A stretch of DNA of 64,000 nt from positions 248,001-312,000 of the forward strand of contig JAPEUD010000018.1 of NCBI GenBank assembly GCA_026026165.1, read 5' to 3'. Positions 1-64,000 of this stretch are shown in pieces. The DNA is from Sarea resinae (Eukaryota). A model generated the notes under the pieces. That model was not told where the DNA came from. It did not search any database and was given only the letters and a program-made list of their open reading frames with translations. Positions within the stretch are counted from its first letter, which is position 1. Each line of letters opens with the position of its first letter. Made by a program: the position numbers and the translations under genes.

Positions 1-653
1 GTAAGTCGTCGTGTAGATCGTGCTTGTCGTCGCGGAACCAGTCGTTTCAACGGTTGCGTAAGGCAAGGTAACAGTCGTCGCCGAAGGAACAACGGTGGTA
101 ACACCTCCAATTGTCTGGACACCCGGGGAGCAGACGGTTGAGGTTGCGACGGGAACAGTCGCAGTAGAGGTGAGAGTGATAGTCGAGGCCGGGATGGTGT
201 AGACTCCAGTGGAAGTGAACGTCGTCGTAGACGGAGTGGGAACCGTCGCCGGAGCACTTGAAGTTGGCAAGCTTGGGGTCGACGTATTAGATGCCGCAGT
301 TGGTGACACCACAACCGTGGAGAGCTGGGTGGAAGCTATACAGTAGAATTAGCATGGTAAAGAATGCCATATTCGAGGCTCAATTGCTTTGCGGGACTCG
401 ATTCATTGAATCCTCAGCTTGGCAGCGGCCTCTCGTCACATCTCGACCGTCAGACGGATGAGAAAAGGAAGAACTCACTGGCTTCAGGCACGTAGACGGT
501 CACAGTGCTGACGCATGTGCAAGTCGGCTCACGAGCTTCCAGGGCGTTGCGCAGGTGGAAAGCCTCATGAGCGTGACGGCGGTTGTGAGAGGAGCCGGCG
601 ACCACCGTGCCCAGAAGGGCCGAGGCCGCGAGTGCGAAGGCTCCAGCTTTCAT
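1..653 (-). CDS. btgE: BtgE/Scw11-like secreted cell-wall beta-glucanase (GH17 family), N-terminal part only; gene runs off the left edge
   Basis: Exon 1 653-479 reads signal peptide MKAGAFALAASALLGTVVA, then HNRRHAHEAFH and CTC; GT-AG intron 478-336 with a GCTAAT branch point; exon 2 335-<1 is Ser/Thr/Val-rich (PTPSTTTFTSTGVYTIPASTITL...GGVTTVV...T.T.PYA). This N-terminus matches my recollection of Aspergillus BtgE. The catalytic domain is outside the window. Confidence 0.72.
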
Positions 654-3600
654 GTCTGGATTATTCTCTCTCTCAAGGATTGACTATTACAGAATTATGT
701 ATTTTGACGTCGAAGGACGTGAACGAGTGCCCGCTGAAAGAGTGAAGCGGTTGTAGAGGAGCGAGATGAGAAACAATCGCAGCGCTGTGAACGGAACGAA
801 AGGAGGGAAAGAAGAGAAAAGAGAAGGAGTGAGTAGAAGTAGTAATAGTGAGATGGGGTGGAGGCGTAGTCGAAGACAGAAGAGAACGGCGCCCGTTCGA
901 TGTCGAGGCAGCATGGCACTAAGCCGGCAACCGTCGTAGTCAGGTCAGGGGTGGGGGGGGGAAATGGTGAAGCCCGGGGAGGATATCCTTCACCAGCTAC
1001 CTACCTCCCTCCCTACCTACCTATCTTTACCTACTAACTCTACTATGAGTAGCTTACCGTGCATCGTCCATACGCCCATATTCACCAGACCAAGATGATG
1101 GATCCAATTGCTGGATCGAATGGCAGCGATGCTCGTAGTACCGTACCTGCATTGCAGCTTGCCTTCGCGTCTGTCATCCGTCGATGGTGACACCCTTGAT
1201 CCAGTCCGACAGACCGCGCATCCGCATATGCGTTCGCGTCCGCAGCAACAACAATGGAGGCTTGAAGACAGCGAGCAAGCATGGGGAGGCAGGCTATGGA
1301 AAGGAGGACACCGCATGAGCATCTTTCCCCAATGGTAGAGGCGTGAGCAGGCCAATCTATTCTCGTAGACTCGACCTAGTTGGGTGGTGAGTGATCGTAT
1401 TAGTAGTGGCTTCCAAGGCTCTCTTCGTGCTGGGATGCACCGAATCAGGGCTCGAACGACTGCCCATGATGATTTGCCTCAGGTCCCACGAAATCTCGTC
1501 GTCGGTCCGTGATATCAGAAGTACTCCGTACATCCAATGGATGGCCCCTTGGCTGTGTGGGAGGCATTGCAGTACTAGCAGTAGGGTTGCAGTGCGGGTG
1601 GACATGGATGGGAAATGAGCACTTCCCGATCGGGACAACGGATATCCGCTTCCCCTGAGAATTGGCTGACCGCTAAGCCGCAAGGAGCCCTAGCCCTTCG
1701 AATCACGAACCTCCATCAGTCGTCACTCTTCATCTCGACCATCTCGACCATCTTCTTCTTATTACGACTCGACTCGACCAACCTTGGAAGACTACTCGGA
1801 CTACTCCTTCTACTGCGCAGTACTAGACTGCGACCAAGACTACCAAGAAGCGGCCAAGCAAAGAAAGGAGTCGGGGACGCGTGCACCTGGACTTCTCTTC
1901 CTCTCCCACGCCTGCTCGGCGTACTACCTAGTACGGTATCTACGGACTACTCCGGAGTATTAATCATCAACGATTCGATACTCTACTGTTTACATCATAT
2001 GCCCCTGGTATCATGCTCGCCCGAGATGGAAACATCTCCAGCCGTGGACAGGAACAGGAAAGGGCCGGACTGCATCCCCACCCCTTCCTAGCCAGCCATG
2101 CACTATTTGACTACACTATTCCAGATCAACGGCATGGCCCTGTCGATCGCTTCTACTCCGAGTACAACCCATCTCGCTCGGCAGCGATTGCCCGCCGCAC
2201 GACTCCCATTTATCCGCCATGTTAGATTGGTATGAAGATAATCATGTACGGTGATACGATCTGCCGACCTGAAACTCCGTAAAGATGTACTTCATACTTC
2301 GTACCTGGGGAGACCTCACTTTCGTCTCTCGCCATAATATTATTACCAACCTGAGGTATTCAACGCGATTTGGTCAATGCCGTGACATACCTTTTGTTCT
2401 TTGCCCCTCTCCAGCTCTATCGCTGAGGAGATTAGAGCTTCGAGAGATACGAGAGATACGAGAATTCATGGCTAGCTCCGCCCAGACCGATGATGAGGAA
2501 GTCCGATAGAGTGGAGTGCGAATCCACCATGCTCTAGAGCTCCATCCTATCTCCGCGCGTCGTCCACGTTCCACGTGACTTCATCTGCTGTAACTTCATC
2601 CCACCAAGAGAGGGATTGGCAGCATGACAGCTTTATCAACGAGGAAACTCGATATCACCGAGACTTCTGCCTGCCGCTATATATCTCTTTCGTCGTCTTG
2701 CGCAAAGATGCAGGTGGCCGAACGTATCCCGAGATACCAGAGAGCTAGATTGTTGCCGTATAAGGTAGGTTGGGTTGTTTGCGCGCGGACTCCGCCTGAA
2801 TGTTGCAAGTTATAGAGAGGCGACCTTGTTGCCATTGAGGAGCTCGACTCTTGCTATATACCTTAGGGATGTCTTCAATTGGTATAGCCATACCCACAGG
2901 CTGGTACCGCACTTGCTCTTCCACGTCAAAGAGCTGTGGCTTAGCATCGCGTACGTCTGTCCATCACTGCGTATGCTGCTGCGATATCTGTCTCGCGGTC
3001 ATTGTTGCTATGGTGCCCTTGCTCTTTGACATTTTGTCATGTTGACTATTCGTCGTTCCGTATGCCTGAAGGGCGGCGTTGTATGATTCCAGCTTTCTTT
3101 GCCGCTGTACTCGTTTAGGACACGGTACTGCAGCTATATGTTGTGGCTCTGTGTTTCCATACTTGATCGACGAAGGTGACCATATCTTTTCCTGCGCTTT
3201 CTATCTTAGTCGGAATGTTAGATGAGCAGCGGGAGAGCGCGAGACTTCGAAGAGAGGAGAGACGTCTTGCTGCTTCAGTGCCAAACCCTGGTCCTTGAAG
3301 TTGGTTGCCCATCCGCACAGCTGGTGATGAAGCTTGCTGACCCGGTGACGGTAGTAAATTGCCCTCGATGTGAGAGTTCAAGTCTTGCGCAGAGCCGACG
3401 AGAGGCAAGGGCTAGCATGGGATGCTTTCGGGGAGCAGCATTGCCTTCGAGAGGGAACTTCTCTTCAGGGGCTGCCATGGAGGGCCAATTCACAAAAACT
3501 AGATTCACTTGCGGTGTGACGGACTGAGGAGCACAGGGGATGGGCTTGAAGCCAACGGGTAAAGCACACCACCATGACTTGAGAGTGAATGGAAGATATC

Positions 3601-3908
3601 GTCGAGGCGATATCGATTGTCAACGGACCTTCGGTCTGATCTCAAACTCTTCTTCATCACATCCCTTCTTGATCGATCTCCGTCTTCCAAACTTCCTACC
3701 TAGGACGAAATCAACCGTTCCAATTAGATTTTTCGTATGCCCTTCCTATCTCGGCCGTGTCTAGGTCTCGCATGCTGATCTATGACTGAATTAGGCATCT
3801 GTGCGTTCCTGTTGCCGTGAGGCATCATTGTCGTGAGTTGTCGTGAGTTGTCGCGAGCTGCTCATTGTCGATGACCAGTGTCTTACGAAGCTGAACGTGC
3901 TATAGAAT

Positions 3909-6599
3909 ATGTCAGCTCCTGGTGCTCCTGGCGCTCCTGGCGCTTCTAGTGCTCCAATTACTTCTGGAACTCTGGTTGCTCCAGTTGCTCTCATGGTCCC
4001 AGCTAACCCAGCTGCTCCTGGTGCTCCTCCTGCTCCTGGTGCTCCTAGACAACCACGCACCCCCTACAAGGGCAGATTCAGTATTGTAGGGCAAATCCTT
4101 GTTGACTATCCATGGGCAAGACGATGGACGATTGAAGTGCAAGACTGGACAAACTGGATATCCTTAGGAAGTGTCTCTGGATATGAGGTATTGCGGAACA
4201 GAATTGCAAACGACCCCTGGACTCCGTTTAGTCACACCTTGAACTCTTTCGTACCCACTTGTGAGAGTGTCGGTGATGTCGCATTTCAACTCTTTGATAC
4301 GTACGGCACGTTTAAAAGAGGAGAGTTTCAAGATAACCCTTTTAGACGGGGAACTGGCGTCTGGGGTGATGAACTGAACAAGGGGAACTTTTTTGTGATT
4401 GACAAATTCCTCATCACTAAGGACGACCGGTCTTATACCACCAGGCTCAAGCTCATCAGAGAATTATTAAGTCACCTCTTTGTGTTGCTGCAGGTCGAGT
4501 TCGTCTTCATTAACCCCGAGTACGTGAAGGAGCATTCTGGTTGGATAAAAGATCGCCATCTTATCTCAACTGTCGGCTTCCTCAACTCTCAATTCCGCAA
4601 ATGTGGTTTCAGGCGTGTAGGAAGATCTGATTTCCTCTGTTGTGCTTCCAACCTGCACGCACACCCGTCTCAAGACATTCTACCTGAAGACGACTACGAT
4701 TTCCCTATACCTCCTGAAGAGCTTCACTTCGGCGAGTATCTGGGTTATGGTCCAGCTCCCTGGGTAACAGATGTGAATCAAGACCGTGCTGGTTCCTATC
4801 CTGTCGTGGACAACGGCTCCGAAGATTCTTCCAACAACACGAACGGCACAGGCACTTCATCTACGACTCTGAACGGCACTCCTTCGAACAGTCAGAGTCC
4901 TTCACTCTCTTCAAACTCAGCCTCTGCTAACCTACCTGCCGCAAACCCATCTTCTACAATCACCTCTGCTACAACCACTACTACAACCACCGCTCCTTCA
5001 ACCACCGCTCCTTCTGCCACCGCTCCTTCTGCCACCGCTCCTTCAACGACCTCTCTTACAACAACCTCTCTTACAACGACCTCTGATTCAAACCTCATGA
5101 ACCCAAGCTTCTCAGTCCAACGTATTGTGGGCGCTTCTTTTTTGATGGACCCTTCTACCGATACCGGCCTAGAGATGGATTTAGCTGCTTCTGCCATCTC
5201 AAGTTCCATCGACACGCCTACTGAGATGGATACGACTGCTGAAAATGATGGTCACGCGATCACCTCTACTGAGGTTGATTCTATCATGACGGATGTGGAC
5301 GCTTTGGCACCTCTTTCGTCTCAGGCGCACGCCGAGGTCCCAACTTCTACGGACGTGGTCCCTGCGAGTGCCCCTGTGAGTGAACGCAATTCTGGTCCTT
5401 TGACGGCCGCTTCAATGGAAGGGATGCTTCGGCCCATCTTCCCATTTGCCCACCGGGCGATTTTCCGTCTTCCTGATAAGCGGCTTTTCTTGAGCGCCCC
5501 ACGAGTGCATCCGGCCGTCTACATTACGCTCGGCGCCCAGCGCGTATCCATGGATAAGGAGACCACCGACAAAGTCCTTTACCGCTTTTTCGCCGCTCGG
5601 AATTTACCTGACTCGAAGAATAACCTTTTCTTCGCGCGTCAAGCTCGGGTCGTCCGCCCCCCCAATGATCAGACCTGGTTCTTGCAATTCAACGGACAGA
5701 CTCTTCTCCACTTTGCGGCACTGCATAGAAAATTCGACACCATCTGTGCCCTTCTCGAGGCGCCCGAAGCCCAACACTTATTGACCACTGTCAACTCTTC
5801 CGGCTTTACACCCGAGCAGCTGCTCCTCAGTAGTATGGATCTCCAGCATCGTGCACGCACCCAAGTCAATGGTGTCACTACGGCGACCCGTCCGGACTTT
5901 AGGGGCTATGATGAGTTGTCTGCTAAGTGCCTCATGAGGCTCCGTGGTGTTCCTATGCCGTTCTCCCTGCGAGCCATCGCACGCGGCAAGGGAGGCTGCA
6001 CCTGCAATAAATGCCGCGACGGGGTTTTGAGTCGCCGCACTTGCTACATTTTGATGGCTATCTGCGTGCACCTTTGGGAAGAATTCGATGAATTGGACTC
6101 AGTTGCCGACCGGAGACAATGGTTTATGGGTCATATGCAGGATGCCCATGCCGTGGTCAGAACCAACTGGCCTCAGTACACGTATCGCGAGGAGCCTTAT
6201 CAAGACGTCCCAGGGATCATCGGCGAGCGATGTGCTAATCTGGCCGTCCATACCGGCTTTCGCAACTACTTCGAATTTCTCCACGACATCTTTGACATGT
6301 GGCAAATTCCTGACGAGTCGCAGATGCTTTGGTATCGCCGGTACTGTTCGGAGTGGCCTCGGTACGGCGAAGATTTTCACCGGCGTGGCGGTCGTACCAG
6401 TATGGTCGTCGCCTGTGTCGTAGCTTATGCCTTGAAACACAATGTCGCCAGATCCGACCACCCTCTTCGCATCGGGCCGGAGAATAGGAAGGAATCCGAA
6501 GCGCTTCATTGCCGCAACGACAATGATTTCCTCTATGTGTTGAGGTACTCTCTCGAGGACGCCCCGCTCGACGAGGAGGCGGCCTATTATCCGTGGTAG
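3909..6599 (+). CDS. 896-aa uncharacterised fungal protein: GNAT-like N-terminal domain, Ser/Thr-rich linker, ankyrin-like repeat, Cys-containing C-terminal domain
   Basis: Single long ORF starting with ATG. Motifs AFQLFDTYG, GTGVWGDELNKG, FRKCGFRRVG, HPSQDILPEDDYD; ankyrin-like GQTLLHFAALHRKFDTICALL...NSSGFTP; GCTCNKCRDGVLS and CRNDNDF. These match a recurring uncharacterised fungal family as I recall it (not searched). Confidence 0.75.
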   Translation: MSAPGAPGAPGASSAPITSGTLVAPVALMVPANPAAPGAPPAPGAPRQPRTPYKGRFSIVGQILVDYPWARRWTIEVQDWTNWISLGSVSGYEVLRNRIANDPWTPFSHTLNSFVPTCESVGDVAFQLFDTYGTFKRGEFQDNPFRRGTGVWGDELNKGNFFVIDKFLITKDDRSYTTRLKLIRELLSHLFVLLQVEFVFINPEYVKEHSGWIKDRHLISTVGFLNSQFRKCGFRRVGRSDFLCCASNLHAHPSQDILPEDDYDFPIPPEELHFGEYLGYGPAPWVTDVNQDRAGSYPVVDNGSEDSSNNTNGTGTSSTTLNGTPSNSQSPSLSSNSASANLPAANPSSTITSATTTTTTTAPSTTAPSATAPSATAPSTTSLTTTSLTTTSDSNLMNPSFSVQRIVGASFLMDPSTDTGLEMDLAASAISSSIDTPTEMDTTAENDGHAITSTEVDSIMTDVDALAPLSSQAHAEVPTSTDVVPASAPVSERNSGPLTAASMEGMLRPIFPFAHRAIFRLPDKRLFLSAPRVHPAVYITLGAQRVSMDKETTDKVLYRFFAARNLPDSKNNLFFARQARVVRPPNDQTWFLQFNGQTLLHFAALHRKFDTICALLEAPEAQHLLTTVNSSGFTPEQLLLSSMDLQHRARTQVNGVTTATRPDFRGYDELSAKCLMRLRGVPMPFSLRAIARGKGGCTCNKCRDGVLSRRTCYILMAICVHLWEEFDELDSVADRRQWFMGHMQDAHAVVRTNWPQYTYREEPYQDVPGIIGERCANLAVHTGFRNYFEFLHDIFDMWQIPDESQMLWYRRYCSEWPRYGEDFHRRGGRTSMVVACVVAYALKHNVARSDHPLRIGPENRKESEALHCRNDNDFLYVLRYSLEDAPLDEEAAYYPW

Positions 6600-7040
6600 T
6601 GAATCGAATTTGATGGTCGACAGGGTGGAGGAAAGCGTCCAGAGAGCGCGTTGGAAAAGAATGGAGGATTTGGAAAGTGTGATGGGGCTGGATGGGGTGA
6701 TGGACTTGTGTCTGGGAGGAAAAAGAAGGGGTCACTGTTGAAGGGCAGGATCCTTGTCAAGTTCGGGGATGTTCTGTTTCCTTGTATGCTTCCGTCTTTT
6801 CTCATTGCCCTAATGTCATGTTTGCCTATGTTTTCTCTTTTTTCCCAGCTCGCTCGTCGTCCGCATCCCTCATTATGATGCCTTGGCTTGTGTCTTTCAT
6901 GTCTTTTCCTTACGTACACGTCTCTCAAGCTTTCCTTACGCACACGTCTCTCATGTTTCCCTCACGGAACGCAGTCCCCCGATGCCATGGCCCAGTTCGC
7001 TGGCAGGCAACGGGACGACTCCAACTTTTCCTTTTCCCGT

Positions 7041-7312
7041 CTTGTCTCGTTCTCGACTCACCGCCCCATGGCGTTTCTCGATGACCATGGCCCTCTGCTG
7101 CTGCTACTTGCAACGCAAGGCTGTAAAGAGAAACCCCATATCCCTCGCGCGGTCGAACGAATTGCACAAACCACCCCCCCGTCTCATCTTGTCCCTCGTC
7201 CTCGACTCACCGCCCCATGGCGTTTCTCGATGACCACGGCCCTCTACTGCTGCTCTTCGCGGCGCAAGGTTGTAAAGAGAATCCCCATATCCCGCGCGGT
7301 CGAACGAATTTG
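7041..7312. repeat. Two-copy tandem duplication, period about 149 bp
   Basis: ctcgactcaccgccccatggcgtttctcgatgacca...tgtaaagagaa.ccccatatccc..gcgcggtcgaacgaatt begins at both 7052 and 7201, with scattered substitutions. Confidence 0.92.
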
Positions 7313-7732
7313 CGAAGAAATAAAACATAAAAGAAAAGAGATCTCGTCTTCGCTTTCGACTTAGCTTAACTTAGCTTAGCTTAGCTGGTTTACCAACGAA
7401 TCTACGTGATCTCTCCACCACTTTTGTCAACGTAGCAATGGCAATGGTGATGATCTCCCTACGACCACTGCCTCTGTTGACCAAGGACGGGGGCCCGTCT
7501 GACCCCGCCTGATTGCCTTATTGACCTGTTGATGTCTATAGCCGAGAGCCATGAAGCACGAGGCTAGCGGGATTAAATCTAAGCCAAGGTAATGCCCCAG
7601 ACAAAGACAAAGACCAAGGCGAAAGATTAACGTCGCCAGCACCTCCAGCGCCTCCACAGCACGCTGTCTTCGATTCTTTCTGAGTAGATGCCGGATGATG
7701 GGGCTCGCTGGTGGTGTAGCTACATCTCTGGC

Positions 7733-7816
7733 GCTATGCTATGCTATGCTATGCTATGCTATGCTATGCTATGCTATGCTATGCTATGCTATGCTATGCT
7801 ATGCTATGCTATGCTA
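7733..7816. repeat. (GCTAT)n pentanucleotide microsatellite, about 16 copies
   Basis: Perfect run read directly. Confidence 0.95.
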
Positions 7817-7859
7817 GCGTACACCTACTTACTGTAAGGTAGTTGACTATACTCTACTG

Positions 7860-7860
<1 letters not shown>

Positions 7861-7899
<39 letters not shown>
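7861..7899. repeat. (GAT)13 microsatellite
   Basis: Perfect run read directly. Confidence 0.95.
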
Positions 7900-7997
7900 A
7901 GAAGTATGATGATATACATGTAACTAGGAATTCAGCGACTCACTGACTTACTAATCTACTCACTCCCTCCTCACTCACTCACTCTCTGACTTGGACC

Positions 7998-7998
<1 letters not shown>

Positions 7999-8029
<31 letters not shown>
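7999..8029. repeat. Poly(C) homopolymer, about 31 nt
   Basis: Read directly; exact length may be affected by sequencing error. Confidence 0.9.
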
Positions 8030-8030
<1 letters not shown>

Positions 8031-8612
8031 ACAGCAGTTCACGAATCACGGAAACACTGAAACACCAAAACACTAAAACACTCCAAGACAACAAACACGC
8101 ATACCAAAGAAAAAGGGCCTGGGTACCTAGCTTGCGCCCATCCTGACCTGACCTGGCCTGACCAGACCGGGCTGACCAGACCGAGCTGACCTGACCTGAG
8201 CGAGCCCCAGGAGAAGAGCAGAGAAGGCCAGAGAAGGCCAGAGAAGACAGAGAAGACAATCTAGCATCTCATAGCACCGTACAAGGCAGATGAGTGAAAA
8301 AGTATTGATTAACGACTAGGGAATTATAACAGAGATATGGGCGGCCGTCAGGCTGGTTGCTAGATAGGTAGGTAGGTAGATAGACGGACATTATTGATAC
8401 AAGGGTAGATAGAGAGAGAGAAAATATTCAAGGAATTGAAACGGAAAAAAGGCCCCCCCCCACATCCCCACCATTTCGCCTTTTTCCTAACTCGTGGGTC
8501 CTATTTACACCCTTGTTTTCCTTTCCTTTCCTTTGCTTTCCCTTCCTTTTCTTGAGTTCGCATTCGACGTCCTGATTCATGCTCGTGCTCAGGTTCATGC
8601 TCACGGCTATGC

Positions 8613-9491
8613 TCATGCGACAAACGCCCATGCCATGCCCGCAACAGCCAAGCTAGCAATGGCAGAGAATCCCCATCGCACGCTCGTGGCAGCGTCGCTC
8701 TTGGAACCAGTGGCGCTAGCGGCAGCACCGGATGCCGTACCGCTTCCCGACTTCGAAGAAACAGTGGCCGTGGCACCGTGAGCGCTTACTTTCGAGCCCG
8801 TGGATGCGCTCGACGCGCCACTCGACGAGGCAGCCGACGCACCACCCGTCGCCGTCGCCGTCCCCGTTGCCGACGCAGCCACACTCATGGGCGCACCACC
8901 TGCCGTCACGCTGGCCTTTTGCACGTTGCCGACACTGGCGCAGAACCCGATCGTGCTGCTCAGGATGGCCAGGTCGCTGGAATCGGACGGCATCGCCGAC
9001 GAGAGCTCCGACGCCGCGATCGCGACACAGCTGCTGTACGGGACGTCGAAGCTGTTGGGCGCCCAGGCTTTGCTGCTGTAGCAGAGGCAGGCGGCTTGCG
9101 AGGCGAGTGGCAGGTCGTCAAAGCCCGACGTGGCGGATTCGCAAGCGTCGATCTTGACGTTGACTGACTGGCAGGCCGCAGGCTCGCTGACCGAAGCCGA
9201 GGCCGCAGCCGACGATAGAGCCGCGAGGGCAGAGCTATCGCTGGCGGCAGCGGTGGCGGAGAGGGAGGCAGATGGGTAGGCGGAATCGGAGGCGGAAGCG
9301 GAGGCGGCAGCGTACGCAGAATCGTACGCAGCATCGTAGGCAGTACTGTAGGCAGCATCGTAGGCGGAATCGTAGGCGGAATCATAGGCAGAAGACGCCG
9401 CAGCCTGTGCGCCCGAGGGGTCTTGGGCGAACGCAGGAACCGCGCTGGCGAGCCCGAAGGCCAAGAGCAGAAGAGAGCGAGAAGACGGCAT
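8613..9491 (-). CDS. Secreted, probably GPI-anchored, Ser/Ala-rich cell-surface protein with a 6-Cys domain (292 aa)
   Basis: ATG at 9491 gives signal peptide MPSSRSLLLLAFGLASAVPAFA; SAYD repeats; Cys domain C-x9-C...QAACLCY...C...FC; Ser/Ala/Thr/Gly stalk; KSDAA omega-like site followed by hydrophobic tail WGFSAIASLAVAGMAWAFVA. Confidence 0.85.
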   Translation of the reverse strand: MPSSRSLLLLAFGLASAVPAFAQDPSGAQAAASSAYDSAYDSAYDAAYSTAYDAAYDSAYAAASASASDSAYPSASLSATAAASDSSALAALSSAAASASVSEPAACQSVNVKIDACESATSGFDDLPLASQAACLCYSSKAWAPNSFDVPYSSCVAIAASELSSAMPSDSSDLAILSSTIGFCASVGNVQKASVTAGGAPMSVAASATGTATATGGASAASSSGASSASTGSKVSAHGATATVSSKSGSGTASGAAASATGSKSDAATSVRWGFSAIASLAVAGMAWAFVA

Positions 9492-11016
9492 GGTCGGTGC
9501 GAATGGAACAGGAGTGTCCTGGTTTCCTGGTTTCCTGCTTTCCTGCTTTCCTGCTTTCCTGCTTTCCTGAATTGGATTGACAACGAGGAGCAACGACAAA
9601 GAAAAAGCGAGAGGCGACAATCACACGGAAGAATGAATGAAGACTTGGACAGAGATGAACAGAAAAGATGCCATCGAGGGGGCATCGCGGCCACCATAAA
9701 TAAACACCTCTCTCACCATCGCACTATTGCCATTGCCCGCAAGCGGCGCCCAAGGCAGGCCTGGGCGATGCTTGGACAGGGTGTGTTTTTCATTCGTGGC
9801 TTGGAGAAGTCGTCTCACCCTCACCCGTCCCGAAATCCGAACCAATACGAACAGCTCGTGATACGGGACCGGCCAAGGCCCAGGCAGCAGCAGCGAGAGT
9901 CGCCTTGAAGACCAGTTTCGAGATGACTACGGAGTATGTAGTACTCCGTACTACGTAGCATCTGCACCGCAAATCAAGGTCGCCCCTACCATAGTAAAGT
10001 GCTATTCAGGGACGGCGCCCCCTCTGGAGAGTGGCTGTATCGACCACGGTAGGCACCATGGTTGGTCTAGCCGTGCCTAGACGTAAATCCGGGCTCAGGG
10101 CTGAGGCCTTGGCGACTCGCCCGGGGACGCGCTCTCGCCGCTTGGGGAAATTGCTGCCCGGAAGGATCGAGCCCTAAGCCCCCGAGGGCATCGCGCTGAC
10201 CGTGGGCGCCCGTTCCTGGGGAGGCCCAAGGAACACGTCCTGTACTTCGTACAGCGTACCTTCGTACGGATGAGAGCCCCATCGGATACGGGTCGGGTAC
10301 CAAGTACGAAGTACGCCTGTTTACAATAGAGTACTTCGTGCTGCAACTCTCGCCCAGGAACTCGTATTCCTACAGACAGACCGCACATCTCTCGTCACGG
10401 CACCAGACCTACGATCGTCGCCTTCTTCGCGAACTACGACCACCATCTCAAGGTATGTATGGCATCTCCTGTTATGGACGATCTTTGATTTCCCCGAGTC
10501 CGGCGCACTTCCCCTGCACTTCTCGGCAAACCTTATCAACAACCCACCCATCCGCAAATTTGCCGGAGACGTCTGTGCTCGTCTTGATGATAGGCCAAGA
10601 AAAGAATCAGAGAGCCTTTCGACAAGCCGATTCGACCCTCCAGTGCATGCTCTGATTTGCCGCTTTCATGCCTTTTCTGATCCATCATCCGATCCATCCA
10701 TCAAATTTTAGCCCGCTTCTCGAGGTATCAAACATCCACGCTGCCCCCATCCTTCCTGTTCCCGACAGATCTTGATTCGGAAAAAGATTGAATGACTCAA
10801 CGCCAAGCACCCGCTCTCCCATGCGTCAAGCCGAAGCTACCTTGATATGCCTTCGCCGATTTTGAGCACCATGAAAGAAGAATCAATGTAAAGCAAAAAC
10901 GCCAAATGCGAACATATGCATCTGAAAACCACCGTCAAGTGACCCATCGGGTCGACATGACAAGACATGACATGACAGGACATGGCATAAGATGAAGAGA
11001 ATCGCGGAGTTCCTCA

Positions 11017-14000
11017 TCAGGGAGACCTCGGCGACTGCGGTGAGCCCTGCTGCCCCGGCGTAACAGTACGCTGACTATAGTCGCTCTGATGCTCGCGACG
11101 TTCGAATAAACCATGATCCAACCGCGGTCGCGGACTGACTAGACTGCCAATGGTGCTCGCCGGCGACGAGGGTCCACGACCGATCGTCATCTCGAGCGAG
11201 GAATTGGAAAGATGATGAGCATGGTGACTTCGGCCCTGCTCGCTAGCCAGCTTTCCCATATTCTCCTCCGTCAGTGGCACTGCAGTCGAGGAGTCGCCGA
11301 CAGATGATGGCGGGCTACTGTAGAAGCTCCCTGCGCTAGCAGCAAGCAGCTTGTTATCCCGTAGTGCCGTGGCCTTTTCTTCCGCCCGCACTCGCCGTAG
11401 ATGGCGCTCGCCTTCACTCTCGGGACCTGGGAGAGTTGCCGTTCTAGCATACTCGCGGTTTCGATCATCTTCGGAAGTCGTGTTCCCATCCTGGAGGTGC
11501 TTCTTCAGCGGCGTCCCTTTGGGTCTTCCCGGCGACTTTCCCGGCAGAAGTGTTTGCATCTTCTCCTGTTCGATGGGAGATATTCGCTCGGGCTCCGAAC
11601 AGTTGGAATCATGCTCCTCCGAACCATATTTTTTAGGAACTCTGTTCTTCTTCCGGCCTTCGAGAACCCATTTCACCAGCATCCGCTCCAACATCTTCCC
11701 CTTCACAGGCTTGGCCAAATAGTCATCCATACCAGCCTTTTTGCATTTCTCCATATCACCTTGAATGGCAGACGCTGTCATCGCCACAATTGGTACACTT
11801 TGGAGTCCGATTATCTTTGTAAACGGTTCGTGATGCCTGATCACGTGGGTCGCCCTGTAGCCATCCAAGATGGGCATTTGAACCTAAAACATAATTTGTC
11901 AGCAGTGTCCAGACGTCAGACTTCAAGTAGCGCACATCCATGAGGATAATGGCAGGTCGCGGATGCCCCTCGGAAGGCTCCTTTGCCAGATAATCCAGTG
12001 CTTGTTGGCCATTCCACACCGCGCTGACGGAGAATCCCAGCTTTTTGATAGTCTTGAGGGCAATTTGTTGGTTTATAGCACTGACCTAGATTAGCAATGA
12101 TGTCTGAAAAACATATAGCACTTACTTGTCTTCGACTACGAGCACATGGGTTTTCTTCCTTTCGTGCTCAGGTAAATCCGCATCAGAATCGGCCGCGGAA
12201 GAACTTGTAGCAGTAGATTGAGGCGCTAAAGCCTTCAATGGTGACTTCTCAGGCCTGGACTGCCCGATGATTTGAATCGGACTCTGAGGTGGAGTATTAT
12301 CTCGTGCAAATTCATAGTCGGAACTACTACATGAGACGGATAATTCCGACTGTAGACGCTCTGGTATGGATCCAATATCCACCAATGGAGAATCGTCACC
12401 TTCGTATTGAGGCTTATTGAAAGGTATCACGAATGTTGCCTTCGTACCAGATCCAAGTGCCGATTCGAGCGTAATGTTGCCATGCATCAGGTCAACAAGC
12501 TGCTCGAGAGTAAGCCGGTAGACCTTGTGAAGTTGGGGAAGTAAACTTACATTCTTACAGATAGTCAGGCCAAGTCCAGTACCTCCAAACCTTCGAGCTG
12601 TCGAGCTGTCCGCTTGACTGAATGGCTTGAATAATCTTTTTCGCACATCCTCCTCGATTCCGATTCCCGTGTCTTCCACGAGGAACTTTACCTCTATTAC
12701 ATCATCTGTCTCGTTTTGGACAGTAACAGCGAGCTTAACGCGTCCTTCGGAGGTGAATTTGATACTGTTGGTGAGGAGGTTGGTAAGAATCTGGCGGACA
12801 CGGCCAGGATCGCCCATGACCTTGAGATCTTTTGTTCTTCCAATGTTGTATTCGCTCTCAAAAGCAAGATCTTTCCTTTCAGCAGCAAATTGAAGCATCT
12901 TGTTAACGTCATTTAGAACGACAGATAGACTAAATTGAACTTCTTCGATGTCCAGCCTTCCGGATTCAACTTTCGAAAAGTCTAAGATGTCATTTATGAC
13001 GGTCAGCAGGCCGTTGGCGGATCTTGCGATATTTTCCGCACACTCCCTCTGTTCCTCATCAAGAGGGGTGTCGAGCAGAAGTTCAGACATGCCAATCACT
13101 CCGGCAATTGGCGTCCTGATCTCGTGAGACATCTGGAGATAATCAGTATTACTGCTAGATTCTAACAGAATCAAGACGAGGTCTTACGTTGGCCAAGAAT
13201 TGACTCTTCAATCGGCTGGCTTCCTTGGCTGCAGCCTCTTTTGCAATGAGACTTGTCAAAGTGTCAGTACGGTGACCTCAACGATCACAAAGATTTCATA
13301 CCGAGAATTTTCTCTTTCTTGGTTGACGAGCTCGGCCTCACGGTTCCGAAGCTCCGTCACATCCATGCTGACGCCTATGACTCCTTCCACAGAATCTTTT
13401 GGACTATCGCTACCATCCTTCTCAGTTCGGATGACCGGTACGAAGCGGGTACGGAACCATCGGCCGTTTCCATCAATGTGGTGTTCTGTAATATGTTCTT
13501 TTTTCTCTCCGTTCAGGATAGCCTCTATTGGCTGTCGATATAGTTCCAGGTCGTCTCTTCCAGCGTGATGACCGAAGACATCGTAGACGCGCTTTCCTAT
13601 CGCGTCTTTGCCGATGTCTTTCTCAGCCGGATCCCACATCAGTTTTCCTTCAAGCAGACTCAAGGTTCGGTTGGTGTCGACAACCCAGAGTGAGACTTGA
13701 GCGTGATGAATAACATTGAGCAACTGCTCACGTAGATCTCTTGCCTCAGTTCGGGCTGAGTATGATAGGATCAGTAAGCTGTGTTTTGAATTCAAGAATT
13801 GAAGACTCACCTTGGACAACCTCCTCAATATCAGTACATGTACCAATCCATTTCGACACCAGTCCCGTTTTTCGGTGGCGAAGGGGCAAAGCGCGACAGA
13901 GCATATATCTATACACACCATCATGTCTCCTACAACGCGACTCGGTCATAAATGTTTCACCGGTTGCCAAGGCATGCGCCCATTTTTCGTCATTGTCTGG

Positions 14001-15880
14001 TATATCATCGGGATGGAACGCTGCTTTCCAGCCAATGCCAATAGACTCTTCTTTTGATAGGCCCGTGTAATCGTACCAGCGCTGCGAGTAGTACTCGGTA
14101 TTCCCTTCAGGAGTAGAAGTCCATATCTGAGATACAGTTTAGCAAAGCTTGCTTGGTCAAGAAATGGTGGAGCTCACCATTTGTGGTGTTGTGTCACAGA
14201 TCGTCTGAAATTGCTGTTCCATTTCTTCATCCTGGGCAGCTATGCGGTCGGTATACTAGATTGACAGCCTTAGTACATTTTCCTTGATGAGTGCCAGCAA
14301 GTCACAGCTTACCTCTGTCACATCCCGCATCCACACGACGGCTGCCAGGTACTCATTCTTCTGTTCATCCATGATTGGCTCTCCACTGAAATCATAGCGC
14401 ATACGTCTCCCCGATTTCGGATCGATCATACCGGCTCGGAAATTCCTGATGGGCTTGACTTCCCTACAGATGCGAACAAGAGGATACTGATCTGGAGGAA
14501 TTTCGTGTTTGAAATCTTCCGTGTAGAGCTTAAATCTAGAGATGAAATCGTAGCCGTCTTTTGACAGCGGATCAACATCGCGCGGCAGGAGAGCTCTTCC
14601 TGCTCGATTGGGCAGGGTTAAGCTTTCGTCCCTCCACATTGCAAAGACTGGAATCTCCATTTTATCTGAACACTTTGTCAGAAGAATATCAACGATGAGA
14701 AAAAAAAAACAATAACTCAAGGACGTCGATATGACAGGCAAACGGTGAGGAGAACTAACTCAATATAGCATCCTTCATGCGGGTGATCTTTTGGAGTATC
14801 GAGGGCGTCGCGACGATGGTCGCCTGCGAAGGGTTGCTGATCAAAGGAAAGGGTGAAGATGGGAGAGGAACGCCGGATGGAGATGTGAAGGTAGAAGACG
14901 CAGAGGACGAGGAACTGGTTGACGGGGGGCCAGATCCTGCGGAAAAGGGCATATAGGACGGTGTTCGGGATACAGTTCGCGACTGAGGAGGCGCAGTAGG
15001 CCCAACATCGTGCGACGGACTGGTAAAGCTGAGGGTGAAATATCGCTCGAACTCGGTGGCCCATAGGGATATGATCATATTCGCCTGGACCTGGCTTTCA
15101 ATCAACTTACGACCTCTCGCCGTAGAGGACGGCCCCGTGGTGTTGAGAGGTTGAGGTGACAAGACCACCTGGACGGCCATATCATGTACAGTCGTGTAGT
15201 TGTCGCCCGATCCGGATGGCCGGATACCGTGAATCTGTTTTGTTGAGCTACGATGATGGGTCGAAGAGGATCCTTCATTGCTAGATGGCTTCATGTCTGT
15301 CGGCGTGACTTCCTCACTTCTTTCACATGACTTGTGGAGATCCTCGACCAGATTATCGAGAAAGCGCTGATGAGGATATCAGCCAGAAGTCGGGCAGGCC
15401 GTGTCTGAGACTTACCTCCCAATCCACCCAGATCGGTTGGCCACCTTGCACCATATCTACTCCCACTTGTGAGAGGCTTTGGCCCCGCAGAACGTCCGTT
15501 ACCGCCAGACGCTCACTGCCGTTGCCACCAAGAGCACCCATTGCGTCCAATCCGAGCAGTCTTCCCATGGCTTCGTTGGCGAGGATGACTGTCTTGAACG
15601 AGGATAACACCAAAACCGGAGTCGGCAGATATTGCAGGGCTAACAAGGCGGTCTCCGGTAAAGTTGGGAATCGTGGTATATCGACTAAGAGATTGCTGGG
15701 ACTGGGCAATGGAGACCTGTCGTCCTGGCCTGGCGGCGTGCGGGGACGGGCCAGGGCCCTTCGTCTCGCAAGGGATGAAGCTTCATGCGCATCACCTGCC
15801 GCCTTGGGATCAACCGGAGGACTCTGATGAAACCCATCATGATGACTGTGCTCAATCTTGGAAGAGCCCAGACCGGCCAT
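11017..15880 (-). CDS. Hybrid two-component histidine kinase (PAS/PAC domains, HisKA, HATPase_c, receiver); probably fungal group V (HHK2/NIK-2-like)
   Basis: Exons 15880-15416, 15366-14760, 14665-14313, 14255-14178, 14126-13811, 13755-13302, 13251-13188, 13132-12551, 12499-12126, 12080-11936, 11883-11017, all joined by GT-AG introns in phase. H-box [15 protein letters not shown]-box [15 protein letters not shown]1 DTGIGI, G2 GGTGLGL; receiver VLVVEDN, ILMDVQMP, DYLAKP; PAS motifs RWYDYTG...FHPDD...KWIGTCTDI. The start codon and group assignment are less certain. Confidence 0.93.
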
Positions 15881-17765
15881 GGCCAGGCGACGAGCGCCGA
15901 AGATTTCGGGCTGCTGGTCACCGTCTCGGCGTGTGAGAGCTGGGCACACTCAATCGTCTCGATTGACGGGATCTCGAACGAATGCTTGCACGCTTCCGAG
16001 TTGCTTGTCGAGGAGAAAATCACGATGAGCTCCTCGATTGAACTCGATAGAATCTGGTCGAGCATGGATCCTCATGAGGATCTTCCGCGGGTATTATCGT
16101 AGCTGAAATGATGATATCGACTCTAGCAGTAGTGGTGAGGCTTGGAGACTGAATTGATCCGAGCCGGTGGTGTCTCGTTGCGGCATAGGTGCCATGCAAT
16201 GGAGCGAGTACCCCTGCCTGGGGACGAGGTACGGCGACGCACTGCTACAGATGCTCGCAAGAGGAGGTATTGACTACCTCGACGGGAAGTAGCCGAGCAC
16301 GGGACGAGAGGATCGAAGGGATCTGGCAGGGTCTAGGCCGCCACTTGCTCGAGTCTTTGCTACCTTACCAACTGGAACGTGCCGTCGCACTATGGAAAGC
16401 ATCCACTTCCAGCGTGGAATTGGGTTCTTCGACTGAGTACGGTTCAAAACACCCTCTGTGCTGCGAAGAGTGAGCACCGCGATCGTGATCATCTGGGGAA
16501 GATAAATCTACGATTTAAATAGAGCGCTCCAGGTGGTCGAGCACGCCCATCAGTAATTGCTCGTCTTGTACCAGTCACATGTAGAGTATCCGCACATCCC
16601 CTTCGTTTGCCTTTGCTTGGGACCATAGATGGGGATCCATCCAGCCATGATCCGCGGCTCAAGGTTGCCGGTCTATCAGCCGGAATGGCAAAGCTCCCGT
16701 GGGGAATGCGGAGTTGCATGTCGAGAGCGAGCGAGGACCAAATCATCGTAATCTCAGCTTCGATCGCCATCATCATGATCATGGAGCATTCAGCATTCAG
16801 CATTCAGCATTCAGCATTCGGCATTCGGCATGCAGTCTTCAGCATATAACATCGAGCACTTGCCCCCTCCCGCATCACACACTGTGTGTCCAGGCAAACC
16901 AGTCAGATCATCACCACTGAACCATTCGCCGCGCCTTTCCTCTCCTCGCTCTCCTTTGCCACTTGCACTGACGACAGAAAAGCTTACCCTCGGGGGCGAC
17001 TGCTCCGGAGTGGACGAGCTAGAGCGGAGATATCCCTGGACGTTCTGCAGTCACGGCGACGATCGCGGTAATCCCCGTGGGGTGCGCGCTGCGATTGCAA
17101 CGCTCTCTATCGCGTTTCTTTCATTTGCGGCGGAAGAGAAGAGTAAGGTAGGTCGGTAGAACACTCATTGTTGTTCTCTCGATGCTCGACCCTCGCTCAC
17201 ATCGCACACACATGTAGCACCCCTGCGTTGGGCTTGCTGGCTGCTGGCTGCTGGCCGACCGGGGTAGTGAGAGAATAGCCTCGCGCTCCTTTCCACTTCC
17301 GACTTACTTCAGTACGTAGTACATACTATAGTAGTACTCGACTCCGTAATCCTCTTCCACCACCAGTCGTAGGGCGCAGGCGTCGAGCGAGGATTAGTGG
17401 TCGAACGGCTCACCGCTTGCTTCCCACGGCAGCCGGTCCGCCAATCATACGCCAATCGAGGCCCCGGTCCATTTTCCCTTTTCTCCCCACCCATCCCGCT
17501 CCGAGGGCCTCGAGCCCCTCAGGGGATCGCTCAAGGGACACTTTCGTGAGTTCCAGCACGCGGTGCTGTACGGAGCGCTCGGAGTATTGAGTATCAGCAA
17601 ATGCGCAGTCTCCTGCTAAGGAAGCCTGAGAGATGGCACGGTCGTCGGCCTTGTTGCGATCTAGAACCTGACGGTAAATGCTAAATCAAAGTCTCCCTTG
17701 GGAAAAGGAGTCACAGGAGTTCACCAAAAAACACAAAAAGATACGCGAAGCCTTGCGACTTTCCA

Positions 17766-17799
17766 TGGTGGACGAATTGGGGATCGAACCCAAGACCTC
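17766..17799 (-). pseudogene. 3' fragment of a tRNA-Ala (variable loop, T arm, acceptor 3' strand) ending in encoded CCA
   Basis: Minus strand GAGGTCTTGGGTTCGATCCCCAATTCGTCCACCA, versus the gene's GAGGCCTTGAGTTCGATCCTCAATTCGTCCA. Confidence 0.8.
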
Positions 17800-17843
17800 A
17801 GACCGTGTCGTGGGAGAGTGGGAGAGTGGGAGAGCTTAAAAGT

Positions 17844-17853
17844 AAAAAAAAAA
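17844..17853 (-). terminator. RNA polymerase III terminator (T10) of tRNA-Ala
   Basis: A run of 10 T on the minus strand, 10 nt after the tRNA 3' end. Confidence 0.8.
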
Positions 17854-17863
17854 TATGAACCCA

Positions 17864-17956
17864 TGGACGAATTGAGGATCGAACTCAAGGCCTCCCGCAG
17901 CTCCGAATCCGGGGACTTGTTGCAAAGCGGGCGCTCTACCACTGAGCTATACGCCC
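17864..17956 (-). tRNA. tRNA-Ala(UGC) with a 21-nt intron
   Basis: Minus strand: GGGCGTA TA GCTC AGTGGTA GAGC G CCCGC TT TGC A [ACAAGTCCCCGGATTCGGAGC] T GCGGG AGGCC TTGAG TTCGATC CTCAA TTCGTCC A. Folds as a cloverleaf with the G3:U70 alanine identity pair and the intron after position 37. Confidence 0.95.
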
Positions 17957-18141
17957 TTGATAAGGATAGAGAACGCTAAAGGGAAATATAATATTAGCGA
18001 ATCACATGTCCGCGTACGGATACCTTTGGTGTCCCTCTTCCCGGACAGCCATCAATCTACATGTGACGTCGTGCGTGCGCCAACCGGACCCTGGATTCCT
18101 GTCTCTTGTCCATTCCAAACACCACCTCATGCATTCACCTC

Positions 18142-19943
18142 ATGCATCCTACACTGGCCTCCCTCGCTGTACCAGGAGTATGTATGCTGATCGCCTTCCT
18201 AGCATACTCCTCCCAGCTTCTATTCTACTGCGTCCCTCCAGGTCCGCTGAACAGGCGCCAAAGTCTCATCTTCAACACTCTCGTCGCCTGCATCTGGATA
18301 TGCTATATCCGCGCCAGCCGGACGGATCCGGGCCGCGTCCTACGAGATTGGGATGCTGCTCATGTAGATAGGAGTCAAGCAACGGCGGAGCCATCACTCA
18401 AGAATGTCTTGAACGGAGGGTCAAGTCGGCGATGGTGTAGGAAATGTGAAGCGGCCAAACCGCCCCGGGCGCATCACTGCAAGGTGTGCGGAAGGTGAAT
18501 CCCGTCCCCAGGCCGAGGATATAGACTAGCTAGCTTCAACTTCAGAACCACATCCTGACCATAGCATACAGATGCGTACCGAAAATGGACCATCATTGCC
18601 CCTGGACCGGGAATTGCGTCTCGTACACAACCTATCCGCATTTCATCCGCTTCGTTGGCTATGCCGTTGCGGCCATGGTATATCTAGAGATGCAGCTCTA
18701 TAAGAGAGAACACATCTTGTGGGACAAGCGTCATCTGCCTAGTGTTTGTTCTCCTATCTTAGTTGTCCAGCGGCCAAAGACTAATGCAGTACCGGCCCCA
18801 GTATCTAGGCCCCTCGGCATTCCAGATGCTCTTTCTGTTCATCCTCACCATAGCCAATTCGCTGACTCTATTTGCTCTTGCTGTCATGTTGGCGCGTTCG
18901 CTCTGGAGTCTCTGCACCAACATTACCACGATTGAGAGCTGGGAGATGGAGCGTCATCGCACGGTGGTCAGGCGAGCCAAAGTCCTGGGTGGATATCTCG
19001 ACGGACCGGATGGTACCAGGGTACGGATTGTTCATCAGGAATTTCCGTACGACATTGGTATCTGGAAGAACATCAAGCAGGGCATGGGCGGCACTGAAAA
19101 TGTGAGATTGCCTGATCTGCTCCTGTCTACGAGGGTAGTCTCTGGGGATGTCTCGTGGCTAATCCTGGCACACTCAAGGTCCTGAGTTGGATATGGCCAT
19201 TCTCCAAAACCCCGAATATTGCAACGGGTCTTGATTTCGAGGTCAATGGCTTTGAAGGTATGCTACGTCATACCCTTCACTTCAGCCACTCCGTGCTAGC
19301 TCAACACAGCATTATCACTATCATCACCGGCCTTGACACCACCTGCTAATCGAAAACAGACCCGTCCCTCAGCTGGCCACCACCAGACCCAGACCGCATG
19401 CCGCGCGCCCCTCGACCACCCACGCCCTTTACCAACTCCTCCCCCAACGACCCCACCGCCTTCCGCACACGCCAACGCGCCGACCTGCATCGCCGCCGCC
19501 GCGGCCAAGGCCCAGGCCACACGCAAACTCAAAACAGACCACTCACGCCTCCGTCGCCGATAGAGTCCGAGATCATCTCGCCCGGTGCCGCGGACATCGA
19601 ACTGCACCAGCAGCGCAACCCGCAGTTCCACCGCCGGTACGACACGCGCGAGCACGACGCCGAGAGCGAGGTCCAGAGCGAGGAGAGTGGCGAGGAAGGG
19701 TGGCGGAATAGCGAGGGTGAGAGATTAGCTGATTTCGGGGTGGATGAGGAGGTCGAGTTTTATGATTGGGGGGCTGGTGGTGGTGGTGCTGCTGCTGCTG
19801 CTGGTGGGGATCGCAGGGCGGAGGATCGACCAGAAAGGGAGAAGGCTGAGGCGGATGAGGATGATATTCCGCTCTCGGAACTTCTCGAACGCCGGCGGCG
19901 CCGCAGAAGGGAGACAGATGAGGCAATGCATGAAGGACGATAG
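18142..19943 (+). CDS. PFA4: DHHC palmitoyltransferase Pfa4
   Basis: Exons 18142-18494, 18572-18743, 18802-19101, 19179-19257, 19360-19943. [64 protein letters not shown] and GWRNSEGERLADFGVDEE are Pfa4-type motifs. Confidence 0.93.
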
Positions 19944-20054
19944 AGACGATCGAGCGATCGAGTGATAGAGTTATAGTGATATGATAAAGGACCCGCTCCC
20001 TCCTTCCCTCCATTTCTTAGCCAGCTCCCGCCTGCTTGCTTTGCGCGTGTCGAT

Positions 20055-21175
20055 CTAGATATAGATACAGTTACAGATATAAAACCTAACCCTCCTCTAC
20101 TACCTCTAGAGTCAGAGACAATTATATATCCTGTACACTTTTATACCGTCCCTACTTAGTCCTCCACTCACTCACTCGGATTCACCTTCTTACTCCTCTA
20201 CTCACCCGCCCTCTATATATTACCCTCTCTACCTCTCTCTCCCTCTTTCTAGGCGTCCGTTTTGTTTTTCCTATCCCCTCTTCCTCTTTGTCTTAGATAG
20301 ATGTGTCTGCTAGTAAGACTAGAAACTTAGAATTTAAAGGTTAGAGAGTAGGGGTTTGTGTTAGTAGTAGTAGTAGTAGTATACTCTTTTCTACTATCTA
20401 CTATCTACTATCTACTCTAGAGTACTCCTACTACTAGCAATATATTGTATAGCTATTGCACAGCTATTAATTACACATCTATTAATTGCATCTCTAGCTA
20501 GGTAGCTCGTTAATTATCTCTTACTAATCTACTTAATCTACTTAAATTCTATTCTGCTATAATTATCTATACCTAAGATAGATAGAGAGGTTTAAAAGTG
20601 ATAATCTCTCTCTCTCTCTATCTATATCCTTTATCTTATTCTCTATTAAGGATCTAGTATCTACACCTACCCTAGCACTCTAGGGCTATAGCTACCGACA
20701 CTACACTACACTATAGTATATCTAGGTAGGTATATCTAGATATATCTAAGTAATTATGCTATTCGCCTCTTTTCTTCTTCTTCTTCTTCTTTAGCTTCTA
20801 CTTTTTTAATTTCTACTACTACTATACTAAACACAGTAGCTTATACCTAGACTAATAATTATATTAAGTCTCTACTTATAGTACTTTCTAGACTAGAATA
20901 GATTACACCTAACACAATAAACATTATAAGAGTAGTTTGATTTCTTAGATTCTTAGTAGCATCTAGCTATAAAAGAAGAAAAAAAAATAAAATCAAATGA
21001 ATTAGAGATACTAGAAGATTAAGTTTAGTATAATACTATAAAGAAGAGATTTTTGAAAGCAGGATAGCGGAATGACTTTAGGTAGGGTGTAAAGGGTTGG
21101 CTAGGACTGCGTAGGCGGTTAATAGATAATTAGATGAATAGCGAGCTAGATGACTGGCTATTGATACTATTACTA
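20055..21175. other. AT-rich island with RIP-like dinucleotide signature (TpA excess, CpA/TpG depletion)
   Basis: Abrupt fall in GC content; dense TAG/CTA/TAA; the ORF track shows nothing of 60 aa or more across about 1.1 kb, unlike the flanks. Confidence 0.8.
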
Positions 21176-24100
21176 TGACAGGCAGAGTGCCAGAATACCT
21201 ACCTACTTCAGTATTGCGTAGTCATAGTCGAAAGCTATTACCCAATCATGCCGCTAGAGCCCGCGGGATGGGATGGGAATGGGAATGGAGCCATCACCGC
21301 CACTTACTACTGTACCTGACTCTCCTCGGGATACCTCCCTACCTCCTCCCCTCACTCTACTCGACTTCGTCCTTCTCTACTTCGTTCGGCTTTCAGGACC
21401 ACCAGTCGGGAAGGTGGAGGAGTCAGGTAAGCAGTCAGTCGATCCGATGGTACCTGGCTACGTATGGCTGCCTGGCTGGCTACGGTGTTCCACTCTACAT
21501 ACCGTGCTCTACTCTATTTATGGAGAGACGACCATACAGACGCGGGACGCGTGCAGGAGGGGCCAGCGGGTGGCCCGTTTCTTGCATTGCGCTTTTCAAC
21601 ACTCGACTGCCGGCTGCTGGGGGCCGGCTTTGGCTACCGTACCCTACACGTCCCATTCGCTGTGTGAGGTGTATGCGTGGTACGGACCGGCCGCGGCGGT
21701 CGTGGCAAGAAGAGCAGAGAACAGGAGAGGAGAGCAAAGCAACGCAGAGTACAGGAGAGGGGCAACGCCATATACGGCTCGCGCCCGCGCCTTCTTAGCC
21801 CGCCGGACCGGACGCAGGCTCATTAGACGTGGCGGGCGGCTTTTTTCCCAAAGTGCATTGCAGTCCAGCGACGAGGGAAGAACCATCTCGATATTGATCT
21901 GGGCCAGGGGAGGGGAAAGAAAATTTTCTGCCTTTCTTTTCTTTTTCGAGTATGATGAGCCGGTGGCTGGCGATCTAAGATCTGCTTGTGCATTCTTAGC
22001 TCCCGTGGTGTGGAGGTTGTGTCGCCGGTATGGACCGAGACGTGCAGGCAGGTCCAGGCGAGGATCTTCAGGAAATTTTTCTCCGGGTGCAGGCAATGAG
22101 CAGGCAATGGGCATTCTTGCTGTGTGAGCATGGCCTGATTGACAGCGGTAGTGCTCCAAGCATTTAGGCTGGAAGAACTTTTATGGAAAGAGATGACAAA
22201 TATCTCCCCACGGTGATGATTGGAATCGGTGCTTGTAGAACGTCGTTGAGAGAAAATACACATTTTGGCGACCAGTAGTACGATACTGGATCAGAATTAA
22301 AATCCCCGTCGTACAGGGTTTGCATTGAGAGGGGACGAGAGAAAATTTCAACAAGCATGCGCGCGGCCCCACTAAGGCGGAGACCCGAGAATAGAGCACG
22401 AGATCAGCATTGTGGGGAAGTGAAGTAACCACGTAAGTCAAAATATGGGGTAATGTAGCACACTTGGAAAAAACGCCTTGCGCTGCGCCTCTCTCTCTCT
22501 CTTCGCCCACTCGGGGCCGGACAATGCGAGAAGAGGAGGGGTCATGTATTTCCCGATGGATCCGCTGGTTGCGGCTCCAGCAGGCCAATAACAAGGAACT
22601 GAGACGTAATATCGGCAGGGAAGATGGGCAGAATTGTCAGTGCACGACTTCATTGGCGCTGGTATTGAAGGCGAGAATGATGATGATGATGATGATGATG
22701 ACGATGATAGTTCCGTTGTCAGTCCTGCTGTCAGCGTCGTTCATTCATTCATGGAAATAATTCTCGACACTGCCATGGATGGTGTGCGAGTTTGCGGGGT
22801 TCCGTTGATGGTTGCAAGCACTGCACCCAGTGAGCGCGATGATTACGTCGAATCAGCATAGAAGAATGGTTCTGACTGGACCGGCTATAAGGACGAAGAG
22901 CAACAGAGGAGAGAAGGGGAATCGGACGATGATGGTCAACAATCAGTCAATCATTCAGTCAGATGCCTGAGTTGCACGGCTCTCGGGCTTGGAGGTTGGC
23001 CCATCTAATCAAATCATTCGAGTTGGCGGACCGAGGACGGAACAGACTGGCGGATTGCGGGCTGCGGGCTGGCAGACAGACGAACGTCTGGTAGCCAGTT
23101 GCCACCGTCGCTGTTACCGCCAGCTGGAGCTTCAACAATGTCATAATCGTCGTTATTGTCCGCATGATCTGCCATGTGGTCCGCGATACCGACCGATGCC
23201 GGCAATTCCTGATCCACCTTACCTTACCTTGGGCTTCTAGGCTTGGACGTGACGACGCCGAAGGGATGACAGTATGACAGATCTGATGTGACATGGTACG
23301 TCTTTTTGTTGGTTTCGTACGAGTCGGGTAGGTCGTAATCACGATGATAACGAGTAATGAGAACGGTCTGCCCCTGAATGACCGACCGCCACGACTCGCA
23401 AATTACCTCGCAGATTTACTCTGATAGCTTACCGCCTTTGCTGAAGCATACGACGCGGCTCTTCTCCTGAATGGCCTCTCGCCAATGACAGCGAGACGAG
23501 AGGAAACAAAAGCAAAAAGAGGGCAGGTGGGAAAAGAGAGAAGTCTCGGTAGTCATGTCAGATCGGCCGACTGCGAGATGGGATTCGATGCTAAGAGGCT
23601 GCTTAAGTGCAAGCGTGGGGGTTCCATCCGTCAATCCAACGTTGCTAATCAATCACAATCGCGTGTTCGCGTTCGTCGACCTGGATCAGGTTGCCACATT
23701 GGCGCCCCGACCGTCACGAGATGGAGGGAAGGACGGGGATTGGGGATTGGGGACTGGGAATTATTGGGATTGGGCTTGGGCTTGGGGATTGGGGATTGGG
23801 GATTGGTGTCTTGTGGGGCTGAGGCGCTGAGGCGCTGAGACGCCGATACGCTGAGACATGGACCGAGTTGAGCGTTGAGAGAGAGCGACAGAGACAGAGA
23901 CAGAGAGTCGAGCAGAAAGGATCCATCATGGATCCCTGGTGATCCATACAGTAGTCGATACCTGCCCTTCACCGACAGAAGACGGAGCAGAGAGAAGGGA
24001 AGGTCCATGAATGAAGTACGAATGACCATTGGGCGTCCCGACAGTACATCGTATTCGTACATTGTACTCTACGAAGTACATTGATTGTCCATGTCATCCC

Positions 24101-24878
24101 CTTGTCCCTGTCGCTGTCGATGTCGCTGCTGCACTCACTACTCTACCTACTCGAGTAAATGCGTCCAGCGTCCGAGTAAACAATACTCCGGAGTACACTA
24201 CAGGAATGACAGGAATCATGACAGAAATCGCATCTCGTGGCCAATTACCAATAAGCTGTCACTTTAGCCGTTCCCTGCACTCGAGAGGGTCAGTCATCCG
24301 AGCGTCCGCAAGATACTACGTAGTAACTGCAGTACTCCGTACAGATGGGATCATCTATCCGATGCATCCGGTGATAGGTCAGTGGCAACGATGCCCTGCT
24401 ACCCTCAGTCGGTGTCGGACCCGACGTGGATCATCAATCTGGTGGTGGCCGTCGTCGTCCCGTTGTGGTCAGGACCTCTTCGCTTTCGGTCCTTTGCTTT
24501 TGGTGCTCCCTAGATCAGACAGATAGACTTTCGACAAGTACGAGACAGGTGACGCCGCATCGGCAGGGGAGGGGCGAATAGGGCAGCACAGGGCCAGGCA
24601 GGGCGTGGCTTTGGAGGTTCCTGGATTGGGGATGCATGATGGAAAACATGGTCGAAGCAGATCACCGTCACCATTGCTCTCCGTTTCCTCTCCGTGGGTG
24701 CGCCTCCGACCCAGCCCCAGTCAGGAGTAACTTCGTAGAGTAAGGTAGACCGAGAGCCCTATCCCATCCCCCCCGGGGCCCCTGACTCCCCTGCCAAATC
24801 CCCTCCTACTCATAGTCTAGTAAACTCCCGCCTCTCACCTCCACTCTGGCGTGCCTGCCCCCACTTGCCGCCCAACTG

Positions 24879-24942
24879 AGCAAGCCAAGCAGGCCAAGCA
24901 GGCCAAGCAGGCCAAGCAGGCTAAGCAGGCTAAGCAAGCCAA
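24879..24942. repeat. Degenerate 9-bp tandem repeat (AAGCAGGCC/AAGCAGGCT), about 7 copies
   Basis: Read directly. Confidence 0.85.
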
Positions 24943-25405
24943 GTCGACCCCAATGCCCTCGCTCCCCCGTTGACCCCCACGTTTCGAAAGTTCCAAGGCC
25001 GCGGGGATGGAGACATCCGACCGCAGTCGAGAGCCCCAAGCGCACGTTGGGGAAGACGCCGACCAACGCCTCCGGATGGTCAGTGTGTCCCAAGAATGTA
25101 CGCAGGACGCAGCGTCTCGGGCCCTGCTTTCTAGGCTCTTGCCTCTTGCCTCTTCCTCGCAGATTCCATGTCCGCTCTGCTTGCTTTTTGCGGGTCCGCT
25201 GCATTTGCGAGATTACTCGTCCCTCAGACCTCAGGGTCGAGAGCTAAGCATGACCGCCCTGTGTGGACGTTGATCCGTCCACGACAGACCAGCAGGCGGA
25301 CAGTCGCAGGTAGATGGGATCATGCGGCCTGCCATTGGGCCAGATCAGGTCAGGTACGAGGAAACTGGACGATGCTGCAAATCTGCTGGCACCAAGTGGC
25401 CTGTG

Positions 25406-25480
25406 GCCTCTTGCCTCTTGCCTCTTGCCTCTTGCCTCTTGCCTCTTGCCTCTTGCCTCTTGCCTCTTGCCTCTTGCCTC
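25406..25480. repeat. (GCCTCTT)n heptanucleotide repeat, about 10 copies
   Basis: Read directly; a short copy also occurs near 25135-25153. Confidence 0.93.
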
Positions 25481-26368
25481 GTGCCTCTCACCGTCTGGTG
25501 TGTCGTCTCTCGTCCGGCCGTGCTCGAGTGGAGGACAAGTCGGAAAACGAAACGAGGCACCCAACACGCATCCATCACGTCCATCACATCCAGCCCGCGC
25601 ATCACCAATAACACATCGATGATCTAATTGATGCCTGCAACGCCTGCCCGTCGGCCACGCGAGCTGAATCGATTTTCCGGTTCTCGTCCGCAGACTAAAC
25701 CACTCCTGGTAGCAAGGGCGATCAAGCATGATGGGACGCCCCCCAGTCATCAGCATTGCATTGCATTGATTGACTGATTCATCCGGCACAGCCTTGTCCT
25801 CCACCGCCCACCAGATGCCACTCGTATTGACCGACGGTGACGATGATGGTGACGGTGACCGTCGTAGAGTAGTGCCCGTCTCTCTTCTCTGCGCTCTCGC
25901 CGTCCTTTCTTTGTTCTCATTGGTAGCTCTCTCAGCGTTACATGGACCGAGAATGCCCCGGTGCCCGAGTCTCAGCCCATCCACCGCCTGTGCACCTTTG
26001 TTCGTCTTGCACACCTCATCGCCTGGCTTGACCGTCTCCATTCTACGAGTAATGTCAGTGAGGTCAGGCAGGCCCTCGGCCCTCCGAGCTAGAGCCACAC
26101 CATCGAAGTTCCGGAAACCCCCAATCTTTCAACGTCCGTGGGGTGTCACCGTTGATTAATCTCAGCCCAGCCAAGCCAACCTCAGCCCATCTCATCTCAT
26201 CTCATCTCAGCCTACTTAAAGCCATGGAGCCCGTCCTTGCTGCTCTTGGTTATCGACCCTGTGATCCTGGCTGATTATCTATCTTACCTACCTAGCACAC
26301 TGACGATCCAAGTGGCACTTCCACTCTTACCTGCTCTTTCCACCTCGCGATCCTTCCTCATCTAGACC

Positions 26369-27490
26369 ATGCCTCCCCACAACGACGCGCCCTCGCCGGC
26401 TTCAAGCTTCGACCAGCGATTCATCAGCAGCAGGACGCTAGGGTTCGCTCCAGACTCAGCTCGAGAGGCAGTTGGCTCCATATACGCCCATTCTCAGTAT
26501 AGCGATTCTTTCGAGACGGCATCCTTCGATTCGGTCGACGATATGGCCCACCGACCCTTGGTACCGGGAGTCCACGTTCCGACTGTGGCCTTCTTCGACA
26601 AGGTCACCGAAGAGCTCGACCTCGAGACAGTTGGGAAGCACGCTGTCCGTCTTGCCAAGGCCGGTGTTGCTGGCTTGGCCACGCAAGGGTCCAATGGCGA
26701 GGCCGTTCACCTTTCGCACAACGAGAGGCAACAGGTCACACGGACTACGCGCAAGGCTCTCAATGATGCCGGCTTTCATACGCTACCTATCATCGTGGGC
26801 TGCGGCGCCCAGTCGACTCGTGAGACAATTGACCTCTGCCACGAGGCTCTCCGATCTGGAGGGGATTACGCATTGGTGCTTCCGCCATCATACTACAAGG
26901 GGTTATTTAAATCGGAGTCGATAGTCGAATTTTTCCAGGACGTTGCCAATGCATCCCCTATTCCTATCCTGATCTACAACTATCCCGGCGCTGTTTCGGG
27001 TATCGATATGGACTCAGATGTCATCATCGAATTATCCCAGCACCCCAATATTGTGGGCTGCAAGTTCACATGCGGCAATACCGGAAAGTTGAACAGGGTA
27101 GCCTCTGCGACTCGAGCAACCACGCCGACGGAACCTGGCAGCGGATTCATGTGCTTTGGTGGGTCGGCCGACTTTGTTCTGCAAACTCTCATCGCCGGTG
27201 GTTCTGGCATCATTGGCGGATTGGCAAACATTTCACCGAAAGCATGCGTCAAGCTTATCGATCTCTACTCGGCTGGTAGCATCAAGGACGCTAAGAAGAT
27301 GCAAGCCATCGTCGCTCGAGGCGACTGGGCAGCCATAACCAGTGGCGTCGTTGGCACGAAGAGCGCCCTCGAGACATTCTATGGATATGGAGGTTATGGC
27401 CGCAAGCCTTTGCCTCGGCCGACGAAGCAGGATGTTTTGAAATACACGGAAGGCTTCAGGGAATTGGTCGCGCTCGAGAAGTCTCTTTAA
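26369..27490 (+). CDS. DHDPS/NAL-family class I aldolase (related to L-threo-3-deoxy-hexulosonate aldolase GaaC/LGA1 and 4-hydroxy-2-oxoglutarate aldolase)
   Basis: Intronless 373-aa ORF. PGVHVPTVAFFD, QGSNGEAVHL, LVLPPSYY, IYNYPGAVSGIDMDS, Schiff-base Lys in NIVGCKFTCGNTGK, YGYGGYGRKPLP. A second ATG at 26543 sits at the start of the conserved core. Confidence 0.9.
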   Translation: MPPHNDAPSPASSFDQRFISSRTLGFAPDSAREAVGSIYAHSQYSDSFETASFDSVDDMAHRPLVPGVHVPTVAFFDKVTEELDLETVGKHAVRLAKAGVAGLATQGSNGEAVHLSHNERQQVTRTTRKALNDAGFHTLPIIVGCGAQSTRETIDLCHEALRSGGDYALVLPPSYYKGLFKSESIVEFFQDVANASPIPILIYNYPGAVSGIDMDSDVIIELSQHPNIVGCKFTCGNTGKLNRVASATRATTPTEPGSGFMCFGGSADFVLQTLIAGGSGIIGGLANISPKACVKLIDLYSAGSIKDAKKMQAIVARGDWAAITSGVVGTKSALETFYGYGGYGRKPLPRPTKQDVLKYTEGFRELVALEKSL

Positions 27491-30400
27491 GATCTTGCAG
27501 CACGTGAAGGTGTTTACTGTTATGACTGGGTTGCTATCTACTTTTGGTTGCGTTTCTTTCCAAGTTTGCACAAGGACTAGGCGCAAGGCATCAAGGTACG
27601 GGAGTTCTGTGTGCTTCCTATTTTTACCCTGGAGCCTTACTTTTTGGGTGGCATCTTTTTATTCTGAGGACGGCATTGGAAAGTTGTTTGGTTGTCTTGT
27701 TTCGAAGAGTCCGAAAAGTTTATCGCCATGCGCTAAAACACTTTTCGTTTGCTGTCGAGTTCCGAGGATCACTGCACTCAGCTCGAGCAAATGACTGTAA
27801 ATATTGGGCAGCGCGCGCACAATAATTCCATGATATACCTCAACATCATGCTCCCATAAGAAGTAGAACGGGTAGCTTATAATGATCCTCTGAGATCAGC
27901 AAACGCGTCGGACCCCGGACGAACTCTTACATGGCCTTTGTATGATAATGCCTCTGAATCCCGCTCCAAATGAACAAACCGGGACATCTGGCTGAGCGAG
28001 CCATCCTGAGATCCGGGATTGATGCCCGAGCATGGGTTCTAGTTTTACTATGCGATTTTCGACTGACGTCTCTGCCACCAAGCACTAACTCTTACAGGCC
28101 AGTCCCATGAACATTAGTTGGGAACATCGAAGCTGCCAGGTGGCGAGGCATCAGCCGTGCCCAATCCGGGATATAGTACGAGGTTACGTACAAAAGACAA
28201 ACCGTGGCGATCATACAGACGGTCTGAGAAGGATACAGATTCAAAGACCTTATCCGCAGTTAGACTACCGTGACTAATTGAAGTTATTGAAAAGGCCAAA
28301 ACAACACATGAGCCGGATAGTGGAAGAGTGCGCAGTAGATGAGCAAGTAGACTGCGAACTGGCTCCGCCCAAGCCACCAAAAGTTAAAGACTGACAGTAT
28401 CATCGCGCATCCCATACAACGCAAAGAAAACATACATGAATCTGTTGCCTCTGATGCCTCGACCAACTGCCGACACCACACCTCCGTCCACTTTCGTAAG
28501 GGTCTGAAGACTCGCCAGCCCTACGGGTGTGTTCTCGTTCTGAGAAGGATTGCCACCGCCGGCCCTCGACGGCGGCGAACGAGGGTCCAGGGACCAAAGA
28601 CGAACAAGAAGTGCATTCAGAATCTGGCCAGCTGGGGTCTTCGGCGCTGCCACACGGTGGCTGGCAACAGTCTAGAAGGATGCCTGGGAAACTCAATATT
28701 ACGTCACGCCGGCCTCAACACCAGAAGTTGGCTTTGACTTCGTCGGCGCACGGTCACTTTGCCGTGTCGCTCCCCCCTGTGAGATTTGCCTCCTCCATTG
28801 GCTGGCCCACGAATGCGAGTGAAGCCCTCTCTTCTGCAGATGACCTCACCAGGGCATCCCATCTGACGGAAAAGCACGATGCCAGATGGCTGCTCTCTCC
28901 ATTCTCTTTCCTTCTTGAGTATGGAACGGGAACAGAAAGGATGTCCATCGTGTCGACTCGACGAAAAATTTCAAGAAAGCCTCAGACCACCAGTCACTCG
29001 AACGTCCAAACAGCCTGTGGGGTAATCTCATAGAAATCGCTTAGCAGGCCCTTGCTACGATCATTCGTGTGCAGAGGGCGCAGGCCAGATGCCATGTTCC
29101 TGAGCTTCTGATCCGGTCTAGGCTCTGGGCCCCATGGGGAAGCCGAGGAACGGCCATGCGAGGGTTTCTGTCGCGCCCAACCCAGTGGAATATGATCGAG
29201 GGTCGCTCCGACTTGCAAAGATATTGTGGCTGAAAGCTTGCATCGCTTTCTTGACCAACAAGTGCAGCCGAAGAGCGCCTCCCTTCCTCTTAGCCCTAGA
29301 CGATGACACAGTGATCTGTCTCTAGCATCAGTCGGATCGGGCTCAATTCCCGAACGGCGTTCCATTGGCTCACGACCGCTCAGTTTGGAACTTCATAGAC
29401 GACATTGGAGGTCACGCGTGTGCTCTGGTTTCCTGGAAGGCTAGCAAGTTAACGCTTCATGCGCTTCCCAAATCTTCTCCAGTTGCTCCTAACTGCAAAC
29501 CGCCGAGGGTCCGGCCTGGCCATATCTAATCGGCCCGATGAGGTTTTCTTGCAAAGACGCAGCTTCAATAATAATGCCGACCTTTGGCGCAGATATCGCT
29601 GATGTGCTGCGGATATTGCCCGTCTATGGGGGACCCTGAAGCAACAGCACAGATCTAGATTTTCGCTCTCCATACACCGTCTATGAGTTACCACAAAGAG
29701 TATCCACCCCATCATTCGCACGCCTCATTTGCAGGGAGACCTTTGGATCTCCCAGGCGTACTGAGTACATGAAAACACCATTAAGTCGGACAACAACGTT
29801 TCTACCGCAAACTCGTCGACCCAAAGCCAATAATGTGGATGCATCACTGCGGCATATACATTCTCGTTGGTCGTCCTAGCGACCCAATTCTGCTTCGGAC
29901 GTAACCAGTAGATGCACTGGTGGATTTTCCCCAGCACACATTCTCGAGGTGGCCAGATATGCGCCAATATGCGGCATCGGTATCCCCTAAGCTACTTCTG
30001 GCATGGTAACAATACTCTTGCATTCGACGCTTGGAGGATTTTCGCCGTGGCTCGTCTTCCCCACAACTCACTAGCGCACTAGCGGCTGCCCTAACCGTGG
30101 CATTTGTTCGAAACCTTGATTGGGGACGCATGATGCTATGGGAGACCTTAACCAGTATGTTGTTTACTCTGAAGAATGGAGAGGATAGAGTCATGTCAAG
30201 TCAAGAGGGGCCACGAATTTACAGAATCACGCTCACGGTAGCAGCATCATAAGTTGGTAAAGCCCTGAATGCGTCCTAAATCGGCCGCAGGCGGCCACGG
30301 AAGCGAAAATGATCAGGGTCTTCGGGGCCAAAATCAGCCCTGGCCACACGAGCGATTTCGCTCTACTACACACCACGGGGCCAGAACTTCCTTGCTTAGG

Positions 30401-30959
30401 ATAGGTAGGTAAAAGTAGTGGCCTTGTAGTAGCTTTTAGCGCGGATCGACCCCATGGGGAGGCTGGATTAGCTCCAGTCCCCGGACTTGGTCTTGGTGCG
30501 TCCCTGTTGGGTTATCATCACCCGATGGTAGAGCGTTAAAGTCGCAAGCGATGGCGGATCTACGCTAGGATCAGAGTTCTTGCGGACTTACCACGGTAGT
30601 CAGGTGCGGCGACGGAGTATGGGTATGGGTATGTGGTGGTGGGTATGGGGTCTTGTCTTTGCTACTGCCTTTTGTTGTCAGTGCGCTCACTGTGCCGACC
30701 GTCGGGTTGCTGCAGCTCTTTGTATGGCCGGCGTTTCACTACATAAACAATGGGCGAATCCCAGGAATCCGGACCTCTATCCTCTCTCTCTTTCTCTTCC
30801 TCCATCCACCCATTGACTCGTTCTACTTTCTCACTCGATCACTGAGCGACTGAGTGAGCATAATTGGTGTTTTGGACACGTTTTCTCTCTTCAGTTGAGC
30901 ACAATATAGCTTGGCCGAGCTACACCACATTACACTACGCTCCGTCTCCCTCCGCAGCC

Positions 30960-32810
30960 ATGGGCCTCATGCTCAAGAAGCCCGAGGGCACGCCGGGCTC
31001 GGCTCTGCCCGCCATCCTCATCGGTCTCTTTGTCGCCTTTGGCGGTATCTTATTCGGGTAGGCCACCCCCTTTTCGTCTCGTCCTCCGCACCAGCATAAG
31101 AACAGTAATCTAATCAGAGAATGGCGACGACAACAGATACGACACGGGCACGATTGGTGGCATCCTGGCGATGAAAGCATGGCGCGAGCAGTTCTCGACC
31201 GGCTACATCGACCCCAAAGATGGCCTACCCAACGTCAACTCCAGCCAGTCGTCCGAGATCGTCTCCATCCTGTCCGCCGGCACCTTCTTCGGCGCCCTGT
31301 TCGCCGCCCCCATGGGCGACTATCTCGGTCGCCGATGGGGCCTCGTCGCTTCTAGTTGGGTCTTTATTTTCGGTGTCTGTCTACAGACTGCGTCGACCGG
31401 CATTCAGCTCTTTGTCGCAGGAAGATTCTTCGCTGGCTTGGGAGTCGGTCTGGTGTCTGCGCTGGGTGAGTCACCTTCCCTTAATAATTCCCAGTTTTTG
31501 TTGCTTTTTCTCCTGTCCCTCACTCATAAGTCTATCCATCTATACAAGATCATACTAATACAATCCCGAATGACACAGTCCCTCTGTACCAGTCGGAAAG
31601 CGCACCGAAATGGATCCGTGGCACGGTTGTCGGCGCCTATCAGCTGGCCATCACAATTGGACTTCTCCTCGCCGCCGTCATCGACAACAGCACCAAGAAC
31701 AAGACCAACACGGCCTCGTACCGGATCCCCGTCGCGGTTCAGTTGGCATGGGGCCTGATCCTGATCGCTGGCATGCTGGTGTTGCCCGAGACGCCACGCT
31801 ACCTCATCAAGCGCGGCAAGTCGCAGAAGGCGGCCAAGTCGCTGTCGCGGCTGCGGCGCCTCGAGGTCGATCACCCCGCCCTCGTCGAGGAGTTGGCCGA
31901 GATCCAGGCCAACCACAATTACGAGCTCACGCTCGGCCGGGCCACGTATCTCGACTGCTTCAAGGGCACGATCGGCAAGCGGCTCCTGACGGGCTGCCTG
32001 CTGCAGGCGCTCCAGCAGCTCACGGGTGTCAACTTCATCTTCTACTACGGCACTTCGTTCTTCCAGTCGTCCGGCATCACCAACTCGTTCGTAATCTCGA
32101 TGATCACGTCATCGATCAACGTGGCCTCGACCCTGCCCGGGCTGTACCTGGTGGAGAAATGGGGCCGGCGGCCGCTGCTGCTGTTCGGCGCGGCCGGCAT
32201 GGCCGTGTGCCAGATCATCGTCGCCATCGTCGGCGACACGTCGTCCAGCGTGGTCAGCAACAAGGTGCTCATCGCCTTTGTGTGCATCTACATCTTCTTC
32301 TTCGCGTCGTCGTGGGGCAGCGTGGCGTGGGTGATCACGGGCGAGCTGTTCCCGCTGAAGGTGCGGGCCAAGTGCCTCTCGATGACGACGGCGTCCAACT
32401 GGCTGCTGAACTGGGCCATCGCCTACAGCACGCCGTACCTGGTGAACACGGGCCCGGGCAACGCGGGGCTCGAGAGCAACGTCTTCTTCATCTGGGGCGG
32501 CTGCTGCGTGCTGTGCTTCATCTTCACCTGGTTCCTCATCTACGAGACCAAGGGCCTCAGCCTCGAGCAGGTCGACGAGCTCTACGCCAAGGTCGGCCAC
32601 GCCTGGCAGAGCAAGGGATTTGTGCCCACCGTCAGCTTCCAGGACGTCCAGGATGCCCATCAGGATACCCGCCAGTTCTCGCTCGCCGACGTCGAGGCCG
32701 GCGCCGCCCAGAGGCGCAAGAGCGAGGTCGCCGGCGGCCAGCCCTTTGTGCAGGAAGTCGAGAGTAATAGCTCGGCTGGAAATGATGTTGTCATGCCCGA
32801 GAAGTACTAG
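30960..32810 (+). CDS. MFS sugar porter, RCO-3-type glucose/hexose transporter clade
   Basis: Exons 30960-31057, 31137-31465, 31579-32810. FGGILFGYDTGTIGG, GDYLGRR, VPLYQSESAPKWIRG, PETPRYL, QQLTGVNFIFYYG, EKWGRR, ETKGLSLEQVD. No long Snf3/Rgt2-like C-terminal tail. Confidence 0.95.
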
Positions 32811-33345
32811 GCGTCTGTGCGTGTGTGTGCGTGTGTGTGCGTGTGTGTGTATAGTTTGAATTGTGAGGAATAGTCAGGTGCGCACGGGCGAAATTGGGGG
32901 AGTTCCTTTTTTTTTGTCTCTTGGGATCGGCTTGTCTTGTATAGTCTACATTATGATGATGATGAGACGAATGACTCCTTTTTCTCAACTCTTAGAATCC
33001 AGTCGCATGCGTGGACTTTTCCTTCCGTTGCTTGAAACCAGTGGTTGGAAGAGGGCTAATCACTCCCTCATCTCCGTCGTCAGCCGGTCCATCCCTTTCG
33101 TAGTATTCTCTCTATCCGTAGATTGACGACAGAGGGAGGGAGAGGGAAGTAGGCATAAAGGGTAGTTCCTTCAACCATCGACCGTATTGAGGACCATATT
33201 GATATCATATAATATCTATGCATACGGGACCTACCAAACTAAGTAAGGTCGAATGTCAAAGGCACGACACGACTTCCAAATACGCATAAGCATGACCAAT
33301 ATCAACATCAAAATCAACATCATCATCATCCACAGCGAGGCATTC

Positions 33346-34320
33346 ACTCTCTTATCAGCGTGACGCGCCGCGGTTGCTTGCTTATCGGTTTGTTTTGGCT
33401 AACTACCAAGCAGCCAATCAGAAGCTGGATGGGCATAGAGGTCTGGAATCAGGGCGGTAGGGAGACGCGACGTGACAGCTCTGAGACGTTCGACGATTTT
33501 TGCTCAAAATGCAGACGGTGGGGGGAGAGTTGGGCGGTGGCGAATTCAGAGACGCCAAAAGGGATAGGGCAAGGTGGGTGAATGTGGGGATTAGATTAGC
33601 TCCAGATCCTGTGATACTAGATGTCCTAGATGATAGGTAAGATAGGCACGAATTCCTCTTATATTGATCTAATGCGCTCCCTTATCAGCGCGACGCGATT
33701 GCTTATCGCTTCCATTTGTTGTGTTTCTCCTGCCACCAGCAGCCCTGCCCAATCAGGAGTCCAGAAGAGGTAAACAGAGAAAATGGAGGGCGCTGGGAAG
33801 ACGCGACGTGACAGCTCTGAGACGTTCGACGATTTTTGCTCAAAATGCAGACGGCGGGGGAAGAGGGTGATTGAATGCCAAGGTGAATTTTATATACTCT
33901 CTTATCATCGTGACGCGGTTGCTTATCGGTTTTGTTTTGAAGCTGTCAGGCAGCCAATGAGAAGATGGATGGACATAGAGGCCTAGAATCAAGGCATCGG
34001 GGAGACGCGACGTGATGGCTCTGAGACGTTCAACGATTTTTGCTGGAAATGCAGAAGGTCGAGCAAGAGGGTGAATTTAGATGAGCGGAGAAGAACAGGG
34101 CAGGTGGGTGAATGTATAGGGGGTCCTGAAAGTGAATGTCGAAGTAGTCTTCATATGCTCCCTTATCAACGTGACGCGCCTGCTTATCGGTCTCTGTTGA
34201 CCGGCTGTCAAGCAGCCAATGAAAAGTTGGGTAGACATATACTCCAAAAAACAAGGAGCTGGGGAGACGCGACGTGATGGCCTTGAGACGTTCGACGAAT
34301 TTTGCTCAAAATGCAGACGG
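33346..34320. repeat. Four-unit complex tandem array (periods 330/220/261 bp); each unit is CTTATC..GACGCG..CTTATC..CCAAT followed by a 57-bp core
   Basis: Cores (g/a)agacgcgacgtga....gagacgttc.acga.ttttgct..aaatgcaga.gg at 33462-33518, 33798-33854, 34002-34058 and 34264-34320. Confidence 0.92.
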
Positions 34321-34495
34321 CGTGAGAAGGTAGTAAATCTCCGGCGTAGCCATAGCATTTGTCAATACAGGTATATGCCGGGCAAAGTCACGCGATGCCA
34401 CCACATATTCTCTCGGAGAATGGGAAAGGAAGAGCAAGAGCTGATTTCTACCCTTTACATGAGCCCATCCCGACTACCCGGTATCACTGGCTCTA

Positions 34496-36010
34496 TCAAC
34501 AACGGTCTAGATCTCTGCGCCGGGACTGGCCAGGCCCTCCATCTCTCAGACTTATAGCATCCTCAAATCTTTTAGCCAGGTTCAACAAGCCAGCATCGTT
34601 GCAGCACCCAGCTGTGAGCGTAATACTGAACGGCAGCGGCCTACTTTGATGGTTCCCACTACCCTCGAGTATATTATACGTGCCAGCTGGTACTGACACC
34701 GCGGGCAGGTCTAGCACGTTGGCGAACTGGGTATATGTGCCCAGAATTGATCCCATACGGATAGGATCGGCCAGAACGTCAGAAATCGTGAAATGGCTTG
34801 GCGTTGTAGGCGTAACAATGATGGCAATTTCATCTTCAGCGTCCCCATGCCACTTGAAAAAGGGCCCCACATTGCGGATCAAAGTAGCTTGAGCATGGAG
34901 GTCGCGAAAAGCCTGGATGGCAGTGTCGTTGCGAGCCAAAGCCTCTTCGAAAACCTGGCGAGTGACAGGATGAAAATGCTCGAGTTGAGTTTCAAGGAAG
35001 CCGTCTGGAAGATCAGCTATGCGTTCGGAGAGAAAGGCACCACCATAGAGCAGTCTGCCCGCTTCTTGGATGTCATCCCAATTGATAGATATAGAGGGAC
35101 TCAAGCTTTGTTTCCCACCAATAGCTTGGAGTATGTCGACTGCCAAGTCAAACATCTGGCGGTAAGCTGGAGAGCAGGCCTCCAGTAAACTCGACGGTGG
35201 GATGACGAAAAGGAAATCTTCAGCCGGACGGGACGGATGAGCAGATCCGCGAAAGCCCTGCTTTGAGTGAACGTCCTTCTCGTCATGCAGCGTCTCCATG
35301 CACGAATGCCACACCCTTATAGCATCATCAAGATTCCGTGCTAGTATGCCTACGCAGTCCAATGATGCGCAGGCCGGTGTGACGCCGCTGGCAGAAATAA
35401 GACCTTTGGTAGGCTTCAGCCCGACTACACCGTTGAAAGCAGCAGGCACCCGCACCGAACCTGCAGTGTCGGTGCCAATGGAAAATGAAACAAGATCAGC
35501 ACCCACGCTGACGGCACTACCACTAGAGGAGCCGCCGGTAATGTATTCTTCACTATATACAGATCGAGGGATGCCGTACGGACTGCGGCAGCCCGTGAGG
35601 CCGCTGGCTAACTGATCCATATTGGTCTTGCCAATAAAAAGCGCACCTTGTCTAACAAGTTCTTCAAAGACGGTAGATGATTCATGGGGTGAGCGGGTAA
35701 AAGGCGGGCAAGCCGTGGTGGTAGGAATGCCGGCAACGTCAATGTTGTCTTTCAAGCTGAATGGCACGCCGTACAAAGGCGGCAGGGAGTCTTTGTTTGG
35801 AAAGTGGGTGGGAAGGATTCGTGCAGCTGAAAGTACAGAGGCTTCTGGGACACGGTAAATCCACACTGCAGGATCACGATCGTGATATACTCTGATCCTT
35901 TCTAGGACCGTCTCAGCAATCTGCACTGGAGACGTGCCATTTCTGTAGAGGGCTGCCAAGGAAGAAATGTCCAGACATGGCTGCCAAAGCGGAGCCGGTG
36001 ATGAAGCCAT
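34496..36010 (-). CDS. Stand-alone allophanate hydrolase-like amidase-signature enzyme (AtzF / Dur1,2 amidase-domain type)
   Basis: Intronless 504-aa ORF. Catalytic triad motifs LYGVPFSLKDNIDVAG, GGSSSGSAV and GTDTAGSVRVPA; allophanate-hydrolase-type PTTTACP, GKTNMDQLASGLTGCRSPYG, LLYGG...ER and LGTYTQFANVLDL. No urea carboxylase domain. Confidence 0.88.
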   Translation of the reverse strand: MASSPAPLWQPCLDISSLAALYRNGTSPVQIAETVLERIRVYHDRDPAVWIYRVPEASVLSAARILPTHFPNKDSLPPLYGVPFSLKDNIDVAGIPTTTACPPFTRSPHESSTVFEELVRQGALFIGKTNMDQLASGLTGCRSPYGIPRSVYSEEYITGGSSSGSAVSVGADLVSFSIGTDTAGSVRVPAAFNGVVGLKPTKGLISASGVTPACASLDCVGILARNLDDAIRVWHSCMETLHDEKDVHSKQGFRGSAHPSRPAEDFLFVIPPSSLLEACSPAYRQMFDLAVDILQAIGGKQSLSPSISINWDDIQEAGRLLYGGAFLSERIADLPDGFLETQLEHFHPVTRQVFEEALARNDTAIQAFRDLHAQATLIRNVGPFFKWHGDAEDEIAIIVTPTTPSHFTISDVLADPIRMGSILGTYTQFANVLDLPAVSVPAGTYNILEGSGNHQSRPLPFSITLTAGCCNDAGLLNLAKRFEDAISLRDGGPGQSRRRDLDRC

Positions 36011-37921
36011 GAAAACAGATCAAAAGAGACTCCGGATTGCTAGCCTGGGAACGAAATCACACGAAGGTAGGAATCAGCTTCGACAGGGGCCTAACAAGGC
36101 GTGGAAAGGCTTCAATGTGCCATTTCTTCATAGAGATAACAAGACATGCAGAGACATTCATCTGCCTTCAGCAACACAAGATAGAGGAATGCAGGATCTA
36201 GACATTCATGTTCTCAACTGGATGGTTGCTGGGCCCGGGTGAGCTGTCGGGCATTCGCTGCCGACAGGACGATGAAGCCAGGTACCTTATGAAGCTATTC
36301 CGAATACCTTATCCTGACGATGAAGATGCAGCTGAGCACCTGACTTGGCCCATTCGACGACGACACAACGTCATGCCGGGGAACAGCCCGTCCAGTCCCA
36401 CGACCAAGGTCGAGTCCTCGGAGTAGGTAAGGTAAGGTGGTCTCGAGTCGAGAAAGGATCTGGGCCCCTCGCGGGTTATTATGTAAAACGGATCCCCACG
36501 AAGACGGAGATCAGGCAAGATCGGGTAAGGGTGGGGCGCGGAAAGTGGTACTGCGAAGACATGGAATACCTGAGAGGACCCGGGACACAAGTCCTTCGCC
36601 AGAGGAGATACCATGGTGGAGGTACAGCAAGGCCAAGTAGCGAGCAGGTGTCGGCTGCTGCGATCGGTACTTCATCATCATCCTCAGAGCCACCAGATCT
36701 CGGACGACGACTCTGGAGTAGGTGACACGACTGATAATTAGGGAGATGGGATTGGCTCACATGCGATCCTTATCTCGCATTAGCCGACGGTGGCTCCCCT
36801 CTAGGCGTACGACGGAGCACGGCGTCGTTGATGGTGGAAGTCCCCCACCTTCATCCTGCGGTGAGGAACGGGCCAAAAGGTGAGGTGAAGTGACTTGGGG
36901 TCCCAGTGGCATCCAGGAACCAGAGTGACCGCTATCGGTCGCCCTTTTCCTCCTTGGGTCGCGTGCTGTTGCTCTTATTCAGGTGTCTGCACTCTCTCAG
37001 GTAATGATATCAGATCTGAATCTCGTCTGCACCCAAGGGGGCATTTATCTTACGTCTTGGGAACTCGAGAGGAGTAAGAGATGGGCGTTGGCATGCCCTG
37101 GCCCATCAGCCTCTGTGCCCTTGGGCTCCCCCCCCCACCGGCCCGTTACCGGCTCGGTCGGTGACCGCCCCTTCGTCCTGTGTCGAGCACCAGTAGACCC
37201 AGACCCTGATCCATTCGCCAGCGAGAGTGCTATCATCTATCTGTCTGGATCGAGTAGTCCTATCCTCACTCGTACCTAATAATAATATCATCTCTATCTT
37301 CTGCATATCTCTGCGACAAGACTCTCACTCCCTTTGGATCCAGAAGTGCCAATTGCCAACCACCAACCGCCAACTGCCATCTGCCATCTGCCATCTGCCA
37401 ACTGCCTACTGCCTATAGCCCACCCCCTCGGTGTCCTTGACTTGAAAGCAAAGACTTTCCTGACCTTGCTCACTCCTCCGCCTACACTTACACCTACACC
37501 TCATTCCACTGCCTTACCTGTCATTACGTTAAGAACTCCCTCCGGTCCCTCTATCTGCGTATCTCCGTGTATGCCAGGTTCGTGACAAGGGCAATTGGAG
37601 CTTGCAGCTGCGATGACAGCGAGATCCCTTCGTTATCTCATCCTCCTCCAATCTCTGGCGGGCTCATCCAGCGCCTAAGACTTTCCTTTTAACTCCTCGG
37701 ACGACGCCGTCAAACGCCTGTGACCTTGCCTGGGCTTGCCTGGCCTTTCGATAAGACTTCGCACTCACGCTGCACGACTCAGTTCGTGGGCCACATACGC
37801 ACACCAGCGGCCTTGCAGGTTGCGGATTTGCTTCTTCGAGGAAGCAGACCTGTCACATCCATCTCCAGTCGCCTGCGGATTGGCGCCCTGGCTGCACATC
37901 TACTTCGAGGCATGATCGAAG

Positions 37922-40268
37922 ATGACAACCGCAGTAGCCTCTTATTCCCCCATCGCCCAGCCAATTCCAGTCTCGATCGCCTCTGCACGTCTCGGTCCCA
38001 AGCCCTCAATGTCGAGCAAGGAGGCTCCGATAAGGCCCAATGATGAGATCCTCGCGGCGGCCGACGCCGAAGCCACCAACGCTCGAAGTCGGCGGGATCG
38101 GCCATGCGACGCTTGCCGAAGACGCAAGAGCCGATGCGTGATCAACGATGGGGCCAAGAGCTGCGTCATGTGTGATTTCCACGGCCAGGATTGCACGTTC
38201 GTGCAGGAGCCTCAGCCCAGGAAGAGGAGGGCAAATCCCAATGTCAAGGAGGAGGAGCCGTCGAAGAGAAGGTAAGCTGAAGCTTATGGTCCCCCCCGCA
38301 CACTCTTACGACATCCCTCTGATCCCCGCACCATTGCAGGTCCCCTGAAGTTTCTTCACACCCGAAGCCGCTACAAAATGCTGCGGCGGCACCCTCTCCG
38401 AAGACAGAGGAGCCCGAACCGACCGCCACAGAAGATGTGCCACCACCCACGAAGTCCCTAGGACTCCAACCTCATGCCCATAGTAAATACGTGGGGCGGA
38501 CCACCGAGCTCGAGCATGCTTTGCTAGATCTCTGTGACTTTGATTGCAATGATGAGAGTACCCTCTCTTTTGGTACCCTTCGACGAGTCAGCGACAGCGA
38601 CACCTTTCTGATGCTTCCGGATAAGGAAACTCACAGTCATGAGGACGAAATTCGCGATCTGGAAGCCCTTGAGAGCATCGTCGCACCCCATGGGCCCGAC
38701 TTGGTGAAGCTGTACTTTCGGATCGTGCATCCAAATTTTCCCATCCTGCAAAAGGAAGTCTTCCTAGAACAATATTCCAAGCCCGAAAAAGAAGTCAAGC
38801 CTGCTTTGTTGGCTGCGGTCTATATCCTGGCGCTGAACTGGTGGGCACGTGAGCCCAATTTAGCTTCTCATCCGACTCCAGAAGTAAAGGACCTGGAAGC
38901 TATTGCTCTGAAATGGATCGGCGATGTCACCCAACAGCCAAAATTCTCCACAGTGCAGGCGGGACTACTGTTGCTGCAGCGTCCGGAAGTCGAGCTATGG
39001 AACATATGTGCCCAACTCTTGGCCTTTGGACAGGAGCTAGGTCTCCATCTCGACTGCACGAGCTGGCGGATTCCGACCTGGGAACGTGGGCTCCGGAAGA
39101 GGCTGGCCTGGGCGTTGTATATGCAAGATAAATGGAGTTCGCTGGTTCAAGGTCGGCCTTCACATATCTCGGCCGCCAATTGGGCGGTGAAACCTCTGGT
39201 CGATGAAGATTTTTCCGAGTCCATGGCTGAGGATGAAAAGGATGACGATACTTCGGATGTATCAAAGGGGAAGACCCTTTTCAGTCAGATGATCGACCTC
39301 ACGCGTATCCTCTCGGAAGTCTTGGACACTTTCTATACGCAGAAGGCGATCCAAGAGGTCAACAGTGCGGGTCGAGAAGGGACGCGACTCATCCTTGAGC
39401 GAGCAAAACCAGTCCAGATCAAGCTCAAGGATTGGTTCTCACGACTGCCAGCTTGCTTGAAGATGGATAACGTGCAGACGGGTAGGCTGTCGGCGACTGG
39501 TAAGTGACTGCAGAAGGAGGGATCTTGGGCCATATACTGACTTTGCCAGGCTATCTGCATTTGGCGTATTTCGCAACGGAAATTACCCTGCATCGACGCA
39601 TCGTCCGGTCTCTTACCTCGAGTGGAACTGATCCGTATCTGGTGCATATCTGCCGCTCCGCTGCGAAGACTCGTCTGATATCGGCCATGGACTTTGTGAA
39701 CCGGCTCCGACCAGAGCATCTTCAATCCTTCTGGTACTTCACATCCAAAGTTAATTTCACGCTGATCGGCACCTTTGGAACTCTTCTGCGAGCTACGGCG
39801 CCCGTAAAAGAAGAGGCCGAGTTCTATCAGACGAGGCTGAGGGAATACCGATGGACGCTCAGCGTCAGCAGCAAATCCGCCAAATTTCTCGACTTTGCCG
39901 TAAGTAGACTGATTGCTTCGTCGGCCGCGCTTAGAAACATGCCGGAAAAGCCGTCGCTTTCCCTCGAGGCGTCCTTTGTTGGCGGCCCGCCGAGCATGAT
40001 GCACATGAGCAAGACCATCTCCCCCCCAGGAGAGGGAGAAGACGAAGACATGACGGATGTGCCTCCCGGCGTTGCATTCGACATCTCCGGTTCGGCTTTC
40101 TCGATGCCTCCCGGTCTCTCGTCCGAGCTCATCGATCCTTCGTCTGGCCTGGCGTCGCCGTCTACCTCGTCCACCAGCAGCGCGGCTCCATATGAGGCGT
40201 CGATTGGGCCGTTTAGCAGCCATGGCACCGAGGGATCTGTGGATTTTATATCGGGAGGGTGGGCATAG
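37922..40268 (+). CDS. Zn(II)2Cys6 transcription factor, Dal81/TamA family
   Basis: Exons 37922-38271, 38340-39499, 39550-40268. RDRPCDACRRRKSRC...CVMCDFHGQDCTF; YFRIVHPNFPILQK; ELGLHLDC..WRIP.WERGLRKRLAWALYMQDKW; GYLHLAYFATEITLHRRI. Cannot distinguish the TamA orthologue from its paralogue. Confidence 0.88.
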
Positions 40269-41026
40269 TGAGTGGTTTTGTCTAGTTAGGAAATAGTTAA
40301 TTTTGCAAGGATATGATGCGATTGTTCGTTTGTGTGGTGTGCTGGTAGGGATCTGTTAGAGCATCATCGCGTGGGGGGCTGGGGTGGCACGGAATGGCAC
40401 GCTGGTATGGACATCTCCTTTCACTCTACATGCAGACATGATGATCCTCTCTCCCTCTACTCATCGTGTATGAAGACGGCCTCTCTGACGAGAGTGAGAG
40501 CGCTCATTGTGAATAGACACGAGCGATGTCGGATCGGGGCATTAAAGTACTACCGACTTTGTTCTCACATGGAATTACATGCATTAACCGTGCATAATTA
40601 AGTCACTTCAGATCAGATCAGATCAGAGCAAATCCAATCCAATCAAAACGAAAACCTGGTCAGCAGTAAAGAATACGCTTGTGGGCCATTGTCTTCCTTC
40701 GTCCCTCTATCTGTTGTTCGTAGGTAGCTTGGTTATCGATACCACCCCGCAGCAGGGATGTTGCTTTGTATTTGTTTTCGTCTCGCGATTCTGCCATCCT
40801 CACCCGCCCCCGATACCGGCGCTCACGTCGAGGTATCAACACCACGCCAGTGTACTCAGGTAGGTCGTCTACGAGATATAAGAAGAGAAGACGGAAGCGG
40901 AGCGTGCTGTTGTGATGAAGTACATTGAATCTCGAGCTCTCTCTTGAGTGAGATAATATCAAGGCAGTCGGACTGTCTGGTAGAACGCAGACTGAAGCGG
41001 AAGAAAGAGCTGATAGGAAAAGCAAG

Positions 41027-42264
41027 ATGACGTCTGCATGTCCGCCGTCGTTGACGGATAAATCAGCAGCACCAGCAGCACCAGCAGCACCAGCTGTAGA
41101 GGCTGAGGCGCCGAAACAAGATAACTGGTCCGCAGATGTATAGTTTCAGCTTCTTTTCTTTTTCCTCCTTCTCTTCTACGTTTTCCAAAACGACATCTCT
41201 TCCCCATCCCCAGTCCCTCCGCTCATGTCTCCTCATCAACCCCCCTCCTTCCTCCCCACCGCCATTTCCGCCTTTCCCCCACAAACTAACACCCCCTCCA
41301 CACACAGGCCTACCAGAAATCCGCCTCCTTCGTGCCCCAGCTCGCCACCAAAGCCGTCGCCCTCCTCTCCCCGGCACCCCACGACCGCATCCTCGACCTC
41401 GGCGCCGGCGACGGCCCGCTCACGGCGCAAATCGGCGCGCAATGCGCCTACATCCTCGGCCTGGACGCCTCGCCGGCCATGATCGCCGCCGCCAAACTCG
41501 CACACGAGATCCCGGGCCGGTGCGAGTTTCGCGTGGCGGATTGTCGGTTCTTGGCGCGTGAGATGGGAGTGCTGCTGCCGCTGGAGACGGAGACGGCTGA
41601 GACCGAGGGCGACGCGGGTGCCGCCAGTGCTGGTGCTACAGCCGGTGCCGGCGCAGCTGGGGACAGCGACAGTGACGGCAAAGCCACACAGGCCCCCCAC
41701 AGCGAAGAAGCCTACGACAAAATCTTCTCCAATGCGGCCCTGCACTGGATCCTGCGCTCGCCGCCCACGCGCGCCGCCCTCTTCGACACCATCCACGCTC
41801 TCCTCAAGCCCAACGGCGTCTTCGCCTTCGAGCTCGGCGGCGCCGGCAACATCGCCGAAGTGCACGCCGCCCTGGTCAGCGCCCTGATCCACCACGGCGT
41901 CCCCGCTGCCCGCGCCCGCGCCGCCTCGCCGTGGTTCTTCCCGTCCGAGACCTGGATGCGGGCCGCGCTGATCCGGGCCGGCTTCGGCGACGTGCAGCTC
42001 GAGACCGAGTACCGGCCGACGCGGCTCCCGGAGGCGGAGGCGGAGGGGGCCGGGCTGGAGGGCTGGGTCAGGTTGATGGGGGCCGAGTTTCTGGCGCTGG
42101 TGGAGGGCGAGCGCGCGAGGGACGGCGTGGTGGCGTTTGTGCTGGAGGCGTTGAAGGGCGTCGTGGGCAGGCCCGAGGACGGGGGCGGCGAGGGCGGCGA
42201 GTGGTTGGGCTATGTGAGACTCAGGGGGCGGGCGACGAAGGCGGCGGCGGGAGCGTCGTCGTAG
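41027..42264 (+). CDS. Class I SAM-dependent methyltransferase (trans-aconitate methyltransferase-like)
   Basis: Exons 41027-41137 and 41308-42264 join as DNWSAD|AYQKSASFVPQL; motif I RILDLGAGDG; LGLDASPAMI; YDKIFSNAALHW; LKPNGVFAFELGGAGN; C-terminal LGYVRLR. Confidence 0.88.
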
Positions 42265-43104
42265 GCTTTGCCGATCGATTGCCCCTTTGCCCACTGCCAT
42301 GGTCATTGCTATTGCTATGCATGCATGCCACTAATGCCTTTCATGCCTTTTTATGTCCTCCACAGTAGTCTTCCATACTATCCTTCATCTTCTACCTTCT
42401 ATCTTCTAGGATAGAAAAGAAACGTCTTCAAACCAAACGAGGTCTTTTGCTTATGTTATATCAACCACTATGACCGATCGATCTATACACACTGGCGCCA
42501 TCTCCTTTCCCTGAAGCAGTCATTTGAGGCCTCCATACACCATAGCTTCAATCAGAAAGGGCCACTTGAAAAAGCCGCATCAAATAGATCATTTAGTACT
42601 CTTCTCTCCCCGCTAAACAGGCCCACCCATTCATAAGATGATTGACTGCCATTTTTTCCATCTCATCAGACTAAACGACCTAGGTAACATGAAGAAAAAA
42701 AGACTCCTGGGAAAGGATGAGCCGCTGACGTCATGTCATTCCATGCCATTACCAACACCACCACCTGCCCCCTTTGGCACGAATGCAACGCCCGTGATGC
42801 GCGGAGTACAAGACGAAGAAAAAATCGAAAAGATTTGGACACCGAGCCTGCTACCCGCCAACCCAATGCAATCCTCTCCAAATGCAGCCAGCCATGCCAT
42901 TATGCAATCTTTACCATCCATCCATGCATTTATTCATGACCGTAACATCAACATCTGATGCATGCACGCCGGACATTCGGGAGTATGAACCACCACCACC
43001 ACCACCACTAGCAAGACCATGCAAGCGGGGACGGACTGTGACCACAAAGACCATCTCCACCATCATGTCTCCCTGCTCGCAGTCGTGATGGGTTTCCATG
43101 CCAA

Positions 43105-45286
43105 TTACATCACCACGCACTCCTTTTCTTCTTTTCCACCCGCACCCTTCTTGAGCTTCGTTTTCGGTCCCGCAGCTCCAGGATTACCCGTCTCTCCCGA
43201 TGCGGCGGCTTGAATGACGGCCAAACGTTGCTTGGCGCGCTCGTCGCCTTCACTCGCTGCCTTGACGTACCATACGTTGGCCTCCAGAGGGTCGCGTCGA
43301 CATCCGATGCCCATTTCGGTAAAGTAGCCCAATGCATACTCTGCCTTGGGGAATCCTACGAGAAGAATTAGCAATCAGGTCGTCACCAGTACTCATGCTA
43401 AGAAACACACCTGTTTCCGCAGCCTTCTTCGCCCACTCATACGCCTCATTCTCATCCTTCTCAAGCACAGGCTCAGCGCCAACCATGTACCAAGCACACA
43501 GAGCCATCATAGCAGCCGGGTGGCCCTTTTGCGCTGCGCCATTGTAGAAGTGAACACTGAGAGCCGGATCCCTTGGACAACTCAGCTTTCCGTGCTCATA
43601 GGCATCACCCAATCGATAATTGGCTTCGGCATGACCGAGATCTGCAGACTGAGTGAACAGCTGAGCAGCATAAGACTCGTCCTTGAATATATCGTCGCCA
43701 TATCCGGATTCATGCAGCACACCCAATTCATAGGGCGCGGAATTGTACTGGAAATCGGCAACCTCGGTAGCACGTTTGAGCCACTTGATCCCCTCGCGAT
43801 AGCGATTGGTGAGACCCATGTCGCCCGTCAGGCAGGCCTTTGCGAGACGCATCATAGCCCCGGGATGGTTCTTGGATGCAGCTTGACGGTAGAATTGGAC
43901 AGCTTTGGCCGGATCCTTCCGACTGCCCCACCCGTATTCGTAACAGATAGCAGTCCGATAGCCAGCTTCCGCATGACCATGCTTACTAGCTGCAACGAAC
44001 AAACCAAAAGCTCTATCATAGTCTTCCTTTCCTCCCTTGTTGAAGAGGCCTGAGGCATAGCCATCCGCCAAGTAATACTGCGCAAAGGGATAGCTCCGGT
44101 CGGACAGTCGCTGAAGAATGTGTCGTCCCTCCTTCAGCAGCTCCGATCGAAGTGCTGCAATATCAATAGGATCTTCTTCCTCTTGACCCTGGCCAGGGCT
44201 TGGCTGTTGAAATACCGAAGAAGCGTCATCTTTCGATGCCCGGGCAGCCAATTCCTGGGCAGTATTGATCATGAAGACGGCAAATTCATACTGGACCGAT
44301 AGGTCGTTGGTCTTTTTAATGTTCGCTCGATACATATCCAAAGTCTTCTTTGTGCCAAGCAGCGATGCCTCAGTCCCAACCGCTGTCCGGAGATGGGTGT
44401 CGTCAAAACTTGTCGGTACAGGAGGCGCTTGTGGATATGGAACGTTCAGAAGCTCGACATATGACGTTGGCCGGGCCTCGTTCGCGGAGAGCCCACGAGA
44501 AGAGCTCCGCAACCCTCCCTGCAGACGAGGTGAAGGTGTTCGTCCTCTCGAGACCGATCCGAGCGAAAGGGTCGACGCTGGTCGCCCCAAGGACCTGAAA
44601 GCAGGTGAGTTGCCATTTGGAGATAGATGCTGGCCTGTGAGGTCACCACCAGCAGAAGAAATTGGCGAATTCGAATTTGACGAATGATTGGTTCCAAGTG
44701 ATGCTCGAAGATCTGTTTTCAAAGTAGGACGCTCCTGGTATGACTGTTGATAGAACTGTAATTGTGGAGCCCCCCCAAGGCTGACGCCAGATGAGTGTTT
44801 GTAAGTTGGGTTGCCATTCCAGCTTTCGTCGGCTTTCGGCGAGTCTGAGCGATCGTCATCGACCGATGAAATGATACCGACTTGAGGCTGTAGTAGTGAC
44901 CTGGCATTATTCGTCGAGTATTGGTCCCTGAAGGGAATTGTGTGTTGTGGAGGCGCTGGGGCGCGATGATCATCACCGATGTTGACATCGTGCGCGTCGA
45001 GCTCGCGAGATCCAGAGGCGCGACGGTGATCGAAAGAATCCGAGAAAGACTCAATGGTCGCAGATGAGGCTTCCGGATGGCTTTCCTCTGACGGAAAATT
45101 GATCTGGACAGGTGACAGAGGCGAGTCTTGAAGTCGTGCCATCGAGTAGGACGGAGCGGGCAGAATTATCCGTGGAGACGTACTTGGCGAAGGTTCAGCG
45201 ATGTTCTCTTTCGACGACTCTCGATCTCCATACCTCGGGGCTGAATCCTTGACTTGAGGCTGCTCTTGAGTAGCAGCGGTAGCCAT
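43105..45286 (-). CDS. CHS4: Chitin synthase activator Chs4/Skt5 (SEL1-repeat protein)
   Basis: Exons 45286-43411 and 43355-43105. TLDMYRANIKK, PFAQYYLADGY, ASKHGHAEA.YR, AASKNHPGAM, LCAWYMVGA, KAEYALGYFTEMGIG. Ends in CaaX box CVVM. Confidence 0.95.
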
Positions 45287-48200
45287 GGCTTCAGGATCGC
45301 AGGATGTCCGTAAACCAGCACGAGCGACTTGGTTCCAAGAGAGTTGTACGCAGCGGCAGGTTTCTCAAGCCTCAAAATGATGAACAATGGTCTTTGATGC
45401 AGGGTTCACCAAGCTGATCTTCCTTGCACATGCGTCAGAGCGAACCAACAGTGAGCGTGCCAGGTAGATTATGAAGGTGGGCGATTGCTTCGAGAGGAAG
45501 AGAGCGAGATCAAGCTACCGTGAAAATCCTGGACGTGTCAAATGCAGTGAACGGATTCAAATGTGCTCTTCGTGTCTAGAAACTGCCGGAATGTCAGCCC
45601 CTATGGTGGTATGACTGTGCTCCTTTCCGCACTTGGTCGACAAACTTCCTAGGACTGTTGTCATGGACGTAACGGCGCCCCTTCCCGTGGAACGACTTAC
45701 TTAGAAATTACCGACTCTCACAGTCTTCCGCAAATGTATATTGGTGTTCCCAAGCCAGCTCCAACTCGGAAATATTCAAAATCGAGGCACTGATTATACC
45801 AAGCACGCGGTCGTCAGGATAGCTCGCCAACCGCCCCGGAGCCCTCTAATGTATTCGAACGTCTATCCAGATCCAAGATTACGGAAATGTTCAGCGAGGG
45901 CAGAATCCTATATGCAGACAGTCGAGAAGGATTGCGATGGTTCCCCTTGTGACACGAGCATGAGACGTCTCTCCAGTCAGGTAATTTCGCAAAAAGGCCG
46001 TGGGCGTCAAGTGTGAAGGCTGATGCAAACAGGACGTTCAATTTCTTCCACGGACGTCGAATCGGGCTCCAATACCGTTGTTCGGTCTGTACAGATCGGA
46101 CGCACTGTGTGGGCGGTGGTCACAGCCGCAGGGAAGGTCCAGGATCAGGTCCAAAAGCTGCAGCTGGAACCTTGTGGGGAAGATGCAGAGAAGCACGGAA
46201 CCCAGCAGAAGAGGATGACGGAGGGCTGGGCGAGGGGTCGGCTGTGTCACGAACCGGCAGCTTAAGCGTCCCAAGCGTCTTCTTTCTTTGTTCACCGATG
46301 CCGGTCACAAACCCAAGCACACATCGATCTCGATGGAGATGAGAGTAGACCAGAAGGCGGCAAATGGAAGATGGAGTGAAGCTCTCTCGGATTGGACACA
46401 GGAGGGTAATGGTGATATTTTTGGGACCAGAGTGGGGGGGAGTGCTCTGTTAGCATTGGATGTATGTGGTAGGAGGTAGTCAGGTAGGCAGGTGGGAGCA
46501 GTATCAAACGTCAAAGCAAACTGATGCCACTACGACACCACTCGACTTCTCCCTGGGAGGAACGAGTAGGCAACAGCAGCAGCACCAGCAGTGGCAGCCC
46601 AGCAGCCCAGCAGCCGCCGCCCACTGACTAATGGTACGGTTGGTGGTGGTATTTTACAGCATCGTATTGGTAGAGTCAGGCATTGGTGTTCGAGACTGCG
46701 CGCGCGCTAGAAAGAAGATTCCGTGCTCGATGAAGTACTACTCTTGGATGACTCTAGCGGAGCGAGCGAGGGAGGAGTGTGGCGCACCGTGTACTCGGAG
46801 TACTATGAGTATGTAGTAGAGTACGCCTCTGTACGGAGTAGTGCTCCAGGTGTGTGCTTTTCGCTGCGATTGCGACAGAGAACCACCTCAAAGAACAGCT
46901 GGAGATGGATCGGATGCGCCCACACACCTTTAGCGCAGGGGCCCAGTCGCCTTTGGGAACCGCCCACGTTGTTGGCTCGCATTTACTTGCCGATTTCTCA
47001 GCTCTTTTCGTACGACACGACCCTCTTTGTCTCTACGCACCTCCAACGGGCGCGAACCAGGTTGAAAGGAGTAAGAAAAAGCGACAAGCCGTCAACAGCG
47101 TCCAGTCGACGTCGCCACGCCCATGCCGTAACATCAGTCCCTGAGTCGGGATGCCGTCGGTGGGCGTGCTGTCGAACGCTTTTCACATTGGCGACTTTTC
47201 TTGAGTGTTCTTATTACATACGCGTTGCGAAGAGTACGTAACGGCGATCGATCTCTTAGCACGGGTGGGTCTCGTCGCGGCTTGACCGCAAGGGACATCG
47301 CTTTTCAGAATTGTGAGAACAAACGCCGGCCAAATCCTCGGTGCGGGAAGCGGAAAGAGATGAAAACTGGGGCAATGAATCCACGAAGGGAGCCCATAAG
47401 GCCATTTCCCCTGGGAGGAGACGAGTCATTCTAGACCCTCTTTGCTGTTCCTAGGGCACTAGGAAACATCTTTACGGTGACCATCACTTTCCCTTCTACC
47501 CTAGGTCTCGTCGGTCACAATATAAGCATGCCCGTATTCCCACTGCAACAGCAACAACATCATCATCATCGTCATTATCGATACGGAGGTCCCACCGTCG
47601 CGAACTTTGCTATCCTCTGCAGTTCTCGAGCTTCACACGATTGGCCGTAGTCAGTGAATAGCTTAGTAGGATGACCCGGGACCGAAAATCCCTCTCGGCA
47701 CCGGACCAGCCGGAACATCGTATGTTTCACCTGCTGGAGTAGATGGAGAAATTCGGCTGCATTTGTATTCTAGAGGATGATCGGATCTGAAGGTGCCCAA
47801 GGGGAGAGACAATGGCCTCATTTCGGCCACGATATTTAATTCCTTTTCATCCCAATTCCCATTCCATGAGCATGAAGATGGCCAGGGATCATGAGTATTG
47901 TACATACCTACGGTACTAAGGTATTCGATAGAAGTCCGTACGAAATCACACGACGTCACCCATCTCCGAACGGTGTCGGGGGAGAGGGGCCGACCCATGA
48001 CGATGTACGAGAAGAGGCAAGGATCATCCATTCTTCCTCTGTGCTCTTCAGGGTGGTCAGGCTGGCGCCATGCACAATCGCCATCTGGGATCAGTGGATG
48101 CTCGCAGGCCGCACAGGGTACAAGCAAACGCCGTACTACGCCGCGAGGGAGGTGTCTCCGCAGCAACCAAGTGCGGCCGACCCTTCCAAAAATAACGGGA

Positions 48201-49598
48201 AGGTGTGATCGAGGGAGGGCGACACGATATACGGCCCTTGTAGTCGTGGTAGAGGTACGAGTTGCGAGTTGTGCATGTATAAATAGCATTAGTAAGGTGA
48301 AGTCGCAGGATGCGTCGGTACTTGCGAGGAGGTTCTCTCCTCGCTGCTCTGGCCGCCACCAGCGCGGCCCGAAGCAAGTGGAGAGACCTGACTTCAAGGT
48401 ACCTTCTGACCCTCGAGTACGACGAGCAGAAAAGTCTCTCCATGTGCAAGCTCGGTCGGTGCGCTAGGGAAAGCGGTCCCTGTGCCTTTGCGCCCCTTGT
48501 TGCCTGGGAACCCTGGACCCTAACCAATCACCTCTCATCGCCCCGTCACTTGCCCTTGGACCTTCAGCGGTGCAGGTACCTTGAACATACCTAGGACTCC
48601 TGGCAAAACCGTACTGCATCTTGAGTACTCGCGCGGTCCAGCCTGGTCGCCCCTTCCCCTTCCCCTTCCCTTTCTCTTCCCCTTCCCACGCCTTGCCCTG
48701 TCCCTGTCGAAATACTGCGAGTAGGTGCAAATTCTCCCCCGCTTACATAGTACGCACCCAAGGCGCAGCTTCCCGTACTGTGTACTCCCTACAGAACGTC
48801 CACACCACCCGGGGGAAGTCGTCGAAGTATCGCTACCGCGGGCAAGTACCTTAGCGTGCTCATCCACACCTCGACAGCGCCTCCACAGATCTGCTCAGAT
48901 GTTTTCCCGAGTTCGATTCTGCTGCCTTTGGTCGTGATATCCCTTCGAATCGTTGTTTGCTTACCTTGCACTACATCCACTCGTTTCTTGACATCCCATA
49001 TCCTTATCCGTGTCGGGCGGTCCCCATCAGCAACACGCCCTTCATTTCAACCGCGTCGACGGCTTTCCACCAGCGAGGCCCACGACCAGTCCTTCGTTCT
49101 GCCGTCACCCTCGTTGATAGGAGCGGCCGTCCATTCGGTCTCGTCTCCCGGGGAACCTCAACTTGGCCATTCGTGGTGTGCCGGATCTCTGTACAGTACT
49201 ACCGTCCCGACTTGGTTATCTCGTCCACGCTCGCTTTTGGATAGATTTGATAGACGGAACTTCGAGACGAGTCTGACCCCAGGCGACGAGTCCCATCTCC
49301 GGAAGATCCTAGGTCGTTCGTTGTAAATACTTGAAGACGTCGTTGCTCGGTGCGGATTGTTCACATCACACCCCGACCCGGAGCGAGCTGCTTCCTCGTT
49401 CTTAGTTTTGCCAGTCTTGCGAGGTCTTCATTCGTGACTCGTGCATCAAATAATATCTGAGCGAGATTTCTTGTCTCTGGAGGACAAGGTCTCTATTTGT
49501 AAGTTGCAGCGTCAAAGGTTCCTCGTCAGATGTCCTCTACCCTTGCACCTGCTACCTCACAGAGGAATGTGGCTGACATTCTTTGATCCGGCAGCATC

Positions 49599-52500
49599 AT
49601 GTCCTCCCCTCAGAGGGGCGAGCACGGCTCTCCCAAGCGATCTCGGAGACCTTCAACCCATGGAGATTCACCTCGACATGCCCGACGTCCTTCGCATGGA
49701 GAAGCCCATGTGCATCGTCACTCATCAAGCTTACCGCAACAGCCTTCGCCCACCAGAAAGCACAAGAAAGAGCCATCCGCTCATGATATCCCATCCCCGG
49801 ATTCACCACTCGTAGGTAGAGATCCCATGATGGGAGCCTCGGGCGGAGAAACGGATTTTAGTCGGAAGAGAAGCTTAATTCGACCCGAACGGAACCGGAT
49901 CGATAAAGCTCACCCAAACTACTACTATCGGCAACATGCTCAGAACATGACTGTGCTCCCCTCTACGACTGGAAATGATCCACTCGTGGAAGAACATGGG
50001 GAGGCGGAGACCGTGAGTTCGGAGAGCACTGATAGGAAGAGTCTCAATCGGCCGGATCAGTATGGTCCTGGTGGCATGGCTTATTCAGACGGTTCGCCGC
50101 CTCGCGGCCCTGAGCCTATGAAGCGATCGTCGACTCGGAAAGAGAAGGGAATAGGAGAAAATAAACGGCAGAAGGATCAAGAGGTGATGCGACCGCCCAG
50201 CTTGTGGAACGTCTACTGCGCCATCATAACGTTTTGGGCTCCAGACGTCGTACTCGGATGCTTTGGGATGCCCGCTAAAGCACAAAAGAGGGCATGGAGG
50301 GAGAAGATGGGACTTATCAGTTGCATCCTCTACATCGGTGCGTTCGTGGGCTTCCTCACCTTCGGTTTTACGGCAACGGTATGCGGAGCACAAAAGTTAC
50401 GTCTCAAGATCAACCACGTCGACTCTGGGTACATGATCTTCCATGGAAGCGCATATGATCTCTCCGAGTCTACACACCCGGCAGCCCAAGGCATTACTTC
50501 TGGCGCCAACGTACTGTACGATCTGTCTCAAAAGCATGGCGGACAAGATGGCAGCTTTCTCTTCCAAAATGTTAATGGGGCGTGCAAGGGACTCATCACC
50601 AAAGCACCCAAGTCTGATGTTCCCTCGAATTCAGACGGGAGTCTGGCTTGGTACTTTCCATGCACACCTTTCAACCAGGATGGATCCACTCAACCAAATT
50701 TGACCATCCCTTACTATCTTGGATATTCTTGCCACACAACGAAGAAATCGCGAGAGGCCTTCTATGGTCTGCGGAGTGCAGGTGATGTCTACTTCACATG
50801 GGACGACGTCAAGAACTCTAGCCGTAACCTCATGGTGTACTCTGGAGAAGTTTTGGATCTTGACCTCATCCGGTGGTTCAACACGTCCCAGGTTTCCTAT
50901 CCGGCCCAGTTTGATGACATCCGGACCAACCCCAAAGTCAAGGGTGTCGATGTGACGTACATGTTTCAGAACAGCGCAGACAAGCGTATCGCCAATTGTT
51001 TGACGGAGATCATCCGGGTCGGATCGATTGATACTGAGACTATCGGTTGTATCGCTTCCAAGGTTGTCCTCTATGTTTCCCTGATATTCATTCTGTCAAT
51101 TGTCATGGCAAAGTTCTTTCTCGCCATAGCATTTCGATGGTTCTTGAGCCGCAAGCTTGCTGCCACCACGACGTCTCTAGGTGGGGCGGAATCCAAGGAG
51201 CGAAACCAGCAGATAGAAGAGTGGAGTGACGACATCTATAGACCGCCACCGAAGATGAATGATATCAATGGAGGCTATGCAGATAGAACGAGCAAGCGCG
51301 GCAGCACACTCTTTCCGACAACGTCTCGCTTTACCAGCCCATACACCATGGATCGTTCCTCGAAGTACCGTCCTGCTCCTACCACGATGGCTAGTCAGAG
51401 CTCAACAGCGCGCCTACTCAATCCAGCTCCTGCCTACAAACAGAGCAACGACAGCCTTGGTAGCCTTCATCCATTGGACCAATCTGGGCGAAATTTGGAT
51501 GGCAGCCGATCAAGCTTAATGCTGTCTAGTCAGGACCAGAGGTTTTCGAGTGTCATGAGCGACATTGATGGCCCCGGACCTGCGGGCTTCATCCACGAAG
51601 CTGTTGTGCCACAGCCTCCTCCAGAGTGGGAGCCTTTCGGCTACCCTCTGGCGCATGCTATCTGCCTAGTCACCGCCTACTCAGAAGGTGCTGATGGACT
51701 GCGGACGACCCTCGACTCTATCGCTACAACCGATTACCCAAACAGTCACAAGACGATCTTGATCATCTGTGATGGAATGATCAAGGGTCATGGCGAAGAC
51801 CTGACAACACCTGAGATCGCTCTAGCTATGATGAAAGACAATGCGGTGCTACCGGATGAAGTGCAGGCTTTCTCTTATGTCGCTGTTGCAAGTGGATCGA
51901 AGAGGCACAATATGGCAAAGGTCTACGCTGGTTTCTATGATTACGGCGAAAATTCCGCCATACCGCCGGAAAAGCAACAACGCGTTCCAATGCTGATAGT
52001 CGTCAAATGTGGTACCCCGGATGAAGCCACACTGAGCAAGCCGGGTAACCGCGGAAAGCGGGACAGTCAGATTATCCTGATGTCTTTCCTGCAAAAAGTC
52101 ATGTTTGATGAGCGGATGACCGAGCTGGAGTTCGAAATGTTCAATGGTCTCTGGAAAATTACAGGCATATCTCCCGACTTCTACGAGGTAGTCCTCATGG
52201 TCGACGCGGACACCAAAGTCTTCCCCGACAGTTTGACGCACATGGTATCAGCTATGGTCAAAGATCCTGAAGTGATGGGGCTTTGCGGCGAAACGAAGAT
52301 TGCCAACAAGAGAGATAGCTGGGTTTCGATGATCCAAGTTTTCGAGTGAGTCTGCATTACTGGATTTCCATAGCAACTACCACTAACATTCTCCCAGATA
52401 CTTTATCTCCCATCATCAGTCCAAGTCTTTTGAGTCTGTCTTCGGAGGTGTCACTTGTCTGCCCGGCTGTTTCTCCATGTATCGGATCAAAGCGCCTAAA

Positions 52501-53422
52501 GGTGGTCAAAACTATTGGGTGCCTATCCTCGCCAATCCCGATATCGTTGAGCACTATTCCGAGAACGTCGTGGACACTTTACACAAGAAGAATTTGCTAC
52601 TCCTAGGAGAGGATCGCTACTTGTCAACTCTGATGCTGCGGACCTTCCCCAAACGCAAGCAAATATTCGTTCCTCAAGCGGTTTGCAAAACGGTTGTGCC
52701 CAACCAGTTCAAAGTCCTTCTTTCCCAGCGGAGAAGATGGATCAACAGTACAGTTCACAATCTCATGGAGCTCGTTCTCGTGAGAGATCTTTGTGGCACA
52801 TTCTGCTTCAGCATGCAATTCGTGGTCTTCATCGAACTGGTTGGCACGCTTGTCTTGCCGGCCGCCATCAGTTTCACGATTTATCTCAGTGAGTTCCAAA
52901 TCCCGACTTTTAAACTTCAAAGGCTGATTAGTATCTACAGTCATTATTGCCATCGTTAGGAAACCGGTTCCGGTCATTCCTCTTGTCCTTCTGGCCCTAA
53001 TTCTAGGTCTTCCGGCCGTCCTCATCGTCGTGACCGCTCATAGGTTGTCCTACATACTATGGATGGTCATCTACATCTTCTCTTTGCCAATCTGGAATTT
53101 TGTACTGCCAACTTACGCGTATTGGAAGTTTGACGATTTCAGCTGGGGAGATACGCGGAAGACCGCAGGAGAAAAGACCAAGAAGGCCGGTATTGAGTAT
53201 GAAGGCGAGTTTGACAGCAGTAAAATCACCATGAAGCGGTGGAGAGACTTTGAGAAAGGTGGGTCGAAGAGTTGCACCCGTCGCGGCGAGTTCTGCTAAC
53301 ACGAAGACCTTCCAGATCGTCGGATGAAAGCTTCGGGCGGTGGTGCCTGGTCGCAGCAATCCCCCTCGGCCGGTGGATGGGGGCAGAAACATCAAGGCTA
53401 TGACGAGTACTCGGACATCTGA
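49599..53422 (+). CDS. CHS3: Class IV chitin synthase (Chs3/ChsD orthologue)
   Basis: Exons 49599-52345, 52398-52888, 52941-53258, 53316-53422. [24 protein letters not shown], cytochrome-b5-like region, [60 protein letters not shown]. Probable 5'-UTR intron 49499-49594. Confidence 0.97.
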
Positions 53423-55057
53423 GCTCGAACATTCGTATCCGTTTCGGCGTTGTGCTTTTCTCTATCATTGCATACAAGGACATCACAGGCTTCCGTCATT
53501 GAAAAGCATACATTGGGTCGTCAGGGGTTCTTTTTTCTACCGGGTTGTTTCTTCGCTCGTTGCTCTCTCAGGAATGGGGGGAACATCATCATCAACATGG
53601 TCATGATGCTTATGGCGTCTTTCGTTTTGCGTGCTCGGGTTCGTGTAATTAATCGTCTTGCTGCATTAGCGATGCATGGCTCTTGTCCGCCGAGAGACAT
53701 GCATGAAAAGAACAGTGCGATCTACTATGTATGAGTTGAGTTCCTTGTCCATGGTGGTGTTTCCCTCAGGCGACGCCCATCATGCTCATCACGTGTTCTC
53801 GCTCCTCATGCTCTCGCTAACCTGGAAGCGGCATGTCCCATCTGGCACCGATCGTGACCATCTCAAGACGAACATGGAATGACATACATGGTGCATGCAT
53901 GCATGCATCTCCATTGATCTCTATCCGCCCGCTCGCTATCCCCCATCTGCCATCTGCCATCTGCCACCTGCCCTCTCCACCTCTTCATACTCTCCGCCTC
54001 CACGTCCTCTATCATCCTCGGCCCTCATCTCTCATTCATCCTCTTCTTCCTCCACTTCTTCCTCCGCCTCCTCATCCGTCTCCTCAGCCCCCCGTCTCTT
54101 CACCACCGGCTTCTTCCACTGTCTGCTTACAGTAACGTCCTGATGTTCGCCTATCTGTCACTCCTTAGTCCTGCTCACTCCTCCTCACCTCATGCGACAC
54201 AGCTAGGAACTCAGATGCTTCGGCATTGTACAGCTGAGACGAATCCTTGATAAATCACCAAATCAGTCCAGCCAAGCATCCACCGCGCTCGATCCCTCTG
54301 CTTTCCCTCCGCCGTCGCCTCCAGATTAACCTCTTCCCGAGCCGATATTCTCTTTTTCTCGGGCTATAGTCCCTGCGCCAAGTCTGATAAGAGCCTGCTC
54401 CTGCAAGATAGCTTTCATCCGACCTTGGATTACATGAAGTGCTCGAGGACGTCGTCACTGGTCTTGCCTTCATAATTCACAGCTCGGATTAGTCTCGGCC
54501 TCAGATCTGCATCGATGAATGACGCTGTCGAGCAAACCCATTCGTCATAACGCCGTTCGCTGCGCCACCACTCTGTTTGAATCGCGTTCCTGTCCCTCGG
54601 TTTTGTTCTCCTCAATACCATAGGTATGACCAATGTCGCCCCTTGCGCTTTTCCCTCCTAATCCGAGAATCTAGACTTTTCGACTCAACCTCTGCTCGTA
54701 CATAGACTGGCCACCATAGTACGGCAAGACAAAGCGCTACCTGGCAACAGATCTGCGCCGCCAGCAAAGAGGCCAGTCCAATCATCATTGGGGGGAGACG
54801 ATTGGGTTTCTTGAGAGCCAATCGGTTCCGGATATTGCGCCTCTCTGGGTGCATCCCACCTTGTCGTGTTCAGCAAATCCACTAATCCGAGACGGCGGAT
54901 CTGGCCGGCCCTGAAATCGATATCCGAATATCTTGTCAATTATCCGCTTCCTCTTGTATTGTTCGTTGAATGCGCGACATCGCGCAGTTGCCCCGTCTTA
55001 AGGACCAGACCTATCATAATTCCCATCTCAGCTGGCAGTAAGCGAGGCTGATCGTCA

Positions 55058-57923
55058 ATGTCTTGTAATCTTTCTGTCTGTGGAGGCGGCGAAGGTGACG
55101 ATGATGCTGGAGATGTGCGAGACAATCTAGCCTCACATGGATCTCAAACGCATAGAGGTTCCGTTGGGCACGTCGACGTGGACGTGCAGGCATCAAGGGA
55201 TCATGGTGCGTTAGAGAAAGACCACAGTTCCCGGCAATACTCGCAAACGGCTTCGGTCGACTCTTATTCAGATATCACAGCCGATCGCTTGGCTCAAGAC
55301 CTGGTAGTGAAATCTGTCGGCGTTAGTCATGCTTCGCTGGAAGATCAAGTCGGGTCTTCTCTGCAGGGGCCCCTTGCTGGGGAGCCACATACCTTGGAGG
55401 CTTCTCAGCATGGCCATGCGCGGATAAATTGGCCTGCATTGCCTCTTGAACACTCGGCCTCAGTCCACGATCCTGTACAGCATGCGGCGCGTAACTTTTC
55501 TATCAATGCAGGTCCGTCCCTGTACGATCTTGAAGATGATCTGGACGAGGACAACGCGCTATCGAGTACGGCTCCTAGTCCTCGTGGCGTTGATTATTCC
55601 AGTAGTGAAGATGAGAGGGATGGGGGCGTTGAGCTTCTTGTAGGCACTCTGGAGAGAGAAAGCGGTAGTCAAATGGCTTCTCGTCTCCAAGAGAATCAGG
55701 ACCGTATGGAACATGGACACTCTTCGCTTCCTCCCTCCCCAAGCTCAACCAGTGGTGTTCCTTTGGCTTCGATGTCTCAGGCTGTTGCAATGGAGGAGGT
55801 GCCGAGTCAAATCCTAGCGCCAGGTGTTCAAGTTCCTGGGCCCGCTAATGATGAATCGAATTCAGGGCTCGTCGAGGGTCAGACGAACATGTCTGAGCAT
55901 CCCTGGGCCGACGCAGACATATGGAATAGCGGTCTGTACCCGTTCGTCGACGCCGAGACTCTGAACAATAACGCTCTTGTTCATCACGGGCTGCTGCCGA
56001 TCCCTCAACTGTTTCCATCGACACATTGGGATCCACCTGGTCAACTCCCCACCAACACCACCGCCTTTAGCGCATCATCATTTGCTCCCCACATTGCTTT
56101 TCAAGCTATCGGAGGGACACAAGTACAGGCTCCGCCCCTGCAGAACGACAGCGACCATCACTCTTCTCATCTCTTTGCTCCCGAGACTAGCACCGATCTT
56201 GCAATGGCTGACGAGGCCGAGTCCCAGCCAATTTGGCTTCAGGCGAACCCTGACCCTCTTGCTCTGGAGGCCTTTGGTCTGGAGCCCTTTGGTCCGGAGG
56301 CCTTTGGTCCTTCTTTTGATCCTGATCCCGATGATGATGAAGACGATGACGATGATGACGATGACGATGGCGAGAATGATTACAGCCCTGACTTGGATTT
56401 CGACGCGTTTGTCGTAGAAGATTTTGAGCAGAATTTTGACTTCCGTCAGTTCATCGAGCAGTGGAGTCTTGGCTATTTGGACAGTGCCGGCTTCAAGGCG
56501 GACGACTTGATTGGAGCTCATCTCGAGTACATGCGTCGCCCGAAGCAAATCAAGCGCGAAGATCTCAAGGGAGAAGCATTTGATGTACAAGGGATCAATT
56601 GGAAGCAGCTTCGCACCAAGAGGGAGATAGCTCGTGAAGCGCGCGCTAACTCGTACATCAACTACTCGAATCTTGGGCATTCTGTTCCCTCCAGAGTAAG
56701 TCAACCCCACCATCTCAAGATGCTTATATCTAATCGGGTGCTAGTGGGCTCACGATCTCCCGGAGACCGATGATTACTTTCAATTTCGCCGCATGGACAC
56801 GACCAAACGTGTATATCTCATGCACTTCCAGCTGCGACACCTTCTCAGTGCGACCTCGAAGAACGATGTCTACTATGCCGGACGGGGCAAGGTCTTCTGC
56901 ACCAACCCTAGCACGTACACCCAACGCGTCGCTATGGACGTGAGCAAGTCTAAACTCACCGATCCTTATGGCGGGGGCATGAGGATCTCGACCTTGACTG
57001 CCGATCACGGTGTCCTCATTGCCGGTGGCTTTGGAGGCGAGTATGCGATGACGAGTCTCGATGCCGATTACGAAAGCAAGCACACCGAGGGTTTCGTCAC
57101 CAAGGTGAACAATGGCATCACGAACCATGTGCATACTTGTCTGAGCCGCTCCAGCGGAAGCCCTACGGCGGTCTTCTCGTCCAACGATTGTAAGATCCGA
57201 GTCCTCGACTGCTACACTAACAAGCTTTTCAAAGAGCACGACTACGGTTGGGCTGTCAATTGCTCTGCCACCAGCCCCGATGGCCGCATGCGAGTCGTCG
57301 TCGGCGACAACGTCGACAGTGTTGTCAGTGATGCCGAGAAGGGCACCCGAATCGAAACGCTTCGGGGTCATCGAGACTTTGGCTTCGCCTGTGCCTGGGC
57401 CGATGATGGCATCCACCTTGCAACCGGTAATCAAGACGCCCAAGTCTACATCTACGATCTGCGTATGCTGCGCCGCCCACTTCAGGTCATCGCGAGCGAG
57501 ATGGCCGGCGTCCGCTCTCTTCGCTTCTCTCCCGTTGGCGGTGGCAAACGCGTGCTCCTCATGGCCGAGTCAGCCGATATCGTCTCGGTCGTTGATGCGG
57601 AATCATTTGAAACCAAGCAGCGCCTTGATTTCTTCGGCGAGATCGGCGGCATCAGCTTCACGCCCGATGGGTCAGATTTCTACGTGGCCAATACCGATCG
57701 TTGTTTCGGTGGAATCATGGAGTATGAACGTATTGGTTATGGCGAGCAACATGGCATGCGTTGGACTCGCCAACGTGAGATCGAGGATGCGGGCGACGAG
57801 TATCACGAAGAGAAGGATTTCGAGTGGCTTCCCGAGGAGGACCTTGATCTTGATAAGAGAGTCAAGCTGTCCGAGACTTCTCGTCAGCGTCGGGGTCTGG
57901 ATCTGGGCAACCTCGTCTACTAA
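55058..57923 (+). CDS. WD40-repeat protein (SPBC2A9.03/DUF2415-like) with a long acidic, disordered N-terminus
   Basis: Exons 55058-56695 and 56745-57923. DVQGINW...R..Y.NY.N, HFQLRHLLSATSKNDVYY, AGGFGGEY, NGITNH, SSNDCKIR, WAVNCSATSPDG, LRGHRDFGFACAW, ATGNQD, DFFGEIGGISFTPDG. The start is uncertain. Confidence 0.88.
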
Positions 57924-58563
57924 CAACCTTTCTGGCATCTGGTATCACCACCCATCGCAATCCACCGTGCTTTTTCCCTCACACAAGGACTCCGATGACC
58001 ATTTCGCCAGCCATGTTCAACACAGCGCGACATTCAAAGTTTCCACTTGCTTTGCGCTTCGCTTTTTCTTTTCTTTTGCATCTCATGTCATGTTGTGTCC
58101 GGAGGCATAATCATCGGCGTTTTTCTTCGCTGCATTCGAACTCTGGTGTGCCGTTTCCCCCAATTTCCCTTGGGCTTTTCTCTTTCCTTGCCCCGGAGTG
58201 CGGAGTCTTCTCTTGCATATACCCGACTCACGACTACACTGCGACATACGACTACGTGCGACAACGAATCTCCTTTCTGGGTTACTGCGCCGGCGAAAGG
58301 ATGGATAGGTATGGTATGGCCGGTTCGATTGGTCGATTGGCCGGTTGGTTGGTCTCGGTCGGATGATCTAATCATGGGCGATAGGATCGGATAGGATGGG
58401 TTGAGATAGGATAGGATCGGATAGGATGGGTTGGGATAGGATGGGCAATGTGGTATGCGCATGGATGAATCGACAGTTGGATAGATGGACACATGAGGGC
58501 GGGTGGGTGGGCTACAGCCTACTATCCGTCCCATCTCATTTCATCGTCACTGTCATCGCCACT

Positions 58564-58605
<42 letters not shown>

Positions 58606-58859
58606 TCACCGCGCTCTCAAATTTCCTTCCTTCCTCATGCATGCCCAGCCTAGTTTTTTTTCTCTCGCATGGCTTAGCTTAGCTTAGCTTTCCTTTCCTT
58701 TTCCCTTTTTTCCGTTTTTATCCCCCTTCTTTTTCTCTTCACACCGTCAAATTTTTAATAGAGAGGCATCAGACCAGAGGTTTCTCTTTCTGTCTCTGTC
58801 TTTAGCCTAGAAGGGAAAAAAAAAGAATTAAAATTTTCGAAAGATCGTATGTGAAATGA

Positions 58860-59360
58860 GGTCAAGTGTGAGGTGAGGTGGGGTGAAGTGAAGTGAAAAG
58901 TTTGTAGGTTCTACGACTTAAAGGAGGGGGTCTAGGAGTGTCGATTTCTGTCGCTGTTGATGTTTTTAGTGAGGATAAGATAGGTAGAGATAGATAGGGA
59001 GGGATAGATAGGGTTAGGTAAGGAGGTAGGGATAGGTAGGGATAGAGATTCATTTAGGGGCTATAGGTATCGGCATCATTATGATATCTGTTTTATTTGA
59101 TTTTATTTCCATTCTTTGGTTTGGTTTGTTTAGATTAGTTTTGTTTTGTTTGATTGTCACCGTGATTGGAATTGTGGTTCCATGTTTCTTTCTTTCTTCC
59201 TTGATCTTCACTCTTGCTTCTTTTCACTCTACCTATTTGTCTCGTCTTCTCTTATCTGCTATACTTTGAACTCGACTGCTTTCTCTAGTCTCTAATCTAT
59301 CTGCCGACGTGGGAAAAAGGTCCTGACTTATCTAATTATCTGTCTATCTATCTATCTGCA
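58860..59360. other. Second, weaker TpA-rich (RIP-like) low-complexity patch between convergent genes
   Basis: Runs such as gataggtagagatagataggga and ctagtctctaatctatct. Confidence 0.45.
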
Positions 59361-59546
59361 AGAGGGGACCGTGGTCGTCGTCATGGTTGATGGATGGGGG
59401 CCTAGATAGATGAGTTGGATGGATTAAATGACTGAATGGATGGATGAAAGGACGAAGCACAGCGCGTCATGTAGCCCATTATATCACACCGAAGTGAAGC
59501 CCGCCATGTAATCCACAGCCACATCTACATGCACATCCGCATCCGA

Positions 59547-60920
59547 TCAGTACCCTCTTCGTCGATCCACCACATTGATCAACTTCTCGCCGCGCGCCCT
59601 CTTCTGCAGATTGAGCTCCAGCACCTGGAAGCTGCGTTCCGAGTACGCGATGCCGCGGCCCGAGATGTGCGGCGTCACCTGCACGTTGTCGAGGTCCCAC
59701 AGCTCGCTGTCGCGCGGCAGCGGCTCCGGGTCCGTGACGTCGAGGGCGGCGCCGCGGAGCCCGCCCTCGGCCACGGGCTGCTTGAGCGCGCGGATCAGCG
59801 CCGCCTGGTCGACGATCTGGCCCCGCGAGATGTTGGAGATGAAGGTGTTTTTCGTGCGGCCGAGGAGGTCGAATTCGGCCGCGCCGAGCAGATGGCGCGT
59901 TGCTGGCGTCAGAGGCACGCTGGGATGGGGCGTCGTGTTAGCTGTTTGATTTGGCGTGAACCGCGAGATCATTGGGAGACAAGGACATACGATACGAGTA
60001 GGACGTCAATGTCCTGCTTGAGGAAGTGGTGCAAGGACTCCTTGTCGGACCCGCTGTACCACGCGCTCGGGATCGTCCCGTCCGCATCGCCGGTTCCGGG
60101 CACGATGAAGCCCTTGTCCTTTTTGCTCTCGGGGGTGTCGCGCGGACCCGCCGTATACGCGATGACGTCCATGCCCATGGCCTTGGCCGCGCGGGCGGCT
60201 GTGAATCAACCAAGTCAAACGTCAGCGCGCACGCTGAAACGGGATGGATGGTGGAAAACATACCCTGCCGCCCGATACTCCCGTAGCCCAGAACGCCGAA
60301 TCGCTGTCCGACCAGGTCCGCCACCGCGGGCATGTCCTCGTACTGCGCCCACTTGTGCTCGCTCTGCCATTTGAGGAGACCCTTCTGGTAGTGGACGTGC
60401 GAGAGCAGCGTCATGAGCACCCATTCGGCGATTTGCGGTCCGTGGATGCCCGAAGACGTCGTCAACGTGATGTCGGTGTCGGTGTAGATGGGGGACTTGA
60501 CGACGTGGTTGGTGCCGGCGGAGACGAAGTGGATGAGCTGGAGCTGTTCGGACGTTAGATTGTCGTTGCTCCGTGGCGGGCGCATGGCATAACAAACCTT
60601 GGGGCATTCGGAGGGGTGCGGAGGGAGCGCGAATAGAGTAACCAGGATGGTCACATCTTGGAAGAGGTCTAAATAGAGTGCCATCAGCAATGCAATATCT
60701 CGTGACGACTTGATTGACCGATGCCACCGAGAAACGGACCTGGAGGAAAGATGCCATCACCATGGCCGGCACCGGGAAGATCGCGGGGAACCTTCTCTTG
60801 CGGGTAGAAGGTGACCTTGAACAGCGGATGCTTCTTCTTGACCACGGCTACATATTCCTCGAACATTTTGGGCAAGATGATCAGCAAATGCTCGCGGCTG
60901 CTGTCCTCGCCTCCCCCCAT
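59547..60920 (-). CDS. D-isomer-specific 2-hydroxyacid dehydrogenase
   Basis: Exons 60920-60740, 60668-60598, 60543-60264, 60198-59991, 59919-59547. TTSSGIHGPQIAEWV, GVLGYGSIGRQ (dinucleotide binding), VPLTPAT, NISRGQIVD, AALDVTDPEPL, TPHISG (Arg/Glu/His catalytic residues). Confidence 0.93.
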
Positions 60921-61463
60921 GGCGGCCAGGATGGACTGGAGACGCGGGGTAGCGATGATGAAATGAATGAAGTTGCAATTGAGTGCCCTTGAGATGGAGA
61001 GCCCGAAGATGGAGATCGTGAAGAGGGCAGGAGAGAGAGGAGAGAGAAAGCAGATTGAGGTGTCTAGATGGTGTATTCAGAAGGTCGGCGCCTTATCGCC
61101 GAGGGACGGCTAGCAACGTCAACGTCAACGTCAACGTCAATGTCAATGTCAATGTCCATGTCCATGTCAACATGTCAAAGGGTCATAGGGCGTAATACTC
61201 TCTCGATCTCGTATTTTTCGTCAGCACCCACAATCACCAGCGTCGGCCAGCATCGGCAACAGATTTCTCGTTATGCCTGGTATCTACGGCCTTTTACTAC
61301 TGTCATTGTGAGCGGTTCCATTGGATCTGCCGCTTTCATCGTGGCATTCGCCATTTCTACTCTAGATGATGCTGGTGCGGAGAAAGACGATGCGACCCTT
61401 GACGGCGGACGTGACTCCGTAGTCGCTCGCTTCTCCGCTCCGCGAGGGACCCCGCTCTACTAT

Positions 61464-62028
61464 CTACAGATCAATGCGCTTGAGCAACTCCCGGTGCCCG
61501 TGATGATGACCCCCCTTCGCTGCCTTGCCCCCATAAGTTCCCTTGCCCCTGACATTCATCGAATCATCCGCGCACTCGGCGAATCCATTCTTCTGCTGCC
61601 CGTCGTGCGTGATCACGGCGCAATAGACGGCGCTCTGGTAATCGGCGGCAATGCTGCCAATCACCACGCGGTCCGCGCCCGGCGAGGACCCGTCGTAGAT
61701 GGCGCCGTTCTGGAGGATGGGGAACTCGAGGTAGGGCGCCTGCGCGTGCGTGAAGGAGAAGTGCTCGTAGTCATTGTAGGCGTGAGGGTATCTGTCGCGA
61801 CCTGCTCTCGTGTTAGGCCATCGGGTGCAATCAGACGGGGAGAAAGGAAAACCAATGGTTTGGCCCTGGGAGGCGAGCTGTAGCGCTTTGGAGGCCGCGT
61901 TCTGGATGTCGGTCTTGGTATAGTCGGTGCCTGTGCGTGCACAGATGAGAAGGGCAGTCTTCATCGAGGCTGGATTGCGTCTTACCGTCGCAATTGCACC
62001 CGCTGGGCTCGTACTGGATCTCTGCCAT
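61464..62028 (-). CDS. RNase T1/N1-family guanyl-specific ribonuclease, no N-terminal signal peptide seen
   Basis: Exons 62028-61986, 61930-61853, 61801-61464. YPHAYNDYE, YLEFPIL, SPGADRVV and ITHDG carry equivalents of T1 His40, Glu58, Arg77 and His92; ends NGFAEC plus a C-terminal extension. Confidence 0.88.
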
Positions 62029-62546
62029 GGTCCGTGATATCGTTTGAGATAGCCGAGCGTTGGATGTGAGAGGCGATATGGTATACTGCGTCCGGGAGTT
62101 GGAAAAGGAGTACAGCGGGATCGAGTCCGACGGCAGAGGTTCCAGCTTCTCTTAAGCTTCTGATCCTGGCTTCACGTTGAGAGATCATAGCCTTGTGCCC
62201 TGGACTGGACGCGTCACTTGGTTTCATGATCCCCGGCTTCAGTCACGATCATTGCCGGCACAAACCCTGCCATTGCCAACTGCCGGGCTCTCTACAGCGG
62301 GGGCACGAAATCAGGTTTGTTCCATGCCGTCGTGAGCATCGTTGACGACGTCTTGATGCAATCTCAATCAAAAACCTCATCCCCTCCAATCAAGAACGCC
62401 GATAGGGAACACGTTGGGATTCCCGATAGATATGCAATTGATACATCATGAAAATATAGTTCTGCGATGCGGTATCATATCGACCCCTTGCCTTTGATAT
62501 ATACACCTGTCGGCCGACTCCACATACATGCGTCCAGATCGACCAC

Positions 62547-64000
62547 CTAAACGGTGAAGCAGAGCCAAAAATACCACAAGAGAACCACCCACGCCACATA
62601 CCAAATACTCCTCTTGGCCTCCACCGCCATCGCCCGGAGCCGTTGCAACGGCGTATGATGACGGAAAGAACGATTGCTTCCACCGGCACCAACAGATTCC
62701 ATCGCGTTCCACGGCTCTAGCTCATCAATGTCCCCATTTCGGGGAGCAAAGTTGCCGACGACGTCGTTATTGGGGCCGCTTCGGCTCTGCGACGACGATA
62801 CTGGTATACCGTACCCATTCATCGGACTGATACTGCGTGTCCGCGCGGTCGGCGTCCGAGCCGACAGCCCATTGTAGGAAGACGCCGACGAATTCGAGGA
62901 ATGGGTCCCCTCCGACGACATGCGTGGCGATGACTTTCGCAGGCTATGGTATCTATCTTCGACCTTTTCGTTCTCGGCGGACGATGCCGCCGGGTTTGGT
63001 TTTCTGGCTGTGGTTGTAGTGGGGAGGAGAGTTTCATTTTCGGTAATGGAGGAAGAGGTGGATGAAGCGCCCCAATTGCAGTAGACGAGTAAGGCGGCTC
63101 TGATGACGAGAACAGTCACGGTGATGACAAGCAATACACCATAACGAATGAAGATGGCTAGCTGGTCTGGAAGCAAACAGAGGTGGGTTTCTATCGTTGG
63201 TGCTCCACCACCGGCTGCTCCGTGACCACCTCCCTGCGTGCCAATGGGAAGACCGGCGCCGTCCAGGGGATTCCAGAGGCTCAGTAGAAGAAAGCCGGGT
63301 TTCCTAACGCCCATAGCCCAAGAGATGGATTTGACGGTAATTTCTCTGATACCACCAGCCCCAGCGCCGCCACTTGAGGTATAGCCTCGATGGATCACTT
63401 CGCAGTAGTCGTGATCGTCACCGGAGAAGACGTAGCCCACGTTGCCGACTTTCTCGACCAATTGTTTGGATACTTCGGGCGTGAGAACATTCTGGTATTG
63501 GTAGCCCTGGCGGACGGCAATCGCGTTGGGTTCGTCATGCTCCAACGGTTGCGTCTGCCCATTCGGTGGCGGCGATGGTGGCCAATGCTCCCTCTGTGGC
63601 CCACATGGGGTGCCAGGTGCGCGATAAAGCGGTACATGGGTCAAGAGAACGGTAGGGAACTCGGGCATCCCTTGGCCTGGATCGAGGGAGGGCGGCTTTT
63701 TGAAATCCGTCGAGTTCACCTCCATCACGACCGGCTCGTAGAGCATGTGATCCAATTGACCGTTTTGTAATCTAATCTCCCTACTCATGGCCCGTCTCTT
63801 CATGCTTTGCGCGTCATTCAAGAATTCCTCCACTGGTTTCCATATCATGTCGTTTGCGCCGGGCACGTCTCCCAATCCTGATCCCTGACTAGCTGTCGCC
63901 GGATCAGCTTGGCCTTTGGCGCTCAAGGACACCGTATCCACCGACACAAAAGTATGGTTGCCAAGCACATCGATACGGTTTCCGTCCCCAAAATAAGCGT
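62547..64000 (-). CDS. CDC1: Cdc1-like ER metallophosphoesterase (GPI-anchor remodelling), 3' part; gene runs off the right edge
   Basis: Open frame from the window edge (AYFGDGNRIDVLGNHTFVSVDTVSLS); LLTHVPLYR...CGP.RE, GYQYQNVL, VFSGDDHDYC, EITVKSISWAMG; C-terminal transmembrane segments. Confidence 0.88.
   Translation of the reverse strand, partial: AYFGDGNRIDVLGNHTFVSVDTVSLSAKGQADPATASQGSGLGDVPGANDMIWKPVEEFLNDAQSMKRRAMSREIRLQNGQLDHMLYEPVVMEVNSTDFKKPPSLDPGQGMPEFPTVLLTHVPLYRAPGTPCGPQREHWPPSPPPNGQTQPLEHDEPNAIAVRQGYQYQNVLTPEVSKQLVEKVGNVGYVFSGDDHDYCEVIHRGYTSSGGAGAGGIREITVKSISWAMGVRKPGFLLLSLWNPLDGAGLPIGTQGGGHGAAGGGAPTIETHLCLLPDQLAIFIRYGVLLVITVTVLVIRAALLVYCNWGASSTSSSITENETLLPTTTTARKPNPAASSAENEKVEDRYHSLRKSSPRMSSEGTHSSNSSASSYNGLSARTPTARTRSISPMNGYGIPVSSSQSRSGPNNDVVGNFAPRNGDIDELEPWNAMESVGAGGSNRSFRHHTPLQRLRAMAVEAKRSIWYVAWVVLLWYFWLCFTV

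Follow-up and report, generated by a model that had tools for sequence, protein, structure and literature searches.

The window (the entire 64,000-nucleotide stretch of DNA that was analysed) contains an array of four head-to-tail non-coding units at about 33337-34338, located within the 1.7-kb gap between the convergent 3' ends of a transporter gene and an amidase gene. Beyond the array, at least seven contigs of this genome carry related modules in other arrangements at single-copy depth, and these contigs may represent only one to three loci since contigs break at repeats. The array thus appears to be one member locus of a modular repeat family that is dispersed and low in copy number. As the best, if still tentative, explanation we propose a low-copy dispersed family of modular tandem repeats which is satellite-like or derived from a mobile element, and whose conserved blocks would be protein-binding, promoter-like sites.

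The units start at about 33337, 33661, 33881 and 34142, have lengths of 220-336 bp and are built from five parts. The first part is a GATA block of 37-46 bp, in which two CTTATC motifs (HGATAR on the minus strand) enclose a GACGCG (33362, 33692, 33912 and 34173). On the plus strand, the CTTATC motifs are positioned at 33351/33381, 33681/33702, 33901/33922 and 34162/34183, which corresponds to a spacing of 21 bp in units 2-4 and of 30 bp in unit 1, whose GATA block carries a 9-nt insert. The second part is a linker of variable length (32-47 bp, the GATA-to-CCAAT distances being 33, 47, 32 and 33), which leads to a CCAAT box at 33414, 33749, 33954 and 34216, respectively. The coordinates of the CTTATC and CCAAT motifs are all exactly those first reported in the original prediction, which had also placed a GACGCG between each CTTATC pair. 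The third part, a 45-bp linker between CCAAT and core, is almost constant in length and free in sequence, and the CCAAT-to-core distances are 50, 51, 50 and 50 bp. The fourth part is a stretch that had been described as a 57-bp core without indels; it is indeed free of indels, and its length is 80 alignment columns (33450-33529 in unit 1) rather than 57 bp. The central 60 bp of this stretch form the core as defined here, and from the CCAAT to the end of the indel-free stretch only a single 1-nt indel occurs among the units. The core consists of two ACGT elements in an imperfect palindrome, followed by TTTTG-CT-CAAAA and an ATG in the context CAAAATG, and it harbors the second GACGCG of each unit (33464, 33800, 34004 and 34266). 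The sequence ACGCGACGTGA occurs four times in the window, in each case inside the array, and the near-palindrome ATTTTTGCTCAAAAT is found in copies 1 and 2, where it had been noted before (33496 and 33832), with the shorter TTTTGCTCAAAA being present also in copy 4 (34300). The fifth part is a purine-rich tail of very variable length, in which GG(C/G)CA(A)GGTGGGTGAATGT appears in units 1 and 3.

All four units are read here on the plus strand. Unit 1 (33337-33660) is the longest, with the GATA block at 33342-33387, the CCAAT at 33414-33418, the core at 33459-33518 and a long tail that contains GGCAAGGTGGGTGAATGT at 33568-33585. Unit 2 (33661-33880) is the shortest and has the most diverged spacers; its GATA block resides at 33672-33708, its CCAAT at 33749-33753 and its core at 33795-33854. 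In unit 3 (33881-34141), the corresponding positions are 33892-33928, 33954-33958 and 33999-34058, and the tail motif is GGGCAGGTGGGTGAATGT (34098-34115). Unit 4 (34142-34338) has its GATA block at 34153-34189, its CCAAT at 34216-34220 and its core at 34261-34320, and with this unit the right end of the array fades about 160 bp before the amidase stop. The left edge is abutted by a (CAACAT/CAT)n microsatellite (33297-33330), on which contigs of other organisms pile up, and a (TG)n / TGTGCGTGTG microsatellite is located directly after the transporter stop (32816-32850). In the 3' region of the amidase gene, at 34404-34440, CATATTCTCTC followed by AATGGGAAAGGAAGAGCAAGAG might be a fifth, internally deleted unit remnant; AATGGGAAAGGAAGAGCAAGAG has 77% likeness to the last part of the core of unit 3, and the candidate is at chance level and was not recovered by the unit HMM.

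When the unit HMM was run over the 64 kb, it returned these four units only (E 1e-54 to 6e-60; next best match E 0.12), and neither this model nor separate HMMs for core and GATA block detected a second array in the other 63 kb of the window. Within the window, a 28-nt core pattern (four matches versus 0.00 expected from 100 shuffles) and a GATA-block pattern (four matches versus 0.16 expected) likewise occur only in the array. Eight of the 20 CTTATC motifs of the window belong to the array, and its four pairs are the only ones on the same strand within 30 bp. As the four cassettes are copies by descent, they have to be regarded as one observation plus its conservation and not as four independent ones. 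A repeat search recovered four copies of 152 nt with 62-76% identity at spacings of 336, 204 and 262; the array was not reported by Tandem Repeats Finder, because whole units are too diverged at this degree of likeness. Public runs were aligned to 31000-36500, and in the one from which the assembly probably derives (DNA run X1) contigs match the array without differences and cover every unit junction, with none of them spanning the whole array.

Conservation among the units is blocky. Pairwise identities amount to 88-97% in the core and 81-89% in the GATA block, compared to 52-65% in spacer 1 (GATA block to CCAAT), 41-78% in spacer 2 (CCAAT to core) and 44-78% in the tail. Invariant ungapped columns make up 78 of the 97 columns of GATA block and core versus 23 of the 78 in linkers and tail (Fisher p ~1e-11), a p value which flatters the contrast because the blocks were delimited after the alignment had been seen, and which comes from four copies only, so that the statistics are thin. 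The proposal that conservation focuses on the core and on the motifs that had been named is thus borne out, and the motifs are better kept than the spacers, which is the opposite of the pattern that had been named as the sign of neutral decay. Unit 2 is an outlier outside the core, its spacers being identical to those of unit 1 at 16 of 37 positions, yet its core is identical to that of unit 1 at 58 of 60. This mosaic, with 97% identity between the cores of units 1 and 2 and 43% between their spacers, indicates that gene conversion between units occurs, and conversion alone could explain part, not all, of the core conservation. The substitutions comprise 40 transitions and 24 transversions, with 17 multi-state columns, which argues that the divergence is not of the RIP type.

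It might be argued that the array is a neutrally decaying local tandem duplication, in which the blocks result from patchy gene conversion and the matches elsewhere are unrelated or trivial. Such a history would agree with the conversion evident from units 1 and 2, with the ordinary spectrum of substitutions and with statistics that are thin for only four copies. However, the core is 88-90% identical also in unit pairs whose spacers are 59-78% identical, the CCAAT-to-core length is kept despite about 50% substitution, and modules with the same sharp edges recur on other contigs even though divergence of the flanks there goes beyond 80%, all of which makes neutral decay an unlikely explanation.

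The evidence for related modules elsewhere in the genome comes from the alignment of run X1. Depth in this run is 344-367 in the flanks and reaches 789, 416, 707, 1114 and 1568 in five bins over 33392-34311, part of which may stem from the array's own contigs on sister units, as five records fit two places. The other contigs among the joints listed, which carry GATA block and core modules, have depths of 343.4, 350, 368.5, 333.3, 306.2, 352.7 and 335.8, while the array's own contigs have depths of 363.1, 267.7, 326.4 and 344.6, none of them equal to the depth of any other contig. Since the other contigs are at single-copy depth and distinct from those of the array, they most likely represent other places in the genome and not a second haplotype. 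They contain two or more modules in tandem order, and these orders vary. On the contig with a depth of 333.3, a core is followed by a GATA block (34159-34191), a second core (34258-34303) and the pre-GATA spacer, the CCAAT segment being skipped. Record 7 (61 nt, 3 differences) and the contig with a depth of 352.7 have core followed by core, and the contig with a depth of 350 has half a GATA block followed by a core. Record 3 (3419 nt) matches over 109 nt from the second GATA site through the CCAAT to the core, has a further joint of core and tail and thus combines pieces from several units. As is evident from loose ends before 34258 and behind 34312, likeness of at least 80% stops at the core edges, beyond which the sequences are unrelated or strongly diverged. 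By eye, likeness to the linkers and to the GGTGGGTG tail motif persists in some of the flanks on other contigs, as is to be expected if the uneven conservation also holds across loci.

Of the four options considered in the original prediction, that of an array belonging to an unrecognised mobile element gains most, because related modules reside on these at least seven contigs of the same genome, but neither a TIR nor a TSD was found. The only inverted pair in 32500-35500 stems from the CAT microsatellite, the array is not flanked by direct repeats, and no Pfam domain indicating remnants of a transposase, reverse transcriptase or integrase is present in the 22 long ORFs between 21 and 52 kb of the window or in 28 ORFs of the gap. 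By these usual marks, the array is not a bounded transposon. It does have what characterizes a satellite-like family, that is, head-to-tail units, no coding signal and modules on other contigs. A tRNA or SINE origin was considered and rejected: ARAGORN returned nothing in the array, and by eye the GTTCGA of the core equals the centre of a B-box only. Elsewhere in the window, ARAGORN called a 93-nt tRNA-like gene on the minus strand (17864-17956) with an unassigned four-base anticodon (gcaa); bacterial settings were used for the call, and the gene may be a tRNA that contains an intron.

In none of the reading frames of the units does variation cluster at third positions, and stop codons show no depletion, with counts of 58 and 54 versus 59.8 and 53.2 in shuffles. 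None of the 28 ORFs of at least 30 aa in the gap reaches any Pfam cut-off, two ORFs of the array used as queries retrieved nothing among 5.8 billion proteins, and unit lengths and indels break every reading frame. The notion that the units are relics of a small protein-coding gene or exon that was duplicated in tandem is close to refuted by these data and can be considered highly improbable, even though one plus-strand frame (GRRDV[TM]ALRRST...) runs without a stop across the four cores and has six synonymous-only versus nine amino-acid-changing codon columns, and the plus-strand ORFs are somewhat long (the sum of the top four was reached in 15 of 500 shuffles). A reading as pheromone precursor or CAAX peptide was also rejected, no such ORF being among those listed in the gap. 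The ORF that follows CAAAATG is inconsistent, with 43, 9, 11 and 4 codons in the four units.

With respect to RNA, Rfam yielded no family at E values up to 10 beyond three sub-threshold chance matches (17.7-20.3 bits, E 1.3-5.9), and eight folds covering both strands had z-scores of -0.57 to +2.0, indicating no stable RNA structure. The covariation check that had been suggested for the four cores was carried out; the consensus folds of -8.75 and -5.11 kcal/mol contain compensatory changes in 0 of 15 and 0 of 11 pairs, respectively. Accordingly, the option that the array encodes repeated small RNAs is left without support. It might still be imagined that each unit is a small transcription unit, consisting of a promoter and a short RNA, either non-coding or encoding a micropeptide, with its start inside the core or close to it, and that the family is a dispersed set of such units. 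The core would suit this role as the best conserved part of the unit and as a discrete module at other loci, the CCAAT is fixed 50 bp upstream of it, and where units 3 and 4 have TG in place of CA, two predicted pairs persist as G-U on the plus strand. Against this stand the Rfam result, the z-scores on both strands, the lack of compensatory change in the predicted pairs and the absence of a conserved ORF, and we regard such transcription units as improbable.

The gene to the left of the array encodes an MFS sugar transporter (Sugar_tr, E 1.4e-102; 31114-32810, plus strand, stop 32808-32810) and the gene to the right an amidase-signature enzyme (P0003, allophanate-hydrolase-like, 504 aa; 34496-36019, minus strand, stop 34496-34498), both of which end towards the array. 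The original prediction had correctly placed the array between two convergent 3' ends, with the hydrolase stop (34496-34498) 176 bp away from position 34320, and inspection of the ORFs agrees with its statement that no gene starts in the gap. Its assignment of the minus-strand gene to the allophanate hydrolases stands in so far as this is the best-scoring family, but the score remains below the cut-off (423.7 versus 487 bits), and amidase-signature enzyme is the designation kept here. The protein covers only positions 7-453 of 600 in the allophanate hydrolase profile and does not have the C-terminal part of that family. The C-terminus of the amidase is normal, and a truncation by the array was rejected, as homologues share this endpoint and carry the isochorismatase domain that they have in addition at the N-terminus. 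This domain (PF00857), which many amidase homologues possess, is absent from the amidase studied here, and among the 120 best matches to P0003 no homologue exceeds 53% identity. The array lies inside a possible catabolic gene cluster (26366-40265), whose members are a DHDPS-family enzyme (26366-27487, plus strand), the MFS sugar transporter, the amidase and a Zn2Cys6 / Fungal_trans regulator (37916-40265, plus strand). Further away, a Sel1-repeat protein (43253-45364, minus strand) is encoded near a chitin synthase with a CHS4-like domain (49587-52346, plus strand), and an AT-rich low-complexity stretch at 20300-20720, unrelated to the array, contains short tandem motifs (CTACTAT, GTA and CT runs) and a cluster of GATA-like sites. 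In the RNA run X2 (wood-decay metatranscriptome, 92-99% relative), contigs extend over the transporter to 33053 and over the amidase from 34430; none is located on 33392-34311, which is no evidence of silence, and the contigs carry no strand.

AreA/NIT2 prefer at least two HGATAR sites within 30 bp, as stated in an excerpt of PMC4246892. The HGATAR pairs of the array, 30, 21, 21 and 21 bp apart, follow this spacing rule in all four units. The extended consensus of the CCAAT-binding complex is RRCCAATSA, and it is matched in three of the four units (33412, 33952 and 34214), with GCCCAATCA in unit 2 and three other such sites in the window. In both respects, HGATAR pairs at a distance of 21-30 bp and candidate CCAAT boxes of which three of four fit the consensus, the array is similar to the AreA/NIT2 sites and CCAAT boxes of filamentous-fungal promoters. 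In contrast to such promoter sites, the array is positioned between two 3' ends, is a fourfold tandem and has modules at other loci. On the plus strand, the order of GATA, CCAAT, 50 bp, core and CAAAATG would resemble upstream sites, leader and start codon, and the pyrimidine-rich tracts on the minus strand together with TATATAAA in unit 3 may point to an alternative polarity. The array is downstream of both neighbours and not in the 5' region of either gene.

Given such motifs, the array might be a host cis-regulatory element, in which the cassettes would bind AreA-type GATA factors and the CCAAT-binding complex and act as a 3' enhancer or as a nitrogen-responsive antisense promoter directed from unit 4 into the amidase. 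This possibility is consistent with motifs that are conserved and of good quality, with GATA pairs that satisfy the spacing rule, with the promoter-like order on the plus strand that ends in CAAAATG, and with a neighbouring allophanate-hydrolase-like amidase as a plausible nitrogen-catabolic gene. It is rendered doubtful by several findings: the density of HGATAR in the array (10 per kb) is also reached in other 1-kb stretches of the window (9-11 per kb), the promoters of the transporter gene, the amidase gene and the adjacent Zn2Cys6 gene share no motif of at least 9 nt with the array, no consistent ORF follows the ATG, and the modules occur at other loci in other arrangements, so that the cassette is not specific to this gene pair. 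From the latter, we infer that the cassette is a feature of the repeat family itself and did not arise for the control of either the transporter or the amidase gene.

A repeat of this kind may be compared to several known systems. In the TR34/TR46 alleles of Aspergillus fumigatus cyp51A, as far as described in excerpts of two reports, a promoter piece with transcription-factor sites that include a site for the CCAAT-binding complex is duplicated head to tail (PMC4954732, PMC9239056). The array is similar in being a head-to-tail duplication of a piece that bears transcription-factor sites, which are putative in the present case. The cyp51A repeats are 34-46 bp long, recent, near-identical and located at one locus 5' of the gene they regulate, whereas the units of the array are 220-336 bp long, old (62-76% identity), 3' of both neighbours and part of a dispersed family. 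By analogy, the array would work like the cyp51A-type tandem promoter duplications, but it is no member of this group. In mouse L1, 5' arrays of tandem monomers of about 200 bp, each with promoter activity, are found at many loci by way of the mobile element; the array differs from these in that no element body, ORF or 3' end is attached, in that its host is a fungus and in that its units are candidate promoters. Minisatellite and satellite families, and tandem arrays derived from non-autonomous transposons, have head-to-tail units at several loci, a variable composition, conversion between units and short conserved boxes. As a class, the array fits these minisatellite- or satellite-like families or transposon-derived tandem arrays, with the differences that its copy number is very low, that it has no TIR or TSD and that its conserved boxes coincide with recognisable fungal promoter motifs.

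Searches were also extended beyond this genome, and none of the collections covered yielded a copy of the family. In metagenome contigs, core patterns gave 0 loci and then five loci matching over 21-26 nt only, which is at the level of chance. The same is true for prokaryote genomes, where seven Bacteroidales MAG loci matched over 23-32 nt in one conserved bacterial stretch, and in viral contigs 0 loci were found. Literature matches to three core strings include, as far as titles and abstracts tell, none on fungal repeats and are most likely incidental, e.g. primers. Two runs of other organisms from the same study (X3 and X4) have next to no depth on 33392-34311 at 80% likeness, which is no evidence of absence.

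In the explanation favored here, that of a dispersed family of modular tandem repeats, a unit would be composed of modules, namely the block with two GATA sites, the CCAAT, an ACGT-rich palindromic core (about 60-80 bp) that follows 50 bp downstream of the CCAAT, and sometimes the GGTGGGTGAATGT tail motif, and these modules would be connected by fast-evolving linkers of variable length. It might be hypothesized that arrays arise and change through unequal crossing-over or slippage, that the units trade sequence through gene conversion, and that the modules are kept because proteins bind them, in which case a unit would be comparable to a small Pol II promoter or enhancer cassette. The present evidence shows constraint on short modules plus dispersal, not function. 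That a complete promoter-like cassette, with GATA pair, CCAAT at a fixed 50 bp and ACGT-palindrome core, has been copied in the form of tandem arrays to several places in the genome and has been kept there by selection would, at this stage, be a rather bold claim with a small chance of being correct. If it were true, a regulatory module that is mobile or spread by recombination would reside beside unrelated genes, here between two convergent ones, and the cassette would bring along nitrogen- or iron-responsive transcription, or sites that serve as transcription-factor decoys or as boundaries. If the blocks do not work as binding sites, the array would belong to a low-copy repeat family of the ordinary kind, whose main use would be in repeat annotation and as a marker. 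If, on the other hand, the blocks work as binding sites, the family would exemplify how a promoter or enhancer cassette spreads naturally within the genome of a fungus, and at convergent gene pairs such spreading could give rise to antisense transcription or rewire expression.
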